Origin: an uncultured bacterium
GTDB lineage: Bacteria; Patescibacteriota; Minisyncoccia; Phycocordibacterales; Phycocordibacteraceae
NCBI GenBank assembly: GCA_947085985.1
Contig: CAMTYL010000003.1
Coordinates: forward strand, 362,108-426,107
Direction: 5' to 3'
DNA: 64,000 nucleotides
Shown: positions 1-64,000 of the stretch, piece by piece
Position numbering within the stretch: the first letter of the stretch is position 1
Layout: each line of letters starts with the position of its first letter
The notes under the pieces: model-generated
The model's database searches: none
The model's input: the letters and a program-made list of their open reading frames with translations, nothing else
What the model was told of the DNA's origin: nothing
Translations under genes and position numbers: made by a program

Positions 1-937
<937 letters not shown>

Positions 938-1309
938 AAGTAAAAGTGCTCTTAAGAAGTTACTAAGTAAGAAAGCTTATGATACAGCGTTATGCGATCG
1001 TGCGCCCGTGGGTCCCCTTTCGGCCTGCGAAAAGTTATCCACAGGTCGCACCGTGCCGATATATTACAAAACACCCCCATTTTGCGTCAACACTTCCACC
1101 ATTACCTTCCTAACCTCTCGCAAGGTAATGGACGAATTTTGAGCGTACGGAGCGCGCCAGAAGCTCTTGAGCGAAGCGATTAGAGATTCAAGTACTCTCT
1201 GGGGTGCGACGGCGCGAGTAAGAGCAAATTTTTAGCAAAAAATTATGCGGCTCAAAATTTGTCCATTACCTTGCCCACCCTCCACTCTCGTGCTACCCTA
1301 CGGGCACAG

Positions 1310-1540
1310 ATGGAAACGCTAAAGGCAGCCCTGCCATACATTGAGATTACGCTTTCCCTACTCCTTATCGTCGGTATCGTGCTTCAGCAGCGCGGTGCCA
1401 ACCTAGGAGGGGCCTTCGGTGGCGATAACTTCGCCTCCACTTTCTACAAGCGCCGTGGCGCCGAGAAGTTCCTATTCCTTGCAACGATTGTTGTGGCGAT
1501 TCTCTTTGTGCTTTCGGCTGTCGCAGGCTTCCTGCTCTAA
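1310..1540 (+). CDS. secG: Preprotein translocase subunit SecG (start at internal ATG of six-frame ORF)
   Basis: LLLIVGIVLQQRGANLGGAFGG motif typical of SecG; two TM helices. Confidence 0.7.
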   Translation: METLKAALPYIEITLSLLLIVGIVLQQRGANLGGAFGGDNFASTFYKRRGAEKFLFLATIVVAILFVLSAVAGFLL

Positions 1541-1574
1541 GGCGCGGCCATTGGCCGCCCCACCCTTTTCATTC

Positions 1575-3302
1575 ATGAATGTATCGCGTTTCTTACGCTT
1601 TCTTACTCCACTTATGACTTCAGGCATGCGACCGTTTGTTCGGTTGCATGGGTATGTTCGTTCCCTTCCTCCGGGAGACCGCTTTATCGCAAGTGTGCTG
1701 GCGCTACTTGTGCTTGTGGCAAGTGTACTGGCGTTGTTCTCACTTGTGCGTTCACAGCTTGTAGAGGTTCCTGCTCATGGAGGAGTGCTTACTGAGGGCA
1801 TCCTTGGTTCTCCACGATTCGTGAATCCCCTGCTAGCCCTCAGTGATGCCGATCGCGACGTAACCGCGCTCACTTTTGCTGGGCTTATGGGAATCGGGAA
1901 AGATGGTGCGCTCGTGCCTGTGTTAGCTAGTGGCTACACGGTATCTGATGACGGGCTTGTATATACCTTCACGCTCAGAGATACCGCTAAATTCTCAGAC
2001 GGTACTTCAGTGACTGCAGAAGACGTGGCCTTTACGGTGCAGAAGGCGCAGGACCCCGCCCTAAAGAGCCCAGAGTACTCAAACTGGGTAAGTATTCGTG
2101 CAGAAGTGATAGATGCGCGCACCGTGCAGTTCACACTGCCTAAACCATACGCACCATTTCTTGCCGAAACAACACTTGGCGTCCTGCCGTCTAGGCTGTG
2201 GCGCAACGTGCCAAACGATCAATTCCCCTTCTCCCCTCTCATGCAGCGCCCTGTGGGTGCCGGCCCATTCAAGGTGGTGAAAGTGGTGACTGACAGTAAG
2301 GGAGCAGTATCTGAGTACGACCTTTCAGCTCACAAGGGCTTTGCACTTGGTCGCCCCTATTTGAACGAAATCCGCGTTCGCTTCTTTCAGACCACAACAC
2401 TGCTCCAAGGTGCATACCGCAGCGGGCGTATTGATAGTGCGTATGGCATAGATGCTCCAGGTGCTCTACGTGCGCCCTATTCCCGAGTATTTGGTATTTT
2501 CTTTAACAAAAAGGAAGAGCCTGCATTTGCTCGCCTTGAAGTGCGCAAGGCTCTTTCCATTGCGATAAATCGCGACCACATCGTACAAAACTTGCTTGGC
2601 GGGTACGCTACCGCGCTCATTGGTCCGGTGTCTTCTGGTAACGGTGTAGTGCCTCCGACCCTCCCTCCTGTTGAGACACGTACAGAAGACGCAAAGGCCC
2701 TACTCACGTCGGGCGGATGGAAGTATGACGAGGAGTCCGCAGTCTGGAGAAATGAAAAAGAGAAACTGTCACTTGCTGCTATTACTATTCGCACATCAAA
2801 CGTGCCTGAGCTTAAGCTTGTAGCCGAAGCAGTTCAAAGTGACTGGCAAGCCCTTGGAGTTCCCACACAGTTAGAGCTATACGAGCCAGGCGACCTAACA
2901 AAGGATGTTATCCGTCCTCGTGCCTATGCTGCACTGCTCTTTGGTATGGTGGTGGGTCGCGAGCAGGACTTGTACGCGTTTTGGGACTCCAAGGAGCAAG
3001 CTAACCCTGGCCTCAATATCGCGTCCTACGCCAACAGCTCGGTAGATATCCTCCTAGAGCGCGCACGTTCAACCAGCGACCAGGCAAAGAGTATCGGGTA
3101 CTTGCAGAGCGCAAGCGACAAGATTGCGTCTGACTACCCCGCGGCCTTTACGCATGCCCCTGACTTCCTGTATGCTGTACCTAAGACCCTATACGGCGTC
3201 ATGCTTCCGCAGATTGCCGCACCTGCAGACCGATTCGCGACCGTAGCAACCTGGTACAAGGAGCGTGCGTACGTCTGGCCGTTTCTCGTGCAAAGTCATT
3301 AG
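1575..3302 (+). CDS. ABC transporter substrate-binding protein, family 5 (OppA/DppA-like), N-terminal signal/anchor
   Basis: Length ~575 aa, N-terminal TM/signal segment, family-5 SBP-like sequence features; start chosen at ATG 1575 after secG. Confidence 0.65.
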   Translation: MNVSRFLRFLTPLMTSGMRPFVRLHGYVRSLPPGDRFIASVLALLVLVASVLALFSLVRSQLVEVPAHGGVLTEGILGSPRFVNPLLALSDADRDVTALTFAGLMGIGKDGALVPVLASGYTVSDDGLVYTFTLRDTAKFSDGTSVTAEDVAFTVQKAQDPALKSPEYSNWVSIRAEVIDARTVQFTLPKPYAPFLAETTLGVLPSRLWRNVPNDQFPFSPLMQRPVGAGPFKVVKVVTDSKGAVSEYDLSAHKGFALGRPYLNEIRVRFFQTTTLLQGAYRSGRIDSAYGIDAPGALRAPYSRVFGIFFNKKEEPAFARLEVRKALSIAINRDHIVQNLLGGYATALIGPVSSGNGVVPPTLPPVETRTEDAKALLTSGGWKYDEESAVWRNEKEKLSLAAITIRTSNVPELKLVAEAVQSDWQALGVPTQLELYEPGDLTKDVIRPRAYAALLFGMVVGREQDLYAFWDSKEQANPGLNIASYANSSVDILLERARSTSDQAKSIGYLQSASDKIASDYPAAFTHAPDFLYAVPKTLYGVMLPQIAAPADRFATVATWYKERAYVWPFLVQSH

Positions 3303-3416
3303 CCTTTGGCTCATGTGTCCCTGCCCTACGTGGAGCAAGGATTCCGGGGCTAGCGTCTAGTGACTCATGCAGAGCCATTACAAATGAACATATTTAGCAA
3401 CTAACACTAAGACACT

Positions 3417-5360
3417 ATGTCATCAGCACCAGCGCCTGCTCCTGCGCCAGGATTCCGAAAAGAGGAATCCTCGCAGGCAGCGGCACCCACCACCCCAAGC
3501 GGTAGCAACGGCAGGCCTCGCGGCACTCGCGGCGGTCGCGGACGCGGCGGTCAGGGACGCGCAGGCGACCGTGGACCGCGTAGCAGCGGCGGACGCCCTA
3601 TGCGCAGCGGAGGCGGTCGTCCGCAAGGAGGACAAGGCGCCCAAAAGAGCGACAAGAACAAGCCCGATTACCTTCCGGCACCGTGTGACGAGAAGACCGT
3701 GCGTATTGTGCCGCTTGGCGGCGTGGAGGAAGTAGGCCGCAACATGTTTGCGATTGAGACCAAGGACGACATCTTTGTATGTGATGCCGGGTTCCAGTTC
3801 GTACCAGGAGGAACTAATCCTGGTGTGGACTACATCCTTCCCAACACTCGCTACCTAGAAGCAAATCAGGACCGCGTACGCGCCGTCTTTATTACCCACG
3901 GCCACCTAGACCACATTGGCGGCATTCCCTTTCTGATGGGCCGTTTTGGCAATCCGCCTATCTACACGCAGAACCTTACGTCAGTAATGATTCTGAAGCG
4001 TCAGGAGGAGTACCCAGACATGCCCGCACTTGATGTGCGTGTGGTAGAGCCAGGCTCCACCGTCACCGTAGGCAGCTCTCGCGTTAAGTTCTTCCCCGTC
4101 ACCCACTCTATTCCAGACTCTATGGGTCTCTCGGTAGAGACTCCCTGGGGCAACGTGGTCGTGACCGGAGACTTGAAGCTTGATCACGAGGGTGGCATCC
4201 CAGCCGACCACGAGCAGAAGAAGTGGGCGTCCCTTGGACAAGGCAACAACCTCTTTTTCATTGCCGACTCCACAAACGCTGAGCGCGATGGATTCTCTAT
4301 TCCTGAAAGTCGTGTAAACGAAACTCTGGAGAACATTGTGCGCACGGTGCAGGGTCGCCTTATCATCGGTACCTTTGCGTCACAGTTTGAGCGCATGATT
4401 CGCATCATTCAGATTGCCGAGTCTATGGGCAAGAAGATTGTTATGGAGGGCCGCTCTATGAAGACCAACCTGGAAATCGCACAGATTACCGGACTCCTCA
4501 CTGTAAAGAAGGAGACCATCATCAGTGCGCAGGAAATCCAGGACTACCCACCAGATAAAATTGTCGTACTTGCAACAGGAGCACAGGGAGAAGAGTTTGC
4601 AGCACTTATGCGTATTGCTACCAAGCAGCACAAGAACATCATGCTCACCACTCGCGATACTGTGGTGCTTTCGTCATCCGTTATTCCGGGCAACGAAATC
4701 TCCGTGCAGAATTTGAAGGACATGTTGTACCGTAATGGCGCAACCCTCATTCACTACAAGTCTTCTGACGTGCACTCAACCGGACACGGAAACTCGGGCG
4801 AGCTCGTATGGATTAACCAGCAGGTTGGCGCAAAGTTCTTCATGCCTGCCTATGGCTACTACTCCATGACCAGCTGCCACGCAAAGGCAGTGGAGCAGGC
4901 AGGGCGCCCGCGCGACCAGATTGTGTTGGCTGACAACGGCTCCGTGATTGACCTCATTGAGGGCAAGACGATGTTCGTGCACAAGGAAAAGGTGCCGAGC
5001 GCGCCACTCGTTGTAGACGGCTTCTCTATTGGCGACATTCAGGAGGTAGTTATCCGCGATCGCCAGGCGCTCGCAAAGGACGGCATGTTTGTCATCATTG
5101 CGACGGTAAACCTAAAGACCGGAAAGCTTCGCAAGAGCCCCGACATCATTAGTCGCGGATTCATCTACCTGCGTGAAAACCAGGAGATGCTGAACCAGGC
5201 ACGTCTTCTCATCAAAAAGACAGTGGAGGACACTACCGAAGGCATGAACCCGGTAGACCTTGATTACGTAAAGAACGCGCTGTCAGACACCATGGCGGGC
5301 TATCTATTCACTCGCACGAATAAGGCACCGATGGTCATTCCTGTATTGATTGGGGTGTAA
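3417..5360 (+). CDS. rnj: Ribonuclease J (metallo-beta-lactamase/beta-CASP RNase) with ~85-aa N-terminal Arg/Gly-rich low-complexity extension
   Basis: HGHLDHIG zinc-binding motif, overall beta-CASP architecture; N-terminus RGGRGRGGQGRAGDRG repeats. Confidence 0.85.
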   Translation: MSSAPAPAPAPGFRKEESSQAAAPTTPSGSNGRPRGTRGGRGRGGQGRAGDRGPRSSGGRPMRSGGGRPQGGQGAQKSDKNKPDYLPAPCDEKTVRIVPLGGVEEVGRNMFAIETKDDIFVCDAGFQFVPGGTNPGVDYILPNTRYLEANQDRVRAVFITHGHLDHIGGIPFLMGRFGNPPIYTQNLTSVMILKRQEEYPDMPALDVRVVEPGSTVTVGSSRVKFFPVTHSIPDSMGLSVETPWGNVVVTGDLKLDHEGGIPADHEQKKWASLGQGNNLFFIADSTNAERDGFSIPESRVNETLENIVRTVQGRLIIGTFASQFERMIRIIQIAESMGKKIVMEGRSMKTNLEIAQITGLLTVKKETIISAQEIQDYPPDKIVVLATGAQGEEFAALMRIATKQHKNIMLTTRDTVVLSSSVIPGNEISVQNLKDMLYRNGATLIHYKSSDVHSTGHGNSGELVWINQQVGAKFFMPAYGYYSMTSCHAKAVEQAGRPRDQIVLADNGSVIDLIEGKTMFVHKEKVPSAPLVVDGFSIGDIQEVVIRDRQALAKDGMFVIIATVNLKTGKLRKSPDIISRGFIYLRENQEMLNQARLLIKKTVEDTTEGMNPVDLDYVKNALSDTMAGYLFTRTNKAPMVIPVLIGV

Positions 5361-5519
5361 GTAAGAGCCGTCAAAAGTCTCCAGCTACTTCGTTGCAGGA
5401 CCCACTGGTTTCTTCCGCCGTACTTCTAGTACGTCTCCAGAAATCAGTTTCCCGCGCCTCGTATCTGAAACCTTTTGACTAGGCTCTCCACCTCCGACCA
5501 GAGCAGGTACCTGTTCTAC

Positions 5520-5558
5520 GCAATCAGCCGCACTAATCGTGCGGCTGATTGCTTTTAT
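5520..5558 (+). terminator. Rho-independent terminator (14-bp perfect stem, 5-nt loop, T-run)
   Basis: gcaatcagccgcac-taatc-gtgcggctgattgc followed by ttttat. Confidence 0.5.
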
Positions 5559-6148
5559 CGTGCAGTGCGGTACTGTGCTGCCAGAGAACATTTTGGGAGC
5601 TATTCACATGACGAAGCCACGGGTTGCTATTCGGGGGTACCGAGGCCAAAAAGGGTCCGAACGTGCTGTCGCCGTAAAGGACGCAGGAAATGTAAACGAT
5701 CTGGTTGTTTTGGCTTTCGGAAGGAAGCCAGGCTACAGAACCCTGAACCGAGGTCGGCCAGTGCCACTATCCAGTGAGCGCAAAACTACGCGTCACGGAA
5801 TCCTCGCAACTTATGTTACGCTCTCTCGCGAGGGAGCGCTCGCTCTGCATGAGGCCTTGGACGAGTTTCTCTTCGGGGAAGGCTCGGGCTAGCGCAGTCG
5901 GGCAACAGGACGCAAAGCGGCGGGTGGAAACACCCGCCGTTGTCTATTTCCGAGCAGACTGGAGCGAGCGGTTCAACACCATGCGCTAAACCGGAAGCAG
6001 TCAGTGGTGCACGGAGCGCGTAAGAGAAAGTGATTTAGCAAAGCGCTCTTCGCTTTCTCTTCACGAGAGCGACAATGCACCACGACGCCCTGACGGACGG
6101 GCTGTGCATGGATTTGAACTGCGAGCGGAATGCTACAATTTGAAATAA

Positions 6149-7306
6149 ATGCACCCGAAGCGTGTTCTCTACATCGGCAACTTCTTTGCTGCCATGCACT
6201 TCTTTTTGATTGTGTATGTGATTGGTCCATATCTTTCAACCTTCCTACCTGACAATCAGACAGGCCTCGTCGTTGCAGCAGGTGCAGTGGGCACACTCAT
6301 CATGTTTCCGTTCATGCCGCGCATCGCTGGGCACTTTGGTGTGCGCAAGACAGCCATTGCTGTGGCGAGCCTTATTGCGGTTGCGCTCATGGTCCTTGCG
6401 GGCCAGCCACCCTTTTGGATTGCCGCATTTTGTTTGGCGCTGGTGTGTGGCACCACGCCCTTTATTCAGTACCTGCTAGACCTTCTGCTTGAGGCGGCTA
6501 GTACCGACAGTACCCAGATTGGCCGCATACGCACGCTTTTCATTACTTCGGGGAACGTTGCCCTTATTTCCGCTCCGCTTATTATCGCTTTTTTGCTTGG
6601 CGACACGAGCGAGTATTGGCGGGTATTTTTGGTAGCCTCTCTTTCTCTTACTCCTTTCATTACCCTCTTTCTATTTGAGCAGCTTCCAGAGCACCCGCCC
6701 ACTCACCGAGCAAAGCTTCTCGATAGTTGTAGGTGCCTGCTGGAACGAGCCGACGTACGCGCCTCCATTTTTGCAAATGGCGTGCTCCAATTTTTCTATC
6801 ACCTAGCACCTCTCTATATCCCTCTCTATTTGCACGGCGTGCTTGGGATTCCGTGGTCAGAGCTCGGGTGGATGTTTGCGGTAATGCTCCTTCCCTTTGT
6901 CCTTATTGAGTACCCCGCAGGCTACATTGCTGACCGTTGGCTTGGGGAAAAGGAAATCCTTATGGCGGGATTTGCTATCACAGGAGTGTCGTTCGCAGCG
7001 CTCGCGTTTGTGTCTACTACGACACCGCTTATGGTACTTCTTACCATTCTTATTGCTACCCGTATCGGCAGCGCACTTGTGGAAGCGATGGTGGACGGAC
7101 ACTTCTTTAAACGGGTTACGACAGAGGATGCAAACACCACCACCCTCTATCGTATGACGCGCCCGGTGTCAGCACTTATCGCCCCACTGTCTGCAAGCTT
7201 GTTGCTGCTACTTACTGGTAGCTACGTCGTCTTCTTTATCACTATGGGCGCACTGCTCCTTGTACTTGGTCTTGGTTGCAGCTATTTCATCAAGGACGAC
7301 CGCTAA
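6149..7306 (+). CDS. MFS-type transporter (12-TM-like membrane protein); TACAAT -10-like box 11 nt upstream of ATG
   Basis: 385 aa, multiple hydrophobic helices, MFS-like loop motifs. Confidence 0.65.
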   Translation: MHPKRVLYIGNFFAAMHFFLIVYVIGPYLSTFLPDNQTGLVVAAGAVGTLIMFPFMPRIAGHFGVRKTAIAVASLIAVALMVLAGQPPFWIAAFCLALVCGTTPFIQYLLDLLLEAASTDSTQIGRIRTLFITSGNVALISAPLIIAFLLGDTSEYWRVFLVASLSLTPFITLFLFEQLPEHPPTHRAKLLDSCRCLLERADVRASIFANGVLQFFYHLAPLYIPLYLHGVLGIPWSELGWMFAVMLLPFVLIEYPAGYIADRWLGEKEILMAGFAITGVSFAALAFVSTTTPLMVLLTILIATRIGSALVEAMVDGHFFKRVTTEDANTTTLYRMTRPVSALIAPLSASLLLLLTGSYVVFFITMGALLLVLGLGCSYFIKDDR

Positions 7307-7322
7307 CTCCACTACTATTCTG

Positions 7323-7360
7323 AAATTCAAACACTACCATATATGGTAGTGTTTGAATTT
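7323..7360. repeat. Palindromic repeat family copy 1 (38-bp perfect palindrome, core ACTACCATATATGGTAGT), intergenic between convergent genes
   Basis: aaattcaaacactaccata|tatggtagtgtttgaattt. Confidence 0.8.
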
Positions 7361-8255
7361 AGTTTGGCAGTTCAAATGTTCTGCCTCTTCGCATAATTAG
7401 TTTTTCTGCGACGAGCTTTTGCATCTGCTCTTCAACTTGCTCTCTTCGGTCTGCTTCAAAGAGAGAAAGTAGTTTTGTGCGAGTGGCACCGCCCTGTGTG
7501 AGAGTGCGTAGAATCGCACCTCGCACTTCTCTTCCGGAGCCCTTAAATGCTGACTGCTTTGTGTACCCTTTTGCGCGTGCGTTTATACGTACTCCAGAGC
7601 GCTTCAGGTGTGCGCCATAGTCCATGAGCGCCGCGTACCACTCTCTCGCCTTCCCGTTCGGGTGCATTTCTTTCAGAATAGAGAGTATTTGTGCGTCATC
7701 AACAGAATCCGAAATACTACCATATATGGTAGTATTTCGGATTCTGTTTTCTTTGCCAGTTACGGACGCTGGGAAGAAGTGGTGTGTGATTGCTGTGCGG
7801 ATATTGGTTTCTATAAATATGCCGTCTTGGTTGTAGGCAAACGCGGCCACTGCGCCCGCGGTGTAGGGGCCAATTCCAGGAAGTTTTTGAAGCTCGGCAG
7901 CACTTCCCGGAAATACAAGGTTCAACCTTGTATTTTTTGAAGCTGTATATACAGGCTGGTGTGACAGTATATATTTGGCAGCCTCGTGGAGCATCTTGGC
8001 TCTCCGGTTGTATCCAAGTCCCTGCCAAAGCTTGAGCACTTCAGAAAGAGGCGCCTCCGCGAGTGTCTTCACATTCGGAAACTGCTTCAGAAAGGTTCTG
8101 TAGTACGGTATTACCCGTTCAACTTGTGTCTGCTGAAGCATGACCTCCGACACCAGTATCTTGTATGGGTCGGAAGTCTTCCTCCACGGCAAATCATGAC
8201 GGCCATGTTCCTTCCAGTACTTCCAGACAGTTGCTCTAAACGTCTGTGCTTTCAT
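7359..8255 (-). CDS. HhH-GPD superfamily DNA glycosylase (MutY/Nth-like; no Fe-S cysteine cluster evident); carries an in-frame palindromic-repeat insertion at 7702-7747
   Basis: VSEVMLQQTQVERV, LPGIGPYTAGAV helix-hairpin-helix region; inserted segment encodes ENRIRNTTIYGSISDSV. Confidence 0.7.
   Translation of the reverse strand: MKAQTFRATVWKYWKEHGRHDLPWRKTSDPYKILVSEVMLQQTQVERVIPYYRTFLKQFPNVKTLAEAPLSEVLKLWQGLGYNRRAKMLHEAAKYILSHQPVYTASKNTRLNLVFPGSAAELQKLPGIGPYTAGAVAAFAYNQDGIFIETNIRTAITHHFFPASVTGKENRIRNTTIYGSISDSVDDAQILSILKEMHPNGKAREWYAALMDYGAHLKRSGVRINARAKGYTKQSAFKGSGREVRGAILRTLTQGGATRTKLLSLFEADRREQVEEQMQKLVAEKLIMRRGRTFELPN
7702..7747. repeat. Palindromic repeat family copy 2 (46-bp perfect palindrome) embedded in-frame in the glycosylase CDS
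   Basis: acagaatccgaaatactaccata|tatggtagtatttcggattctgt; compensatory C>T/G>A relative to other copies. Confidence 0.8.
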
Positions 8256-8469
8256 CCACTACCCTTGAAGGGGTGATGTGGGGAGCCATTGGAATAATGA
8301 GAATCGCAAAGAAGTAGCAGACAACCCCAGGCACGAGTCCTGTGAAGATTGTCAGTGCGAGATAAAAAAGACGGATAAGGACTGGGTCTACGTCAAAATA
8401 TTCGCCAATACCGCCACACACACCAGCGAGCACCTTATTATCCTTGCTTCGGTAGAGTCGTTTTATCAT
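8236..8469 (-). CDS. PspC-domain small membrane protein
   Basis: MIKRLYRSKDNKVLAGVCGGIGEYFDVDPVLIRLFY is the PspC domain signature; start moved to internal ATG. Confidence 0.6.
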   Translation of the reverse strand: MIKRLYRSKDNKVLAGVCGGIGEYFDVDPVLIRLFYLALTIFTGLVPGVVCYFFAILIIPMAPHITPSRVVDESTDV

Positions 8470-8544
8470 GTATACAGTATACCAAAATCTTGCCTTACGG
8501 GCAGAACCTGCTACAGTCCCTCCAGGCAAGCAAGGGAGGGACAG

Positions 8545-8823
8545 ATGCCCATTCGCCACGTGTACGAGAAAGTAAAAAAAGTCGTCCGAGATCGGGGAGA
8601 GACCTGGATTACGCTTGAAGGGAGCACGATCATTGGGCTGCCGCCCACAGCGGCTGAACAGGCCAAGCACGTCGCTCCTGGCATGAAGGCGCTCCTAGAT
8701 TTGGAGGACTGGAACCCTGAGAATGGCCTCGCTCGACTGTGGGTCTATGATCGTCACCACGAAGTCATGGCCTGCGGGATGGGCGCTAACGGCTGCTCCA
8801 TCGAGAGCCCTGTTCTTGTTTGA
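8545..8823 (+). CDS. Hypothetical protein (92 aa)
   Basis: ATG preceded by aagggaggg Shine-Dalgarno; coding-like composition; no recognisable domain. Confidence 0.35.
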   Translation: MPIRHVYEKVKKVVRDRGETWITLEGSTIIGLPPTAAEQAKHVAPGMKALLDLEDWNPENGLARLWVYDRHHEVMACGMGANGCSIESPVLV

Positions 8824-8877
8824 GACCGGACCAAGTTCCGATGAGAAAGCCCCGCGCACTCACCGGAGCTTTCTTAT

Positions 8878-9570
8878 TTACAGCTCATAAATCACGTCCT
8901 TTTGCTCCACGACCAGCTCCCAGAGCTTTTGTTTTGCGTGGCGATACAGCACGCGGTTTGGATTGAACGCTATTGAAGACTCGGTCAGGTCCATCACAGA
9001 GATGTCGCTCTCGGTGGACCCCACTCCGTAGGAGCCGTTTAGGGTGAGATTGTTTTTCTTAATTGCGCGCATCAAAATAGCGCCCTTGTTCATAATCAAA
9101 TGCTCGTCCGCAATCTCACCCGAGAACCTGCCAGACGCCCCTGTTTCATAGAACACGCCATACGACTTATCAAACCCCAGCTCGTACGCAAACCCGTCCA
9201 CAATAAACTTCGGTGAGTATGAAATAGCCAGAAGGTAGTGCCCCTTCTTTTTTAACTCCTTCACCAAGTCGCGCGTGTAGTGGAAGGTGCGGTCGCGATT
9301 CGCTTCAATAATTTCTCCTGCAATGTCGGCAATCTCTCCATACGGACGTCCCTTTGCATGCACCGCAAAGGCATCAATCATTTTTCGTACGTAGGGCCCA
9401 TACTCGCCACGTTTGTTCTGCAACTCTCCCTCGTTCCCTTCGTAGAGCTTCGCCACACTCTTTGGGAACATCTCACGCTCTACCAACTCACGCAGAAGCT
9501 CTGCTAACAAAGACGAGCGGAACAGTGTGCCGTCTATATCAAATACTGCCACTGGCCGCTTCTTGTCCAT
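8878..9570 (-). CDS. HAD-superfamily hydrolase (HAD-IB/phosphoserine-phosphatase-like)
   Basis: N-terminal VAVFDIDGTLF (DxDGT motif I). Confidence 0.75.
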   Translation of the reverse strand: MDKKRPVAVFDIDGTLFRSSLLAELLRELVEREMFPKSVAKLYEGNEGELQNKRGEYGPYVRKMIDAFAVHAKGRPYGEIADIAGEIIEANRDRTFHYTRDLVKELKKKGHYLLAISYSPKFIVDGFAYELGFDKSYGVFYETGASGRFSGEIADEHLIMNKGAILMRAIKKNNLTLNGSYGVGSTESDISVMDLTESSIAFNPNRVLYRHAKQKLWELVVEQKDVIYEL

Positions 9571-9776
9571 GCATCTATGGTACTCCTAAGGTGTGCAAAA
9601 AGAAAAAGCGCCGTATTCGGGCGCTTGGGTGGTGTGCAGAGCGGTCGGCCCTGGCAAGCGATCGACGACTTAACGCCTCTCATCGGAATGGCTCCTCGGC
9701 CAAACCTGTCTCGCTGCCAGGACCTATCCCACTGCTAATGCCGCTCTATTCGCGGGACTGAAACAAGCCTATCAAA

Positions 9777-10469
9777 TTACTTTGCTTTTGGCCAGCGTGT
9801 AGCAGCTGCTGGCCAGAGTTTAGTGAGGGGGTGGTCGCCACACTCGTGGGGAATGGCGGAACAGAGGTACCGACCATAGAGCACCAGGCCATTGTTTACG
9901 TACTTCCAATCCTCCTTCGGCACCAGTTGTTCTAGGTCCTTAGAAATCTTTGTGAGCTCGGTTCGGTCCGTCAGGTCAAACCGAAGAGCAAATCGCCTCA
10001 CGTGCGTGTCTGTGGGAATGCCCTCCCAGATGTAGTAGAGCTCCCCAAGCACAACGTGCGCTGTCTTGTACGCTACTCCAGGCAGACGGGTGAGCTCTTT
10101 CTCCGTACGCGGCACCTCCCCACCAAATTCTTCCAGTAACACTCGAGCGGAGCCAATCAGATAGCGCGCCTTTGATTGAAAATAGGTTATGGAGGAAATC
10201 AGCTCCATCAACTCTGACGGTTCTGCATTCGCATAGTCTTCCAGCGTTCGATACTTTGCAAAAAGCGCTGGGGTCACGGCGTTCACCTTCTTGTCAGTGC
10301 ACTGAGCTGAAAGCATGACAGATGCCACTAGCTCAAACGGAGTCGTATATACAAGCTCTGTCTTTGGTGCAGGATAGGTTCTCTTTAGATACGCGACAAT
10401 CTGCGCGGCACGCTTTCTGCGTTCTTCTTGCTTTGCGTCAGGAAATAGCTCAGGAAAGTGCTTTGACAT
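9777..10469 (-). CDS. nth: Endonuclease III (Nth), HhH-GPD glycosylase/AP lyase with C-terminal Cys cluster
   Basis: HhH region LPGVAYKTAHVVL, C-terminal CSAIPHECGDHP cysteines. Confidence 0.8.
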   Translation of the reverse strand: MSKHFPELFPDAKQEERRKRAAQIVAYLKRTYPAPKTELVYTTPFELVASVMLSAQCTDKKVNAVTPALFAKYRTLEDYANAEPSELMELISSITYFQSKARYLIGSARVLLEEFGGEVPRTEKELTRLPGVAYKTAHVVLGELYYIWEGIPTDTHVRRFALRFDLTDRTELTKISKDLEQLVPKEDWKYVNNGLVLYGRYLCSAIPHECGDHPLTKLWPAAATRWPKAK

Positions 10470-10920
10470 CGGAAAGCACTTCTGCAGCGTGCTCCGCAGG
10501 CTTCACATTTTCATATATCTTGGCAATGGTGCCGTCTGGAGCAATTAGAAAAGAGGTGCGGGATATACCATCGTACTCACGACCCATCATTTTCTTCTTT
10601 CCCCACACGCCGTAGGCACTCACCATCTCCTTCTTCTCGTCTGCAAGAAGTGTGAATGGCAACTTCTGCTTGTCCTTAAACTTCTTGTGGCTTGCTACCG
10701 AGTCAGCAGAAACACCAAAAACGGTGATGCTGCTTCCCGTAAAATCTGGCCACGCATCGCGAATAGTCTGTGCTTCAACGGTGCAGCCGGGCGTTGCGTC
10801 CTTTGGATAGAAGTACAGCAGGGTCCACGTGCCTGCCACTTCAGCGAGTGTATGCACAACCCCGTCTTCCCCCGGAAGTGAGAAATCCGGCGCCTTGTCT
10901 CCTGCGTGTAGAGTAGTCAT
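10450..10920 (-). CDS. bcp: Peroxiredoxin, Bcp-type thiol peroxidase
   Basis: FYPKDATPGCTVEA peroxidatic-Cys motif. Confidence 0.8.
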   Translation of the reverse strand: MTTLHAGDKAPDFSLPGEDGVVHTLAEVAGTWTLLYFYPKDATPGCTVEAQTIRDAWPDFTGSSITVFGVSADSVASHKKFKDKQKLPFTLLADEKKEMVSAYGVWGKKKMMGREYDGISRTSFLIAPDGTIAKIYENVKPAEHAAEVLSDVKALS

Positions 10921-10924
10921 GGTA

Positions 10925-12103
10925 TTAGCTTGATGCGTCTTCCCCGAGTAAAAATGATTCATCTTCTTGCGCACTCCCAAAAGCCTTGCGATACACAATA
11001 GCCATAAGAGCTCCGAGTGCGGCTGAGGTAATGACGCAAATCACGAGGACTCCTAGTACGGGCACGAGTCCCACGATGTAGAGCACAAGTGTACCCATGA
11101 CTGCAGTGCGCCAGGTGCAGTGTTCCCTTTTAAAGAGTGCCTGCGAAAGTGCTGCGCCGCTGATAAGTCCCGCGTACAGGTACGCAAGCAAAAGCATGAG
11201 CACGTAGAGTGCGGAAAGTAATATTGCAAGCGCAATACCTACAAACGACACCAGCAAGAACAGAATAAGAATGGGGGTGGCAACAATAGCCGCGAATCCA
11301 AGCAGCGCAAGCAGAATAAAGCGCTTTGGCGTGCGGCGGATGGTACGATCCACCACCAGGTTTGCAAGTACAGGGAACAGTCCCACAACCACGCCCGCAG
11401 CTATCGCAATGGCAATGATGCGGGTAATCAACAGCACGCCCGCGCCAGCAATGGCAAAGCGTTTTGCTTCCTCGTTTGTCGGCAGGAAGGTAGAAGAGCC
11501 GGTATAGGTTACGCCACCCGAAATAGTTGCAGTCGCCGGTACCACTATCTGCTGGGGAGCGTCGTACTCAAGAGCCCCTGTTATGGTGGTGCCTTCGGCA
11601 ACAAATAACTTGTCAGAGGCCACCACATGCACATCTCCCGCAATCGTTCCGGACAGGTACACGTCGGCACCATACACGGTCACGTCTCCCCCACTTCCTT
11701 GTACCCGCACGAGCCCTCCAACAAGATGAGTATTCTGTGCAGTAGACGATGCCACAACAGTTGCGCCGAGCGCTATGATGTCTCCACCAACGGGCGCGTC
11801 TATCAACAACTCTCCACCAATGAGGCGCACATCGCCTATAACCTCTTTGCGCACATCTACATGAGCTCCACCAAAAAGCACATCTCCCATAACAACTGCG
11901 GAAGAAACGATGGTCGCACCGATAGCAAGGACGTCTTCGCCAAGCGGGGCCGCGATGGTGATGTCAGTACCTGCGAGGTAGAGGTTAGTACTTTTCGGTT
12001 CTGAAATAACAACCGTACGGGCTGCGGTCACCGTAGCTGCACCTGCTTGCAGTGGAATACTGGCTACAAGTAGAAGCGAGAAAATGAGGGTGAGTACGCG
12101 CAT
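10925..12103 (-). CDS. Membrane protein with N-terminal signal peptide, beta-helical GD-rich repeats (bactofilin/polymer-forming-like) and C-terminal multi-TM region
   Basis: Repeats of GDV..GG..V, long hydrophobic C-terminus. Confidence 0.45.
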   Translation of the reverse strand: MRVLTLIFSLLLVASIPLQAGAATVTAARTVVISEPKSTNLYLAGTDITIAAPLGEDVLAIGATIVSSAVVMGDVLFGGAHVDVRKEVIGDVRLIGGELLIDAPVGGDIIALGATVVASSTAQNTHLVGGLVRVQGSGGDVTVYGADVYLSGTIAGDVHVVASDKLFVAEGTTITGALEYDAPQQIVVPATATISGGVTYTGSSTFLPTNEEAKRFAIAGAGVLLITRIIAIAIAAGVVVGLFPVLANLVVDRTIRRTPKRFILLALLGFAAIVATPILILFLLVSFVGIALAILLSALYVLMLLLAYLYAGLISGAALSQALFKREHCTWRTAVMGTLVLYIVGLVPVLGVLVICVITSAALGALMAIVYRKAFGSAQEDESFLLGEDASS

Positions 12104-12110
12104 ACAAAAA

Positions 12111-12599
12111 TTATGAAGTTTCCGAAGTAACAACTGGGGATGGTCTGTTATGCCTCTTCCACAAGTCAAATGCTACAAAGAAGAGCATGAATGTAATTAC
12201 TGCTGAGGCGATGCAGTAAATACACATTGCTTTGATAAGGAAAAACTGAATATAGAGAAATACAAGAGATGCCAGCGAGCCGATAGCTCCGAGCAGCAAG
12301 AGTCCTTTATACATGATACGCAGAGGGACAATAAGCACGGCGGCCGAGAGCACAAAGACCAGCGCATAAAACAACACACCATAAAGCGCAAGCGGAAGTC
12401 CTAGGAAGAAGGAGAATTCGCTCTTTGCTACAATATTGCACCCATCGAGCACAGCCCCTAAGTCACAGGAAAGAGCCGTTTGATTGAGCGCGCTTGCGGT
12501 CAGGTACCACGCATCAGCAAGACCCAGAAACGAGAGCACCAGGAGGAGGACTGACAATGGGGTGGCCCCCTTCGCACTCAGACGTGTTTGCATATCCAT
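12111..12599 (-). CDS. Vitamin K epoxide reductase (VKOR) family protein
   Basis: Multi-TM, CxxC (CIYC) motif and conserved loop cysteines. Confidence 0.65.
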   Translation of the reverse strand: MDMQTRLSAKGATPLSVLLLVLSFLGLADAWYLTASALNQTALSCDLGAVLDGCNIVAKSEFSFFLGLPLALYGVLFYALVFVLSAAVLIVPLRIMYKGLLLLGAIGSLASLVFLYIQFFLIKAMCIYCIASAVITFMLFFVAFDLWKRHNRPSPVVTSETS

Positions 12600-12647
12600 A
12601 ATCGTACCGCGCGTCCCTACCCCGAGCAATGGTGATAGACTGCTGCT

Positions 12648-13100
12648 ATGGAACCTAAGGAAATACAGGACGATGTGCTCAAGGCGCGTCTCTCTGCTGA
12701 GGAGTACCACGTACTGCGCCAGGCAGGCACCGAGGCGCCCTTTTCAGGGAACTACGTAGACAATCACGATGCCGGCATGTACCACTGCAAGGTATGTAGC
12801 GCGGCACTTTTCTCCTCAGACAAGAAGTTTGATTCTGGGAGTGGCTGGCCCTCTTTCACTGACCCTGCAGTAGCAGAAAACGTGGGGACTCGTACAGACA
12901 CCTCACACGGCATGCGCCAGGAAATCTTAGGAGCAGAGCGAGTTAGATTTCCAAGTACTCTTGGGGTGACTCGCACAGAAGTGTTCTGCAAGCACTGCAA
13001 CAGCCACCTGGGACACGTCTTTGACGACGGCCCGCGCGAGGAAGGTGGCAAGCGCTATTGCATCAATTCAGTGGCGCTTGATTTTGAAGGGTCGGAGTAA
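12648..13100 (+). CDS. msrB: Peptide-methionine (R)-S-oxide reductase MsrB
   Basis: CxxC...CxxC zinc site, GWPSF and RYCINS motifs. Confidence 0.85.
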
Positions 13101-13103
13101 TTA

Positions 13104-13136
13104 CTAAGGGCCCCGCGCAGATTCGCGGAGCCCTTT
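13104..13136 (+). terminator. Rho-independent terminator after msrB
   Basis: gggccccgcg-cagattc-gcggagccc followed by tttt. Confidence 0.5.
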
Positions 13137-13156
13137 TAAGTAGTGTGCGCCACATG

Positions 13157-13654
13157 CTAGATGTAGCGCCGAAGCGAGCGAGCGAGGTCCAAAGCTCCCG
13201 AAGCGCGCTTCTTTTCCGTAGTCGGCTGGTACGCTACCTGCGCATGTTCCCTGCAGTAGGAGACTGGCCCGCCAGTGCGCCTACCACAGAACGTGAACTC
13301 GTCTGTGAGAGGGTCGCCGATGGGCCACTTGCACATGCGAGCCCTCAGCGTCATGCTCGTTGCCGACCCCAGCTCATCAGTCCGACGAGCCGGAGCAGGT
13401 ACAGTCGCAGCGCTAGGTTTGAGCGTAGTGGCTCGCACCGGCTTGGTCGCAACCGGTCGCGCTGGTCGCGGAGCCTTGAAGGCAGGGCGAGCCGGCTGTG
13501 AAGGCGCTGCGCGTCCAGAAAGCCCGAGACGATGCACCTTGCCGATAACGGCGTTGCGCGTTACCCCGCCTAGCTGCTTGGCAATCTGACTGCAGGACAG
13601 ACCGTCCAGCCAGAGCTTCTTGAGTGTCGCCACTCTTTCGTCAGTCCATCCCAT
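13157..13654 (-). CDS. GcrA-like cell-cycle regulator family protein, in a locally high-GC pocket
   Basis: N-terminal WTDERVATLKKLWLDGLSCSQIAKQLGGVTRNAVIGKVHRLGL and C-terminal CKWPIGDP...FCG...YC motif typical of GcrA. Confidence 0.6.
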   Translation of the reverse strand: MGWTDERVATLKKLWLDGLSCSQIAKQLGGVTRNAVIGKVHRLGLSGRAAPSQPARPAFKAPRPARPVATKPVRATTLKPSAATVPAPARRTDELGSATSMTLRARMCKWPIGDPLTDEFTFCGRRTGGPVSYCREHAQVAYQPTTEKKRASGALDLARSLRRYI

Positions 13655-13770
13655 ATCCCTATCCTTTCGGTAGGAGGTGAAGGGCAAAAATATCAATGCA
13701 CCCTGGCAAAAGTATAGCCCCGGTTCAAAAGCACTATCAACACCATGACACAGTGCAAAAATGTGTTCTG

Positions 13771-14217
13771 TTACATTACTTCGATGCTGTCTAAATACCG
13801 TTCAAGGAAAAGCGGAAATTGCGAATGAAGTGGCGCAGGGAATGCGTCCAAACGGAACCAGCCAACGTCATCAAATTTATGGGGCTCTGCATTGTGTGCT
13901 TTAGCCCTATTAATGAGAACGAGAAAGTCCAAAGCTACCCAGTGCGTAGGCTCGCCATTATTAATTCTGTGTATGTCCCTATACCCAAGGAATTTTTTCT
14001 CCAGAACATTGGTTCCGTACTCTTCCTTAACTTCCTTTCGTATTGTTTCTTCTACAGAATCCCCCAGCTCAAGACCCCCTGCGCCTGGCTCCCACGTTCC
14101 GTGCTCGTCTCTGCAATTGCTACCGCGTTTTGCGAGAAAGAAATTACCTGCCCCGTCGTGACATAAGAAACAAACCGTGACTCCTGTGTAATCAACTCCC
14201 TTTTTCATATATGACAC
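13771..14217 (-). CDS. NUDIX hydrolase
   Basis: Nudix box GGGLELGDSVEETIRKEVKEEYG. Confidence 0.7.
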   Translation of the reverse strand: MSYMKKGVDYTGVTVCFLCHDGAGNFFLAKRGSNCRDEHGTWEPGAGGLELGDSVEETIRKEVKEEYGTNVLEKKFLGYRDIHRINNGEPTHWVALDFLVLINRAKAHNAEPHKFDDVGWFRLDAFPAPLHSQFPLFLERYLDSIEVM

Positions 14218-14672
14218 ACGACGTTCGGATGCTTTTCGAAGTAGCGTTGGTGATACTCCTCGGCCCTATAAAAATCAGCGAGAGGAACTACTTCAGTCAC
14301 GATAGCTTCTGGGTAATATTTCGGCGACAGCTCAGCTATCACGTTCTGTGCATCGTCTCGCTGCTCCTCGGTTACATAAAAAATTGCTGAGCGATACTGA
14401 CTTCCCACGTCCGGGCCCTGCCGATTACGTTCTGTCGGGTTGTGAATGGTAAAAAACTTCCGCACGATTTCTTCGTACGAGACTATGGTTGGGTCGTAGG
14501 TCACCCGCACTGCCTCAGCGTGTCCCGTTGCACCTGTGCACACCTGCTCATACGTTGGGTTCTCACGCACCCCTCCGGTGTAGCCACTCTCAGCATCCAC
14601 GACACCAGGCACGTCTAAAAACGCTTTCTCTATTCCCCAAAAACACCCGCCTGCAAATACTGCTGTGTCCAT
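14205..14672 (-). CDS. msrA: Peptide-methionine (S)-S-oxide reductase MsrA
   Basis: GCFWG active-site motif at N-terminus. Confidence 0.85.
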   Translation of the reverse strand: MDTAVFAGGCFWGIEKAFLDVPGVVDAESGYTGGVRENPTYEQVCTGATGHAEAVRVTYDPTIVSYEEIVRKFFTIHNPTERNRQGPDVGSQYRSAIFYVTEEQRDDAQNVIAELSPKYYPEAIVTEVVPLADFYRAEEYHQRYFEKHPNVVCHI

Positions 14673-14811
14673 AGAGAAAGTATAGCAACCTCCGTGGCCC
14701 CGAGGCAGTTATAGCAAATAGAGGGAAATGAACACTGACAGGACAACGGCTTGTGCGCACGCAAGGTGCAGCACAGTCGGTTCGGTACGATTACTCACTA
14801 GCAATAACCAT

Positions 14812-15057
14812 ATGCCACTATTTCAGGCACTTGGGCTTGGGGTACTCATACTAGTCCTCCAGTCTTCTCTCCCCAATGTTCTTCGCCAGGCAGAAGCGAC
14901 CACCATTGCGCTCTTGCGCGGTGCAGAAGTTTCCGCAGTTGCAGCCACCAACATGGCCGCAGCAGCAACCTCTATCACCGATGTGAAGAGTCCGGGTTTG
15001 CCACGCGCACTCCCCGACTTTCCACTCCCGCAAGCTTCGCAAGTACGAAGCTTCTAG
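14812..15057 (+). CDS. Hypothetical small protein (plus-strand ORF followed by terminator hairpin 15066-15100); alternative Cys-rich antisense ORF exists
   Basis: ORF ends 4 nt before hairpin cacagccag...ctggctgtg + T-run. Confidence 0.25.
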   Translation: MPLFQALGLGVLILVLQSSLPNVLRQAEATTIALLRGAEVSAVAATNMAAAATSITDVKSPGLPRALPDFPLPQASQVRSF

Positions 15058-15343
15058 CCTACCCACCACACAGCCAGCTACCCTGCTCTGGCTGTGTTTG
15101 TTTTTGTGGAGTGTGCGACTAGAGTGTTCCGTTCAGCGCAGCCTTCACTGCATTCTCATATGCACGCTTTTGGTACTCCATACCAAGCCAGATGCCGAGC
15201 AGAAATACCAGGATAAAAAGCACAATACTGGCAAACTGTGATACGCGCGTGACGGCATTCCATTGGATGTTCATATGCGCTTAGCATAGCAGAAAAGCGA
15301 GCCCAGGCGGGCTCGCTTTTCATATAACCATTCTTGTTACCGA

Positions 15344-16021
15344 TTACTTCTTGAGTGCCTCGTCAACTGCTGCTGCAAGCGTAGCATAGGGCACTGCTCC
15401 TGAGAGAAGCTTGGTGCCTACAATCATGCTTGGAGTGCCATTGATACCAAAGGCTGCACCTTCTGCACGAGAGTCATTAATCACCTTGGTGTACGCGTCC
15501 TTCTTACTTACCATAAGCGCGTTCACGCGTGCAACATCAATCCCTGGTACCTTCTCTGCGGTTACCTTGTCAATTGACGCAAGGTTACCGAAGCCAGCAT
15601 CACCCTCGTCGGTATGTGCCTGCATAACTGCAGTCAGCCAGTTGTGGTACTGCTCTGGGTGGGCCTCCCATACTGCGTGCGAGTAGAGTGCTGCCGTCAT
15701 AGAATCCTCGCCAAGGAACTGGAAGTCCTTGAACACGATGCGGAGCTTTCCGTCCTTCACGTAATTCTTGATAAGCTCTGGAGTGACTGTCAGCTCAAAC
15801 TGTTGGCAGAATGGGCACTGGTAATCAAACCACACCGCCATAGTGACGGGTGCTGTCGGGCTTCCAATAAACGGCACGCCGTCCGTCTTTACATCCTTCA
15901 CATCAACAGCAACATCTGCTGGCTTTGCGTTCTCCTTGCTGCCACCCTGTCCGAACATGAAGGCGAGCGCAATAATTCCAGCACCGAGCACCACCGCAAT
16001 CGGTGTGAGGTACTTTTCCAT
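15344..16021 (-). CDS. DsbA-family thiol:disulfide oxidoreductase (secreted/anchored)
   Basis: WFDYQCPFCQQFE thioredoxin CxxC motif, N-terminal TM anchor. Confidence 0.75.
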   Translation of the reverse strand: MEKYLTPIAVVLGAGIIALAFMFGQGGSKENAKPADVAVDVKDVKTDGVPFIGSPTAPVTMAVWFDYQCPFCQQFELTVTPELIKNYVKDGKLRIVFKDFQFLGEDSMTAALYSHAVWEAHPEQYHNWLTAVMQAHTDEGDAGFGNLASIDKVTAEKVPGIDVARVNALMVSKKDAYTKVINDSRAEGAAFGINGTPSMIVGTKLLSGAVPYATLAAAVDEALKK

Positions 16022-16281
16022 AAATCCACCTGATTTTGTCTGATCCATAACTATTTGAAAGCCCTTATTAGCAATATGACCAGTATAGCAGAAAGCCCGG
16101 AACCGCAAGGTTCCGGGCTTTCTGCTCAATTTCCTGGCTTCTGTTTCGCTCTAGGGGCGCTCAAAAATGGCCAGATACAAGGCGTGGGAGAGCGGAAGTT
16201 CGAGCCGTACATACTAGTACGGTGAGAACTTTCGCTGGGCCCCGCAACGCAGTAGCTGGCTACTTTTTGAGTGTCCTCCCG

Positions 16282-17706
16282 TTATGCGCCGATAAAGGTT
16301 AGCGCCTTTCCGGCCTCTCCCGCGCGACCCGTACGGCCAATGCGGTGCGTGTAGTCCTCGTAGGTTGCTGGCAGGTCGTAGTTAATGACGTGCGATACGC
16401 CAGAGATATCAAGACCGCGCGCAGCAACGTCTGTTGCCACAAGCACGTTCACTTCGCCACGCTTAAAGAGGCCAAGGGCCTTTTGGCGTGCGCCGTGAGT
16501 CTTGTCGCCGTGAATGCTCTCGGCACGAATACCACCTGCGCGTAGCTCCTTTGTAAGGCGCTCCACCCCATGCTTGGTACGACCAAACACGAGCACACGC
16601 TTACACGCCTCATCGCGAAGAATCTCTGAGAGTTTCTCAAATTTCTCGCTTGAGTGCGCACGCACCACGTCCTGGTCAATAGTGTGAGACGTCTCGCGAG
16701 TCTTTACGGTCACGCGAACTGGATTTTTAAGGAAGTCTCCAATCAAGCGCTCAATGTCGCGAGACATAGTAGCCGAGAAGAAGAGCGTGTGACGCTCTGC
16801 ACGCATCTTGCTCATGATGAAGCGCATATCATCAATGAAGCCCATGTCGAGCATGCGATCAGCCTCGTCGAGCACGAGTGTACCGAACTGAGACAGGTCT
16901 AGCTCGCGGCGCTCCATAAGGTCCTTTAGACGTCCTGGTGTTCCAATGACGAATGCTGGGTTGCGGCGAAGCACGCGTACCTGCGGGGTGATGTTAGCGC
17001 CACCAACACAGGTGACCGACGCGAGACCCAGTCCCTTTGCAAAGCCCCAGAACTCCTCTTCAATCTGAATAGCGAGCTCACGAGTAGGCACCATGATAAG
17101 GATGCGCTCGCTCTGGTTTAGCGTACGGAACTTAAGCACCTTATCAATAAGGGGAATAAGAAAGGCCGCCGTCTTTCCGGTACCGGTGTTTGCAAGTCCG
17201 ACAATGTCAGAGCCCTTAAGCACGTGCACGATAGACTGGTCCTGAATAGGTGTTGGGAGGATGTACCCCTTCTTAGAAATGTTGTCCTTCAAACGCTCAT
17301 CAATAGCAAAAGATGAGAAGACGTTCTCGGGTACATAGGCCTCTACCTTTTCAGGGGCGGTAGCCTTGTTAATAAGCTTTGAGATATCAACATCCATTTC
17401 CTGGTAGTTGCGTCGGCCACGAGTAGGGGCGCTCGTGCGTCCCCCACGATCGTTTCCAAAGCTGCGTCCTCCCCCACCGCGAGAATCGCGACGTGGTCCG
17501 CCACCACCTCCACCCATAGGGGCACGGCGACGTGACTCCGAAGGAGCCGTTGCGGGACGCTTAAATCCGCCTTCAAGCGCAAAACGCATACCTGCTTCGT
17601 ATGCTGAGCTTGGACGGGCTGATGGGCGTCCTGTCGGACGACCACCACTGCGAGGAGCTGGTCCTCGACGTGAATCGCGCGGACGCGAAGTATTTGACTG
17701 ATTCAT
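16282..17706 (-). CDS. DEAD-box ATP-dependent RNA helicase with ~115-aa N-terminal RG/RGG-rich extension
   Basis: Q-motif, GTGKT Walker A, DEAD (VLDEADRM), SAT, HRIGRTGR motifs. Confidence 0.85.
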   Translation of the reverse strand: MNQSNTSRPRDSRRGPAPRSGGRPTGRPSARPSSAYEAGMRFALEGGFKRPATAPSESRRRAPMGGGGGGPRRDSRGGGGRSFGNDRGGRTSAPTRGRRNYQEMDVDISKLINKATAPEKVEAYVPENVFSSFAIDERLKDNISKKGYILPTPIQDQSIVHVLKGSDIVGLANTGTGKTAAFLIPLIDKVLKFRTLNQSERILIMVPTRELAIQIEEEFWGFAKGLGLASVTCVGGANITPQVRVLRRNPAFVIGTPGRLKDLMERRELDLSQFGTLVLDEADRMLDMGFIDDMRFIMSKMRAERHTLFFSATMSRDIERLIGDFLKNPVRVTVKTRETSHTIDQDVVRAHSSEKFEKLSEILRDEACKRVLVFGRTKHGVERLTKELRAGGIRAESIHGDKTHGARQKALGLFKRGEVNVLVATDVAARGLDISGVSHVINYDLPATYEDYTHRIGRTGRAGEAGKALTFIGA

Positions 17707-17984
17707 TATGTGTTTCTTGTACGTCGCGAGGGCGCCTTACGCGCTGCGTCGTGGTTAGTATGACCAGAACCTACGGCATGCGGAGGAAGTGGTTGCAACG
17801 TCTCGAGTCTCGGAGCTTCTCGCTCGGTCCCGAGGCTATGCAAAAACATGGCGGAGGACAGAAAACGTAAGGAGAAACGTTGATATATCTATTATAGCCC
17901 CAAAAGCCCAAAATAGCAAGTGTAGAAAAGGGCGCCGCGTGAAGCGGCGCCCTGTCGGCGGAAACAGTGCGTGCTGCACCACGT

Positions 17985-18377
17985 CTACCGTGCACTTTCT
18001 GGCGATTCGTCCTTCCAGAAGATTTCCGCGAACCGTGCCGCTTCAGCAACACCCGGAAACCGATCCATGCGGACCTCCGCCGACTGGAAGGCGAGCTCGG
18101 CAAAAAACTCAACCAGTCCGGAGCGCAGGTCATCCGTGTATCGTATATAGGATGCCTGCGAGCCGTTGTACCGACTCTCACCTGGAACCAGCTCCTGAAA
18201 AAAGAACATGAGCGCCACGTTCTCCTCCTTGACCAGGATGGTCACGTCGCTCTTGTCGCCGATGAAGCGAATGAACGCAACCTTGAGCGACTCCTTTTCA
18301 AGCGGGGGCGCCAGACCCACTTTTTCGCACAACATGCGCAGGTTTCGCGCATGTCTCGGAAACAAAAGATCTCCCAT
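17985..18377 (-). CDS. Hypothetical protein (130 aa), followed by terminator hairpin 17930-17955
   Basis: Coding-like ORF with downstream gggcgccgc-gtgaa-gcggcgccc hairpin and T-run on minus strand. Confidence 0.4.
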   Translation of the reverse strand: MGDLLFPRHARNLRMLCEKVGLAPPLEKESLKVAFIRFIGDKSDVTILVKEENVALMFFFQELVPGESRYNGSQASYIRYTDDLRSGLVEFFAELAFQSAEVRMDRFPGVAEAARFAEIFWKDESPESAR

Positions 18378-18472
18378 ATTTTTCTCCTAAAGCCAACTTG
18401 GCCGAACCTGCATACTACACCAAAGCAAAAGACCCACAACATTCGTTGTGGGTCTTTTGCTTTACGGGCAAA

Positions 18473-20257
18473 CTAGCGCCGATTCTTTGCGCGGTCGGAC
18501 TCAGTGAGTCCCTGCTTGCGCAAGCGCACTGACAGCGGAGTGATTTCTAGGTACTCGTCCTCAGTCATCACTTCAAGACCGCGCTCAATCGTGAGTGTGA
18601 AGGCTGGCACCAGGTTGATAGCCTCGTCCATTCCAGAGGAGCGAACGTTGGATTGGTTCTTGCCCTTCGTAGGGTTTGCTACCATTTCCTCGCCCTTAGA
18701 CGTGTTGCCGATGACCATACCCTCATACACTTCAGTCGCAGGAACAATGTAGAGCACACCGCGCTCCTGCAGACTCCACAGTGCGTATCCAAGCGCCTTT
18801 CCAGTAGCCATGGAAATCATGGAGCCTACCTGACGCTTCTTAATCTCACCTGCGTATGGCTTGAAGCCGAGCACGCGACTAGAGAGAATTCCCTCGCCCT
18901 TGGTGTCCACGATGAACTGGTTACGATAGCCAAGAAGTCCACGTGTTGGTCCTTCAAAGGTTAGGCGCACCGTATCGCCCTCCTGTACCAAGTTCTGCAT
19001 CACAAAGGCGCGCGTACCGAGGCGCTCGATGATAGCTCCCTGGTATTCCGTTGGAGTGTCGATGATGACCTCCTCGTACGGCTCTACCTTCACACCCTCC
19101 TCCTCGCGCACAATTACCTGTGGCTGAGACACCTGCATTTCGTATCCAGCACGACGCATATTCTCAAGGAGAATAGCGATGTGGAGCTCTCCACGGCCTG
19201 ACACCTTGAATGCTTCAGGAGATACAAAATCCACCTTAAGACCCACGTTCACTTCAAGCTCGCGTTCAAGGTAGTCGCGCAGCTGACGGCTCGTCACGTA
19301 CTTACCTTCCTTTCCAGCAAACGGTGAGTTGTTCACAAGGAAGTTCACGGTGATGGTTGGCTCATCAATAGCGATTGCTGGCATTGGCTCCATCTCTGGG
19401 TCGGTAGTGATAGTCTCACCGATAAACGCGTCAGCGATACCAGCAATAATAACAATGTCGCCTGCGCCTGCCTCCGGCACGTCCACACGCTCAAGACCTT
19501 TAAAGGTAAATACCTTCGTAATCTTTGCATTGCGGCTCTCGCCATCTGCTTTCTTCACAGTGACCGTCTGTCCTGCCTTCACCGTTCCTTCGTACACACG
19601 TCCAATGGCAAGACGTCCGAGGAAGTTGTCGTATGCCAAGTTAAAAGTCTGAAGCTTTAGCGGCTTTGATGCACTGTCAGCGCTTGAAGTAGGTGCAACC
19701 TGCTCCAGGATAACGTCGAGCAGCGGAGTGAGGTCCTTACGTTCGTCATCAAGCTTGCGCATCGCAACTCCCTCGCGACCAATTGCGTACACCGTAGTGA
19801 AGTCAGACTGCTCGTCAGAGGCTCCCAGTTCTAGGAAGAGCTCAAGCACCTGCTCTTCAGCGCGGTTTGGATCAGCTGCTGGCTTATCAATCTTGTTCAA
19901 AACAACAATAGGCTGCAACCCGAGCTCGAGAGACTTCTTAAGCACGAAGCGAGTCTGTGGCATCGGTCCTTCCTGTGCGTCCACAATAAGGAGCACGGAA
20001 TCAATAGAGCGAAGTACGCGCTCAACCTCAGAACCAAAGTCGGAGTGGCCTGGGGTGTCCACGATGTTGATCTTGGTTCCCTTGTACTCAATAGAGGTGT
20101 TCTTTGAATAAATGGTGATACCACGCTCGTGTTCAAGCGCATTGGAGTCCATGGAGACACCTTCGGCGGCAGCTCCCGTCAGCTTCATGATGGCGTCCGT
20201 GAGCGTGGTCTTGCCGTGGTCCACGTGCGCAATGATAGCGATGTTTCTAATTTCCAT
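18473..20257 (-). CDS. typA: Translational GTPase TypA/BipA
   Basis: AIIAHVDHGKTTL G1, DTPGH, NKIDK motifs; 594 aa. Confidence 0.9.
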   Translation of the reverse strand: MEIRNIAIIAHVDHGKTTLTDAIMKLTGAAAEGVSMDSNALEHERGITIYSKNTSIEYKGTKINIVDTPGHSDFGSEVERVLRSIDSVLLIVDAQEGPMPQTRFVLKKSLELGLQPIVVLNKIDKPAADPNRAEEQVLELFLELGASDEQSDFTTVYAIGREGVAMRKLDDERKDLTPLLDVILEQVAPTSSADSASKPLKLQTFNLAYDNFLGRLAIGRVYEGTVKAGQTVTVKKADGESRNAKITKVFTFKGLERVDVPEAGAGDIVIIAGIADAFIGETITTDPEMEPMPAIAIDEPTITVNFLVNNSPFAGKEGKYVTSRQLRDYLERELEVNVGLKVDFVSPEAFKVSGRGELHIAILLENMRRAGYEMQVSQPQVIVREEEGVKVEPYEEVIIDTPTEYQGAIIERLGTRAFVMQNLVQEGDTVRLTFEGPTRGLLGYRNQFIVDTKGEGILSSRVLGFKPYAGEIKKRQVGSMISMATGKALGYALWSLQERGVLYIVPATEVYEGMVIGNTSKGEEMVANPTKGKNQSNVRSSGMDEAINLVPAFTLTIERGLEVMTEDEYLEITPLSVRLRKQGLTESDRAKNRR

Positions 20258-20335
20258 AGGTAGTACTTGGCGACGAATAAAATAAAAATGCCCCGTGGGC
20301 GATTACCTTTACAATACCGTTATATATACAACTCG

Positions 20336-21337
20336 TCAATGCGCCTTGCGAAAGTTGTTTTGTATATGCTCGCTCAACATGTGGGCATTCCCGTGCTTCA
20401 AGAGCCCCAGGCATGACTGAATACTCTCTTCCTTTCCCTCTATTTCCATGATACGCCGCAGCATTCGTCGCTTGCTGGTGCTCCGTAGAGTGCGATGGTC
20501 AGGGAAATGCACCCAACCGAGAAAGTCTACCCCTGCCGAAAGTGTTCCGATTGATACTTTCCTTGGATGAAGCTCTAATTTCAGACGGGCATGTAGAAAT
20601 TCCTCAATACGAGGAAGGAGTGATTCGAGCAACATGCGGTCTTCCGAGAAGAAAGCAAAGTCATCCGCATACCGTATGTAGTGCTTAGCTTTTAGTTTAT
20701 GCTTTGCAAATTGGTCGAACTCGTTCATGTACACATTCACTAGAAGTTGTGAGGTAAGGTTGCCGAGTGGTAGACCCTTTCCCTTTTCACTACTTGAAAA
20801 GCTTTCGATAACTCTCCCAATGAGCCAGAGCGTATCTTCGTCTGACAAATAGGAACGGAGTATATCCATAAGCACATCTTGGTCTATTGAAGCAAAGAAC
20901 TTTCGAATATCACACTTCAGCACCCAACAGGTACGGGTACCGTTCTTTGATACCTTATAGCCAAATGCTTTGAATCTCTTCATTGCTCTGTGCGTTCCCT
21001 TTTTCTTTCGACATGAAAACGAGTCTGCAATAAAGGTACGGTCAAAGAGCGGATACAGCTTACGGTAAATAGCATGATGCAATAGGCGGTCTCGTACCAG
21101 TGCTTTATGTATATCTCGCGGTTTTGGGTCTGATATCTTAAAGGCCGTATATCCTCCGTGGGTATAGGTTTTCTCTTTTAAATCTTCTTGCAACTTGAAA
21201 ACATGGTGCATGAGAAAGCGTGAGAACTCACGAACATCCATTTTTCTTCGCTTCCCTTTTAGGAATTCGTGCCACGCTTCGAGCAGATTCTCGATTGAGA
21301 TGATATCTTCATATTTATGAACGAAGCGATTTCGCAT
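20336..21337 (-). CDS. Diversity-generating retroelement reverse transcriptase (DGR RT), copy 1
   Basis: 333 aa; YADD catalytic motif; DGR-specific LPLGNLTSQLLVNVYMNEFD (I/LGxxxSQ) motif; strong similarity to the Bordetella phage bRT family layout. Confidence 0.85.
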   Translation of the reverse strand: MRNRFVHKYEDIISIENLLEAWHEFLKGKRRKMDVREFSRFLMHHVFKLQEDLKEKTYTHGGYTAFKISDPKPRDIHKALVRDRLLHHAIYRKLYPLFDRTFIADSFSCRKKKGTHRAMKRFKAFGYKVSKNGTRTCWVLKCDIRKFFASIDQDVLMDILRSYLSDEDTLWLIGRVIESFSSSEKGKGLPLGNLTSQLLVNVYMNEFDQFAKHKLKAKHYIRYADDFAFFSEDRMLLESLLPRIEEFLHARLKLELHPRKVSIGTLSAGVDFLGWVHFPDHRTLRSTSKRRMLRRIMEIEGKEESIQSCLGLLKHGNAHMLSEHIQNNFRKAH

Positions 21338-21371
21338 ACGGCATTTAACGCCCCCCCCCCCACGATCTTTC

Positions 21372-21734
21372 GTGGCCGTCGTAGAGCGTGCAAAAGACCT
21401 CTATCGCGTGTGGCTGCCTGTGCGACGCAGTATGGCGCGGGACGAACGCTTCGGTATTGGCGCAAGAATAGACACCTTACTTCTCGATATTCTTGAGACT
21501 CTGCGAAAGGCAAGTTTTGTAGATACGACAAGCAAACCCGCTCTACTAGGTACAGCGATAGGTATAGCGGACTCATTGCGGTTCTTCTTGCAGATAGCAT
21601 GGGAAAACAAACTGATTGCTAATAAACAATACGAGGAACTCGCGGGTGCTGTCGAGGAGATAGGACGCATGACTGGAGGTTGGAGAAAGGGTGTTCTTAG
21701 TAAAACCCCGCTCAAGCAGAGCGGGGAAAGATAG
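21372..21734 (+). CDS. avd: Accessory variability determinant (Avd) / four-helix-bundle protein, encoded antisense to the DGR RT/TR strand
   Basis: 120 aa, pattern ...GIGARIDTLLLDILETL...LRFFLQIAWENKLIANKQYEELAGAVEEIGRMTGGW typical of Avd/23S-IVS four-helix-bundle family. Confidence 0.7.
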   Translation: MAVVERAKDLYRVWLPVRRSMARDERFGIGARIDTLLLDILETLRKASFVDTTSKPALLGTAIGIADSLRFFLQIAWENKLIANKQYEELAGAVEEIGRMTGGWRKGVLSKTPLKQSGER

Positions 21735-21739
21735 GAGTA

Positions 21740-21843
21740 GCGAGAAACGACGTGGTTGCCGTCGTTCCACTCGTTCGGGTTCGTAACCGGATTGGCTTCG
21801 ACATTCCAGCCGTCGTCGTTCCAGTTGGCGTTCACCGCCCAGA
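21740..21843 (-). repeat. DGR template repeat TR1 (A-rich on minus strand)
   Basis: 104-bp near-identical to 22165-22268; all ~20 mismatches are T (plus) = A (minus) in this copy. Confidence 0.8.
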
Positions 21844-22161
21844 CGATATGTGCATCACGCCATCCGTACCACTGCCCTTTGAATACTCTTAAGGCTGAAT
21901 CTCATGTGGGACCTCGGAAGTCCACGAGCGCAATGCACCTGTTTCTATTCTTTTTTAGAACATCTGCGGACACGCTTGTGCTTGGAATACCTCACGCAAT
22001 TCTCTTCCGCATATGTCCAAGGAGTTGCGTGCGAGCCGTAGCCAACACACCATAACTTCCTTGTTGTCATTGTATCAAAGCAAAGGACCCTCATCCCCAG
22101 TGCCGACAAAGCGACAAAGGTTCAGAGGGTCCAAGGGTCCGAAGACCAAAGTGACTGAGAA

Positions 22162-22779
22162 TCAGCGAGAAACGACGCGGCGGCCGTCGCGCCACTCGAG
22201 CGGGTACGCAACCGGAGAGGCCTCGACACGCCAGCCGTCGACGCCCCAGTCGGCGCCCACCGCCCAGAGGACTCCCTTCGCGTCAGCGACGTAGAAGATG
22301 AACCACTTGGACTTGTCGGCGGTCTTCAGGAACTCGAAGGTGTGCGCCAGGGCGACACGGGCCTTCTCGACCTTGTTCAGATCCTTGTCGCCGAGGGCGG
22401 CGAGGATCGGACCGTCGACAGACGACTTCCGCAGCTTGCGCTGCTTGGCCGTCATGGGCTTCACGTCTTCTTCGACGACATCGAGGAAATTCCCCTTGAA
22501 GTTGTCGCCGAGGTACGAGATCGGGAGTTCCCCGTTCCGATTGACCATGAACTTGTCGCGGGCGACGAAACGCTCGACGGCGGAGAGCTTCACGGGCTCG
22601 CCGACCTGTTCGAGCAAATCCGCGAGGACTTTCGGGGCGGCGGCGTGCTTGGCCTGACCCGCGTTGCCGGGTTCGGTAACAACGAGTTCGCCGCTCAACA
22701 CGCGAGCGATGGCGGATTCGCCACCAATTTTGTTGATGAGCGCCTCGACTTGGCCGAGGTTCACATTGCCGTACTTCAT
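22162..22779 (-). CDS. DGR target (variable) protein 1, 205 aa, C-terminal VR-encoded ligand-binding region
   Basis: C-terminus VLWAVGADWGVDGWRVEASPVAYPLEWRDGRRVVSR matches TR-encoded ...VWAVNANWNDDGWNVEANPVTNPNEWNDGNHVVSR. Confidence 0.75.
   Translation of the reverse strand: MKYGNVNLGQVEALINKIGGESAIARVLSGELVVTEPGNAGQAKHAAAPKVLADLLEQVGEPVKLSAVERFVARDKFMVNRNGELPISYLGDNFKGNFLDVVEEDVKPMTAKQRKLRKSSVDGPILAALGDKDLNKVEKARVALAHTFEFLKTADKSKWFIFYVADAKGVLWAVGADWGVDGWRVEASPVAYPLEWRDGRRVVSR
22165..22268 (-). repeat. DGR variable repeat VR1 at the 3' end of target gene 22162-22779
   Basis: Pairs with TR1; substitutions only at TR adenines; ends at the stop codon. Confidence 0.8.
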
Positions 22780-22981
22780 ATCGTGCTCCTTTCCGACTGT
22801 TTGTCGGAAGCATCCCTCTGCCCGAGGTTATAGGGGCCGTTGGCGGTTCGCCACAGCAGGAAATGGCCCTGTTGAGCCGCTTTCTGCTGTGGCGAAATTC
22901 TCAGCGTTTCAAAGACCAAATAGTCACTATTTATAATACTCTAGTTTGTATACCTTGTCAAGATTTGAAATGGTGCCGAGT

Positions 22982-24007
22982 TTATTTAAGGTACCGATTC
23001 ACATTAGATAGGTGGCCGGCATAGGTAGCCGAACAGCGAATAGTGCCGTTGTTGTCGTGAATGTAGTAGAGACAGTTAGTCTTTACTGGGTTAAGTGCCG
23101 CATCAATTGACGCTAGGGACGGGTTTGCGATTGGGTGCGGTGGCAGTCCACGATACTTATACGTATTAAAGGGAGATTCTAGCTTCTTGTCCTCTGATTG
23201 CGGCATAGGCCACCAATTACCTGGCTCGCCACGTATGTACTGCAGCGTAGCGTCTACCTGCAACCCCATGCCCTTATTAAGACGATTCCACAGAATACCT
23301 GACACAATCTTTCGGTCGTCCGCGGATGCTTCTCGCTCAATTAATGATGCGAGCGTCAGTACATCCGTCCACGGAATATTCCTGCGAGCCGCTTCCCCCG
23401 CATATTCCTTAAACACATCTTGGAATCTGCTTCGCAGGCGCGCCGCTACCAGCGCAGGTGGCTGGTCGGTCGGGATAAGATACGTGTCACCATAGTACAC
23501 ACCCTCAATGAAATCGGGCGAGGGTGCCGTATCAACGGAAAGCCAATGCTCGCGCTCAGCTTCGCTCCAGCCAAGCTTTCGCACCAACAGGTCTGCTATC
23601 TGCTCCTTGCGCCAGCCGCTTGGGAACGTCACCCACGCAAGATACGGAGGCGACGCCAACAGCTTGGCAATCATGAGTGTATCCATACTCGAAGACAGTT
23701 TGTATCCTCCTTCTTGAATTCCCCGTCCGCCGTCGTGCATGCTAAACGCAATAGAGAACGCGGTGCTGCTCTTAATAAATCCTGCGCGACGCAGCTCCTG
23801 CGTCACTTCAAACACCGTAGCGTCCGGATTCACAATAAATTCCCGAGGTTCTCCCGTAATATCCGCTGGACCAAAGTACTGCGCGTACAGCAGCAAGAAT
23901 CCAACGAGCAATACCACAAACGCAGCACCCGAAGCCATAAGCGGTATGCGCCAGCCGGAGCGCGGACGGTACGTGCGTATTCTCTCTAGAACCTGACCAA
24001 GAAGCAT
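22982..24007 (-). CDS. mltG: Endolytic murein transglycosylase MltG (YceG-like)
   Basis: N-terminal TM anchor, YceG-like domain, C-terminal LYYIHDNNGTIRCSATYAGH. Confidence 0.75.
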   Translation of the reverse strand: MLLGQVLERIRTYRPRSGWRIPLMASGAAFVVLLVGFLLLYAQYFGPADITGEPREFIVNPDATVFEVTQELRRAGFIKSSTAFSIAFSMHDGGRGIQEGGYKLSSSMDTLMIAKLLASPPYLAWVTFPSGWRKEQIADLLVRKLGWSEAEREHWLSVDTAPSPDFIEGVYYGDTYLIPTDQPPALVAARLRSRFQDVFKEYAGEAARRNIPWTDVLTLASLIEREASADDRKIVSGILWNRLNKGMGLQVDATLQYIRGEPGNWWPMPQSEDKKLESPFNTYKYRGLPPHPIANPSLASIDAALNPVKTNCLYYIHDNNGTIRCSATYAGHLSNVNRYLK

Positions 24008-24032
24008 TTCTCCCTAGTATACCCTCTCGCCG

Positions 24033-25700
24033 TTATCCCCTACTGTCGAGTACAATGCGCGCGAGTTTCAGCTCATCGTATGAGTACTTCCCCTTTAGCC
24101 TCGCAAATACTGGCGCGAGCTTCGCTTCTTTTACGGATGCAAATGCCTCCTCAATCTTTGGAAGTGCTTTACGCAAGGCATCGGGCAACATGCCATCTAT
24201 TGTCTCTGCGGTAATGCGCCCACCCGCATGCAATTTTTCAAGATGGTCGCAAATGGTTCCGAAGGTAAGTGAGCGACGCGCAACAATCTCTTCCATACCA
24301 AGACCCTCTTCGACCAATGCGAATGTTTCGTCGTACGTGGACTTTTTCGGCGGGCGCGGTGCGCTCTCTGTAATTTCTTCCACCACCCCGCCTGATGCAC
24401 GAATAAAGCGCTCCTGCATTTCGGTAAGTTCGCCACTAGCATCAAGCGCATCAAACGCACGCGTCGCCGCTTCTGACTGCTCTTTAAATGAGCGGTCAAC
24501 AGAAAGTACTTCTGGGTGCACCTGCATAGCGCTTTCACTCCAACCAAGGAGGCGCAGACCGTCGAGCGTGCGCACACGAGAAAGTGCCACGTACCCTTGC
24601 CCGTACTCAAACGCGCGCGAGAGGTCGATTGCGGCAGCATCCATACTCATACCCTGACTCTTGTGTACGGTGATAGCCCACGCGAGACGAAGTGGCACCT
24701 GTGCAAGCTTTGCGCGCACCTTGCCATTCTCTTCCACAGCCCAATCAACCGGAGCAATTACCAACTCGCGCCCATCATGCGTCTCAATGATGGGATACCC
24801 CGTGCCCATCTCGTATCCAATAACACTACCCAGCGTGCCGTTCACGTACCCCACCGCAGGATTATTCTTGGTACACATTACAATTGCTCCCTCTTTGAGA
24901 GACAGCAGTTCGGGGGAAAGACATCCGCGCTTCAACGCCTCGGTAAGGACCGAAGGTCCGGTGGCACTCATCGCAAACTTTTTCTCAGAACCAGAAAGCG
25001 ACGCGAGCTTCTCTGCATTAATGCGGTCGACGTCCGCGTTGTGGGTAAACAAACGTGGTGTCTCGTCGTCTACCTCGTCCAGCTCGGTTTCACGTGACGT
25101 TATGACCGACACGTGCGTATGATCCCACTCGCCACTACGAATTGCGGCAAGCACATCCAAAAATACCGAATCCTCTTGGCGGTGCTGTTCAGTCAGATAA
25201 CAAACCAGCGGATTCAGTTTCTTCCACGCAGACGACTGGAACGCAAAACCAACAGAGCCACGCGACACAGGCGGAAGCTGAAAGAAGTCGCCCACGAGCA
25301 CTACCTGGATTCCACCCATCGGAAGCTCACTGTGGCGCACTTCGCGCAGCACCGCGTCTACCATGGCGAGCACTTCACCCGAGAGCATGGATACCTCATC
25401 AATAATGAGCACTCGTGCTTTCTGGAGTCGCTTTGCAACGTGCTCCTTGGAAGCAACAGCATCCAGAAGCTCTGGCGTCATACGCTCTGCAATGCCAATA
25501 CCACTCCAGGAGTGAATGGTCATGCCACCTACGTGCGTCGCAGCGATACCCGTGGACGCTGTAATGGACGGCTCTATGCCATGAGCACGCAACCACGCAA
25601 CATACGCATTAACGGTATGCGTCTTTCCACTTCCCGGCTCTCCCGTAAGAAATACATTCGCACCCGTCTTTAATATAGTGAGCGCCTCGTTTTGAGTCAT
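24033..25700 (-). CDS. SF1B DNA helicase, RecD/Pif1-like (AAA_30 + UvrD_C_2) with C-terminal helical extension
   Basis: Walker A TGEPGSGKTH, Walker B LIIDEVSM, C-terminal helicase motifs. Confidence 0.75.
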   Translation of the reverse strand: MTQNEALTILKTGANVFLTGEPGSGKTHTVNAYVAWLRAHGIEPSITASTGIAATHVGGMTIHSWSGIGIAERMTPELLDAVASKEHVAKRLQKARVLIIDEVSMLSGEVLAMVDAVLREVRHSELPMGGIQVVLVGDFFQLPPVSRGSVGFAFQSSAWKKLNPLVCYLTEQHRQEDSVFLDVLAAIRSGEWDHTHVSVITSRETELDEVDDETPRLFTHNADVDRINAEKLASLSGSEKKFAMSATGPSVLTEALKRGCLSPELLSLKEGAIVMCTKNNPAVGYVNGTLGSVIGYEMGTGYPIIETHDGRELVIAPVDWAVEENGKVRAKLAQVPLRLAWAITVHKSQGMSMDAAAIDLSRAFEYGQGYVALSRVRTLDGLRLLGWSESAMQVHPEVLSVDRSFKEQSEAATRAFDALDASGELTEMQERFIRASGGVVEEITESAPRPPKKSTYDETFALVEEGLGMEEIVARRSLTFGTICDHLEKLHAGGRITAETIDGMLPDALRKALPKIEEAFASVKEAKLAPVFARLKGKYSYDELKLARIVLDSRG

Positions 25701-25705
25701 TTGTA

Positions 25706-26287
25706 TTAGCGCGTTTCAACGAGTAGCGTAAATCGATACTGACTCTTATCTATAGGTGTCGTAGAGAGTGGCGTGGGCACTACGTCCGTAAGGGTGATTT
25801 GAAGATGCTCAGTGGTGGAGACGACCCCAAGAGAAAGTGGCAGTGTGCTGGTTCCGTTTGGGCCCGTGACCGTGGCAGAAAGCTCTACCGTACCTGCCTG
25901 TATGCACTGCACATCACTTGGGCAACGACTGTCCACAGTCACGCGATCGATCACAATGCTAGAGTCAGGCATTGCTCCCGGCTCGCCCAAGGAAAGCATG
26001 AGTGTGGTGGTTGCCGTTTGAGGAAGCACTACGGGCACCTCTACCTCGGGAGCCAGTGCAGTGCGAGGATTATTAAGCACGTACCCTGCCATTCCACTTA
26101 TAAGTACCGCAACGCCGCCAAGGAGCCAAAGGTACATAAAGGTGTGGTGAGGCTTCTTGTCGTGGTGGTGCAACATTACCCGTATTCTAGCACCCGTGCT
26201 CCACGCAGGGGGCATCAAGTGAGTATTTGACATATTTATTAAAATGGTATAGAATATACATATGAACGCACTCTTTACGAGCGCCAA
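25706..26287 (-). CDS. Hypothetical membrane-anchored/secreted protein
   Basis: ORF with TM segment; no known domain. Confidence 0.35.
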   Translation of the reverse strand: MALVKSAFICIFYTILINMSNTHLMPPAWSTGARIRVMLHHHDKKPHHTFMYLWLLGGVAVLISGMAGYVLNNPRTALAPEVEVPVVLPQTATTTLMLSLGEPGAMPDSSIVIDRVTVDSRCPSDVQCIQAGTVELSATVTGPNGTSTLPLSLGVVSTTEHLQITLTDVVPTPLSTTPIDKSQYRFTLLVETR

Positions 26288-27812
26288 AGGCGCCCTTTCT
26301 TATAGTGCTCGCCGCACCTCTTCCTTCTGGACCTGGTATCGCTCACAGAAGCCCTGGAAGCAGATGGTGGGAGCAGTAGTGACGGGAGTACTTCTGATTG
26401 CAGGTATTTCGCTCCTCCATAGTCTTGGAAACGTAGCAGAAACGCCAAACGAGCTGCGCACCGTCACCCTTGCAAGTGCGGGCTCTCTTTCTGGCACCGG
26501 GAACGGCTCAAGTGTCATAGGCACTGTCCGCTCAATCGCAGAGGCGCAAATTCTTGCCGAAAGTGGCGGCACGGTGCGCTCGGTGCGCACACAGCAGGGC
26601 GCGAGTGTGCCTGCAGGCTACGTGATTGCTGAACTTGATAACGCCAGTCAGCGCGCAGTAGTGCTACAGGCAGAGGGTGCCTACGACGCTGCAATAGCGG
26701 CGCGCAATAGCGTGTCTCCTGTTGACGCGGCTACGGCTGCACGAAACGCATACCAGAGTGCATTCTCAGCTCTGGAATACACGCTTGAAAATGAAGTTGA
26801 TTCATTTTACGGAGCACCCGGACCTTACGGACCAAACTTCGCTCTTGGAGACGGCCGCTTTGCGCAAAACTTTTTCCCAACAAAGCGTGCCGACATAGAC
26901 CGCATGATTGATGCGTGGCGCGCCAATCTTGCGAGTGCTTCAAACAGAGATCCCGAGCAACTTCTAACCGAAGCAGTAGCAACCGTCTCTACGACAAACG
27001 CGCTTCTTCAGAATATTGCAGAGATTGTAAACGCAAGAGGTTCTAATGCTTCAGCAGCGCAGATTGCAGACCTCGCGAGCGCTCGCGCTACAGTGAGTGC
27101 ACAGGCCAGCGTGCTCGCTTCTGCTCGCGAGTCGTATCGCAACAAAAACGTTGGCTCTTCCGCATCCGTTGATGCGTCAGTGAAGCAAGCACTTGGAAAT
27201 CTTCGCGGCGCACAAGCACAGCTCGAAAAGACGTTAATCCGCGCACCTCTTGCCGGCACCGTTAACTTCCTCCCTATTCGGGTTGGAGAGTATGTAACCG
27301 CGTTCACGCACGTAGCAACCGTTGCGCAAAATGGCGCACTTGAAATTGTCACCTACGTGTCTGAAGACGAACGCGAGCAATTGTCTGTCGGAGATACGGT
27401 CACCATAAACGACACTGTACGCGGAGTAATAACTCGTGTAGCACCAGCGCTTGACCCAAGCACGCGCCAGATTGAAGTACATGTTGCAGTGACGAGCGAT
27501 ACCAAGAATCTTGTGAATGGCCAATCCGTGCGCGTCACACTCCCCAACGCACCCGTACTTGCGCAGAGTGCTTTACCTGGGCCGCTTATGCTTCCGCTTG
27601 CTAGTGTAAAACTCCGCTCAAACGACCGTGTTGTATTCACGGTGGACACCGAAGGTCGCATTGTCTCAAATCCAATCACTATCGGCACCGTGCGCGGCGA
27701 CCGCATAGAAGTACTCACGGGCGTTAGTGCTGACATGCGCATTGTCACTGATGCGCGTGGTCTTTCAGAAGGAGAAAAGGTCCGCATTGCAGACGCGCTG
27801 CCTAGCACATAG
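26262..27812 (+). CDS. Efflux pump periplasmic adaptor (HlyD/MFP family)
   Basis: N-terminal TM, coiled-coil region, beta-barrel/MPD motifs; immediately upstream of RND gene. Confidence 0.7.
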   Translation: MNALFTSAKGALSYSARRTSSFWTWYRSQKPWKQMVGAVVTGVLLIAGISLLHSLGNVAETPNELRTVTLASAGSLSGTGNGSSVIGTVRSIAEAQILAESGGTVRSVRTQQGASVPAGYVIAELDNASQRAVVLQAEGAYDAAIAARNSVSPVDAATAARNAYQSAFSALEYTLENEVDSFYGAPGPYGPNFALGDGRFAQNFFPTKRADIDRMIDAWRANLASASNRDPEQLLTEAVATVSTTNALLQNIAEIVNARGSNASAAQIADLASARATVSAQASVLASARESYRNKNVGSSASVDASVKQALGNLRGAQAQLEKTLIRAPLAGTVNFLPIRVGEYVTAFTHVATVAQNGALEIVTYVSEDEREQLSVGDTVTINDTVRGVITRVAPALDPSTRQIEVHVAVTSDTKNLVNGQSVRVTLPNAPVLAQSALPGPLMLPLASVKLRSNDRVVFTVDTEGRIVSNPITIGTVRGDRIEVLTGVSADMRIVTDARGLSEGEKVRIADALPST

Positions 27813-27817
27813 AAGCC

Positions 27818-30800
27818 ATGCTCTCGTTCTGGAAATTTTTTATAGACAAACACAATTTCACGATTCTTCTTGGCGTCGTGCTTGTACTTGGTGGTCTGTA
27901 CGCGCTTGTCGCAATTCCAAAGGAATCCGCACCTGAAGTGCAAATTCCCGTTGGTGTAGTCACCACAGCACTTCCCGGAGCTTCGGCGCAGGATATTGAG
28001 CAGCTTGTTACCGATAAGATTGAGGACCAAGTCATTGGTATTGCTGGTGTCACAAAAGTGACCTCAACCTCAGGCGACGGCGTCTCCTCGGTGGTGGTTG
28101 AATTTGAAGCAAACGCGGATATTGAAACCTCTATCCAGCTTCTTAAAGACGAAGTGGACAAGGCAAAACCTGAACTTCCTGAGGAAGCGAGTGAGCCAAA
28201 CGTCACGGACGTGAATTTTGCTGACCAACCGATTCTCATTGTTTCTATCTCGGGAAATCTAGCATCGAGTGAACTCACTGCGCTTGGCAAAACGGTCGGA
28301 GTCGAAATTGACCGCATTCCAGGCGTCTCTCGTGTTGTCCTCTCAGGTGCTCCCGACCGCGAGGTACAGGTTATTGTGCGTGCCGAAAAACTGCGTCAAT
28401 ACGGCCTCTCTCTTTCAGATGTTACGAATGCAATTGCCATGTCTGGCATTGCTGCGCCGGCGGGAACGATTACGGTAGACGGGGTCACCTACGCAGTCAG
28501 ACTTTCAACTGGCCTGTCCGCGCCAGAGGCAGTAGCTCGTATAACCATACCAGGGCCTGGCGGCACTCCCCTTGCCCTCGCAAACGTTGCGGACGTACGT
28601 GATGGACATGAAAACGCGTCTACGTACTCGCGTGTATCTGTCGCGGGTGAACCCTCTCTCCCTGCGCTCACCCTCTCCGTATACAAGAATCGCGGTGGCA
28701 ATATCGTGGAAACGGGCACCGCAGTGAAAGAGAAGCTGGCCGAGCTTGAGAAGAATGGAGTCCTCGCAGGCACCCATTCAGTCATTTCATACGACGCAGC
28801 TAAAGACGTTGCCGACGACTTAGGAAAGCTAACAAAGGCCGGAGTTGAAACAGTGGTACTCGTGATGCTCGTGCTCCTGCTTACCCTTGGGTGGCGCGAA
28901 TCTATCGTTGCGGCTCTCTCCGTCCCTCTTTCTTTCTTGATTGCGTTCATAGGACTCTATGCGGCGGGCAACACCATTAACTTTGTTTCTCTCTTCTCAC
29001 TCATCCTTGCAATCGGCATTCTTGTAGACACGGGTATTGTGGTGGTGGAGGCTATCCACACTCGCCTCGTAAAGTATGGCGATAAGCGGGCTGCAGCCAT
29101 AGCCTCGCTCAAGGAATATGCGTGGCCACTTATGGCAGGAACGTTTACCACCATTGCCGTGTTTGTTCCGCTCTTCTTCCTTTCAGGAGTTACGGGAAAA
29201 TTCATTGCTTCTATTCCGTTTACCGTTATCTTTGTACTCCTTGCGAGTATCTTTGTGGCTCTCGCGCTCGTTCCTCTTATTGCTATGTATGTGATTAGGG
29301 GTGAATTATCTCCACTGGAGAAGCGGCAAGAAGAGTGGAACGAGAAGGCAGCAAAGTGGTACGGAGGATTCCTACGCACCATGCTCGGAAACCGAAAGCG
29401 CGAGAACCGATTCCTTATTGGTATCGTGTTGCTGTTTGTCGTAGCGCTTATGCTTCCTGCGTTTGGCGCAGTCCAGTCAGTGTTCTTCCCTGCCGACGAC
29501 TCAGACATTATCACCGTGGAAATTGAGCGCCCACAAGGCACGGCACTGTCACAGACCGACCTCTCTGTCCGCGAAGTAGAGGAGCTTCTCTACGCCGACA
29601 AGCGCATTGAATCTTTTGTGACCGAAGTAGGTGCAGGTAGTTCATTCGCACAGTCTGGACTGTCTGGTTCAAAGGCTGCCAACATCACCATTAGCCTCGT
29701 TCCAGGTCACGAGGGCACCGATCGTGTTGTTTCTGACCTTAGAAAGAAACTTAGTAGTGTTTCTAGTGCGCGTATAACGGTTGACTACCCTAAGGGAGGG
29801 CCTCCCTCAGGCAACCCCATAGCTATCAGTTTTGTTGGTGACGACCTGGGTGCACTAAATAGCACCGTTGAGCGCGCCGCATCTGTGTTAAGCGATGTTC
29901 CTGGCGCAACAAATGTCACCACGAGCACCAAGGATTCTAACGCTGAATTCGTCGTACAACTTGATACTGCAAAGGCCTCTGAGCGCGGCGTTTCCCCGGC
30001 GATAGTTGCTGACACGCTGCGCACGGCGCTCTATGGAGCAAAGGCGACCTCTATTCGCCAAGGGAGCGACGATGTTGATGTATGGGTACGACTTGCCCTT
30101 AACCCAAACTATCGTGATCCCTCTGAAGTCACGCACACCACTATTGAGTCTGTGCGGGACTTAATGGTGCAAGGAAGCAAAGGCCCCGTATCACTTGGCA
30201 GTATCGCTAGTGTGTCCTTTGAGCCAGCCAACGCATCCATAAAGCACGAGGACGGCCTACGCATCGTTACGCTCTCTGCAGGAGTAAGTGGTAAAGAGAC
30301 TGCCTCAGGCGTCACGAATGCGTTTGTGAAAGAAATGAAGCAGCAGACACTGCCGGAAGGTATCACCATGAAAATCGGTGGCGAGGCAGAAGACGTGAAC
30401 CAGTCATTTGCTGAGATGGGTATTGCTCTATTAGTTGGAGCAGCCCTCATGCTGGCAATTTTGATTCTTGAATTCAATTCATTCCGTCAATCGCTCTACC
30501 TGCTTGCCGTCATTCCGCTTTCATTGATTGGTGTATTGGTAGGGTTGATGCTCACGGGCCTACCACTCTCGTTCCCGTCCATGCTCGGAATTATCGCACT
30601 TTCGGGTGTGCTTATTAATCACGCCATCATTTTGATGGACTCTATTGCTCGCATAGGACGTCAGCGCACTAACCAGTCGCTAACCGATGTAGTGGTTGAG
30701 GCATCCGTCTCTCGCCTCCGCCCAATTATTTTGACGACAGTCACTACCGTGGTGGGCATGATTCCCCTCTCGCTCGTGTCAGCACTGTGGGGACCACTTG

Positions 30801-30928
30801 CTATTTCTATTATGTTTGGACTCGCGTTCTCCACCGTACTTACGCTTGTCCTGATTCCGGTTCTGTACCATCGCTGGCCAGGTAAGGCGGTTGCAAAGCA
30901 ATACAAAAACGAAGAGGTGGTCGTTTAG
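27818..30928 (+). CDS. RND-family efflux transporter permease (AcrB-like, 1036 aa)
   Basis: 12-TM two-fold repeat architecture with large periplasmic loops; AcrB-like motifs. Confidence 0.85.
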   Translation: MLSFWKFFIDKHNFTILLGVVLVLGGLYALVAIPKESAPEVQIPVGVVTTALPGASAQDIEQLVTDKIEDQVIGIAGVTKVTSTSGDGVSSVVVEFEANADIETSIQLLKDEVDKAKPELPEEASEPNVTDVNFADQPILIVSISGNLASSELTALGKTVGVEIDRIPGVSRVVLSGAPDREVQVIVRAEKLRQYGLSLSDVTNAIAMSGIAAPAGTITVDGVTYAVRLSTGLSAPEAVARITIPGPGGTPLALANVADVRDGHENASTYSRVSVAGEPSLPALTLSVYKNRGGNIVETGTAVKEKLAELEKNGVLAGTHSVISYDAAKDVADDLGKLTKAGVETVVLVMLVLLLTLGWRESIVAALSVPLSFLIAFIGLYAAGNTINFVSLFSLILAIGILVDTGIVVVEAIHTRLVKYGDKRAAAIASLKEYAWPLMAGTFTTIAVFVPLFFLSGVTGKFIASIPFTVIFVLLASIFVALALVPLIAMYVIRGELSPLEKRQEEWNEKAAKWYGGFLRTMLGNRKRENRFLIGIVLLFVVALMLPAFGAVQSVFFPADDSDIITVEIERPQGTALSQTDLSVREVEELLYADKRIESFVTEVGAGSSFAQSGLSGSKAANITISLVPGHEGTDRVVSDLRKKLSSVSSARITVDYPKGGPPSGNPIAISFVGDDLGALNSTVERAASVLSDVPGATNVTTSTKDSNAEFVVQLDTAKASERGVSPAIVADTLRTALYGAKATSIRQGSDDVDVWVRLALNPNYRDPSEVTHTTIESVRDLMVQGSKGPVSLGSIASVSFEPANASIKHEDGLRIVTLSAGVSGKETASGVTNAFVKEMKQQTLPEGITMKIGGEAEDVNQSFAEMGIALLVGAALMLAILILEFNSFRQSLYLLAVIPLSLIGVLVGLMLTGLPLSFPSMLGIIALSGVLINHAIILMDSIARIGRQRTNQSLTDVVVEASVSRLRPIILTTVTTVVGMIPLSLVSALWGPLAISIMFGLAFSTVLTLVLIPVLYHRWPGKAVAKQYKNEEVVV

Positions 30929-32316
30929 GAAAAGCGCTGTACGTACGCCGCTACGTCAAACTTCTTTTCGCAACCTGAGCGCGCCATATAACGAACTGTT
31001 CCAAAGATAGGCCTCGTAAACCACGGCCGATCGTGGGTGCCTCCGATGGACCACGATATGCCAGCGTATCCATTAGGGTCTCTCCCATCAAGCTCGTAGG
31101 TGTCGTTTAAGTATATAGCTACCTTCATCGCACTCTCCGCGTCTTTACTCCATTCTAAAATTTTCTTTGCCCAGTACATGCGCATGTACCCGTGCATCTT
31201 TCCGGTCGTTGTCATTTCGCGCTGTGCAGCATTCCACAAGTCATCATGGGTCTCCGCGTTTTCCAACTGTTTGCGTGTATAGAGATACTCGCGCTCATCC
31301 CCTTCATGTGCAGCAAGCGTACTCCTTGCCCAATTCGGAAATCCTTCTACCGAAGCGTAGTCCTTGGTATAGAAACAAAAGTTATCCGCAAGTTCACGTC
31401 GCACAATTACATCTTCCAGAAAACTCGCAAGCGACGTGGCCTTCTCCCCAGAACCGTTTCGTTTTGGGTCCATCACACGAGCAACTACCTTCTGCGGCTC
31501 TCCCACGGTGCGGAGTGCGACGAGTGCAGCACGCTGAGGAGCTATGTGTCCATAATGAAAGTACGGTGACAGCCCCGACTGCCCCTCTTGATTTGGATCG
31601 TTTCTGGCCTCTCCATAGTCTGCAAGCCTGTGCTCTACAAAGGAGTGTAAGCGACGCATACCAGCCGTATACCCAGGAGTAATCCACGTTGCTTCGGGAA
31701 CGTCTGCCAACCCTTCTTGAGCAAGAACCGCGTCCCACGCAATCTTTGGAACATGTTTCGTGTACGGGTGCGGGTACCTCGTCAGGCGGGGAAATTCGTC
31801 CATGAACTCTGCAATACGTGCATGTATCTTTGGGCGAATAGTGCGTGCTGCATACTCGGCTTTAGTGGAAACTACTCTGACCGGCACAATGTTATGAGCA
31901 TCTACTTCGTACACGGGACAAGGAGCGCTACGGACAACATCTGCCACCCACGCTCGCTGTTTTGTGAGGGGTGAAAAGTCCGTTACCACAACAGACGCCT
32001 TATGCGTTACGAGAAATTCGCTGACGCCTTCTTCCCCTACAAGAAAGAACGGCGTCTCAACTTCCTCACACTGGCGAGCAACCTCCATAAGTCCACGCAC
32101 CTTGAACACGTGCTGGCGATAGCCACCACCGAGGAAACCTGGTGCTAGGTTGTAAGCAACAAGCACTGGCTGGCCCTGCTTCTTACCAAGCTCGCGCGCG
32201 TACTGGTACGCCCAATTGTCGTGAATTCGACAATCGCGATTCATCCAGTACACCACGGGGCCTTCGCCGACTTCCTCAGGACCACCAAGTAGAGTTATGC
32301 GTCCTTCGTGTACCAT
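30925..32316 (-). CDS. phr: Class II CPD deoxyribodipyrimidine photolyase
   Basis: SPYFHYGHI and FAD-binding C-terminal motifs typical of class II photolyases. Confidence 0.8.
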   Translation of the reverse strand: MVHEGRITLLGGPEEVGEGPVVYWMNRDCRIHDNWAYQYARELGKKQGQPVLVAYNLAPGFLGGGYRQHVFKVRGLMEVARQCEEVETPFFLVGEEGVSEFLVTHKASVVVTDFSPLTKQRAWVADVVRSAPCPVYEVDAHNIVPVRVVSTKAEYAARTIRPKIHARIAEFMDEFPRLTRYPHPYTKHVPKIAWDAVLAQEGLADVPEATWITPGYTAGMRRLHSFVEHRLADYGEARNDPNQEGQSGLSPYFHYGHIAPQRAALVALRTVGEPQKVVARVMDPKRNGSGEKATSLASFLEDVIVRRELADNFCFYTKDYASVEGFPNWARSTLAAHEGDEREYLYTRKQLENAETHDDLWNAAQREMTTTGKMHGYMRMYWAKKILEWSKDAESAMKVAIYLNDTYELDGRDPNGYAGISWSIGGTHDRPWFTRPIFGTVRYMARSGCEKKFDVAAYVQRFS

Positions 32317-32342
32317 GATTTCGTAAAGCGCAGCTAACGTAC

Positions 32343-32738
32343 CTATTCGGTGGTGTCACCCAAGAATTCCTCGTGGTCTGCTTCGGCGTCTGCTTTGGTC
32401 GCGTGAACCACTCCGTCCTCGTGGTGCGGTGGTGCGTAGAGTGAGTACAATTTCAGCGGCTCGGTGTCGGAGGTGTTTAAAACGTTGTGGAGCGTGCCGG
32501 CGGGCACGACCACCGCGTATCCGTCTGAAAGCGTATGCTCCGCGCCGTCCAGTACCGCCTTGCCTTCTCCCTCCTCAACGCGAATAAACTGGTCTTGTCC
32601 GTGCGTCTCCTCTCCAATGGATTCTCCAGCGGGAATGGACATCACCACTAATTGCATGTACGCGGAGGTGTAGAGCACCTTGCGAAATGCCTCGTTTTCT
32701 AGTGCCTCTTGTTCAATATTTCCTGTGTATCCGTTCAT
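32343..32738 (-). CDS. Cupin-domain protein
   Basis: 131 aa with two His-containing cupin motifs. Confidence 0.55.
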   Translation of the reverse strand: MNGYTGNIEQEALENEAFRKVLYTSAYMQLVVMSIPAGESIGEETHGQDQFIRVEEGEGKAVLDGAEHTLSDGYAVVVPAGTLHNVLNTSDTEPLKLYSLYAPPHHEDGVVHATKADAEADHEEFLGDTTE

Positions 32739-32747
32739 ACGTACGTG

Positions 32748-33170
32748 TTACTTAAATAATACAAGAAGCGTGCCCGCCACCAACAATACTACTCCAAGGA
32801 CACTTTTAAGCGTCAGCGCTTCTCCCAGAAAGAGCGCAGCAAAGAGAATAACGAGCACGACGCTCATCTTGTCTAGCACGGCCACCCCTCCTGCAGGGCC
32901 GGCCTTAAGTGCAATAAAATACAGTATCCACGATGCAGCTCCGGCAAGTGCTGAAAGAAAGATGAATACCCATGCCCGACTACTTACCGAAAATGGATCA
33001 AATCCCTCAAACTTGCGGAACGCAAATCCGGCAACAATAAGTATCATCGCCATCACAACACCACGAATAATGGTCGCTAGGGTTGGGTCAATTTCCTTAA
33101 GACCAATCTTCCCAAAGATAGCGACGCACGCAGCAGCAACTGCTGAGCCGGCGGCATAGAGCATCCACAT
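32748..33170 (-). CDS. EamA-like (DMT superfamily) 4-TM membrane protein
   Basis: 140 aa, four hydrophobic helices, EamA-domain-like. Confidence 0.55.
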   Translation of the reverse strand: MWMLYAAGSAVAAACVAIFGKIGLKEIDPTLATIIRGVVMAMILIVAGFAFRKFEGFDPFSVSSRAWVFIFLSALAGAASWILYFIALKAGPAGGVAVLDKMSVVLVILFAALFLGEALTLKSVLGVVLLVAGTLLVLFK

Positions 33171-33179
33171 ACCTCTAGT

Positions 33180-33599
33180 CTACCACCACCCAGAAAGCGT
33201 GAGGCCAAGGAGAATAGTTGCTACCCAGGCACACACGGACACACCCCCGCTCACAAAAAGTGGTCTGCGAGCTTTGGCCGAAAGTTCTGCGAAAGGTGTC
33301 GTCACGGCAATACGCGACAGGTGCCCAATAAAGAATGCGTTAATGATGAGCACCGACACAAAGCTCATTTTTGCCCAGTACACAGGTTGCGAGAAGTAGA
33401 ACTCAGGGTCTTCGAGCACCATGCGCGCTCCTGTAAGGATGATGCTCGCGAGTCCTATGGCGACAAGCGTATGAAGCACCATCACACGCTTTTGTGAGAG
33501 TGTTGAAATTTTTCCACGTACATACTGCAATCCTTGTTCGTCTGCATACAACACAACAAGCAGGGTGATGATGATGCTACCCACATGAAAAAGAGTCAT
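33180..33599 (-). CDS. Hypothetical integral membrane protein
   Basis: 139 aa, 4 predicted TM helices. Confidence 0.4.
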   Translation of the reverse strand: MTLFHVGSIIITLLVVLYADEQGLQYVRGKISTLSQKRVMVLHTLVAIGLASIILTGARMVLEDPEFYFSQPVYWAKMSFVSVLIINAFFIGHLSRIAVTTPFAELSAKARRPLFVSGGVSVCAWVATILLGLTLSGWW

Positions 33600-33670
33600 A
33601 TGGGTCTAGTATATACGCACAAACGGCCCTTTCGGGCCGTTTGTTACCTGCTCTATAGGAGGCGAGAATC

Positions 33671-34057
33671 TTAAAAGAATCCGAAGCCGTAGCCAGCAAG
33701 GTAAATACCTGCAAGCACCGCCACAATACCACTCGCCATGAACCACTGACGGTTTCCGAAGGAACGAACCATCTTCTGTACCTGTTTTACAGGAAGTGAG
33801 AGGTACACGATACCTTCAATAATCATCATGTAACCAATAAGCGAAATGAGACCTGCTGGTGTCATAGACACTTCCTGGAACACAAGCACAATCGCAAGAC
33901 CAGCAGCAAGCTCAAGTGCTCCAAGGAGCAGCGTGAGCGCACGGTTCTTTGCGATGTCCATGATTGCAGGCATGATGGACTTCTTCTTGGTGAGCACAAG
34001 CGCTCCCATAATAATGAGATACAAACCGAACAGTTTTGCAATGAATAATTCGAGCAT
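33671..34057 (-). CDS. DoxX-family membrane protein
   Basis: 128 aa, 4 TM, DoxX-like. Confidence 0.55.
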   Translation of the reverse strand: MLELFIAKLFGLYLIIMGALVLTKKKSIMPAIMDIAKNRALTLLLGALELAAGLAIVLVFQEVSMTPAGLISLIGYMMIIEGIVYLSLPVKQVQKMVRSFGNRQWFMASGIVAVLAGIYLAGYGFGFF

Positions 34058-34125
34058 ACGGATTAATTAAGTAGGTATACCAATACGATACCACTCACAA
34101 TTGCTTTGCAACGAGTTATACACTT

Positions 34126-35511
34126 CTAGTCTTTTTGGAGTGCCGGGTCAAAAATAGACGGAGGAAGCGTGTCTCCATTTAACAGTCGTGCAGTGCGCGA
34201 GGCACCCATGATAGACGGGAGCAGTCCCACGCCATTGCAACCAAGATTGTAGTGGAGCACAGGATTAAGTGGCTCTTGCCCTACCAAGCGCACGCGACTG
34301 CGTGTGTATCCCATAAGTCCGTGCCAGCAAAATTTGTAGGGAGTTTGTGTGCCTGGGTATCGCTTGTAATCGTTTGCAAGAAACTCAGTGATGTCGTCTC
34401 GGTATTTCTCGTCACACCCATCGCTTCGCACGTATGTCTTCAATTCTGGCAACTCCTTGTCTGGTCCCCCGACACAAATAAGGTTACGGGCTTCGTCTCC
34501 TGTTTGGTGAAAGGGTCTTCTAGTTAGATAGAAGTAGTCGTCTCCCATGGAATCATTGCTTCGTACATCGCTTGATTTTCCATAGTAGCTAATAGCTACG
34601 GGACTTGCAGTTCCTTCTTCTAGATAGCCAGCCATATAGCCAATGAGTCCCTGCACCTCGTGATGGAACTCGGTGTTTATATCAGGCCCGTCGTCGTTCG
34701 TAATGGTGAAATTTTCAAAACCGTTTGTTGCAAGCACCACGTGTGCCGCCGCCACGTCGTGACCGTTTGCAGTAAGGGACGCCCTACCCTCATGAAGCCT
34801 AACGTGCGACACGAGTGTCTCCTCGTGTAGACGAAAACGCTCTGGGTACGCGACAAGCAAATACCCCAGCACCTCTTCAGCCAAAAGCGCACTATTGCCG
34901 CAACCCTTATCTTCCGCAATCATTGCTATGTACTTGCGACTAGTAGTTTCAAGTACTCCGAGAATTTCTTCATGCTCTGCTTCTTCATAGAGCCCTGCGT
35001 ACTCTAGAGGAATAGCTGCCGTCCCCTCCCACCCGCGTGCAAGTACGATACGCTTCGCTGCCAGTCCGCCTAGAACACGCAGACGGTTATCTTCTAAATG
35101 CTCTATAAGTTGCTCCGTGATGCACAGACCTGCGTATCCAGTAAACCGGTGAATAGGGGTGGTCAGCTTTGCCTCGTCTATTACTTCATCAAGAAGTGTC
35201 CACGCATTCTCAACGGCACGGACGCCTTCACTAGCAAGTTCCAGACCAAAATCGTCTACCAGACTTTTGAACGAACGCTCAAAGTAGCTCACCAACTGTC
35301 CTGCGTTGTGTCCGGTTGCTCCATGCGCCACCTTTGTGCCTTCAATCAAGAGTACGGCCCGGTTGGTCTCGCGAAGTGTTGCATACGCCGTCATAATGCC
35401 CGCAATACCTCCACCAACTATCACTACGTCGGCAAGCAGGTCCTCGTCGAGCGGAACAACGGGGCGCGTGCGATTAAGTTGAGCAATCCAGGGTGAAGTA
35501 TTCGGTAGCAT
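34126..35511 (-). CDS. FAD-dependent oxidoreductase
   Basis: N-terminal Rossmann dinucleotide motif VVIVGGGIAGIMTAYA. Confidence 0.65.
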   Translation of the reverse strand: MLPNTSPWIAQLNRTRPVVPLDEDLLADVVIVGGGIAGIMTAYATLRETNRAVLLIEGTKVAHGATGHNAGQLVSYFERSFKSLVDDFGLELASEGVRAVENAWTLLDEVIDEAKLTTPIHRFTGYAGLCITEQLIEHLEDNRLRVLGGLAAKRIVLARGWEGTAAIPLEYAGLYEEAEHEEILGVLETTSRKYIAMIAEDKGCGNSALLAEEVLGYLLVAYPERFRLHEETLVSHVRLHEGRASLTANGHDVAAAHVVLATNGFENFTITNDDGPDINTEFHHEVQGLIGYMAGYLEEGTASPVAISYYGKSSDVRSNDSMGDDYFYLTRRPFHQTGDEARNLICVGGPDKELPELKTYVRSDGCDEKYRDDITEFLANDYKRYPGTQTPYKFCWHGLMGYTRSRVRLVGQEPLNPVLHYNLGCNGVGLLPSIMGASRTARLLNGDTLPPSIFDPALQKD

Positions 35512-35563
35512 AGTCTCCCTATTCTACCAGGCGGGTATCTCGCAGCCACCCCGTGGAAAAGAT

Positions 35564-35611
35564 ACACAAAATCTAAACACTACCATATATGGTAGTGTTT
35601 AGATTTTGTGT
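35564..35611. repeat. Palindromic repeat family copy 3 (48-bp perfect palindrome), intergenic
   Basis: acacaaaatctaaacactaccata|tatggtagtgtttagattttgtgt. Confidence 0.8.
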
Positions 35612-35631
35612 CTTTCTTGTGCTTCAGCGCT

Positions 35632-35991
35632 CTATTCTCCGTACCAGCTCTTCTGCCAAGACCTCATCTGAGCAATTTCTGCCGTTTGAGCTGAAATAAT
35701 CTCTTCTGCCATTTGCTTAAGTTCTACGTGTGCACCGCCCTGTAGTACTGCCTGTGCCATCTCCACAGCACCTTCGTGGTGAACTATCATCTCACTAAGA
35801 AACGCACGATCTAACGCGTCCCCTGTTTTTCCTTCAAGCGAAGACATCATGCCGTCCATAGCATGATGCATACCACTTTGTTCATTGCCGACCACCTTCT
35901 CTTGGTTGCTAGCGCCAATTGAATATCCCACCACCCCTGCCAGAATAACCGCGACTGCAAGAATACCCACCTGTGTTTTCTTTGTTTCCAT
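35632..35991 (-). CDS. DUF305-family protein (secreted, His-rich four-helix)
   Basis: MIVHHEGAVEMAQ...AEEIISAQTAEIAQM pattern. Confidence 0.55.
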   Translation of the reverse strand: METKKTQVGILAVAVILAGVVGYSIGASNQEKVVGNEQSGMHHAMDGMMSSLEGKTGDALDRAFLSEMIVHHEGAVEMAQAVLQGGAHVELKQMAEEIISAQTAEIAQMRSWQKSWYGE

Positions 35992-36009
35992 AGAAACTCA
36001 GTATACCAT

Positions 36010-36801
36010 CTATCCCTTCCGCGGTGGCAGTGGAAGAAAGACGCTTGTTTTTGCCTTATAGGCTTCCCACTCAGGGTTCCCTGCAAATTTGGCTTCAAGC
36101 ATGGGCACACCGGAAACTTTAAGGAGTAAGAACGTGATGAGAACTGGTCCCAAAAGCGGTACCAGAGCGTATGGGAGCGCGAGCGTAAACAACAGCGTGT
36201 CTATGGCAACAATCGCCAAGCCCCACCACATGACCGATTCTCCAAAGTAGTTTGGGTGGCGCGTAAACTTCCAGAGTCCACGGTTCATAACATGCCCCTT
36301 GTTTGCAGGGTCCTTCATGAATCTAGCTAGCTGAGCATCCCCCACTGCTTCAAAAAAGAATCCTATTGACCAAAGCGATAGACCCACAAGCCCAAGAACA
36401 CCAATGCCGAGGTCAGCTCCATGAATATTAAGCAGGGTCACGGGTAGTGCAACGATAAAGATAACGAGCCCCTGCAACAGGTACACCTGCAAAAAACTGC
36501 GCACGACAAACGTTTTACCCCAAGCCGATCTCCACGCCGCATAGCGAAAGTCTTCTGGCTTGCCGCGCCCACGCATATAAATCCGCAGTGACAGACGGAG
36601 CGCCCACACGGTAGCAAGCACGCTTACCAGGAAGCCCACAATATTTTCTGTCCCAAAGTAATAGCTCACCCATGCCAACAGTGCAAAGCCCCATCCGTAG
36701 GCAATGTCCGCAGTGCCGTTATCCTTTCGGATAAGCGATACACCGAATGCTCCACACATGTACACGAACAACACGCCAAGCAATATAAGTAGTGGTTCCA
36801 T
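36010..36801 (-). CDS. Membrane protein of the ICMT/DUF1295/steroid-5-alpha-reductase-like family
   Basis: C-terminal FTRHPNYFGE motif. Confidence 0.55.
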   Translation of the reverse strand: MEPLLILLGVLFVYMCGAFGVSLIRKDNGTADIAYGWGFALLAWVSYYFGTENIVGFLVSVLATVWALRLSLRIYMRGRGKPEDFRYAAWRSAWGKTFVVRSFLQVYLLQGLVIFIVALPVTLLNIHGADLGIGVLGLVGLSLWSIGFFFEAVGDAQLARFMKDPANKGHVMNRGLWKFTRHPNYFGESVMWWGLAIVAIDTLLFTLALPYALVPLLGPVLITFLLLKVSGVPMLEAKFAGNPEWEAYKAKTSVFLPLPPRKG

Positions 36802-36807
36802 ATACCT

Positions 36808-37506
36808 TTAGTCTACTACGGGAACCTCTACGATAAGTAGTACGCTATCTTCTTGTGCAAAGAGACTGATACTGCCTGTATCTGACACGCAAAGCGCGTC
36901 TCGTTTGCTAAGAGCGGTCTCACCTACACGAGCTGAACCAGAAACAACAAAGATATACATTCCGTTTCCTGCTTTTCGCACAGCATGCATTTTCTCATCT
37001 CCTGCGTGAAGTACGACACGCTCGATAAAGGCTTCCTGCATGATAGACAGACTTCCATCCCGCCCATCAGGCGAGACCAGAAGAGAGGCACTTGCATCAA
37101 ACACTCTCTGCTCGTACCGAGGAGCAAGATCTACTTCTCGGGGAGTAATCCATAACTGGAACAACTCAAGCGGTTCTGTCTGCGATTCATTCTTCTCCGC
37201 ATGGACTACACCAGTCCCCGCAGTCATTACCTGCAACTCCCCGGCATGGACTACACCCTTGTTTCCCATACTATCCTCGTGCGTCACCGCTCCCTTAGTG
37301 ACGATAGTGATAATTTCCATGTTTACATGCGGATGCATACCAAAACCAGAGGCGCGCGCGATGGTGTCGTCGTTAAGTACGCGCAGCGCCCCAAACCCCA
37401 TACGGGACGGTTCGTACCAGTTGGCAAAGCTAAAACTAAATCTGCTAGAAAGCCATCCGTGCTCTGCTACTCCGCGGGAGGTGGCACTGTGAAATATCGT
37501 CTGCAT
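36808..37506 (-). CDS. Pirin-family protein (bicupin)
   Basis: GFGMHPHVNMEIITIV N-terminal cupin metal-site motif. Confidence 0.75.
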   Translation of the reverse strand: MQTIFHSATSRGVAEHGWLSSRFSFSFANWYEPSRMGFGALRVLNDDTIARASGFGMHPHVNMEIITIVTKGAVTHEDSMGNKGVVHAGELQVMTAGTGVVHAEKNESQTEPLELFQLWITPREVDLAPRYEQRVFDASASLLVSPDGRDGSLSIMQEAFIERVVLHAGDEKMHAVRKAGNGMYIFVVSGSARVGETALSKRDALCVSDTGSISLFAQEDSVLLIVEVPVVD

Positions 37507-37511
37507 TTGTA

Positions 37512-40500
37512 CTAGTCTAGGTCCTCCGCAAGACGTGCTTCTGGTGTGGATATCTGTGTATTAAGAAATGCTCGTGTACCTGGACCAAAGAGCCCCGTCC
37601 CCTTCGTGAGTCCAATTGGTTTCAAGATTGCTGTAGCATTTGCTTCCTGGTAGCGCTTAAGTGCCAGCTGTGTGCGGGTACCAAAATACTCAGTTTCGTT
37701 TCCAGGCGCTCCTGCTCCGGTGCTCGCTATAGTAAATCCGTGGGTGTTTAAGAATTGCTGCAGGCGTTTAACGTCTGCGTGCGTTTCACCGGCTCTAAGA
37801 GTTCGCTCAAATGAACCGCGGACCAGGAGCACTGGCTGCTGCGACACCTGCGCACTCACATTACTGAAAACGGACAGATGAGACCATCTTGCGACAAGTG
37901 CTGCCGCTTCTGCAAAGTTCCCCATACGCTTAAGCGCCTCTACGCGATCAACGATGCTTACCGAGTAACGTTTTGATGTTGAGGATACGTCCGCCGCGAC
38001 CACGGCTTCAGATTCAGCTTCAGTTTCGGCTTCGTCCCCAAAGATGGCAAAGTCCGAAAAGCTTGTTGTGGTACAGGTCACTGTTTTCGCGCCTGTATTC
38101 ACCGTACAACCAGAGAGTTCAGACCAGGCAGCACCGTCGTAGCGATGTATTTTGAGCGACGTCGCGTCGAGCCCAGAAACGTCGCTGTCACTGTAGGCGA
38201 GGGTTACCGTCACTGGCTCTTCAAATGTAGAAAGCGCAGTAGAGGTATCGGTATATGCGGAAAGATTGTAAACAGTAGTGCCCGCCCGACTCTTCCCACT
38301 TGGACCGGTGACGTTTGAAAAGAAGGTAGAGCCGTCTAGTTTCTTAGCTTGAAAGGATGCCTGCGAGGAACTAGCAGTAAACGATGCCGGTATCGTGAGG
38401 GTGAGCACATCCTGCGTGAGTGTGCCTCCAGACGCTACAGTTATATCGTCTTCATTATTAGCGGTGATGGTGGCACCTCCAGAACACCCAGCTGTCTTGA
38501 AGGTAGAAAGAGAGCTTGTCGCTATTTCATTGGATTCATTCTTACTCACGGTGTAGTACTTGTAGACTGCACACGGGCGCAAGCCAGAGAGATTGACTGA
38601 GTGACTGGTCACACGACTAGACGTGTTTGCTTCAGGCGTCGAAGACGCGAGACCGTTTGTAAATCCAAAGAACATCTTTGATGAGCCTTCAACAGGCGTG
38701 GCCCACGTGACGGTAGCAGCTGAAGTATTCGCTGAGGCCGCAACCCCCGAAGGAGCAGGCTGATTTGCAAGAGTCACCGTACGCGCGGTTGAGGTTGCGT
38801 AGTTATTAGCACTATCACGCGCAACCGCAATGACGGTTTTCGTGCCTGAGGTTGTTGCGGTGAGACTATTCCAAACAATTCCATACGGCGCACTTGTGTC
38901 CTCCGCTCCAACCAACACGTTATTTACGTAGAACTTCACTCCTGCCACTGCTATATTGTCTGATGCATCCGCGGTAATACCAATCGCACTCCCTCGAATC
39001 GTCACTCCGTTATCCGGCAGTGTGAGTACTACTGTTGGCGGAGTCGGGTCGCTTATGTACTCCATGGCACCAATATCAGGTGTGACGTCGCGTGCAGTAC
39101 GCGATTGATCGGCTGTCGGTACCTCAATAGTTACGAGCGCGGTAGTTGTCGCATTATTAATAGCAATACTGTCCGCAAGAAGCGTGAACGCCCCTATATC
39201 GGTATCAAATGTACTGTTTAGGTTGAGCCCTCCCGTCGGACTCGCACTTCCCACCTTCCGATAGACATCGTCTCCTGCTCCAGAACCTGCTTGGTCATAC
39301 CAGGTGTTGGTATTGAGACCGCTGGTGCTCGGGACCTTGCTAATGATGTTGTTGCCGGCGTCCGTGATACCGGAGACATCATACGCTCCCGAGACATCAC
39401 GCAAGTAGGTGCCTTGTTTTTTATTGTTGGCGACGATGGTGTTTTTGAGATGCACCGTTCCTCCTCCGGTACTCACGGCTGGTGTATATGAATTGTTTGA
39501 ACTGAGATGATTGTTTTCCACAATACTTGAGTTGAGTACATAGACCGTTCCTTCGCGCGCAAAGATACCTGAGCCACCGACAGTGGCTGAGCTGGATGTC
39601 TGAGTGTTATATGCAATGGTCGTGTTGATGAGCGTTGCACTTGTTGGGCGCGCAGATTGTGTGCCGGTGTGGCTATTATTGAGCCCGCCACCTTGTGAGT
39701 ATGTGTGATTGTAGAGAATCGCTGAATCGCGCAGGGTGAGCGTTCCTTTGTTGCTTATACCGCCACCCTGGCCGGATGTTGACACTTGCACATAGTTATC
39801 TCGAACATGCACCCGCTCAAGGGTGGTGGTGCCGTTGTTCAAAATACCGCCACCGTCAGACGACGCGCCGCTGGTGAGCCGACCGTGTCGGACCGTGAGG
39901 TCTTGAAGAGTCGTGCTTGCAATTGATGCAATGGTGAACACACTACGGTCTCCCGTGGTTGAGGCAGTCGCTGCCTGGATGATGGTTGAGGTGGCGCTTT
40001 GGCCTCGTATAGTAAAATTGAATCTGCTGATTGTATATCCAGAAGAAACCGCGTCGCCCGTTTCGTCTGTGTCCGTCCAGGTAAATGTGCCGTTAAGATG
40101 TATCGTGTCTCCGTCCAAAGATGCTGTGTAGGCTTTATTAAAAGTTTTGTACGGACTACCTGAAGAACCAGTACCGGTACTATCGTTACCAGTCGAGCTA
40201 TTGGCATAGAGAGTAGTGCCTGCATACGCACTACGCGTTATTGGATTGTTGGCGCCAGAAGTGGTTAGATATTTTTCCTCGGTTTCAATGCCATTGTACT
40301 CAACGACATGCACACGGTAGTTCTTAGCGTAATCTAATCCGGAAATAGCAACACTCGACCCTCTACCTTTGTACACCGCATACCACCCACTTGACCCTAT
40401 CTGATCTCCACCTCTAAAGGTGGTGCTTGCAGTATAGGTAGTGTTATCGACCGGAGCAGCCTGTCCACTCGTAGCATCCTCTTTTACAAAGACTAGACGA

Positions 40501-41831
40501 CGTTCTCCATCTCCGTTTGTCCAGGAAAGGTTCATGTTCCTGTCCGCTACTGTTCCCGCAATTAGCTCACTTCCGGTAGTCGCTGGCGCGGCATTGTTGG
40601 CTGCGTAAAATTCATACGCACCTATGTCTGCCAAGCCCGATCTCGCCTGAATTGCCTGGTCTGTGGAGGGCACGTCAAGAGTTGAGAGCGCGGTGGTGGT
40701 GCTGTTATTAACGGCTATGCTCGTTCCTCCTATGCGAAGATACCCACCGCTTTGTAATACATCGTCCAAAAAAAGTCCTCCTGTGGGGCTCGCACTTCCC
40801 ACCTTTCGATAGACATTGTCTCCTAGTCCAGAACCTGCTTGGTCATACCAGGTGTTTGTGTTGAGGCCGCTCGTGCTTGATATCAAGCTGATGATGTTGT
40901 TTCCGCCATCAGTTATGCCAGACACTTCATAGGCTCCCGAGACATCACGCAAGTAGGTGCCTTGTTTTTTGTTGTTGGCGACAATGGTGTTTTTGAGATG
41001 TACGGTGCCGCCGCCGGTACTCACGGCTGGCGTGTATGAATTATTTGAACTGAGGTGGTTATTCTCCACAATACTTGAGTTGAGTACGTAGACTGTTCCT
41101 TCGCGCGCAAAGATACCTGAGCCACCGACAGTGGCGGATGAGGCCGACTGGGTATTGTATGCAATGGTCGTGTTGACGACATACATCACCGTTGGACGGC
41201 TTCCTTGTGTACCAGTGTGGCTATTATTGAGCCCGCCACCTTGTGAAATCGCATGGTTGTAGAGAATCGCGGAATCTCGTAGAGTGAGCGTTCCTTTGTT
41301 GCTGATACCGCCACCAGTACCGCTGCTTGAAACCTGCGCATAGTTTTCACGGACATGCGCACGCTCGAGGGTGGTGGTGCCGTTGTTCAACATACCGCCA
41401 CCGTCAGACGAACCGCTGGTGAGCCGTCCGTGCCTGATGGTGAGGTCTTGAATTGTGGTCGATGCCGTAGCGTCGATGGTGAACACTCGACGGTCACCCG
41501 TGGTTGAGGCAGTCGCTGCCTGGATGATGGTTGAGGTGGCGCCTTGGCCTCGTATGACGATGTCCTTAGCGAGGGTGTAGCCAGTAGAAGAGCTGTCTCC
41601 TGTCTCGTCGGCACTGCTCCAATCAAAGGTACCCGCAAGATCGATGGTGTCGCCCGCGGTCGCTTCTGTGTATGCCTTATGAAAGGTTTTGTAAGGGTTG
41701 CCTGAGGTTCCATCTCCCGTCGTATCGTTGCCCGTGGAGCTATTGGCGTACCAGGTAGCAGCAAACGCTTCGCTTGCACCAAGCGAAAAGAATAGCGCCA
41801 CCAATACCAGAAACCGTATGCCCCGTACCAT
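37512..41831 (-). CDS. Giant secreted surface protein (1439 aa): signal peptide, two tandem-duplicated right-handed beta-helix (PbH1-like) modules, Ig/FN3-like regions, C-terminal peptidoglycan-binding domain
   Basis: N-terminal MVRGIRFLVLVALFFSLGASEAFA; repeated block SATVGGSGIFAREGTVYVLNSSIVENNHLSSNNSYTPAVSTGGGTVHLKNTIVANNKKQG twice; C-terminal PG_binding_1-like ...DVKRLQQFLN...FGTRTQLALKRYQ. Confidence 0.7.
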   Translation of the reverse strand: MVRGIRFLVLVALFFSLGASEAFAATWYANSSTGNDTTGDGTSGNPYKTFHKAYTEATAGDTIDLAGTFDWSSADETGDSSSTGYTLAKDIVIRGQGATSTIIQAATASTTGDRRVFTIDATASTTIQDLTIRHGRLTSGSSDGGGMLNNGTTTLERAHVRENYAQVSSSGTGGGISNKGTLTLRDSAILYNHAISQGGGLNNSHTGTQGSRPTVMYVVNTTIAYNTQSASSATVGGSGIFAREGTVYVLNSSIVENNHLSSNNSYTPAVSTGGGTVHLKNTIVANNKKQGTYLRDVSGAYEVSGITDGGNNIISLISSTSGLNTNTWYDQAGSGLGDNVYRKVGSASPTGGLFLDDVLQSGGYLRIGGTSIAVNNSTTTALSTLDVPSTDQAIQARSGLADIGAYEFYAANNAAPATTGSELIAGTVADRNMNLSWTNGDGERRLVFVKEDATSGQAAPVDNTTYTASTTFRGGDQIGSSGWYAVYKGRGSSVAISGLDYAKNYRVHVVEYNGIETEEKYLTTSGANNPITRSAYAGTTLYANSSTGNDSTGTGSSGSPYKTFNKAYTASLDGDTIHLNGTFTWTDTDETGDAVSSGYTISRFNFTIRGQSATSTIIQAATASTTGDRSVFTIASIASTTLQDLTVRHGRLTSGASSDGGGILNNGTTTLERVHVRDNYVQVSTSGQGGGISNKGTLTLRDSAILYNHTYSQGGGLNNSHTGTQSARPTSATLINTTIAYNTQTSSSATVGGSGIFAREGTVYVLNSSIVENNHLSSNNSYTPAVSTGGGTVHLKNTIVANNKKQGTYLRDVSGAYDVSGITDAGNNIISKVPSTSGLNTNTWYDQAGSGAGDDVYRKVGSASPTGGLNLNSTFDTDIGAFTLLADSIAINNATTTALVTIEVPTADQSRTARDVTPDIGAMEYISDPTPPTVVLTLPDNGVTIRGSAIGITADASDNIAVAGVKFYVNNVLVGAEDTSAPYGIVWNSLTATTSGTKTVIAVARDSANNYATSTARTVTLANQPAPSGVAASANTSAATVTWATPVEGSSKMFFGFTNGLASSTPEANTSSRVTSHSVNLSGLRPCAVYKYYTVSKNESNEIATSSLSTFKTAGCSGGATITANNEDDITVASGGTLTQDVLTLTIPASFTASSSQASFQAKKLDGSTFFSNVTGPSGKSRAGTTVYNLSAYTDTSTALSTFEEPVTVTLAYSDSDVSGLDATSLKIHRYDGAAWSELSGCTVNTGAKTVTCTTTSFSDFAIFGDEAETEAESEAVVAADVSSTSKRYSVSIVDRVEALKRMGNFAEAAALVARWSHLSVFSNVSAQVSQQPVLLVRGSFERTLRAGETHADVKRLQQFLNTHGFTIASTGAGAPGNETEYFGTRTQLALKRYQEANATAILKPIGLTKGTGLFGPGTRAFLNTQISTPEARLAEDLD

Positions 41832-41887
41832 TACAGGAATTCTAGCACGTGTACAATCGGTGCTATACTTTGGCCGTACAACCGAAT

Positions 41888-42025
41888 ACGCAGTATCAAG
41901 AGTGCAGCGAGGGAATCAGCCCTACGACCTGCCAGCAACCAGTCGCGCGCGACAACGGTGCTTCTGAACCCGCAAGGGAACGATGCCTTTTACGAACGCA
42001 TCTTCCTGCACGGAAGATGCTTTCG
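41888..42025 (+). promoter_or_regulatory. SAM-I (S-box) riboswitch with expression-platform terminator hairpin, in metK leader
   Basis: uaUCAAGAGugcaGCGAGGGAaucaGCCCuacGAccuGCcaGCAACCagu...GGUGCuucuGAA matches S-box core; hairpin gcatcttcc-tgcac-ggaagatgc + tttcgttt at 41997-42027. Confidence 0.7.
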
Positions 42026-42186
42026 TTTGGTACTCATTTACCATGTGCACCTAACCAAGGGCGTTCAAAAATTTGATAGATGCGCGACGGGCGCGAGGAG
42101 TGATGTGAGCCGTATGAGCTATACGGTGAACGAGCCCCGGAGCGCACAACAAAGCAGCTGCGAATTTTTGGCCGCACTTCTACCCT

Positions 42187-43239
42187 ATGTTCCATTTGTT
42201 AACGAGATATACAACGGAGAGTGTTACTGCAGGTCACCCCGACAAAGTCTGCGACCAGATGTCAGACGCAATACTTGATGCGTGTCTTGCACAAGACTCA
42301 AAGAGTCGCGTGGCAGTAGAGACGTTCGGCAGTCACGGCACACTTATGATTGGGGGAGAAGTGACCACGAATGCTGACGTTGATTACGAAGCTATTGCCC
42401 GCAAGGTGTACGCCGATATTGGGTACACTGATCCGCTTGAAGTGTTTGAGCGTGTAGTGACACAATCGGGCGATATCGCGCAGGGCGTAGACACCGGAGG
42501 GGCTGGCGACCAGGGCATTATGTACGGCTATGCCACCGACGAGACTCCAGAGTTCCTTCCACTTGGTGTCGTACTCGCGCATGCCCTCGCACGTCGTCTA
42601 GAAGAACTTCGCACCAGCGGCACCCTTCCCTACTTGCGCCCCGACGGCAAGACACAGGTGACTATCAGTGATGGCAAGGTAGTGACCGCGCTCACCTCTA
42701 CCCAACACGCAGAAGACGTGGAGCAGGACACTATTCGCAAAGACTTGATTGAGCATTTATTCGTTCCGATTCTAGGCGATGTATCAAACATTGAGATTCT
42801 GGTGAACCCAACAGGACGCTTTGTTGCGGGCGGATTCAGTGCAGACGCAGGACTCACCGGTCGCAAGATTATGGTGGACACCTATGGCGGACTGATGCCG
42901 CACGGCGGGGGTGCCTTCTCCGGAAAAGACGCAACAAAAGTGGATCGCTCGGCCGCATACATGTGTCGCCTGGTAGCAAAGAGTCTGGTAGCAAATGGGT
43001 ATGCCAAGAAGGCACTGGTGTCTGTAGCCTATGCTATCGGCCGAGTAGAGCCTGTGATGGTGGAAGCGTACAGCGAAGACGGGACCAACCTCTCAGACAT
43101 TGTGAACAAGAATTTTGACTTCCGTCCCTTTGCTATTCGCGAACGCCTCGGGCTTACCCGCCCCATCTTCCGTGAGACTGCGGCCTATGGACACTTTGGT
43201 GTCGCGGGGCGCCCATGGGAAGAGATAGTGAAGATATAA
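42187..43239 (+). CDS. metK: S-adenosylmethionine synthetase
   Basis: TESVTAGHPDKVCDQ, GGGAFSGKD, KVDRSAAY MetK motifs. Confidence 0.9.
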   Translation: MFHLLTRYTTESVTAGHPDKVCDQMSDAILDACLAQDSKSRVAVETFGSHGTLMIGGEVTTNADVDYEAIARKVYADIGYTDPLEVFERVVTQSGDIAQGVDTGGAGDQGIMYGYATDETPEFLPLGVVLAHALARRLEELRTSGTLPYLRPDGKTQVTISDGKVVTALTSTQHAEDVEQDTIRKDLIEHLFVPILGDVSNIEILVNPTGRFVAGGFSADAGLTGRKIMVDTYGGLMPHGGGAFSGKDATKVDRSAAYMCRLVAKSLVANGYAKKALVSVAYAIGRVEPVMVEAYSEDGTNLSDIVNKNFDFRPFAIRERLGLTRPIFRETAAYGHFGVAGRPWEEIVKI

Positions 43240-43282
43240 CAAGAAACATAATCATAGAAAGAGGCGCCATTGGCGCCTCTTT

Positions 43283-43954
43283 CTATTTTATTTCAACGAG
43301 AATCTCGTGGCGCGACAGCCAAGGCGGCGTACCTGGAGCGTTGTACCCAGCGTATGAAGGAGTACCCAGAACCACTTCACCATCGCGTTCAAGTAGCCCA
43401 AGAAGTTCTACCTTCATTGTTTCAATGCCCGACGTGCTTCTGTATCCACTATAGCGGAGCGCCGCAATCTTTCTCTCAGGAACTGCCACAAGCTGCACTC
43501 GCGCATCGTTTGGGGTAGGCAGCTTCTCAAGCGTGTATGAACGAGGCATGACAAAGGATACGACATACGCGCCAGCATTTTCAGTAGCAACAACCGGTGC
43601 GGTCATGGGAATTTTTTCAGACGCAACCTTAGTACGTACCACTGGTGCGGTCATGGCGATTCTCTCCGACGATGCTTCAACACTTCCAACGGGTGCTGTC
43701 ATAGCAATAGAAGTCTTGCTCGTGTTTCCACCAAAAATGTATCCTGCGATAATGGTGAACCCTTCACCCATAGCCTTATCGCTTGCACCGGAAACTACAG
43801 TTTGCGCTTCAATGTGCGGCGCATAACTACGCACTTCATATCCTCGCTTCTTGGATAGAACAGTGTAGGAAGCCTGTTCAACGCGCGAGGCCAAAAGCCC
43901 CCAAAGCGACCACACCACAAAAACTCCGACAACAACGAGGAAGAGTATTTTCAT
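43283..43954 (-). CDS. SOUL/heme-binding-protein family protein with internal IAMTAPV repeats, N-terminal TM anchor
   Basis: SOUL-like N-terminal region; three MTAPV repeats. Confidence 0.5.
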   Translation of the reverse strand: MKILFLVVVGVFVVWSLWGLLASRVEQASYTVLSKKRGYEVRSYAPHIEAQTVVSGASDKAMGEGFTIIAGYIFGGNTSKTSIAMTAPVGSVEASSERIAMTAPVVRTKVASEKIPMTAPVVATENAGAYVVSFVMPRSYTLEKLPTPNDARVQLVAVPERKIAALRYSGYRSTSGIETMKVELLGLLERDGEVVLGTPSYAGYNAPGTPPWLSRHEILVEIK

Positions 43955-44027
43955 AGGTATAGTCTACTCCTATTTGTACAGAAAAGGGCGCCACCTCCCC
44001 ACGGAGGTAGCGCCCTTTTCGCAACCA

Positions 44028-44573
44028 CTACTTCTTGGCAGTCTTCTTCGCTACTACCTTCTTTACTGCAGCCGCCTTCTTTGGCTTTTCTTCTACGGCA
44101 GCAGAGGAAGAAAGAATAGCTGAGTACGCGGTGTTAGAAAGCTGATCCGAGAGCGCTTCAAGCTTCGCGTTCACGCTCTGCAATTCTTTTAGGATTGCAT
44201 CAATCCGGAAGTCGGGCGCAGCTGTGCGAACAGGTGCACGGTCACTTCCGTAGGAAGGTCGGTCGTTACCGAAACTCTTCTTCTGGAACGAGTCGCGCGG
44301 AGCGCCCGCTCCACCTCGAGGCGAGCGCTCGTCGTCACGTACAAAGCAGTCCTTACAGTAGACCGGCTTCATGCCGTTTGGGCGGAATGGTACCTCGCAC
44401 GCGTTCTGACACTTTGCGCAGGAAGTCTTGTAGAGCTCTTTTGGAGCGTCAAATCCGCGACTGTCCTGGCGGCGAGAGCCAGCACGGTCACCAAAGCTCG
44501 GGCGTGAGCCTCCTCCACGAGAAAAACCGCCTGGAGGACCACCTTTTGTAAACTTCTTCTTGAATTCAGACAT
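44028..44573 (-). CDS. Zinc-ribbon (CxxC-x17-CxxC) protein with RGG-rich N-terminus and Lys-rich C-terminus
   Basis: CAKCQNACEVPFRPNGMKPVYCKDC; GG/RG repeats. Confidence 0.5.
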   Translation of the reverse strand: MSEFKKKFTKGGPPGGFSRGGGSRPSFGDRAGSRRQDSRGFDAPKELYKTSCAKCQNACEVPFRPNGMKPVYCKDCFVRDDERSPRGGAGAPRDSFQKKSFGNDRPSYGSDRAPVRTAAPDFRIDAILKELQSVNAKLEALSDQLSNTAYSAILSSSAAVEEKPKKAAAVKKVVAKKTAKK

Positions 44574-44672
44574 AGGTATGTAGTGAGATTTAGTATATTA
44601 ATTATATCATACTGTACTAAAAAAGCAACATCTCGTGAGAGATGTTGCTTTTTGCTCCGCGCGCTTTGGAAA

Positions 44673-45236
44673 CTAGTACTCAACCGTAATCGGGAAGGAC
44701 ACGGACGCATCATGCTCGGGAAGACCTGACGGGTTGTCCTTTCTGAGCACAAGTGTCGCAGGCCCCATATATGTGCTTGGCGCTTTAATCTCTGCTCTAA
44801 ATGGCACAAAGTTTTCTGTCATCCAGTCCCCTTCTGCCTGCGCAATGCCTGTAGCTATCACCTTTCCTGACGGATCAATGAGTACTACCGGGAGCGATGC
44901 CTCAAAGTACCAGGTACCGCGCGCCTTTCCTATTACACTAAACTCCTTGCCGGTGACTGCTCCAGGAAATGGGAAATCCACCACAATGCTGTCTGCAGTT
45001 GCCGCAGTGTAGGTTGGCTCCAGCGCAATCTCTTCTGCGTAGGTGCGACCGTCGTCAGTTCTACACTGTCGCGGATTGCTCTCCATGATTGGATTACCTG
45101 CACTTACGCAGTCTTCAAAGGAGCGGATTTCGCTGTTAATTGAGGTGGGTGCCGGCTGGTCTCGTGTGACGAACCACAATCCAAACCCAACCAGCAAGAG
45201 AACAGCGACGGCGATAAGTATTGTTTTTAAGTCCAT
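44673..45236 (-). CDS. Hypothetical secreted/membrane-anchored protein
   Basis: N-terminal TM/signal anchor; terminator hairpin at 44625-44660. Confidence 0.4.
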   Translation of the reverse strand: MDLKTILIAVAVLLLVGFGLWFVTRDQPAPTSINSEIRSFEDCVSAGNPIMESNPRQCRTDDGRTYAEEIALEPTYTAATADSIVVDFPFPGAVTGKEFSVIGKARGTWYFEASLPVVLIDPSGKVIATGIAQAEGDWMTENFVPFRAEIKAPSTYMGPATLVLRKDNPSGLPEHDASVSFPITVEY

Positions 45237-45255
45237 AGTACTAGTCTAGATAGTC

Positions 45256-45606
45256 TTAATTTCGCAAATCAATGACAGTGGCGGCAGTGTCCGGGCTTGC
45301 CTGCACGCGCTCTGCCTGTCGGTACGATTCTACCTCAGATACCAAATTCTTGTTGTTTTTTTCAAGAATGCGAACTCTAAAATAGCTTGCCATCGCCGAA
45401 GGAATGGACGCAAACACGCTCATAAGTATGCCCACCCCGACCGAAACAAGTACAAGCAATGCGAGCGTGCTTTGAAACTGCCAGCCCATAAATACAAGCG
45501 ACACAACCTCTGTGTTTTGCAGCGCAAAGAGTAATGCAGCGGCTCCGAGAATAAACCCAATGAGTAGTGAAAGTATCATGATTATAAGTATACGCTGTGG
45601 AAACAA
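45256..45606 (-). CDS. LapA-domain (DUF1049) small membrane protein
   Basis: Two TM helices followed by coiled segment. Confidence 0.45.
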   Translation of the reverse strand: MFPQRILIIMILSLLIGFILGAAALLFALQNTEVVSLVFMGWQFQSTLALLVLVSVGVGILMSVFASIPSAMASYFRVRILEKNNKNLVSEVESYRQAERVQASPDTAATVIDLRN

Positions 45607-45703
45607 GCTCTAAGGCTGGTTCACTAGAGTAGCCGTGTAAGGAGTGCGATCCTTACCACCAGTAGTGAGGGGCGGCTGAAACCCTAAGGCTCCAGGGCAA
45701 GTT

Positions 45704-45916
45704 ATGAGTAGTATGCTAGAGAAACTATTTCTGCGCTCCTTTATTGTCTGCTTGATTAGCTGCGCCAGCCTCGTTCTATCCTTTATCTGGGGAGGAGACC
45801 CCGACGACCTGTACGCGCACATTGCGGCCTCACTTTTTATAATTGGCCTTGGATCATTCCTCTTTTGGTTTGTCTCATTCTTCTACAATCTGAAAAAGCA
45901 GCTCTATCCTGTTTAA
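45704..45916 (+). CDS. Hypothetical small membrane protein (70 aa)
   Basis: Two hydrophobic helices. Confidence 0.3.
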   Translation: MSSMLEKLFLRSFIVCLISCASLVLSFIWGGDPDDLYAHIAASLFIIGLGSFLFWFVSFFYNLKKQLYPV

Positions 45917-45977
45917 TAGGAGGCGAATCATTTGTTGCTCTGATATCTGACTACATCGTGGTATACCGTACGTAAGT

Positions 45978-46619
45978 ATGTTCACTGCACTTGAGACTGC
46001 ACTCCTATCATTTGCGCACTCGATGCCGCTTCCCCTTTTTGCATTTGTGGCGTCATTTGTGGAGGAGGTTATTGCACCAATACCGTCAGGTGCGGTACTC
46101 CTACTCATCGGCTCCCTTGCACAGCTTCAATCATATACAGTCCCTGCGCTTATAGTTCTGGCTCTAGTCGCTACATTTGGAAAGCTCTTCGGAGCGCTCC
46201 TCATATATGTAATTGCAGACAAAGCAGAAGATGTGGTTATGGCGCGATTCTCACACTTCCTCAGTATCAAGCATGAGGATTTGGAGAAATTTGGAGAACG
46301 GTTTGGAAATGGGTGGAAGGATTACCTGTTACTTACCCTCCTGCGTGCCCTGCCCATTGTTCCAAGCGCCGTTGTCTCCGCGGGTGCGGGTGTCCTACGT
46401 ATTCCCATGCGGTTGTTCATTTTTGCCACAGTCGTTGGTTCGTTTGTGCGGGACAGTATTTTCATTGGCATTGGATACGGCGGTTTTGTGACCGCAGCAC
46501 TTCTGCTGGACAACCTCTCAGGATACGAGTCGGCACTGCAAATTGGAGTCAGTATTGGTCTCGGCCTTGCCCTAGTCACCTATATATACTTGCGCAAGCG
46601 AAGGACGAAGCGCATCTAG
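45978..46619 (+). CDS. DedA/SNARE-associated (TVP38/TMEM64) family membrane protein
   Basis: DedA signature region ...GSFVRDSIFIGIGY..., multi-TM. Confidence 0.7.
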   Translation: MFTALETALLSFAHSMPLPLFAFVASFVEEVIAPIPSGAVLLLIGSLAQLQSYTVPALIVLALVATFGKLFGALLIYVIADKAEDVVMARFSHFLSIKHEDLEKFGERFGNGWKDYLLLTLLRALPIVPSAVVSAGAGVLRIPMRLFIFATVVGSFVRDSIFIGIGYGGFVTAALLLDNLSGYESALQIGVSIGLGLALVTYIYLRKRRTKRI

Positions 46620-46621
46620 CA

Positions 46622-47326
46622 CTATTGAGCTTGTGCGAGACACTGCTTCAGTTCCGCCGACTCTGTCCAGCCGCAGGCGCCCGTTGACTGGCGCTCACAA
46701 GTCGCCGTTTTATAGCAGCCGTACGCTTCGCGGTATTCACAAGTAGACATTATGTCGGGATTGTCGGTACACAGCTGACTGGAGCAACCACCCACAAAGC
46801 ACTTCCCTTCGGTCTTTGGTGGCACAGCAACGACGGGTTCTTCTTGCGCTGGCAGCATCGTCTCAATCTGAACCTCACCCGCTATGCTGAAGATTCCCGA
46901 GACTTGGTACTTCTGCCAATAATCACTACTAAGCAGCTCAATCGGTGTGATAGTTCCAGAAGCGATGAATCGCTTTCCGTCCTGTACGTTCTGCACACCA
47001 ACAGCAGCCTCCGTATCTAGGGCGTAATACTCACCACTGTCTGTCTTCATACCGATAGCACACTCCAGAGTTTGTGGTCCCGTAGTGTCCTTGTGAGGCA
47101 AGCACACCTTCTCACCTGAAAGCGTGCCGAAGTATGACTCCACCACAGGGCCTTGCTGCTTCTCGTTATAAATGTAGGAATTGAAGGCAAAAAATAAGCC
47201 GGTAAGAATAAGTGCCACACCAGCAACGATTATGAGGGTTCTGTTCATACCTATAAGTGTATCAAATCTGGCCCCCACGCTTAAAACGCCACTGGCATGA
47301 GAGTCACTACTGTCCGTCTTGTTCAA
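46622..47326 (-). CDS. Secreted protein with C-terminal 8-Cys module
   Basis: Signal/TM anchor; CFVGGCSSQLCTDNPDIMSTCEYREAYGCYKTATCERQSTGACGW. Confidence 0.4.
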   Translation of the reverse strand: MNKTDSSDSHASGVLSVGARFDTLIGMNRTLIIVAGVALILTGLFFAFNSYIYNEKQQGPVVESYFGTLSGEKVCLPHKDTTGPQTLECAIGMKTDSGEYYALDTEAAVGVQNVQDGKRFIASGTITPIELLSSDYWQKYQVSGIFSIAGEVQIETMLPAQEEPVVAVPPKTEGKCFVGGCSSQLCTDNPDIMSTCEYREAYGCYKTATCERQSTGACGWTESAELKQCLAQAQ

Positions 47327-48002
47327 GGTGGAATGGCTTGGGAATTTCCTTATCTAAAATCTCGCGCTGCAGGTACTTCGCCTTGGTGCGAATAGTCGCA
47401 CCCTTCTCTGGTGCTCGGTCCTTGGTGGCCTCCATGCGCTTTTGTTCAAGCCAGCTCTCTAGTCGTCGCTTTTCACGCTGCTGTTTTTCATATGCTTCTG
47501 CAATACGTGCTTGTACCTTCTCTCGCTCAACGAGATAGTCCGAGTAGTTTCCTGTGAAGGAACTAATTGATTTAGTTGCAGGGTCTATCTCAAGAATTCG
47601 CGTGACACGTGCCGCATGCATAAGCTCTGCATTCTCAGAAGCGATAAGTACTCCACCTCGGAACTGAGCAACGAAACGCTGCAGCGCCTGCATATCAACT
47701 GCAGGGCTCGCTCCATGCGTATCAATGATAAGAACGGTTGGTCTGGCATGAAGTACGCGCGCAAGTGCGTCAGCGCCCCCTTCAAGAATCTCTGGCGAAA
47801 CGTATCCCACGCGCTCCCCGTCGCACGTAATGCTCCCTTCGTCCATCTCGTCCTCGTCCGCTATAACGCGCAAAAAGGCCGTGACATCGCTTGCCCTGGC
47901 ACCAAGCACGCCCACACGCTCGCCAGTGGCTACGACCACATTAACCTTCTCAAAGAGAGGTTCACCGAGGACGTCTACTCTAAGCTGCTTAATAACTATC
48001 AT
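47307..48002 (-). CDS. ABC-F-like ATPase-domain protein with degenerate Walker A (non-canonical)
   Basis: ABC-domain-like fold, C-terminal NYSDYLVEREK...QQREKRRLESWLEQKR typical of ABC-F linker; no GxxGxGKS. Confidence 0.5.
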   Translation of the reverse strand: MIVIKQLRVDVLGEPLFEKVNVVVATGERVGVLGARASDVTAFLRVIADEDEMDEGSITCDGERVGYVSPEILEGGADALARVLHARPTVLIIDTHGASPAVDMQALQRFVAQFRGGVLIASENAELMHAARVTRILEIDPATKSISSFTGNYSDYLVEREKVQARIAEAYEKQQREKRRLESWLEQKRMEATKDRAPEKGATIRTKAKYLQREILDKEIPKPFHLEQDGQ

Positions 48003-48536
48003 GGTCCTCTATTAGTAGCACACTATACGTATGTTGCTACATAGCACTGCCACTTCGCCAAATTTTTCTTACTCAGTTGCCTTTTCAGTTCGCAGTCGAT
48101 GTGCCTCGTATTCGTATGTTCACTCATACAAGTTGCGGGACTAGGAACGCGATTACGCTTCTCGCCCACGAGTCCTAGTTCGTGTATCTTACCAATCTCT
48201 GCACCACAGGAGTACTTCCAATTTCTAATCGCCTCGCTCAAGAAATCTAGGTCGGGCACCGCCTCCTGGTTTTGCCTGCTGGAAAAAATCCGACGTTCAT
48301 ACCCCGCCGGGCATACTGATGCATAAGTCCTAGACGCGAGTGCCCCGCACTCGCTTCCCGAGCCACGCAAAAACCGCCCCTTAGGGCGGCTTTTTGCTGG
48401 CTGCCAGGTTTGGACGCGTTCAGAACAATTGACTGGAAGGGTCTCGTCCAAGGCCTCGCATTTATGGGCCCTTGTTCCAGTTTTAAAAAGACCCGCCTTT
48501 GAGGGGCGGGTCTTTTAAGAACAGTCGCATCGCGTG

Positions 48537-49091
48537 TTAGTGCCTAGCGACCAGAAGAGCGTTCGTGGCGACGTCGGCCATGGTCTCGTAGAACGGGAAC
48601 GGTTTTCCGTATGCCTCGCTCAACTCGAAAAGAATGACATCGAGACCGTGGAAGCCAGGGTCTCCACCTACCACCATGCGGACATTCATCGTCTCCGCAA
48701 AGGCAGTGAACTTCCCAATTTCACGGCGGGTGTCCATGGCGTATGGCTCAGGTCCCGGATGAGGTTTGGTGATGCTCTCGCGACCCAGCCAGAAGATGAT
48801 GCAACCCGGCACGGCTGGCTCAAGCCCGGCTTGCTTCAGATAGTGGCGTTCCCACACGAGTTGCCGGTTATCCGCTTGCGAGAACGGTTGATGGAAGTGA
48901 CGCGCCAAACGGTGCGCACCATCCCAACGTGACGGACAGGCAATATTCGCCGACGGCTCCTGAGTCAGAATCTGCTCCGCCATTCCTGACTGCCAGTCGC
49001 CACCACCACGAATGGGGCCGGCGAGAAACAGTAGGGGTGAATCAGTCGTTGGCTGAAGCGCTACGATTTGTTTTGGAACATAGATGGGCAT
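48537..49091 (-). CDS. Nucleoside 2-deoxyribosyltransferase-like protein, high-GC, flanked by terminator hairpins
   Basis: LFLAGPIRGGGDWQ motif; hairpins at 48370-48395, 48485-48520, 49112-49140. Confidence 0.45.
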   Translation of the reverse strand: MPIYVPKQIVALQPTTDSPLLFLAGPIRGGGDWQSGMAEQILTQEPSANIACPSRWDGAHRLARHFHQPFSQADNRQLVWERHYLKQAGLEPAVPGCIIFWLGRESITKPHPGPEPYAMDTRREIGKFTAFAETMNVRMVVGGDPGFHGLDVILFELSEAYGKPFPFYETMADVATNALLVARH

Positions 49092-49249
49092 ACGCCCTCC
49101 TTTCTTTTAGGTTAAACAAAACCGCCTTAGGCGGGTCTGTTTAACTTATACCACAAATAAGAATTTGAAGTCCTGGAGAAGAATACTCCAGGTGTTCTGA
49201 CGTCCAATTCCCCTACCTGTAGAACCACATACTTAAGGGGTGAAAAAAT

Positions 49250-49388
49250 GGGCTGGCCATCTCGAGTTCGAACCGTATAGAACCAAGCCCTGCTTAGTCC
49301 GTTTGGTGAGTTTTCAGAAACCAAAACGACGCGTCTCGTGCACCTAGGAAAGTTACAAAAGTGACACAGGAATGAGGTTTTGGTGTCA
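49250..49388 (-). repeat. Copy A of a ~130-nt conserved 3'-UTR element with terminator hairpin (after RT2 stop)
   Basis: ~85% identical to 56290-56420; imperfect hairpin gggctgg...ccaagccc followed by U-run in minus sense. Confidence 0.6.
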
Positions 49389-49389
49389 C

Positions 49390-50385
49390 TTAAATAGTTA
49401 CACTATCCTGTAACGTTTGGACTCTGGTGGCGAGCTTTCTCGTATTTCCATGAGACATTAGGCCGAAATATGAACTCAGTCGTTCCTTGGACGTATTGTT
49501 CCTGAGCTTCGTAAACATCCTCCTTTTACTTACAGTCCTCAATACCCTGTGATCTGAGAAATGCACCCAGCCAAGAAAGTCCACGCCCGACGCAAAGGAC
49601 TTTATATATACCTTGTCCGGGTGCATGGTTAGTCCAAGATTGGTTTCTAGGAATTCATTCAACTGAGGGATGAGTGATTCAAGGTATCCTCGGTCTTCAC
49701 TGAGGAATACGAAATCATCAGCGTAGCGTATGTAGTACTTTGCCCGGAGACGGTGTTTAACGAACTGGTCGAATTCATTCATATACACGTTCGCGAAGAG
49801 TTGTGATGTGAGATTGCCAAGAGGTAGTCCCGTTTTAGGTGTAACCTCGAAGCTGGAGATTATCTCTCGTAAAAGATTCAGAATGTCTGGATCAGGAATA
49901 TGGGATTCAAGAATGGTCATCAGTTTGTTGTGCTTCATGGAGGCAAAGAACTTCCTGATATCGCACTTCAATACCCAGACCGTTCGAGTGTTATTGCGTC
50001 CTACCTTCTGAGAGAAAGCTTTGAATCTATCGAGAGCTTTATGTATGCCCTTTCCGTCACGACAGGAGTACGAGTCATGGATAAAGGTAGTATCAAAGAA
50101 TGGATATAGTTGGCGATATAGAGCGTGGTGCAGGAGCCGATCACGCACATTAGCCTTATGAATAATGCGAGGCTTGGGGTCAGAGATATTGAAACTTATA
50201 TATCCGCCATTGCGATACGACCTATTCTTTAAATCAGCGTGTAGGTCGAGGACGTGTCCCATGAGATTCGTTTCAAACTCCCGCACATCCTTTCGGGCGC
50301 GTTTTCCGTTCAAAAACTCTCGCCATGCGTCGAGTAGATTCTCCGTCGAGATGATATCTTGATATCTATGTCCGTACGCTCTCAT
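49390..50385 (-). CDS. DGR reverse transcriptase, copy 2 (paralog, ~60% aa identity to copy 1)
   Basis: YADD, LPLGNLTSQLFANVYMNEFD motifs. Confidence 0.85.
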   Translation of the reverse strand: MRAYGHRYQDIISTENLLDAWREFLNGKRARKDVREFETNLMGHVLDLHADLKNRSYRNGGYISFNISDPKPRIIHKANVRDRLLHHALYRQLYPFFDTTFIHDSYSCRDGKGIHKALDRFKAFSQKVGRNNTRTVWVLKCDIRKFFASMKHNKLMTILESHIPDPDILNLLREIISSFEVTPKTGLPLGNLTSQLFANVYMNEFDQFVKHRLRAKYYIRYADDFVFLSEDRGYLESLIPQLNEFLETNLGLTMHPDKVYIKSFASGVDFLGWVHFSDHRVLRTVSKRRMFTKLRNNTSKERLSSYFGLMSHGNTRKLATRVQTLQDSVTI

Positions 50386-50427
50386 ACCTCCAAGGCTACC
50401 CCCCCCCCGACACTTCCAGTGCTAGTG

Positions 50428-50760
50428 CAGGTCAAAAGTGTGTATATCCTTTGGAACTCTTACGCCGCAAAAATTCCTAAGACCGCTAAGTACTCTCTTG
50501 GTCTCAAGATAGATAATCTGTTTATAGATACGATTGAAGCAATTTCAATTGCCGCATTCCTACAGCGTGCCGAGAAACTTCCCTATCTCAAGAGAGCAAT
50601 TGCGCGAGTCGATACCCTGAAAGTCTTTCTACAGCTTGTATGGGAAATGAAGCTACTAGATACTAAGCAGTATGCGGAGATTTCAGAGAAGCTCTCGGAA
50701 GTAGGAAAAATGCTTGGAGGCTGGTACGGACAGGTAGTAAAGCAAAACTCCCCTGCATAG
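50428..50760 (+). CDS. avd: Avd-like four-helix-bundle protein, copy 2 (antisense to RT/TR strand); start uncertain
   Basis: ...KYSLGLKIDNLFIDTIEAI...LKVFLQLVWEMKLLDTKQYAEISEKLSEVGKMLGGW. Confidence 0.65.
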   Translation, partial: QVKSVYILWNSYAAKIPKTAKYSLGLKIDNLFIDTIEAISIAAFLQRAEKLPYLKRAIARVDTLKVFLQLVWEMKLLDTKQYAEISEKLSEVGKMLGGWYGQVVKQNSPA

Positions 50761-50781
50761 GCAGGAGAGAAATGAAGTAAG

Positions 50782-50907
50782 TTGCGAAGACGGAACACGA
50801 TGCGATTGTCGAGGTTCCACTGATTGTCGGGATTCGTCCAGTTCGTATTGAGCCACTGCTTGCCGTCCGAGTTCCGCTTGACGTTGAAGACGTTCGGGTT
50901 GCCGTCG
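50782..50907 (-). repeat. DGR template repeat TR2
   Basis: ~126 bp matching 51274-51398; ~24 mismatches, all TR-adenine (T on plus strand). Confidence 0.8.
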
Positions 50908-51257
50908 GAATCGGTTTGAGCGCCACACCATCTGTACCACCACCCCTTGAAAGTTCTTGGGGTTGAATCTTATGTGTGATCGTAATCACCAGTGTGACGC
51001 ACCAAGTATCTTCATTTTTGAAGTTTCTGCATACACCACGCTAGTTCAAATCGTAGTCGGAACTATTCTGGGTTGTATGGATACTGGGTTCGGTAGCAGA
51101 CGAGCCTATGGCTCCCGCGTATTCACCTACTGCCGTTTTTAAATATACCGTATGTAAATGTAGAAAGTCCCCGGGCGCATCACTGCGGCCGGGGACCCTT
51201 GATCGGAAGGACAAAGTATCAGAGGGACAAAGAGCCGAAGCTCTAGTCCCAAGGATC

Positions 51258-51956
51258 TTAGTCCTGAGTGACCTTGCGAAGACGGAACACGATGCGATTG
51301 CCGAGGCTCCACTGATTGCCGGGATGCGTCCAGTCCGCAATGAGCCACCGCTCGCCGCCCGAGCCCCGCCCGACGCGGAAGACGCTCGGGCGGCCGCCGG
51401 AAGCGGTAATCCGTTCCATCGCGATCCAGAGGACTTCGCCGTTGGGCTGATCCTTGTACTGGTCGCGGATGTGCGGACCCGCTTCCGCCGGAAGCAGTTC
51501 GACGACGTGGCCGTCGAGCCGTTCGGCGTTCTGCGCGCTCCACTCGGCAAGCCGGGTGGGATCGAGCAGTTCGGTCGTGGTCGGCATGCGCTCATAGCCG
51601 AAGTCGGCAGGGGTGAGGATGATCGTATCGATTTCCTCCTCCTTGTCGAGCGTCGTGAAGGCGTGGTTGTTGACCAGGCTCTTGGCGTAGTCGCTGACCG
51701 TGAAGCCAGCTTCGACGCGCTTGATGAGCGCCTTCTTGGCGACGCCGCCGATCAGGAACGTCCGCCACTTGGCGAACGCAGGCGTGACCACCAACAGGGG
51801 CGGTTCGGGCGTCTTCCCTTCGATGACGGCCTGGAGGGCCTTCATCACGTCGTCGAAGTTGGCATAGGAGCCGGACTTCACACGCCGGAACAGGTCGTTT
51901 TGGCGGACGGCGAGCTGACCCAGCTGACCGTCGGTGACAAGAGTCTTGGTATTCAT
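51258..51956 (-). CDS. DGR target (variable) protein 2 (233 aa from ATG 51956), paralog of target 1
   Basis: Shared FTVSDYAKSL../ISYLGDNFKGNF.. core and VR-encoded C-terminus ...ERWLIADWTHPGNQWSLGNRIVF. Confidence 0.7.
   Translation of the reverse strand: MNTKTLVTDGQLGQLAVRQNDLFRRVKSGSYANFDDVMKALQAVIEGKTPEPPLLVVTPAFAKWRTFLIGGVAKKALIKRVEAGFTVSDYAKSLVNNHAFTTLDKEEEIDTIILTPADFGYERMPTTTELLDPTRLAEWSAQNAERLDGHVVELLPAEAGPHIRDQYKDQPNGEVLWIAMERITASGGRPSVFRVGRGSGGERWLIADWTHPGNQWSLGNRIVFRLRKVTQD
51274..51398 (-). repeat. DGR variable repeat VR2 at the 3' end of target gene 51258-51956
   Basis: Pairs with TR2; A-specific substitution pattern. Confidence 0.8.
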
Positions 51957-52357
51957 GATATACCTCGTCGTGACAGTACTTTGCCGTTCAAGCTCACCAG
52001 TGTTCGGGTTCGCCACAGCGGAGAATGGCCTAGATAAGCCGCTCTTCGCTGTGGCGAATTCGCAAGGTTTTCAAGGAACAAGTCCGTACCACAGTATCAC
52101 AATATACGGGTAAAGTCAAGTCATTTTGACCGTTCCCGCTCAGAAGAATATCCTTATCAAATATGAGCCAAATAGTTATCGGGGTCGTCATTGCCGTTAT
52201 ATCGGCCATCATCATTTCCCTATTCCGAATTGGTGGAAATCAGAACGTAACGGTACATCACGTACAAAGCACTCATCGTGCTGGGACTCTTTGGAAACTA
52301 ATGATTGTTCTAGGCTGGGGCAGTGAAGTTCCCTCGCGAAGGAGCGGAGCAGCTTAT

Positions 52358-52645
52358 TCAGCAGATCGTACACTTTGGTGTCGAGAAGCATGACGACCTT
52401 GCAGACGCGTTCTCTGCTCTCGTCTTGGACGCGATTGCCGATCCTCCAAGAACCTTCAGGAGGAACTCTGTAAAAGCAGGATCGTCTTTTGAAACCTCTA
52501 TATCAATATCTATATCAGTAAGGTTCCGGGGTACTCCGTATGCATAACAAGCGAAGCCACCTGTTATACACCAACGCAGATTCAGTTTATCCAGAATTGG
52601 GATAATGAATGAGAGCGCTTCGTGTGCTTTTTGTTGTTCAGGAGT
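52358..52645 (-). CDS. Nucleotidyltransferase-domain protein (minimal NTase/ANT-like); C-terminal tail atypical, possibly truncated at ~52440
   Basis: LRWCITGGFACYAYGVPRNLTDIDIDIE (GG...DID motif). Confidence 0.45.
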   Translation of the reverse strand, partial: TPEQQKAHEALSFIIPILDKLNLRWCITGGFACYAYGVPRNLTDIDIDIEVSKDDPAFTEFLLKVLGGSAIASKTRAENASARSSCFSTPKCTIC

Positions 52646-52652
52646 CATAAGG

Positions 52653-53150
52653 TTAGTTGTTTTGAGCTTCCTCAAAGAAGAGAATTTCTCGTGGAAGAAT
52701 ATACTCTCCCTCCCATTGTGTCGGGGTGCTTTCACTCAATAACCGCATTACTTCTTCAATCGGGAGCCATAGAGTCTGAAAACCTCTTTCTTTTTCACTC
52801 TCAGTTAGTTGAGGTTCACCCTTATCCCCTACTAACTTTGCAAGATAGCAATATGAAATCTGCTTTTCATTATCTTCCTTCCAATATTCAGTCGTAAAGC
52901 CAAGTTCCCGTATCACCTCAATTTCGCATCCTATCTCTTCCTGACATTCTCGGTTAAGGGCAATAATCTTATCTTCATCGCCTTCTAGTCCACCACCAGG
53001 AAGCTTGTAGTAGTTATCTCTACTTACATTTAGTAAGGCGATTAATCCTTGGTCATCGGATACGATTGCTCGCGCTGCTTCTCGTATTTTGTATCCCGAA
53101 GCTTCTTCGTGAGAGACATTTCTAGGATTAATTAGGCCAAGATCTTTCAT
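52653..53150 (-). CDS. NUDIX hydrolase
   Basis: Nudix box GGGLEGDEDKIIALNRECQEEIGCEI. Confidence 0.7.
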   Translation of the reverse strand: MKDLGLINPRNVSHEEASGYKIREAARAIVSDDQGLIALLNVSRDNYYKLPGGGLEGDEDKIIALNRECQEEIGCEIEVIRELGFTTEYWKEDNEKQISYCYLAKLVGDKGEPQLTESEKERGFQTLWLPIEEVMRLLSESTPTQWEGEYILPREILFFEEAQNN

Positions 53151-53153
53151 AAC

Positions 53154-53876
53154 TTAAAACTTTTTAAACCATTTGACCGTCGCCTTATATAAAGCTTCTT
53201 GCTTCCCGTCTTCTGAGAAATTATGATGAGCGCCCTTTATTACTACAAGTTCTTTCTTCTGGGTAGTTCCCTTGAACATCTTCTGTGCGCCATCTAGGTT
53301 TCCATCTATATTGTCGTCTACAGTGATGTAAGAAATTGGTTGCTCGAATGTCTTGAGTAGATCAACAGATTTGATTGTGTGGGAATCCTTGGCCATCTGC
53401 TCACCGACGACAATGTAGTACCCGAAATCAACGAGGCGACCTTTTGGCTTCTCAATACGTTCAGGCATATCAACATGGTTCGTGGGAAGTATAGAGCCGT
53501 CCCAAGCGGCAACTGCCGTAAAGCTTCGGTCTTTGGTATGAAGAATTGATGGGAATCCGTAGCTGTGTCCTGTGATGAAGATCTTCTTCGCACCCTTAGA
53601 TTTCAAGTACTTTAGAACAGAATCAATATCCTCTCCGTGCGTCGAGAAAGTGGTCTCATCCAGTCTCCTTGAGCCCTTTTCCCAAGCATATAGATTGAAT
53701 CGTAAAGATGAGAATCCCTGCTTTTCAAAGTATCGAGCTGCGTTATATTGCAACGCTGTATTCATATCTCCTGCCAGGCCATGTACTTGCACGATGACAG
53801 GTTTACGCAAAGAACCGCGAAGAATGGCCTGAATGGTCTTCCCTCCAGTGGTCTTTATTTTGAGTACCTTTTCCAT
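53154..53876 (-). CDS. Alpha/beta-hydrolase (dienelactone-hydrolase-like)
   Basis: ITGHSYG nucleophile elbow. Confidence 0.65.
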   Translation of the reverse strand: MEKVLKIKTTGGKTIQAILRGSLRKPVIVQVHGLAGDMNTALQYNAARYFEKQGFSSLRFNLYAWEKGSRRLDETTFSTHGEDIDSVLKYLKSKGAKKIFITGHSYGFPSILHTKDRSFTAVAAWDGSILPTNHVDMPERIEKPKGRLVDFGYYIVVGEQMAKDSHTIKSVDLLKTFEQPISYITVDDNIDGNLDGAQKMFKGTTQKKELVVIKGAHHNFSEDGKQEALYKATVKWFKKF

Positions 53877-53923
53877 ATCTTAATTGTATCGCAGGCACCC
53901 GAAAAGGAAACGACGTGTTCTAA

Positions 53924-54364
53924 TCACTGAATATCCTGTTTGGGAGCATTGGGGAAATTGACCTCATCCCAGAGCGAAACGATCTGTGGCTTCAGCATCC
54001 AGTACGCCCTTCCTTCTGGAGTATTCGCAAGCACTTCTTGTAAACGCTCTGGTTTATCTCCAAACTTATTTCCGTATAGCTGATTAACCCTCTCAACATC
54101 ATCAAGAGCAACTTCAAATGCCTCTCCCACTATTTGCACTGCTTGTTTATGTTCTGAATCATGCACTACAGTGGCGGCTGCTTTTGGATTGTTTAGTATC
54201 TCCTTAGAGTGCTGTCGGGAACGTGCCGAAGTCCAATAGAGATTACCCTCCTCATCAGCGACAAAGTATACGTTACAGATCCACGGACCATTCTCGCCCA
54301 CAGTCGCCAACTGCATAAGCTTGTTAGCACTTAAAAATTCTTTGAGGATATCCTTCGGGTTCAT
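53924..54364 (-). CDS. Pyridoxamine 5'-phosphate oxidase-like FMN-binding protein (general stress protein 26 family)
   Basis: 146 aa, PNPOx-like split-barrel pattern. Confidence 0.6.
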   Translation of the reverse strand: MNPKDILKEFLSANKLMQLATVGENGPWICNVYFVADEEGNLYWTSARSRQHSKEILNNPKAAATVVHDSEHKQAVQIVGEAFEVALDDVERVNQLYGNKFGDKPERLQEVLANTPEGRAYWMLKPQIVSLWDEVNFPNAPKQDIQ

Positions 54365-54711
54365 AAGGCAACTATATCTGCAACGATCTCAGGAAAAGTT
54401 GCATCGTTAAAATGCTTTCTGTCTTCAAAGATTCGAGTCTGCGCCGAAGGTAGTTCCTTGTGGTATCGCTCAAAGTTACTGAACGGAACACTCTCATCGT
54501 CTTTGCTATGGTAGAGAATTATTTCGCCTCCTTGTCTTTCCAGATCAGAAAGATCGGTCAGGATATTGAAGTCTACATACGGATGGTCGTCCAGAGCGTT
54601 GTATGGAGCTGCCACTAAAAGCGTGGCTTTTATCTTCATTGGGTACTTCTCCTCGGAGAGATACTTTGCGAGGAATATTCCACCGTATGCCGGAAAACAC
54701 GAACCGATCAT
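54361..54711 (-). pseudogene. C-terminal fragment of a YdeN/RBBP9-type alpha/beta hydrolase (N-terminal nucleophile half missing)
   Basis: Retains ...LVAAPYN...ILYHSKDDESVPF... C-terminal half only; abuts recombinase fragment. Confidence 0.45.
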
Positions 54712-55222
54712 AAGCCAGGAGCTTTTTAGAAAGGTTCAGGAAAAACTAGACACCAACACACATGAGAGCAAGGGCGATAAAGAATTCGCTTTCACCAAGC
54801 TCATGAAGTGTGGCATGTGTAAATCAGGCGTAACGGCTGAAGAGAAATACAAAAATCTTGCTGATGGATCAATCAGAAAGTACATCTACTACGGGTGCAC
54901 CAAATTTCATGACAAGAACTGCAAAAACACTTACTTACCTGAAACTGATCTAATCTATCAGCTTACTGAAATTATTGATCGCATAGACATCAATCAGGTC
55001 GGTGTTAAGGATAAGCTTGAAAAAGAGATCGAACGCTATGTAGATTTCAGAAGTAAGGTTTTAGGAATGACCGAGGATGACAAGATACGCCAGAATCGTC
55101 TAGATATTCGAGGCTACATGAAATACATTCTTGAGAAAGGTGCGATTCAGGAAAAACGAGAATTAATGCAATCGTTTACGAGCCGACTAATACTCATTAA
55201 TAAAAGAGTTGTACTGGAGTAA
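54690..55222 (+). pseudogene. C-terminal fragment (zinc-ribbon + coiled-coil) of a large serine recombinase; catalytic resolvase domain absent
   Basis: HEPIISQELFRKVQEKL followed by CGMCKSG...YYGCTKFHDKNC zinc ribbon; no upstream resolvase domain. Confidence 0.6.
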
Positions 55223-55231
55223 GTGTGAAAT

Positions 55232-56215
55232 TTATTTAGTAAGCACCTCTACCAATGAGTCTAAATTCTCAGAAAGATATTTGATTCTCTTGTGATCGTC
55301 AAAGAGGAAATGGTCTACACGAGTATTTCCTTTCAGGTAATGCTCACTCTCTACCCAGAAACCGTGAATGGTTTTAACGAAGTAAAGCTGCAAACCTCTT
55401 TTAATCTCATCTTTCGATATCGGGTAAACGCTTGAGTACGCATCTATATATTTTCTCGCATTCTCCAAATCAGCTTTTGTAACGTCTGCGGAGAGAAGTC
55501 CGTATATCATCGACCTGAAGATTTCATATGTTCTAGGAGAATAGTTTGTCTTCTCAAGATCAAACACCCACTTCACCTTGTCCTCCTCATCAAAGAAGAC
55601 ATTATGATCAAGATAGTCACCATGTATCAAATGGTCGCAGTTTAAGCCCAAACTCTCAAAAGTCATTGTGTTTTTTAAAAGAAGCCCCTTTTTCATCTGC
55701 ACATTTTCAAGCGCAACTTTATCAAAATCACTCAGAAGGCTGACCTCTGATATTTTAACTAAGATATCTTCGATCTTCTTAAATGTCTTTTCTTCATTCT
55801 CAATCTTAAACTGATCGTCTATAGCCAGTTTTGATTCTTTGCCGAGGAGATGAATCTTTCCCAACATTTGACCAAGAGAAATAATGGACGCTTCAGTCAG
55901 ATTACCCCTTTCAAGATGCTTGCCTTCGACAAAAGGAAATAGTGCGTAATAAGCACCATCATGTTCAAAAAATGTATTTCCATCTAAAAGTGATATAGGA
56001 AGAATCACTGGAATACCACCGTCAGCAAAATACTTTTTGGAAGCATGGACTTCGGCAATTCGATTAGAGTTATCAAACCTGTACTTCTTTAAAAAGAACC
56101 TGGTCGTTCCGTCTGAAAGAAAATAATTATCGCTTAAAAAGCCTCTTGTTACCTTTTCAGAAGAGGAGACGTTGGTTCCATACAAATGATTTATTTTTAC
56201 TAAAATCTCTTCCAT
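55232..56215 (-). CDS. Phosphotransferase-family kinase (APH/choline-kinase-like)
   Basis: LIHGDYLDHNVFFDEE...WVFDLE (HGD catalytic loop, D...DLE). Confidence 0.7.
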   Translation of the reverse strand: MEEILVKINHLYGTNVSSSEKVTRGFLSDNYFLSDGTTRFFLKKYRFDNSNRIAEVHASKKYFADGGIPVILPISLLDGNTFFEHDGAYYALFPFVEGKHLERGNLTEASIISLGQMLGKIHLLGKESKLAIDDQFKIENEEKTFKKIEDILVKISEVSLLSDFDKVALENVQMKKGLLLKNTMTFESLGLNCDHLIHGDYLDHNVFFDEEDKVKWVFDLEKTNYSPRTYEIFRSMIYGLLSADVTKADLENARKYIDAYSSVYPISKDEIKRGLQLYFVKTIHGFWVESEHYLKGNTRVDHFLFDDHKRIKYLSENLDSLVEVLTK

Positions 56216-56289
56216 AAATGCAATTATAACCTTTCTGTACCTTAAGCTGTACTTACAGCAATTCGACCCGTCTAGGTCGCCGGGTACCA

Positions 56290-56420
56290 AAAACTAAGCT
56301 GCTGGCCGTCTCGAGTTAGAACCGTGGCCGGTCAAGCCCTGCTTGGTCCGTTTGATGAGTTTTCAAAATCCAAAACGACCCGTCTCGAGCGCTTTCAAAG
56401 TGACAAAAGTGACACTCCCC
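56290..56420 (-). repeat. Copy B of the ~130-nt conserved 3'-UTR element (after stop of 56420-56923 gene)
   Basis: ~85% identical to 49250-49388. Confidence 0.6.
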
Positions 56421-56923
56421 TAGGATGTTGGCCAGAGCTTCTTTTTGAAGTAAAAGTAAAGTGTAAAAAGGATTACCGAAACTCCTACTGGTGGAAACGC
56501 ATAGAGAGTAAGGGCAAATAAGTTATATCCAATCGAGAGAATTCCATTGAGGATATCTACAACCAAGGGAACGATTACAAAGAACATCGCACCCATGAGG
56601 AGTACCCAGATGATTGCCTTTGCCTCCTTGAACGATTGCCAATCCCCAAGTATCCGATACAACCCTTTGTAAAACTTAATCTTATATAGAAAGGCACCGA
56701 GGGTAACGAACGTAAGTGCGCTGTAGAAGATACGCACGAATATAGACGGTGGGTCTATCGGACTGATATCTGTCCACGTGAAGGACTTCCCCATTCCATA
56801 AACCCACAGCAAAAATGCGAGAGTACAGATAACGGAGAAGGCCGCCCCTGATAGAATCTCTTTTCTATATTTTCTCAGTATCCTTCCGTACCAGCTCATT
56901 TTAGTTTCTTCGGTAAAGCCCAA
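56420..56923 (-). CDS. Hypothetical 4-TM membrane protein
   Basis: 167 aa, four hydrophobic helices; overlaps upstream HNH gene by 23 nt (operon). Confidence 0.5.
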   Translation of the reverse strand: MGFTEETKMSWYGRILRKYRKEILSGAAFSVICTLAFLLWVYGMGKSFTWTDISPIDPPSIFVRIFYSALTFVTLGAFLYKIKFYKGLYRILGDWQSFKEAKAIIWVLLMGAMFFVIVPLVVDILNGILSIGYNLFALTLYAFPPVGVSVILFTLYFYFKKKLWPTS

Positions 56924-57998
56924 ACTTAAGTATCTTTTGAGCTGGTGTTAAAAGATGTTCTGGCGTTTGGGACAAATTAGTGATTATGCGTTCAAAAGGA
57001 TTGAACGCGTGGCCTCCACCAAAGTTAGGAAGATTCAACTCTTCCGGCATCGCACCAAGAACTATCTTATATATAGCTTGCCCACCAAAGAAGGTCATGG
57101 TCGCAACAATCTGACCATCTTCAAGTACAAAGTTTATAAAATGCATTATTACTCTCCGACCTTCATCTCGCTCTAATTTTAGAACCGGGTCTTGAGTAAT
57201 CGAGACGATTATCTCTTTCATTACACCCTCGCCAGAATGTATGAAGTTTCGAATTTTATCGAAATGCTGGCTGAATAGGATATCCCTTTTACCATCCTGG
57301 ATAGCGCAGTATGCGAAATAATTAAAAGCTATTTTTGCAAAGACACGTGCCAAATCTCTATCGACTGAACAGGAATACTCCTCCTCAATAGTAATTTTGT
57401 CGCCAGGTTCAAACTGATGACCTTTAGATGCTTTTTCTTTGTAGTTAACTCCATACTCATGTAGCAAACTAATCATACTTTTTACTTCCTCTTGAGTCTC
57501 TCCGAAGATAGCAATGTCTTTCTGATCTAGTTTCTGCATGTCTGCAGAAAGCTTTTTAAACTCGCGTCCTCCTTTAGGGACTGAGCGCAGAGCTTCAGGT
57601 CTGAAAACCCGGAAACCACCCTTGAGTCTTCGAAGCTTTATCTGATTTTTTAAGGCAGGAACTATCCTGTTCTCTTTAGGTTCAAGAAACAGGAACATCT
57701 CATTGAAAAATTCATCCCCAAATCCATTCAATCGAGTGATTTTGAACTGATTATTTCTAATAGTGACACTTCCTCTACCATCCAGGTTAAGACGCTGCCC
57801 AAAAACACCCTCGCAAGTATCCTCTGTAAAGATAGTTTCGAGTCGGGTAAAGACCTCAGAATTGCATATGTCACACACGACATCTCCTTTGATTGTCGCG
57901 TTCGAATCGAAGGTTCCAAGACAGCGCGGCATTACATGTTCACGCGAATTGAAAGTCGTCTCTGGCTCACCCTTCAAGCAATATACGCATTGGGACAT
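56901..57998 (-). CDS. HNH-endonuclease-domain protein with uncharacterised C-terminal domain
   Basis: N-terminal CVYC...REHVMPRCLG...CDICN HNH/zinc-finger pattern. Confidence 0.6.
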   Translation of the reverse strand: MSQCVYCLKGEPETTFNSREHVMPRCLGTFDSNATIKGDVVCDICNSEVFTRLETIFTEDTCEGVFGQRLNLDGRGSVTIRNNQFKITRLNGFGDEFFNEMFLFLEPKENRIVPALKNQIKLRRLKGGFRVFRPEALRSVPKGGREFKKLSADMQKLDQKDIAIFGETQEEVKSMISLLHEYGVNYKEKASKGHQFEPGDKITIEEEYSCSVDRDLARVFAKIAFNYFAYCAIQDGKRDILFSQHFDKIRNFIHSGEGVMKEIIVSITQDPVLKLERDEGRRVIMHFINFVLEDGQIVATMTFFGGQAIYKIVLGAMPEELNLPNFGGGHAFNPFERIITNLSQTPEHLLTPAQKILKFGLYRRN

Positions 57999-58003
57999 AC
58001 GGC

Positions 58004-61000
58004 TTATAGCAAGTCACGAAACTCTTCAATCAAGCCAATTGACCCGAGATAGTGAATAAGGTCATTCGTGATTTTTATTGCTTCAGCATTTTCGGTAGCC
58101 TTAACCATCTTTATTACTTCACGGTATTCTTCCTTCTTATACAGATGCTCATATGTATCCCGCTCAGCACGAGCAATGAGGTCTAAAGTCGTAGTGGTTT
58201 CAACGGGAAATTCCATTGCGTAGGACTTAAGTTCTTCTGCAATCTCATATGGAACATCGATAACACCATCAATAAGCTGTAGCGTCTTAATGGTTCGCTC
58301 CAGTGTTTCTTTTTTCGGGAATGGACTAACCTTGAACCACCAGCCAAATTCCCTGATTTCTTCGGCATCAATCCTTTCCTTAGGTAGAGCAATCCTAGCG
58401 TCCCACAGCCTTCCTAGTCGCTCTTTGACGCTTTCCTTATCCTCAAAGGACTCGAGTTGCCGGAGGATAACTCTACCTATGAAGTTTATTGCTTCTGATC
58501 TTTGTTGTGCGGGTGCGTTCCTAAAGAAATGTTCAGTAAAATCATCATGCTCGGGTTCATTTGTGTAGACAATTGCTGCATGCTGAGCAAACCGTTGATC
58601 AACGTCAGCAGCTCGATAGCCTTTCTTTTCAGCGGTTCCAAGGTAAGGGACAAAGTCCTTGTACTGTTCCTTAAGGATTGTAAAGACCTCTTTGATTACA
58701 TTATTGGCGAGATACCCTTCCCAAGCAGCCCATAAGTACTCAGGTGAATTTTTATCAAAAATTTTATGCTTGTTTTCCTCAAGCCATGCCCCATTTAGAT
58801 AGGAGAAATTCGGAACTCTCCAACCATATACCGAACGAATAGCTAAAGACGGATCCTGAGTAGAGTCTAGATGTCTGTCTAACAATTCCTGCATGGCAGG
58901 AGTCATTTTGTTTTCAATAGTCTTATCTGAGAGATTACGCGCTGTCCATAGACCGAAATTAACTACGGCATGCATAGCTTCGCCTCGTACGGTATTTATC
59001 GCTAGGGTCATTGGATCTAGTCCACCCTCACTGTCACGTTTCTCATACTCAGTGGTTGGGTCCGGGTCTTCAGCAAGATTAGTTATGATTTCCCATACCC
59101 TATCCTGAAAATTAATAGGTACTTCGCAACTATTCTTACCAAGGGCCTCTCCCAAGAAATCCGCAATCGCTAAGCGTACTGATTTCCAATCTTGTTCGTC
59201 ATTTGCTGGACTTACATCTGTCTCGTCTTTAACTACAACTCGGTATAGCAGTTCAATGACTTCTTCCCATGCAAAGCATTTATCTTTCCTTAAAGATTCT
59301 TTAAGGCCGTGGACCAGATGATAGAAAAAGATGGGGCGGATTTTCTTCTCGAAAAGCAGACCAAGCACCGCCACATACTTTTCGGGATTCTGAGCAACGA
59401 GTTCAGCAAAAATCATACCTAGACCTCCAGTCGAGTGCCTACCAAACGGGTCATCAGGTATTTTGTAGTCAACAAAATATTGCAAAGTCTCCTTCGCATC
59501 TAACCTTGCTAGGTCTTCTGAAGAAATGGGACTTTTACCCCCGTCCCACATAACCATCTCGCCGTCATGATCAGTTGGCTCACCATACTCTTTGACGATA
59601 CCTTGATACTCGTCTGCTTCCTTGACAGGGAGATTCTCCCCTATCGCCCTTAGGTAGAGTCCCTTCCAATCTGATTTAACCCGCTCGAATTCTTCTTCTG
59701 TGAGAGTGTCGTTTTTCTTAAACTCAGGACCTTCCTCAATAACCTTCAAAATCGAGTCTTTTGCTTCAGGTGACAGATTCCCAAACTGCAATCGCAGCAA
59801 AGGTAGGTATTCTCTCCGCAAATTGTATGAAATCGTGACCTTTCTCTCAGTCAGAATTTCTTCGATTTCCTTTGGAAACGGCTTGGGGTTCAATATGTAG
59901 GTCCAAAGCTCAATTCGTCTAAAAAGAGCCCACGGGTGAGATTTGAGAATCGTAACGAAATCTCTCATAACCTCATGATTATCCTTATTTTCCTCAATTA
60001 GCTTTATAACCCCATCAAGGAGCGTATCCTTTGCGTCGTCTCTACTGTGCCTAGACGACCTTAAGTTCGGACGCCATATATGAGAATACTCATAGTACGT
60101 ATCATCCGATTTATCTATCCTATCTTCTAGTTCTAACGCTTGGCGCAATTTAGATGTAAGTACTGCAAACAAACCTTTTGGATCAACCTTTGCCAATTCG
60201 ACAGTTTTCTCTTTAATAATTTCCCCAAACCTCCATTCGTCGAAATATGGCTTTGCGTCACGCCCAATGAAACGCATCGGACCCTCCTCATCGTCAGTTG
60301 CTGGTTTATCTACTTTTGTATCGAGTAGAACATTCGCTAGTTTTAAGGCTTCCTTAACCTTTCCTTCTTTTGCCAGCTTCTCCATCAACTCAGCAACTTT
60401 GTCAGGCAAAAGTAGATTATACGAATTTTGTATCCACTTATTCTTACAAATTAGGTCTACGTACTTCACTGCGACATCTGCAGGTGACTTAAGCGCCATT
60501 GATACAAAATCGTCCAATACAGACTGATTGTCGGAATTTAAGTTCTTAACAATGTCGAAGACAACTTCTGGCTTTTGCTCAGCCACCTTCAGTAAGTACT
60601 GAGATTCAGGCCAACCAACGAAACGAATATACCCTCCTTCCCTGAGGGGTTCTTGGGGCGCATTAAAAGCACCGACATCCCTCAGAGGCTCAAGCCAGTT
60701 CTGATTATCGCATCTCTCAAAAAAGTACTTTCTATGCTGTGGCTGAACAATTACTTTTGCGAGGATACTTAAATGCTCAGGAGTCGGATCATTAACAACT
60801 AAAAGCTTATCGATTTCAGCAACGCCATCAAAAAATGGAGTCTCGACCAAGACTTGGTATAGGAGGTCCTCGTACCTCCAAACCATCAATTCAAACTCCC
60901 TTTCAAGAATTCCAGCAATTTGTTTATTCTTGAGATCATCGTGCTTTGAACCTTTATGAAAGAAGGTCTGCACCTCAATCCAATCTTCAACAAACTTTCT

Positions 61001-61384
61001 TCTTAAGTATTCAGGCAGTGCGCTTCTATCTGCGTGCCTGCTGAGTAAATCTTGAAGCATTTGCTTCTGGCCGCCGGTATTCGCTACCTGAACTGACTCA
61101 TCTTTGGCTAGCAATGGGATGCCTTTGAAGTAACGTGGCAAGATTGCAGTCAGCTCACGAGCAGAATGTGACACTTGGCCAATGCGGTCGGGATTTCTTT
61201 TGTTATTAAAAGTGATTACTAATCCCTCATAAATCCCCGCCAACTTCTTGCACAGCTCTGGAGACTCTGAATCTAGTCTTAATAAAGCGTCGCGGATTTT
61301 CTTTTGCCTCACTTCGGCGGACGACAAAACATCTTCAGTATCAACTGAGTTTTCCAAGCCCTCGTCTTTAAATTGGTCCGCCAC
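58004..61384 (-). CDS. Large uncharacterised protein (1126 aa), predominantly alpha-helical, no NTPase motifs detected by eye
   Basis: Long AT-rich ORF with uniform coding signal; no Walker A/B, no known domain recognised. Confidence 0.55.
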   Translation of the reverse strand: MADQFKDEGLENSVDTEDVLSSAEVRQKKIRDALLRLDSESPELCKKLAGIYEGLVITFNNKRNPDRIGQVSHSARELTAILPRYFKGIPLLAKDESVQVANTGGQKQMLQDLLSRHADRSALPEYLRRKFVEDWIEVQTFFHKGSKHDDLKNKQIAGILEREFELMVWRYEDLLYQVLVETPFFDGVAEIDKLLVVNDPTPEHLSILAKVIVQPQHRKYFFERCDNQNWLEPLRDVGAFNAPQEPLREGGYIRFVGWPESQYLLKVAEQKPEVVFDIVKNLNSDNQSVLDDFVSMALKSPADVAVKYVDLICKNKWIQNSYNLLLPDKVAELMEKLAKEGKVKEALKLANVLLDTKVDKPATDDEEGPMRFIGRDAKPYFDEWRFGEIIKEKTVELAKVDPKGLFAVLTSKLRQALELEDRIDKSDDTYYEYSHIWRPNLRSSRHSRDDAKDTLLDGVIKLIEENKDNHEVMRDFVTILKSHPWALFRRIELWTYILNPKPFPKEIEEILTERKVTISYNLRREYLPLLRLQFGNLSPEAKDSILKVIEEGPEFKKNDTLTEEEFERVKSDWKGLYLRAIGENLPVKEADEYQGIVKEYGEPTDHDGEMVMWDGGKSPISSEDLARLDAKETLQYFVDYKIPDDPFGRHSTGGLGMIFAELVAQNPEKYVAVLGLLFEKKIRPIFFYHLVHGLKESLRKDKCFAWEEVIELLYRVVVKDETDVSPANDEQDWKSVRLAIADFLGEALGKNSCEVPINFQDRVWEIITNLAEDPDPTTEYEKRDSEGGLDPMTLAINTVRGEAMHAVVNFGLWTARNLSDKTIENKMTPAMQELLDRHLDSTQDPSLAIRSVYGWRVPNFSYLNGAWLEENKHKIFDKNSPEYLWAAWEGYLANNVIKEVFTILKEQYKDFVPYLGTAEKKGYRAADVDQRFAQHAAIVYTNEPEHDDFTEHFFRNAPAQQRSEAINFIGRVILRQLESFEDKESVKERLGRLWDARIALPKERIDAEEIREFGWWFKVSPFPKKETLERTIKTLQLIDGVIDVPYEIAEELKSYAMEFPVETTTTLDLIARAERDTYEHLYKKEEYREVIKMVKATENAEAIKITNDLIHYLGSIGLIEEFRDLL

Positions 61385-61436
61385 AGACCAATTTTATCAT
61401 TTTTGGCCTGATTTATAGCCCTGTGGGGTACGCGTC

Positions 61437-61703
61437 TTAACGTACACTCTTGTGCCTATGGTCAGACGGTCGGCCAATGAAGTAGCTGTAGTCCTTCATA
61501 AAAAGCTGGCACAAAATAATCAGGTCATGAATCTTGAGGCTGCGCTCCCCACTCTCAATCAAGGAGATAGCTGTCGGCGATTCGTATTCTAGAAGGCTCG
61601 CAAGGTTTGTTTGCGAGTAGCCCGCCTCCACGCGGCAGTCCCTAATCTTCTGTCCGATTTCCCTATCCAGGTCTTTGAAGGTCGCTTTCTTTGTCATATC
61701 CAC
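61437..61703 (-). CDS. XRE-family helix-turn-helix transcriptional regulator
   Basis: IRDCRVEAGYSQTNLASLLEYESPTAISLIESGERSLKIHDL HTH_3 pattern. Confidence 0.7.
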   Translation of the reverse strand: MDMTKKATFKDLDREIGQKIRDCRVEAGYSQTNLASLLEYESPTAISLIESGERSLKIHDLIILCQLFMKDYSYFIGRPSDHRHKSVR

Positions 61704-61810
61704 ACTATATCTCTATTGACCAAGTTTACCAATTTGATAAACTTGTAACGGAGTTCCCGGAGGAGGTAGCAAAAAAGCATGACGTGCGATTAATCATTAT
61801 CTTTTTTGCT

Positions 61811-63088
61811 ATGTCCCATAAACTAACTTGGACTACGGTCCAGAAGCGGGTGGACGATCTCGTCCCCCAGGAGGTAAATCCTCGCATTATTACCGACAAG
61901 CAGATGTCGGACCTGAAGCGCAGTCTCAAGAAGTTCAATCTTGTTGAGGTTCCCGCAATCGATATGAACGGCAAGATACTTGCCGGGCATCAGCGTATCA
62001 AAGCATTGCAGCTCCTCGGCCGTGGAAACGAACTTATCGATGTTCGTATTCCAAACCGCAAGCTCACGAAGCAGGAGTCAGACGAATACCTCCTTGCTTC
62101 CAACAAGCTTGGCGGAGACTGGGACTTTGAACTTCTGAAGTCCTTCGATCTCGGAACGCTTGAGTTCGCAGGGTTCGATGATGTCGAGCTCGCGGAAATC
62201 TGGGACGAGGATAAGTCTGTCGAAGATGACAGCTTCGATGTAGAAAAGGAACTTAAGAAGATTAAGGAGCCGGACACAAAGCTTGGTGACCTTATCACGC
62301 TCGGGAACCACCGTATCCTCTGTGGCGACTCAACCAAGCCCGAGAATCTGAAGCGTCTCCTCGGCACCGAGAAGGCGGTAATGATTTATTCGGACCCCGT
62401 CTACAACATTGATATCGATTACAACGGCGGTATCAGCGGCAAGCAGAAGTACGGCGGTGATGTGAATGACACCCGTACGTTCGAGGAATACCGTACATTC
62501 CTTAAGAGGAGTCTTGAGGCGGCACTCGCCGTATCTGCTACAGACACTCATGTCTTCTACTGGTGCGACCAGGTGTACATCGGCGTACTTCAGGAGCTAT
62601 ACCGTAGCCTCGGCATTGCGAACAAGCGAGTGTGCCTTTGGCTTAAGAACAGCCAGAATCCTGTTCCCTCTGTAGCGTTCAATAAGGCGTATGAGCCTGT
62701 GGTGTACGGCGTTCGCGGGAAGCCGTATCTGGCTGAAGCGGTTACGACTCTGAACGAAGTACTGAATAAGGAAATGGGTACGGGGAATGAACTTCTAGAG
62801 CAGGTAGAGGATGTCTGGATGGCGAAGCGTCTTTCCGGCAAGGATTATGAGCACGCGACCTCGAAGCCGCCCCAGCTTCACGAGAAGGCTATCAAGCGGT
62901 GTACGAAGCCAGGAGACATAATCCTCGACAGCTTCCTTGGTTCAGGTAGTACCCTCATTGCAGGAGAAGCACTCGGACGGAAGGTGTATGGTTGCGAACT
63001 TGAGCCTGCATTCTGCGACCTCATGATTCGCCGGTATGAGAAGCTGACCGGCGCAAAGGCAAAGGTAAAGAGGTATGAAGAAGACTAA
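61811..63088 (+). CDS. ParB-like nuclease domain fused to DNA N6-adenine/N4-cytosine methyltransferase (beta-class, orphan)
   Basis: ParB-N region ...VEVPAIDMNGKILAGHQRIKALQLL; MTase motif IV SDPVYN (D/SPPY) and motif I ILDSFLGSGST. Confidence 0.75.
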   Translation: MSHKLTWTTVQKRVDDLVPQEVNPRIITDKQMSDLKRSLKKFNLVEVPAIDMNGKILAGHQRIKALQLLGRGNELIDVRIPNRKLTKQESDEYLLASNKLGGDWDFELLKSFDLGTLEFAGFDDVELAEIWDEDKSVEDDSFDVEKELKKIKEPDTKLGDLITLGNHRILCGDSTKPENLKRLLGTEKAVMIYSDPVYNIDIDYNGGISGKQKYGGDVNDTRTFEEYRTFLKRSLEAALAVSATDTHVFYWCDQVYIGVLQELYRSLGIANKRVCLWLKNSQNPVPSVAFNKAYEPVVYGVRGKPYLAEAVTTLNEVLNKEMGTGNELLEQVEDVWMAKRLSGKDYEHATSKPPQLHEKAIKRCTKPGDIILDSFLGSGSTLIAGEALGRKVYGCELEPAFCDLMIRRYEKLTGAKAKVKRYEED

Positions 63089-63518
63089 GAAGGTTGTAGA
63101 GAAATTCTTAGCTGAACTTGAGCGCACCCCTATCGTTGGAGCTGCGTGTGAAAAGACAGGACTCTCACGCAATACGGTATATCGCTGGAGGAAGGAGGAT
63201 CGTGAATTCGCCGCTCACTTTGATTACTCACTCTACCAAGGAATCGCGGTTGTGAGTGACGTGGCTGAAAGCAACGTACTCAACGGTATCAAGAACAAGG
63301 ACGCTGGCTACACCAAGTTCTGGTTGAGTAGCAGGCACCCGGCATATCGAAAGGTCTTCTTTAATCGAGAAGAAAAGCGAAAGAACCCTTTGGCTGATCC
63401 TGCGGAGCAAGCTCGCGTAAAGAAGGAGGTAAAGAGAATCTTTAGGGAGTGGGATGCATATGGACCCAAGGGCCCTCCACCTGATGAGCCAGAGGACAAG
63501 AAGCGTAAGAAGTCCTAA
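63075..63518 (+). CDS. Phage terminase small subunit-like HTH protein
   Basis: N-terminal ...AACEKTGLSRNTVYRWRKEDREF... typical TerS HTH; basic C-terminus. Confidence 0.5.
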   Translation: MKKTKKVVEKFLAELERTPIVGAACEKTGLSRNTVYRWRKEDREFAAHFDYSLYQGIAVVSDVAESNVLNGIKNKDAGYTKFWLSSRHPAYRKVFFNREEKRKNPLADPAEQARVKKEVKRIFREWDAYGPKGPPPDEPEDKKRKKS

Positions 63519-64000
63519 AGTACCTTTTCTCCGTCGAAGACAATGCTTTCAGGTTTCCAGCTTTGAGGATTTGAGAGGTCTTCCCTGCTTGCTCCCGAGT
63601 AGACCATCACTACTTCCCAACTGGAGCGAATCGTTGCACCGAACCCATTCTGACTATCAACACACGATGTGACCCTGAATCGATTGTCGCCGAGGTCTTG
63701 CGTCGCCGCATCGCAGAAATCTGCTGTTGAGGGAGACTTGAGAATGTTCAGAACGTAGTCCTCGGCGTAGGTGCTTGGATAGACTGTCTCTGCGATTGGT
63801 CTCGGAGCAGGTTCAGAACCAGTGTCTGAAACTATCGCTATAAGAATCGGAGAGGCAATCAGAACTACGAGAAATACTTTAATGAGATTCGACATCGGCT
63901 TGCGAATAGCACTCCGACAGTTCGGACACTTCTTCGCTAAAGCAGATATATCTGATTGGCACTGCGGACACTTAACAGTGTCCGTTGTTTGCTTGTCCAT
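63515..64000 (-). CDS. Zinc-ribbon membrane-anchored protein (CxxC-x11-CxxC, one TM, extracellular domain)
   Basis: MDKQTTDTVKCPQCQSDISALAKKCPNCRS then TM helix; ATG at 64000. Confidence 0.45.
   Translation of the reverse strand: MDKQTTDTVKCPQCQSDISALAKKCPNCRSAIRKPMSNLIKVFLVVLIASPILIAIVSDTGSEPAPRPIAETVYPSTYAEDYVLNILKSPSTADFCDAATQDLGDNRFRVTSCVDSQNGFGATIRSSWEVVMVYSGASREDLSNPQSWKPESIVFDGEKVL

Follow-up and report, generated by a model that had tools for sequence, protein, structure and literature searches.

The window, the whole 64-kb stretch of DNA that was analysed, very probably contains a complete, functioning diversity-generating retroelement (DGR) of a Patescibacteria-specific lineage, a reading to which we give a probability of about 90%. 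This element, DGR2, is arranged in the order target/VR - TR - (avd, opposite strand) - RT (Table 1). By coordinates and strands, its order of TR, avd on the reverse strand and RT, with the target upstream, matches the definition of architecture B3, 'TR-(avd)-RT', which covers ~90% of CPR DGRs (Wu et al. 2018, NAR 46:11, PMC5758913). The same order and orientation are repeated in about 30 related genome loci. As originally predicted, DGR2 forms a second DGR that is self-contained and does not depend on DGR1, having an RT, Avd, TR, VR and target to itself: TR1 matches VR1 alone and TR2 matches VR2 alone, and no further TR1-like or TR2-like copy or extra VR of either was found in the 64 kb. While two DGRs are indeed present in this stretch, calling this notable was an overstatement, as ~10% of the complete genomes that carry any DGR have several, with an enrichment in CPR (Wu et al. 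2018, PMC5758913; Roux et al. 2021, PMC8144416).

Table 1. Features of DGR2, with positions in the window.
Feature	Position	Strand	Description and basis
DGR reverse transcriptase RT2	49390..50385	-	331 aa, RVT_1, LGNLTSQ and YADD motifs
avd-RT divergent intergenic region	50386..50418	.	33 bp, C10 tract at 50399-50408, from sequence
avd (accessory variability determinant)	50419..50760	+	113 aa, GTG start at 50419, Pfam bAvd
Stem-loop 3' of TR2	50739..50769	-	9-bp stem and tetraloop, terminator-like site
TR2 invariant template repeat	50782..50915	-	134 nt, 37 adenines
Structured 5' leader of TR RNA	50916..51136	-	RNAalifold, covariation, covariance model
Putative promoter -10-like hexamer TATATT of TR ncRNA	51142..51147	-	Inferred, 26-locus alignment
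GC-rich hairpin, likely target-gene terminator	51167..51196	-	Inferred from sequence and relatives
Degenerate CTTnG motifs	51212..51253	-	Motif positions, counts vs shuffles
Target (variable protein) gene	51258..51956	-	232 aa ORF
VR2 variable repeat	51274..51407	-	Direct repeat of TR2, three alleles
Leader hairpin of target gene	52009..52058	-	50-nt inverted repeat

TR2 and VR2 form a direct repeat with a spacing of 492 nt, and the two copies are 84% identical over 134 nt each. Read on the minus strand, 21 of the 21 mismatches are at TR adenines; TR2 has 37 adenines in its 134 positions, and VR2 carries another base at 21 of them (16 A>G, 4 A>C and 1 A>T; hypergeometric P ~7e-15). The original prediction of a distinct repeat pair with mismatches at adenines only is therefore upheld, with a length of 134 nt instead of ~126 bp and 21 mismatches instead of ~24. 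VR2 lies in frame at the 3' end of the target ORF, where it encodes the last ~45 residues, and the TR2 adenines occupy positions 1-2 of AAC, AAT, GAC and AAG codons. The final 27 nt of VR2 are identical to TR2 (an IMH-like region), after which the homology stops abruptly; in many relatives the 3' end is marked by a fixed synonymous CGA(TR)/CGC(VR) difference. Most of the ~30 related loci likewise have TR/VR pairs of ~134 nt in which TR adenines account for every mismatch or almost every one.

Two independent assemblies of the same strain, of 18,873 bp (ERR4904395) and 8,771 bp (ERR3478701), differ from the window by 7 and 18 substitutions, respectively, and are otherwise identical to it. All 25 differing sites lie within VR2 at TR-adenine positions, resulting in three VR2 alleles. 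The remaining 8.6-18.7 kb outside VR2 contain no substitutions, with TR, RT, avd and flanks identical, and TR2 is the same in all independent assemblies that cover it. Across the three alleles, 31 of the 37 TR adenines are substituted at least once, as opposed to none of the non-adenine positions. Because the substitutions in otherwise identical DNA all sit at TR-adenine positions of VR2, we conclude that DGR2 is currently active and that adenine-directed diversification of VR2 is ongoing. The alleles are consensus assemblies that could be mosaics of a mixed population, which would still require diversity at adenine sites. Between the window and ERR4904395 the differences are confined to the 3' third of the repeat (positions 82-115), and the 5' 22 nt of VR2 are common to all three alleles, a pattern that suggests 3'-anchored partial conversion. 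Among the observed substitutions 76% are A>G, an excess that may reflect selection or a biased enzyme.

We weighed two other explanations for these alleles. In the first, DGR2 is a fossil: TR and VR came to differ through activity in the past, and the alleles reflect normal divergence of strains or inter-strain recombination. There are only three alleles, and that of the window is common to three samples, as a fossil would allow. Ordinary divergence, however, would not be confined to 25 substitutions in a 134-nt VR, all at TR adenines, with none in the other 8.6-18.7 kb. The ORFs of DGR2 are all intact as well, and TR, RNA structure and stem-loop are conserved, so we consider a fossil highly improbable. 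In the second, the contigs differ in VR because of assembly errors, either wrong joins of TR-derived and VR-derived reads or collapse of the repeat. The similarity of TR and VR makes the repeat a frequent break site for assemblers, and three other assemblies end inside VR2 or within ~15 nt of it. Yet mixing of TR and VR would give N>A changes, whereas many of the differences are new non-A bases where the window VR keeps A, or replace C, G or T by another of these three, and those contigs have an unaltered TR copy. An artefact thus has a negligible chance of accounting for the alleles. Active diversification leaves DGR2 as a clean natural case of ongoing mutagenic retrohoming, with three VR alleles on an invariant background of up to 18.9 kb.

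The protein-coding genes agree with this assignment. RT2 carries the DGR-clade RT signature ([I/L]GxxxSQ, YxDD) as LGNLTSQLFANVY and YADD. Among solved structures its best match is the RT of the Bordetella phage DGR (8ub7, E-value of 1.7e-43), and the next chains, a retron-type RT (5hhl) and then a group II intron RT, follow at 3e-21; against the NCBIfam group II intron family it scores 142 bits, below the cut-off of 300. More than 8000 relatives of RT2 were found, and the named ones are from Patescibacteria. Avd2 matches Pfam bAvd with 47.2 bits, over the cut-off of 40, and NCBIfam DivGenRetAVD with an E-value of 4e-19 and 68.8 bits, under the cut-off of 80. Between the two genes, the region with the C10 tract has a constant length among the assemblies that cover it. 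We rejected a sequence change such as C-tract slippage as the cause of differing RT and avd gene-call lengths in other assemblies, as the DNA is identical.

The target 2 gene has a GAGG 7 nt ahead of its ATG at 51956 and encodes a protein with a helical N-terminal part and a C-terminal domain with a weak resemblance to the C-type-lectin fold. The protein had no family match in Pfam or NCBIfam, no Foldseek hit in the PDB below an E-value of 0.6, and no signal peptide or membrane segment. Downstream of the gene, the GC-rich hairpin (GTCCCCGG...CCGGGGAC, then TTTCT) has a matching hairpin and T-run at the same place in relatives, and is likely the target gene terminator. Both target genes in the window have an extreme GC3 of ~0.84. 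Adenine erosion was rejected as the cause of the GC-rich target, since sense-strand A is not depleted relative to T, and high target GC3 was rejected as a family-wide trait (paired test, n = 31, p = 0.54).

How diversification proceeds can be proposed from the layout of the cassette. A ncRNA of ~390 nt would be transcribed from the minus strand, from a promoter near 51142-51147, and would consist of a ~220-nt leader, the 134-nt TR and the 9-bp stem-loop with its U-run. The limits of the transcript, its promoter and the priming site are putative, and the structure of the ncRNA is backed by covariation. By homology with the Bordetella phage system, RT and Avd would bind this ncRNA and copy TR to cDNA, misincorporating opposite adenines. 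The cDNA would replace VR from its 3' end inwards and recode up to ~31 codon positions in the last ~45 target residues, an outcome shown by the three VR alleles found in nature, whose differences are restricted to TR-adenine sites.

The putative promoter of the TR ncRNA, the -10-like TATATT, aligns with a conserved extended -10 of relatives, TTTTTG(G/A)TATA(A/C)T (26 loci). A generic sigma-70 scan gave nothing useful near TR and did not list this hexamer. From a 5' hairpin (~51092-51134) the leader continues into a long stem domain (51030-51079) and then, stopping 2 nt short of TR, a domain of three helices (50918-51003). Of the 40 pairs that RNAalifold assigned to the leader, 32 have compensatory changes. 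In the 3' domain 94.5% of cells are paired, compared to 32-51% when slid, and its covariation score is 0.594 against at most 0.16 in the slid controls. A covariance model of the leader (R1) matches only two places in the window, the TR2 leader and the region ahead of TR1, and 33 of 80 related loci, 10 of them outside the seed. A scan of 49000-52600 with Rfam 15 (E <= 1) returned no family, only chance miRNA-like matches at a palindrome near 49106-49150.

On the other side of TR2, a stem-loop (50769-50748; CTCTCCTGC-CTAT-GCAGGGGAG, nine pairs and a 4-nt loop, then TTTTGCTTT) begins 12 nt past the repeat and overlaps the stop codon of avd, which is encoded on the opposite strand. TR1 is followed by an equivalent of different sequence, and a per-sequence hairpin search found a stem-loop past TR in 27 of 28 related loci, again with differing stem sequences. 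MAFFT/RNAalifold yielded only 3 pairs in the region 3' of TR because loop lengths vary. The stem-loop of DGR2 looks like an intrinsic terminator, and the U-run past it suggests transcription termination. In the Bordetella phage the functional spacer reaches ~140 nt past TR, and so the CPR RNA would either be shorter or be read through, antisense to avd. By its 9-bp stem, tetraloop and position, the stem-loop also matches the 'Avd-binding stem-loop' of Handa et al. (bioRxiv 10.1101/2023.10.23.563531), who report stem-loops of this kind downstream of TR for 207 of 278 DGRs.

Two further conserved elements are associated with the target gene. The first is the near-perfect leader hairpin of 50 nt (arms TTCGCCACAGC / GCTGTGGCGAA), located ~50 nt upstream of the target start codon. 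It occurs at only two sites in the window, before target 2 and before target 1, where none are expected by chance. Metagenome stretches that carry it number at least 120. Where an RT is present, the hairpin is 1.50-1.79 kb upstream of its start in 26 of 30 loci, and avd/RT are present in 10 of 12 hairpin loci with enough flank. Its arms show compensatory changes in two loci (L020 and L023). Judged by this distribution, the hairpin is a conserved leader element of target genes in this CPR DGR family. The second element is found directly downstream of VR2 and the target stop codon, where a CTTGG at 51249-51253 precedes CTTCG, CTTTG, CTCTG and CTTTG, which run from 51240 to 51212 at an exact 8-nt period. 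Over 26 loci we counted 91 CTTnG motifs compared to 19 +/- 3.9 in shuffles, with spacings of 8 nt (25 times) and 16 nt (11 times). An array also follows VR1. TRF reported no array past the VR of DGR2 and only a 2-copy octamer in DGR1. No cruciform was found directly after VR2, the CTTnG repeats being in its place, and we consider these motifs a candidate target-site or 3'-UTR recognition array.

The presence of two similar cassettes raised the question of how they are related. RT2 was predicted to be ~60% identical to RT1 and the value is 61% over 322 aa; at the DNA level the RT genes are ~65% identical. The Avd proteins share 33% identity, a 76-nt leader block is 78% identical, and there are two short common spacer blocks. 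It had been proposed that such whole-cassette homology reflects duplication followed by divergence. Shared blocks do exist, but because they are conserved throughout the CPR DGR family they say nothing on local duplication. In alignments with database relatives of both, RT1 ranked only 175th of 219 as a neighbour of RT2, and RT2 199th of 219 as a neighbour of RT1. A neighbour-joining tree placed RT1 and RT2 as sisters in 0 of 200 bootstraps, an outcome that the original prediction had itself taken to speak against duplication. In all 200, RT2 grouped with P0002-P0005 (79-81% identity) and RT1 with P0227 (88% identity). Other contigs supply over 100 closer relatives for either RT, with identities of up to 91% for RT2 in a partial match (80% at full length) and up to 87% for RT1. 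The predicted paralogy of the two targets, with a shared core, was not borne out either: the best BLASTP E-value is 0.84, hhalign gives a probability of 11% over the last 60 residues only, and the two proteins resemble the C-type-lectin fold only weakly.

An origin of one DGR from the other by duplication within this genome, with both copies including their targets diverging afterwards, would explain the like gene order and orientation, the identity of the RT and Avd proteins, the leader hairpin and spacer blocks common to both, and the extreme GC3 of both targets. Considering the many closer relatives of each RT, the ranks and bootstraps, the targets unrelated in sequence and the family-wide nature of the common non-coding blocks, we regard it as very unlikely. 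RT2-clade RTs and target-2-type genes moreover occur on the same contigs, so this clade travels with its target type. What the trees refute is a recent RT1/RT2 duplication, as distinct from a very old event at the root of the family, and the two cassettes should no longer be regarded as a freshly duplicated pair. Together, these comparisons argue for two separate CPR DGR lineages that were separately inherited or acquired. Two lineages of one DGR family, each with its own target type in one genome, provide a natural test of cross-talk or insulation among RT, Avd and RNA.

When both cassettes were compared with ~100 related loci, conserved elements of RNA and DNA emerged around TR and VR. None of them has an Rfam match, and they could account for the way in which CPR DGRs initiate, end and direct the synthesis of cDNA. 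We tentatively suggest, with somewhat less than even confidence, that these non-coding parts jointly constitute a CPR-specific, undescribed version of the DGR machine. This version would consist of a TR RNA gene that stands alone and has an extended -10 promoter to itself; a ~220-nt multi-helix leader immediately 5' of TR, where the Bordetella phage has avd coding sequence; an Avd-type stem-loop doubling as intrinsic terminator; an 8-nt-phased CTTnG array after VR, which could be a target-site signal replacing the IMH-proximal cruciform; and a sequence-conserved 50-nt hairpin heading the target mRNA. If functional, the conserved parts are testable handles on the bounds of cDNA synthesis and on target recognition in the most DGR-rich bacterial branch.

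Among known systems, the DGR of Bordetella phage BPP-1 (mtd-avd-TR-brt) supplies the closest solved homologue of RT2, with the GxxxSQLFANVY motif in common. Both systems also have an Avd and a stem-loop just past TR, and in both the TR is ~134 nt long, substitutions fall on adenines only and VR sits at the target C-terminus. In contrast to BPP-1, where the region 5' of TR is the 3' end of avd, DGR2 has a large conserved RNA structure there. Its stem-loop is trailed by a U-run, CTTnG repeats take the place of the GC-rich cruciform directly after VR, and the element is chromosomal and cellular, outside any phage tail-fibre system. Also among the closest known systems are the variable proteins of DGRs that have a C-type-lectin fold (Treponema TvpA, 2y3c; Mtd, 1yu0), together with FGE-like proteins. 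A conserved structured RNA beside the DGR template has been described before in the RT-associated RNA motifs RT-1 to RT-19, of which RT-10 lies between TR and brt of BPP-1 (Weinberg et al. 2017); unlike these motifs, 49000-52600 is without an Rfam 15 match at E <= 1. The CPR DGRs themselves (B3, Wu et al. 2018, PMC5758913; DGR clade 2, Roux et al. 2021, PMC8144416) have TR, avd and RT in the same order and on the same strands as DGR2. The two surveys make no mention of a structured TR leader, 8-nt-phased repeats or a target leader hairpin. The nearest named RT2 relatives are from Patescibacteria, and the targets reported for DGR clade 2 resemble target 2 in having neither a membrane segment nor a domain that can be recognised (Roux et al. 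2021, PMC8144416). DGR2 is thus an ordinary CPR DGR, a fresh member of an already known type with no essential difference from the others.

DGR2, the second diversity-generating retroelement in the window, has all the protein and repeat components of such a system. Its RT2 and target 2 genes lie exactly where the original prediction had placed them. The features of DGR2 and their DGR1 counterparts are collected in the table.

Features of DGR2, with counterparts from DGR1, by position in the window
Feature	Position	Strand	Remarks
RT2 ORF, 331 aa	49390-50385	minus	Pfam RVT_1
avd2 ORF, 113 aa	50419-50760	plus	between RT2 and target 2; Pfam bAvd
Stem-loop: 9-bp stem, tetraloop, U-run	50769-50739	minus	starts 12 nt past TR2
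TR2 (template repeat)	50782-50915	minus	direct repeat, 134 nt
Structured RNA, immediately 5' of TR2	50916-51136	minus	covariation
Three-helix domain adjoining TR2	50918-51003	minus	covariation
-10-like hexamer TATATT	51142-51147	minus	counterpart of relatives' box
CTTnG motifs, strict 8-nt phase	51212-51253	minus	directly after target 2 stop codon and VR2
Target 2 ORF, 232 aa	51258-51956	minus	ATG preceded by GAGG at 7 nt
VR2 (variable repeat)	51274-51407	minus	direct repeat, 134 nt
Leader hairpin, 50 nt	52009-52058		~50 nt upstream of target 2 start codon
RT1 ORF	20336-21337		
Structured RNA, immediately 5' of TR1	21840-22066	minus	covariation
CTTnG motifs, DGR1	about 22100-22150	minus	just after VR1 and stop codon
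Leader hairpin, 50 nt, DGR1 target	22847-22896		

The repeat finder returned one long direct repeat, the TR2/VR2 pair, with 84% identity over 134 nt. The predicted pair is thus real, although its ~126 bp stopped 8 nt short at the 5' end. Its mismatches do all fall at TR adenines, but number 21 rather than the slightly high ~24. Read on the minus strand, 21 of 21 are A in the 50782-50915 copy (chance probability 7e-15). From TR2 to VR2 they comprise 16 A>G, 4 A>C and 1 A>T; of the 134 TR2 positions, 37 are adenines, and 21 of these are changed. TR2 adenines fall at the first and second positions of AAC, AAT, GAC and AAG codons. VR2 lies in frame at the 3' end of the target 2 ORF; the 3'-most 27 nt are identical in both repeats, and homology breaks off sharply five codons upstream of the stop. 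No further VR-like copies of TR2 or TR1 were found in the 64-kb window. The 33-bp divergent avd-RT intergenic region holds a C10 homopolymer (50399-50408), equal in length in all six covering assemblies. The DGR1 repeat pair covers 22164-22271 and 21739-21846 (108 nt). TR adenines account for 20 of its 21 mismatches; the exception, a G>C at repeat position 3, probably lies outside the true TR.

We compared independent assemblies of this organism, drawn from ten sequencing runs and retrieved by exact-protein look-up. Contig L001 (ERR4904395) aligned without gaps to window positions 41513-60385 with 7 differences, and L004 (ERR3478701) differed at 18 positions across 47535-56305. All 25 differences fall within VR2, between 51293 and 51385, and all 25 are at TR-adenine positions, while TR2, avd, RT2, the target body and the flanks are unchanged in both contigs. 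The window allele recurs in contigs from ERR3478704 and ERR3478705 and in a short ERR3478703 contig (L214), whose encoded target protein is exactly that of the window. Three more contigs end inside VR2 or within ~15 nt of it (L011 from ERR3478706, L012 and L007 from ERR3478709). Across the three alleles, 31 of 37 TR adenines were substituted at least once, and no substitution occurred at a non-adenine TR position. Mixing of TR and VR reads during assembly cannot explain these alleles, because many differences are new non-A bases at sites where the window VR still has A. The allele differences are direct evidence of DGR2 activity, and VR turnover in nature is adenine-restricted. The window and ERR4904395 alleles are the same at VR positions 1-81 and differ only within 82-115, and the first 22 nt of VR2, including four substitutions, are common to all three alleles. 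Partial, 3'-anchored replacement of VR by cDNA would leave such a remnant; in the Bordetella phage DGR, the polarity of marker transfer is established. At DGR1, contig L002 (ERR3478701) matched the window over 11 kb including VR1, apart from one single-base indel. Many of loci L041-L086 carry a fixed synonymous difference at the extreme 3' end of the repeat (TR CGA AAG vs VR CGC AAG), which looks like an IMH*/IMH distinction marking the 3' limit of conversion; it is absent from DGR2's own clade, where both copies read CGCAA.

RT2 and RT1 are 61% identical across 322 residues, in agreement with the ~60% first estimated, and Avd2 and Avd1 are 33% identical. The original prediction explained this likeness by duplication of a whole cassette followed by divergence. 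Comparing the DNA of both cassettes, we did find RT and three short non-coding blocks shared, but each block is part of a family-wide element. RT1 was absent from the best 120 of more than 8000 RT2 database matches, as was RT2 from the best 120 of RT1. When 220 sequences were aligned jointly, RT1 ranked 175th of 219 in closeness to RT2, and RT2 199th of 219 to RT1. Neighbour-joining trees (86 sequences, 200 bootstraps) grouped RT2 with database relatives P0002-P0005 and RT1 with P0227 in 200/200 bootstraps each, and paired RT1 and RT2 as sisters in 0/200. A recent duplication of DGR1 is therefore not supported as the origin of DGR2. The data fit two distinct DGR lineages, separately acquired or retained. 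Close relatives of RT2 and of target 2 share contigs; RT and target type are therefore co-inherited.

The RT and avd genes of both cassettes have a GC content of 44-51%, against about 52-54% in the chromosome beside them (1-48 kb), and DGR2 lies next to 12 kb of low-GC DNA that carries recombinase-like and HNH-like genes. This composition is compatible with horizontal acquisition. From DGR2 on (~49100-61500), GC is 37-47% vs about 52-54% across most of the left side. Genes there include weak recombinase zinc-ribbon and HNH matches, an APH-type kinase, a NUDIX hydrolase and a 1126-aa protein without a Pfam match; the region, DGR2 included, may be a genomic island.

Target 2 has no Pfam match, and none of its 105 homologues (E <= 1e-3) has a Pfam domain or informative name. 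When these are aligned, the body is conserved, the hypervariable columns coincide exactly with the TR-adenine codons, and a conserved (I/V)VFRLRK strand closes the alignment. We found no hydrophobic segment in target 2, which would allow a cytoplasmic location, as the literature notes for targets of Patescibacteria (CPR) DGRs (Roux et al. 2021, PMC8144416). Both target genes (51258-51956 and 22162-22779) are extreme codon-composition outliers, with a GC3 of 0.84 (C3 ~0.50, A3 ~0.06). Against this stand a median of 0.53 (sd 0.08) for the window, 0.68 for the next-highest ORF and about 0.46-0.51 for the RT and avd genes of both cassettes. In other genomes the close target-2 clade keeps a GC3 of ~0.8 beside RTs of 0.41-0.51; high GC3 was not seen in distant target-2 relatives. 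Antisense to the GC-rich target 2 runs a 309-aa ORF (51108-52037, plus strand), which the gene callers of Logan assemblies annotated instead of the real target; the family is therefore partly missing from database protein sets. Four close target 2 homologues (L016, L017, L018 and L019; 57-79% identity) have neither RT nor avd within 6 kb and may be remote targets or non-diversified copies.

Both sides of TR2 carry conserved RNA structure. The structured RNA on its 5' side, also found 5' of the TRs of related CPR DGRs, has 40 predicted pairs, 32 with compensatory changes (RNAalifold, 25 sequences). In its three-helix domain, 94.5% of cells are paired vs 32-51% with the partner slid, and the covariation score is 0.594 vs <=0.16; none of 500 shuffles reached the observed values. 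A covariance model of this domain matched only 50908-51027 and 21840-21963 in the window, and 33 of 80 genome loci, including ten that had not contributed to the seed. Matches in genome loci are always beside the TR and on its strand, even in cassettes inverted relative to the target. The leader RNA has no match in Rfam 15. Upstream of it, relatives have in common an extended -10-like box, TTTTTG(G/A)TATA(A/C)T. The stem-loop on the other side of TR2 overlaps the avd stop codon on the opposite strand. DGR1 has an equivalent of other sequence after TR1; among 28 related loci such a stem-loop was present in 27, its stem taking many different sequences.

Two further elements surround the targets. 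Across 26 loci, CTTnG motifs are conserved in position and number 91, compared with 19 +/- 3.9 in shuffles; 25 of the spacings are exactly 8 nt and 11 are exactly 16 nt. The leader hairpin has invariant 11-nt arms (TTCGCCACAGC / GCTGTGGCGAA), occurs in the window only upstream of the two DGR targets and was found in at least 120 metagenome stretches, preceding targets of several families. Of 30 loci with an RT, 26 have the hairpin 1.50-1.79 kb upstream of the RT start; of 12 loci whose flanks reach 2.6 kb or more on each side, 10 have avd or RT nearby. A U-G pair in its inner stem would be a C-A mismatch on the opposite strand, which suggests an RNA role for the hairpin, on the sense strand of the target.

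If DGR2 works like its homologue in the Bordetella phage (Handa et al. 2018 and 2024 preprint), RT2 and Avd2 would bind the TR RNA through its flanking structures, prime in cis near the TR 3' end and copy TR, misincorporating bases opposite adenines. Synthesis would be halted by the structure at the 5' end of TR, and the cDNA would replace VR from the conserved 3' segment inwards. The TR RNA is predicted to be its own transcription unit, convergent with avd, from a promoter near 51145 to the terminator-like stem-loop near 50740. Alternatively to termination at the U-run, the functional RNA may read on antisense to avd. From the 33-bp gap with the C10 tract, avd and RT2 would be divergently expressed. 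What is left of most interest in DGR2 is its conserved non-coding elements and the GC3 of 0.84 in both target genes.

Among solved structures, RT2 is closest to the Bordetella phage DGR reverse transcriptase (8ub7, E 1.7e-43), whose GIPIGSLTSQLFANVY aligns to the RT2 hallmark segment GLPLGNLTSQLFANVY; retron-type and group II intron RTs come next (E 3e-21). The stem-loop after TR2 matches, in stem size, tetraloop and place, the 'Avd-binding stem-loop', typically 9 bp with a tetraloop just downstream of TR, inferred in 207 of 278 DGRs, CPR included (Handa et al. preprint, bioRxiv 10.1101/2023.10.23.563531); upstream of TRs, that study covered 40 nt only. Two DGRs in 64 kb had been called notable, but several DGRs in one genome are not rare, occurring in about 10% of DGR-bearing complete genomes (Wu et al. 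2018, PMC5758913). At E <= 1e-30 the search found more than 8000 RT2 relatives; those with names belong to Paceibacterota, Sungiibacteriota, Nomurabacteria and other Patescibacteria. Judged from such named relatives, the source genome is probably a Paceibacteria/Parcubacteria-like member of Patescibacteria. Scanning species-representative genomes for the target-2 family gave 80 loci, nearly all labelled as Patescibacteria lineages, with a few MAGs labelled otherwise. About 30 share the DGR2 order target(+)-TR-avd(-)-RT(+), most with ~134-nt TR/VR pairs in which TR adenines account for all or nearly all mismatches. DGR2 matches the TR-(avd)-RT architecture termed 'B3' by Wu et al. (2018), and by the sequence features of its RT, Avd, TR/VR pair and gene order it is a DGR of the CPR B3 type. 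It likewise resembles the cell-encoded, Patescibacteria-restricted DGR clade of Roux et al. (2021), whose targets are without recognisable domains.

Follow-up and report, generated by a model that had tools for sequence, protein, structure and literature searches.

The right end of the analysed stretch of DNA (64,000 nucleotides, hereafter the window) appears to be a place on a Patescibacteria (Parcubacteria/Paceibacterota-type) chromosome where small integrative elements have accumulated. Specifically, we propose that two members of one element family were inserted successively and now lie in tandem: an older, decayed element, E1, extending from ~49250 (left of a diversity-generating retroelement, DGR) to ~56300, and a second one, E2, running from ~56300 past the window end. 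The initial annotation had described a single island at 52450–64000. In our reading, a block of foreign DNA (block A) would sit at the cargo hotspot of E1, bounded by illegitimate joins and next to an integrase gene that is dead; we give this account as a whole a probability of about two in three. The flagged region is real but ordinary in kind, and its nature as horizontally acquired mobile DNA is supported.

By taking the host DNA at 1–49091 as the GC baseline (52.3% GC; 2-kb windows with mean 0.522, SD 0.018 and minimum 0.477), a low-GC tract was delimited at 52452–61384, in which window values range from 0.397 to 0.437 (40–44%), five to seven SD under the host. The GC drop does start at ~52.4 kb, as first noted, but does not reach the window end: low GC stops at ~61.4 kb, and the 61437–64000 portion, coding for the XRE, ParB-MTase, TerS and Zn-ribbon proteins, has 49–51% GC.

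We compared the region with about 95 related loci; this comparison with related genomes, suggested in the initial annotation, bore out mobile DNA and spoke against a single island. A full-length large serine recombinase (LSR) is encoded in 74 of 80 GTDB Patescibacteria loci and, in ~30 loci, ParB-MTase, TerS and usually TerL lie directly upstream of the LSR gene on the same strand. The family backbone consists of a reverse-strand XRE gene, a ParB-methylase, an optional second methylase, TerS, an optional TerL (the one of locus L040 matches phrog_38 at E 6e-79), a small ORF and an LSR of ~440 aa. Among relatives, the distance from TerL to LSR varies from 49 nt to 7 kb, and the gaps carry type IIG RM, AbiL/AriA-like, E1-E2/JAB, PifA-like and IS256 genes, a gene content which points to this interval as the cargo hotspot of the family. 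In addition, 51 loci have a tRNA gene downstream of the LSR gene and no more than 6 kb away; in all 51 it is convergent with the LSR gene, and its type tracks the LSR clade, being tRNA-Gln in 8/8 loci of the clade of the window LSR. As judged from this arrangement, family members appear to be widespread tRNA-targeting elements, oriented so that the LSR end points towards a tRNA gene at its 3' side; a published description of this Patescibacteria element family was sought and not found. The term "prophage remnant" is justified only in that the family backbone has TerS and TerL, since capsid, portal and tail genes are present neither here nor in the 7–12-kb intact relatives.

The flagged junction is a head-to-head join of two truncated genes, which we mapped to 54684–54685 by aligning both fragments to full-length homologues. 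The junction had been placed at 54690–54711; it is real, but its position was off by 6–27 nt. Its left side is what is left of a serine hydrolase gene of the YdeN/PF06821 type (the 3' 54%; about 54360–54684, reverse strand). This fragment is 86% identical to L008 at the nt level, and its product matches residues 92–198 of a 198-aa PF06821 protein (P0001) at 89% aa identity. As annotated, the nucleophile half is missing: the GHSL of the GHSLGG nucleophile elbow is gone, and the nucleophile Ser with it. On its right side lies the 3' 40% of an LSR gene (about 54685–55222, forward strand), corresponding to residues 264–437 of the 439-aa L008 LSR, with 90.9% nt identity to L009 (homology at 54685–55223) and 97% aa identity to P0121. 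Only the end of the recombinase domain (Pfam Recombinase positions 79–102 of 102), a zinc ribbon (Zn_ribbon_recom, E 7e-7) and the C-terminal tail are retained, and the fragment aligns with the C-terminal domain of the A118 integrase (PDB 4kis). The claim of a truncated, dead integrase is therefore upheld: from its domain content, the truncated LSR is predicted to be incapable of catalysis, and a recombinase deprived of its catalytic domain would leave E1 unable to excise by itself. Nothing separates the two stretches of homology, microhomology at the join is 1 nt at most, and the same join is found in seven independently assembled Logan contigs (L001–L007) from two sequencing projects, four of which are 100% identical across it. 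The join is real, reproducible and exact. The missing N-terminal parts were searched for by tblastn in all six frames of the whole window and none was found (best E 0.18), so that neither gene is rescued by a frameshift. Compared with the closest homologues, the two fragments give dN/dS values of 0.008–0.076, showing no decay signal; either truncation happened recently, or constraint still acts on the fragments. Such losses recur within the clade, other N-truncated LSRs being present in L009–L011 and L016.

The hydrolase fragment forms the right end of block A (52452–54684, 2233 bp), which occupies the TerL-to-LSR interval and carries a truncated gene at either end. The left one, at 52452–52648 on the reverse strand, encodes the first ~66 of ~175 residues of an NTase with a weak ANT(2'') Pfam match (17.8 bits versus a cutoff of 21); homologues of 170–177 aa align to query residues 2–66 only, and the remainder of the ORF, as far as 52358, is antisense to TerL. 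Therefore, at the left breakpoint (~52451/52452) a 3'-truncated NTase gene abuts a TerL remnant, and this join is equally abrupt. Between the two truncated genes, all on the reverse strand, lie cargo genes for a NUDIX hydrolase (52653–53150; PF00293, E 2.7e-14; PADLOC PDC-S07, E 1e-10), an alpha/beta hydrolase (53154–53876; Abhydrolase_1, E 4e-8), of which homologues at 83% identity are found elsewhere without the block A neighbours, and a PNPOx-like protein (53924–54364; PF01243, E 2e-11), whose homologues are located within long arrays of small-enzyme genes. A foreign origin of block A is indicated by its 43.4% GC, compared to 52% in the host, and by the hydrolase fragment being closer to the 43%-GC genome L008 (86% nt) than to P0027 (48.9% GC), with which identity is just 75.6% and which is apparently the host organism's own intact paralogue. 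Block A would then derive from an array of small-enzyme genes, of a kind common in Parcubacteria, and homology-independent recombination during cargo turnover would have produced the join. Either one foreign fragment was captured, replacing the LSR 5' region, or a longer cargo array was trimmed by two deletions; in both cases, the E1 integrase gene would have lost its front 60% when the 2.2-kb foreign DNA came to adjoin it.

The internal deletion or rearrangement originally proposed is supported in part. In its simplest form, a hydrolase gene and an LSR gene, divergent neighbours in one island, would have lost both 5' ends plus the intervening DNA. The layout of L008, where a reverse-strand LSR gene (3512–4831) and a forward-strand hydrolase gene (10001–10597), both full-length, diverge ~5 kb apart, leaves plain deletion inside such an array as an entirely workable explanation of the right-hand breakpoint; several relatives hold cargo in the TerL-to-LSR interval, and a blunt join is typical of deletions. 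However, one deletion between neighbours is insufficient, because the two breakpoints of block A match, both of its terminal genes being truncated, and the abrupt join at ~52451/52452, left unexplained, requires at least one further event. Moreover, over the aligned C-terminus the truncated LSR shares just 44% identity with the LSR of L008, compared to 89% for the hydrolases, and no contig was found with an intact array beside this LSR clade. We thus regard a single simple deletion as possible but unlikely.

What would remain of E1 around block A comprises a left-end repeat copy, a working DGR, 45 TerL codons, the last 178 LSR codons, an APH gene and a right-end arm, while XRE, ParB-MTase, TerS, TerL residues 1–432 and LSR residues 1–263 would have been lost. 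At its left end, a repeat copy of ~95–116 nt (49251–49367) is a candidate distal attachment site (attL), with its initial ~23 nt similar to a tRNA 3' end; it forms a direct repeat with 56301–56415 (82% identical; nhmmer E 1e-24). The DGR follows, consisting of a reverse transcriptase (49390–50385, reverse strand; RVT_1, E 9e-25; 45–57% identical to those of L040 and L086), the accessory protein Avd (50359–50760, forward strand; bAvd, E 6e-12), a 134-nt template repeat (TR; 50782–50915, reverse strand) and a target gene (51258–52016, reverse strand) with the variable repeat (VR) at 51274–51407. All 21 mismatches between TR and VR fall at a TR T on the forward strand, that is, an A on the coding strand, and all the differences between the window and the contigs L001 (7/7) and L002 (18/18) are confined to 51293–51385; both patterns indicate a DGR which is still active. 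The TerL remnant (52317–52451, forward strand) is a C-terminal piece of ~45 codons that includes the HDDLADAF motif, and tblastn matched it to 20 or more TerL genes of related elements; TerL residues 1–432 were sought in the window and are absent. To the right of the LSR fragment, in a slot which in relatives holds 0.1–5 kb of varied genes, lies the cargo gene of an APH-family kinase (55232–56215, reverse strand; PF01636, E 5e-19; 37% GC). It is followed by the right-end arm (GACCCGTCTAGGTCGCCGGGTACC..., 56262–56300), matching the element-to-tRNA-Gln flank of L012, L014, L016 and L017, all four with an LSR of the window's clade (the local alignment scores 62, compared to 19 ± 3 for shuffles).

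The right repeat copy (56301–56415) would represent the attP-like junction between E1 and E2. Beyond it, E2 carries a low-GC, reverse-strand operon coding for a membrane protein, an HNH protein and a Dsr1-like protein. The membrane protein (56420–56923) is an ORF with no family in Pfam, PHROG or PADLOC, and a 35% identical homologue lies within the TerL-to-LSR gap of L030; the HNH_5 nuclease-domain protein (56901–57998) matches PF14279 just at the Pfam cutoff (E 2.4e-6) and phrog_35254 (E 2e-14). The backbone comprises an XRE-type HTH regulator (61437–61703, reverse strand; HTH_3 and HTH_31, E 1e-7), divergent, as in relatives, from the gene of a ParB-like/N6_N4 DNA methyltransferase (61811–63088, forward strand; PF01555, E 6e-30). 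The latter, with an open frame reaching back to 61691, is 81% identical to the L080 protein, and its ParB-like N-terminus was recognised via the L040 homologue (47% identical), which matches phrog_620. A terminase-small-subunit-like HTH protein (TerS; 63075–63518, forward strand) matches phrog_4044 (E 2e-9) and is weak in Pfam; it is syntenic in more than 30 loci and, in relatives, directly upstream of a true TerL. Finally, the gene of a zinc-ribbon membrane protein with weak zinc-ribbon Pfam matches (63515–64000, reverse strand) runs on to ~64042; the protein has 175 aa in L094–L096, and L080 has a Zn-ribbon gene at the same position. Altogether, the annotated NUDIX, alpha/beta hydrolase, PNPOx, APH, HNH, XRE and MTase genes were recovered, while the NTase stays under the Pfam cutoff and TerS is identified by its PHROG match and synteny.

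From the right repeat copy onwards, the order of reverse-strand cargo, ParB-MTase, TerS and reverse-strand Zn-ribbon gene is that of the intact relative L080, to which the window adds the XRE gene ahead of ParB-MTase. This order, the direct repeats and the match of the 40 nt left of the right copy to the tRNA-Gln flank are the grounds for the tandem model, together with L008, where cargo blocks are set apart by three such repeats. No tRNA or intact LSR gene was seen within the window, and all retrieved contigs of this population end at ~64065; a complete E2 and its tRNA anchor are therefore predictions, and a recombinase gene belonging to E2 probably lies just past the window end. The notion that the island became fixed through integrase loss is plausible if confined to E1, whose DGR is still active.

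Alternatively, all the DNA from the left repeat copy to ParB-MTase could be cargo of one composite element, with the right copy as an internal cassette-boundary repeat and the TerL and LSR remnants as captured debris. Indeed, L008 has three repeat copies within 16 kb, separating cargo blocks, and the repeat, found in only seven of the about 95 related loci, always lies 20–46 nt past a gene's stop codon, beside unrelated neighbours. It has no Rfam family and a weak consensus fold, and two carriers, L080 and L008, have no tRNA within 10 kb. In addition, the LSR fragment (39% GC) and the TerL remnant (56% GC, over just 135 nt) differ by 17 points, a larger gap than in intact relatives, so that the two may not derive from one element. 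Against a composite element, the 40 nt left of the right copy match the tRNA-Gln-abutting right-end flank of the clade members L012, L014, L016 and L017, as expected if E1 had preserved its own right end, and the order of LSR, one reverse-strand gene and flank is the same in L040, L012 and L008. We consider this explanation rather improbable, and the repeats as att sites of tandem elements a better one.

Even less probable is that the truncated LSR is a retained, functional DNA-binding protein with zinc ribbon and coiled coil, for instance one that might tune or inhibit the recombination carried out by related LSRs. In its favour, the frame stays open over all 178 homologous codons, dN/dS amounts to 0.027 versus L009 and 0.008 versus L012, gene callers predict ORFs of 135–199 aa, and the clade includes further, independently N-truncated copies (L009–L011 from residue ~93, L016 from residue 135). 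Nevertheless, neither a start codon nor an upstream signal is conserved, the callers differ on the start, and in the 199-aa call it falls within antisense hydrolase sequence; a low dN/dS is equally expected if truncation was recent relative to the 9–17% nt divergence, and truncation points that vary (residues 93, 135 and 264) are what random decay predicts. An assembly chimera or a sequencing frameshift, with both genes really intact, is barely credible: chimeric joins do occur in metagenome-assembled genomes and this population's contigs break nearby, at ~64065, but the join recurs in the seven contigs, sharing at most 1 nt leaves no k-mer bridge and makes a k-mer chimera impossible there, and the missing halves lie in none of the six frames.

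In conclusion, the proposed tandem arrangement of E1 and E2 would place next to a decayed element one that resembles intact relatives and whose cargo includes a candidate defence gene. This gene (58004–61384, reverse strand) encodes a protein of 1126 aa with no Pfam domain and with homologues in L025 and L107; it matches PADLOC Dsr1 (E 1.4e-48) over model positions 303–1206 of 1227. Compared to Dsr1, the protein is without the SIR2 domain, but is similar to it over most of the model.

The minus-strand ORF at 54361–54711 is homologous to 198-residue hydrolases of the YdeN type (PF06821) only from their residue 92 onwards. Specifically, this 3' fragment (hyd') aligns with residues 92–198 of the database homologue P0001 over 107 residues, ungapped and at 89% identity, the homology starting at GGIFL, right after the GHSL of P0001. 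The nucleophile elbow (G-H-S-L-G) is absent: P0001 reads ...IFIGHSLGGIFLTKYL... where the window reads ...AYGGIFLAKYL..., and the elbow serine is gone. A stretch with HSKDD and RKHFN is retained, and the C-terminal half of the PF06821 fold, with the predicted acid and histidine residues, is present. Despite its close likeness to the second half of a YdeN-type protein, hyd' cannot be an active hydrolase, because residues 1–91, including the GHSLG serine, are missing.

On the other side of the junction lies the remnant of a large serine recombinase (LSR), here called LSR''. Its homology corresponds to residues 264–437 of the 439-residue LSR of the related contig L008, and it matches only positions 79–102 of the 102 positions of the Pfam Recombinase domain, i.e. 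the last 24. The zinc ribbon is present (Zn_ribbon_recom, E 6.7e-7), the C-terminal region that follows it, with a putative coiled coil, is kept, and the fragment aligns with the C-terminal domain of the A118 integrase. LSR'' is 97% identical to the database protein P0121, up to the stop codon. No match to the resolvase-type catalytic domain (PF00239) was found in the LSR'' ORF, and a tblastn search of the window with residues 1–263 of three family members returned nothing (best E 0.18, at unrelated positions). The initial view of the region as a mobile island whose serine recombinase has been inactivated is borne out: with the catalytic domain missing, the enzyme cannot cut DNA. The decayed element to which it belongs (E1, about 49251–56300) is immobile unless a related enzyme, possibly that of the adjoining element E2 (about 56300 to beyond 64000), works on its outer sites.

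The two homology tracts abut, with at most 1 nt assignable to either parent: positions 54360–54684 are 86% identical at the nucleotide level to the hydrolase gene of L008, and positions 54685–55223 are 90.9% identical to the recombinase gene of the related locus L009. Nucleotide homology to LSR genes begins at 54685; an apparent extension to 54506 in tblastn was discarded as spurious, that stretch being 86% identical in nucleotides to the opposite strand of the hydrolase gene in L008. Seven Logan contigs, drawn from two sequencing projects, carry the identical join, and neither missing half occurs in any frame of the window (tblastn, entire window), as a sequencing frameshift would have required. 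Neither misassembly nor a frameshift accounts for the join, which is a true breakpoint in the genome. The initial annotation had recognized this junction and the loss of both N-terminal halves, which the alignments to full-length homologues substantiate with starts at residues 92 and 264; only its breakpoint position was off, by 6–27 nt.

By searching GTDB species genomes with a recombinase alignment, we recovered 80 loci, nearly all labelled Patescibacteria. That LSR-like proteins devoid of the catalytic domain form a genuine family is rejected, since 74 of these 80 loci contain an uninterrupted ORF of about 440 residues with the catalytic YARKS(T/S)E motif; intact family members carry the Resolvase, Recombinase and Zn_ribbon_recom domains. 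All 120 of the best protein-database matches to LSR'' (P0121–P0240) have no PF00239 Resolvase domain, and many of them, including several diverged ones, begin at MILGSQAKLENDN; these short entries most likely reflect contig breaks or gene-calling effects. The dN/dS values of LSR'' and hyd' against their nearest homologues are 0.008–0.076 and neither fragment contains a stop codon, so that truncation either happened recently compared with the divergence or, with lower probability, has left fragments that remain in use. Two other, independent N-terminal truncations occur in the same LSR clade, at about residue 93 in L009, L010 and L011 (3082–5052) and at residue 135 in L016 (745–2564), where the truncated LSR adjoins an inverted fragment of the terminase large subunit gene (TerL). 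The loss of LSR 5' ends beside the cargo hotspot described below is therefore recurrent. In L009–L011 the truncated LSR adjoins a gene for a 211-residue protein which, by eye, resembles the target of a diversity-generating retroelement (DGR). Taken alone, the junction in the window is unremarkable: it marks the integrase pseudogene of a decaying island, and that annotation will do.

A second breakpoint, matching the hydrolase–LSR join, lies about 2.2 kb to the left. The 170–177-residue full-length homologues of the small NTase ORF align to its first 66 or so residues only, and the NTase homology therefore ends at about 52451. The opposite strand at 52317–52451 codes for ...KFPREGAEQLIQQIVHFGVEKHDDLADAFSALVLDAIADPPR, the conserved TerL C-terminus found in more than 20 related loci (the TerL protein of L040 matches phrog_38 with an E of 6e-79). 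Between the two joins lies a piece of 2233 bp with 43.4% GC (block A, 52452–54684), containing in order a truncated NTase, NUDIX, alpha/beta hydrolase, PNPOx and hyd', both end genes being truncated. Across the family, the TerL stop and the LSR start are 49 nt to 7 kb apart, and the larger gaps hold a type IIG restriction-modification gene, an AbiL/AriA-like ATPase, a ThiF/JAB E1-E2 pair, a PifA-like KAP NTPase with a ResIII helicase, or an IS256 transposase; this interval is therefore a cargo hotspot, and block A is wedged within it, between the TerL and LSR remnants. The cargo slots of relatives hold anti-phage genes, and one slot holds the IS256 transposase (cargo-slot genes at L030 6603–9401, L083 7831–9045, L090 6820–8196, L073 2698–7735, L035 5819–6862 and L080 5873–6280).

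Block A is foreign, since hyd' is closer to the gene on the 43%-GC Parcubacteria contig L008 (86% nucleotide identity) than to P0027 (75.6%), which is apparently the organism's own intact hydrolase paralogue: it was found in the same sample series and most likely comes from the same organism (192 residues, 72% amino acid identity to hyd', 48.9% GC; L112 50–628, sample ERR3478707). Its genes are of the kind that these bacteria commonly hold in long small-enzyme arrays (NUDIX, methyltransferases, kinases, hydrolases, PNPOx), and single ones recur elsewhere beside other neighbours. An alpha/beta-hydrolase scan of JGI metagenomes for an intact donor returned homologues at most 83% identical and never with the same neighbours, and the closest PNPOx homologues (76–83%) lie in long small-enzyme arrays without an LSR. 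In L099 (448–2938), which is about 72% identical in nucleotides to host genes, a homologue of the block A alpha/beta hydrolase adjoins RNase J; from this other chromosomal location we infer that the gene moves on its own.

Both joins lack homology and were therefore made by illegitimate recombination. Two routes fit the arrangement. A larger cargo array may have been trimmed by two deletions, a route kept viable by L008, in which a full-length hydrolase gene is divergent from a full-length LSR gene 5 kb away. Capture of one foreign fragment at a break that cost the LSR its 5' region fits as well, and no intact precursor that would favour one route over the other was found among the loci searched. 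The single internal deletion first proposed is too simple: the break at 54684|54685 is confirmed, but the one at about 52451|52452 is left unexplained.

The surroundings of block A were compared with the host chromosome. Positions 1–49 kb carry ordinary chromosomal genes (RNase J, BipA, DEAD-box helicase, MltG/YceG, AcrB, SAM synthetase, photolyase), and almost all homologues of the island genes come from Patescibacteria of the Parcubacteria/Paceibacterota type. Against a host GC of 52.3% (2-kb windows 0.522 ± 0.018 on average, minimum 0.477), all 2-kb windows within 52452–61384 have values of 0.397–0.437, and the deviation is limited to that interval. The drop in GC noted initially is thus real, but it does not extend to the window end, since GC returns to 49–51% over the final 2.6 kb, where the XRE, ParB-methylase, TerS-like and Zn-ribbon genes lie. 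Pfam, PHROG and PADLOC scans agreed with the gene content first listed, namely NUDIX, alpha/beta hydrolase, PNPOx, APH, HNH_5 and XRE, as well as a TerS-like HTH protein and an N6/N4 methylase whose N-terminus is ParB-like. The label of prophage fits less well: a TerS-like gene (phrog_4044, E 2e-9) and a 45-codon TerL remnant are present, but no virion structural or lysis gene (portal, capsid, tail, lysin) was found among the ORFs of 49–64 kb with Pfam and PHROGs. Deviant GC (52452–61384), together with flanking direct repeats related to the tRNA-Gln target of relatives, points to an integrative element; in kind, the element in the window is a decaying one with an integrase pseudogene, a known class.

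The direct repeats lie at 49251–49367 and 56301–56415 and are 82% identical. Related copies, 75–85% conserved across genomes, occur in L008 (1461–1555, 11391–11481 and 17049–17141), L017 (1883–1973), L028 (3546–3637), L080 (3790–3882), L088 (2796–2888) and L097 (10743–10835), every copy being located 20–46 nt past the stop codon of an unrelated gene. The first 23 nt or so resemble a tRNA 3' end in degenerate form (15/23 nt). In addition, the right repeat is preceded by 40 nt (GACCCGTCTAGGTCGCCGGGTACC...) that match the stretch between element and tRNA-Gln in L012, L014, L016 and L017, all of the same LSR clade as LSR'', with a local alignment score of 62 against 19 ± 3 for shuffled sequences. 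A known RNA was considered and rejected for the repeat (no Rfam match at the gathering threshold or at E ≤ 10); ARAGORN found no tRNA in it, its consensus folds with only -3.6 kcal/mol, and a degenerate repeat pattern had no match in IMG/VR. On the basis of these sequence features, we read the repeat of about 95–116 nt as a candidate att-derived site.

The recombinase family inserts strictly on the 3' side of tRNA genes. Of the 80 GTDB loci (L012–L090), 51 have a tRNA no more than 6 kb downstream of the LSR; in all 51 the nearest one lies on the opposite strand and is convergent, with its 3' end towards the LSR, and many are only 97–250 nt away. By type, these tRNAs comprise 27 Gln, 11 Ser, 8 Arg and 5 others. 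The type goes with the LSR clade (Gln, Arg or Ser): all eight loci of the clade of LSR'' have tRNA-Gln. This orientation and this clade-tracking therefore indicate that the LSR family targets tRNA 3' ends. ARAGORN found no tRNA in the 64-kb window, the expected position being beyond 64 kb.

Along the family, about 30 loci share a same-strand order leading up to the LSR: ParB-methylase, an optional second methylase, TerS, TerL and an optional small ORF. A divergent XRE gene often accompanies this backbone, a DGR sometimes, and IMG/VR lists two members as viral. The element in L080, whose ParB-methylase is 81% identical to that of the window, measures 7.1 kb end to end, has host genes on either side and is without TerL; in it, the repeat is followed by five reverse-strand cargo genes (one for a ThsB-like TIR protein, 5873–6280) and then by ParB-methylase, TerS, a reverse Zn-ribbon gene, small ORF and LSR.

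These comparisons suggest that the single island initially outlined is better described as two tandem elements: the mobile DNA is there, but with a first element starting at about 49251. E1 would run from the left repeat, its distal att site, to a preserved right-end arm at about 56300, and the right repeat would be the E1/E2 junction. Relative to intact members, E1 has lost the XRE, ParB-methylase and TerS genes, TerL residues 1–432 (breakpoint somewhere in 52017–52316), the small ORF and LSR residues 1–263. From the right repeat, E2 would comprise an operon for a Dsr1-like protein, an HNH protein and a membrane protein, followed by XRE, ParB-methylase, TerS and Zn-ribbon genes, in the gene order of L080 except for the extra XRE; it is predicted to go on with the small ORF, the LSR and the tRNA beyond the window. 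All six Logan contigs with the TerS gene stop about 25 nt or less from the start of the Zn-ribbon gene (about 64042–64065). Such stops suggest a repeat or a strain-variable branch point, where the next backbone genes are predicted.

The reverse-strand operon of E2 (56420–61703) encodes an XRE protein, a Dsr1-like protein of 1126 residues, an HNH_5 protein and a membrane protein. The 1126-residue protein matches positions 303–1206 of the 1227 of the PADLOC Dsr1 model (E 1.4e-48); the N-terminal SIR2 NADase domain of that defence-associated sirtuin is absent (no Pfam SIR2 match, nor any Pfam domain), and distant homologues occupy the same slot in L025 and L107. The operon could represent a variant of Dsr1 whose nuclease effector is a separate protein.

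E1 carries a DGR (49390–52016; variable repeat, VR, at 51274–51407) with RVT_1 and bAvd matches and a template/variable repeat (TR/VR) pair, whose mismatches fall at template adenines of the coding strand in 21 of 21 cases. All seven differences between the window and contig L001 (20 kb), and all 18 between the window and contig L002 (8.8 kb), lie inside the VR. Because all between-contig differences are in the VR and all TR/VR mismatches at adenines, E1 is not inert: its DGR is active in the natural population, which shows that diversification by a DGR can continue in nature within a "dead" element. The host part of the window holds a second DGR (20336–22779), with the RT at 20336–21337 (-), an Avd-like gene at about 21372–21689 (+), the TR at 21739–21846 and the VR at 22164–22271, at the 3' end of the ORF 22162–22779 (-).

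All together, these data can be combined in one reading, to which we give a probability of roughly two in five: a family of tRNA-targeting LSR elements that accrete in tandem and exchange cargo at two slots, the junction being a scar of cargo turnover. The elements would measure 7–12 kb and be satellite-like, with XRE, ParB-methylase, TerS and sometimes TerL but no virion genes. The LSR clade would dictate the tRNA gene (Gln, Ser or Arg) beside which an element inserts, and tandem units would be kept apart by the att-derived repeat of about 95 nt. Defence, DGR and small-enzyme cargo would be swapped at two fixed slots, and sloppy turnover at the slot beside the recombinase gene would repeatedly kill the LSR, as also in L009–L011 and L016. 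A description of this element family was not found in the literature searched; it appears to be undescribed, and is a more interesting lead than the junction. The mobile elements of Patescibacteria (CPR) are poorly charted, and this locus led to about 80 genome loci with an LSR family of strict tRNA-side insertion, a terminase/ParB-methylase backbone and fixed slots for anti-phage and DGR cargo, providing concrete att-site candidates and a route to defence islands in these genomes.

Among known systems, LSR'' resembles the A118 integrase (PDB 4KIS/6DNW) from the HEPIIS motif, where the recombinase domain ends, through the zinc ribbon and beyond it, but differs from LSRs of the A118, phiC31 and Bxb1 type in having no catalytic domain. 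Classical phage LSRs integrate into protein-coding genes, whereas the family described here sits beside tRNA 3' ends. The window and its relatives resemble tRNA islands of the Islander/TIGER type in their deviant GC, in an integrase that occupies the end next to the tRNA and in a tRNA-3'-end-like repeat found distally as well as between units. As a rule, those islands rely on tyrosine integrases, and the tRNA 3' end is duplicated exactly; in the present family the enzyme is a serine recombinase, and the repeat has a degenerate tRNA-like part (15/23 nt).

The small size (7–12 kb), the integrase, regulator and packaging genes and the lack of virion structural genes are reminiscent of phage satellites (PICI, P4-like), as is the anti-phage cargo in fixed variable slots, a trait also of defence hotspots. 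Some members have TerS and TerL, others (L080, the visible part of E2) TerS only; by analogy, a satellite status would suit the family. SCCmec and related SCC elements of staphylococci (CcrAB/CcrC) are LSR-moved cargo islands that pile up in tandem at a single chromosomal site, beside the 3' end of a conserved gene (rlmH), with short direct repeats between units, some of which (pseudo-SCC) have no working recombinase, and with mec as cargo. The window differs from them in its tRNA anchor, in a backbone with ParB-methylase and terminase genes, and in a cargo of defence, DGR and small-enzyme genes instead of mec. Tandem units, direct repeats between them and one dead recombinase nevertheless suggest a likeness to SCC in mode of action.
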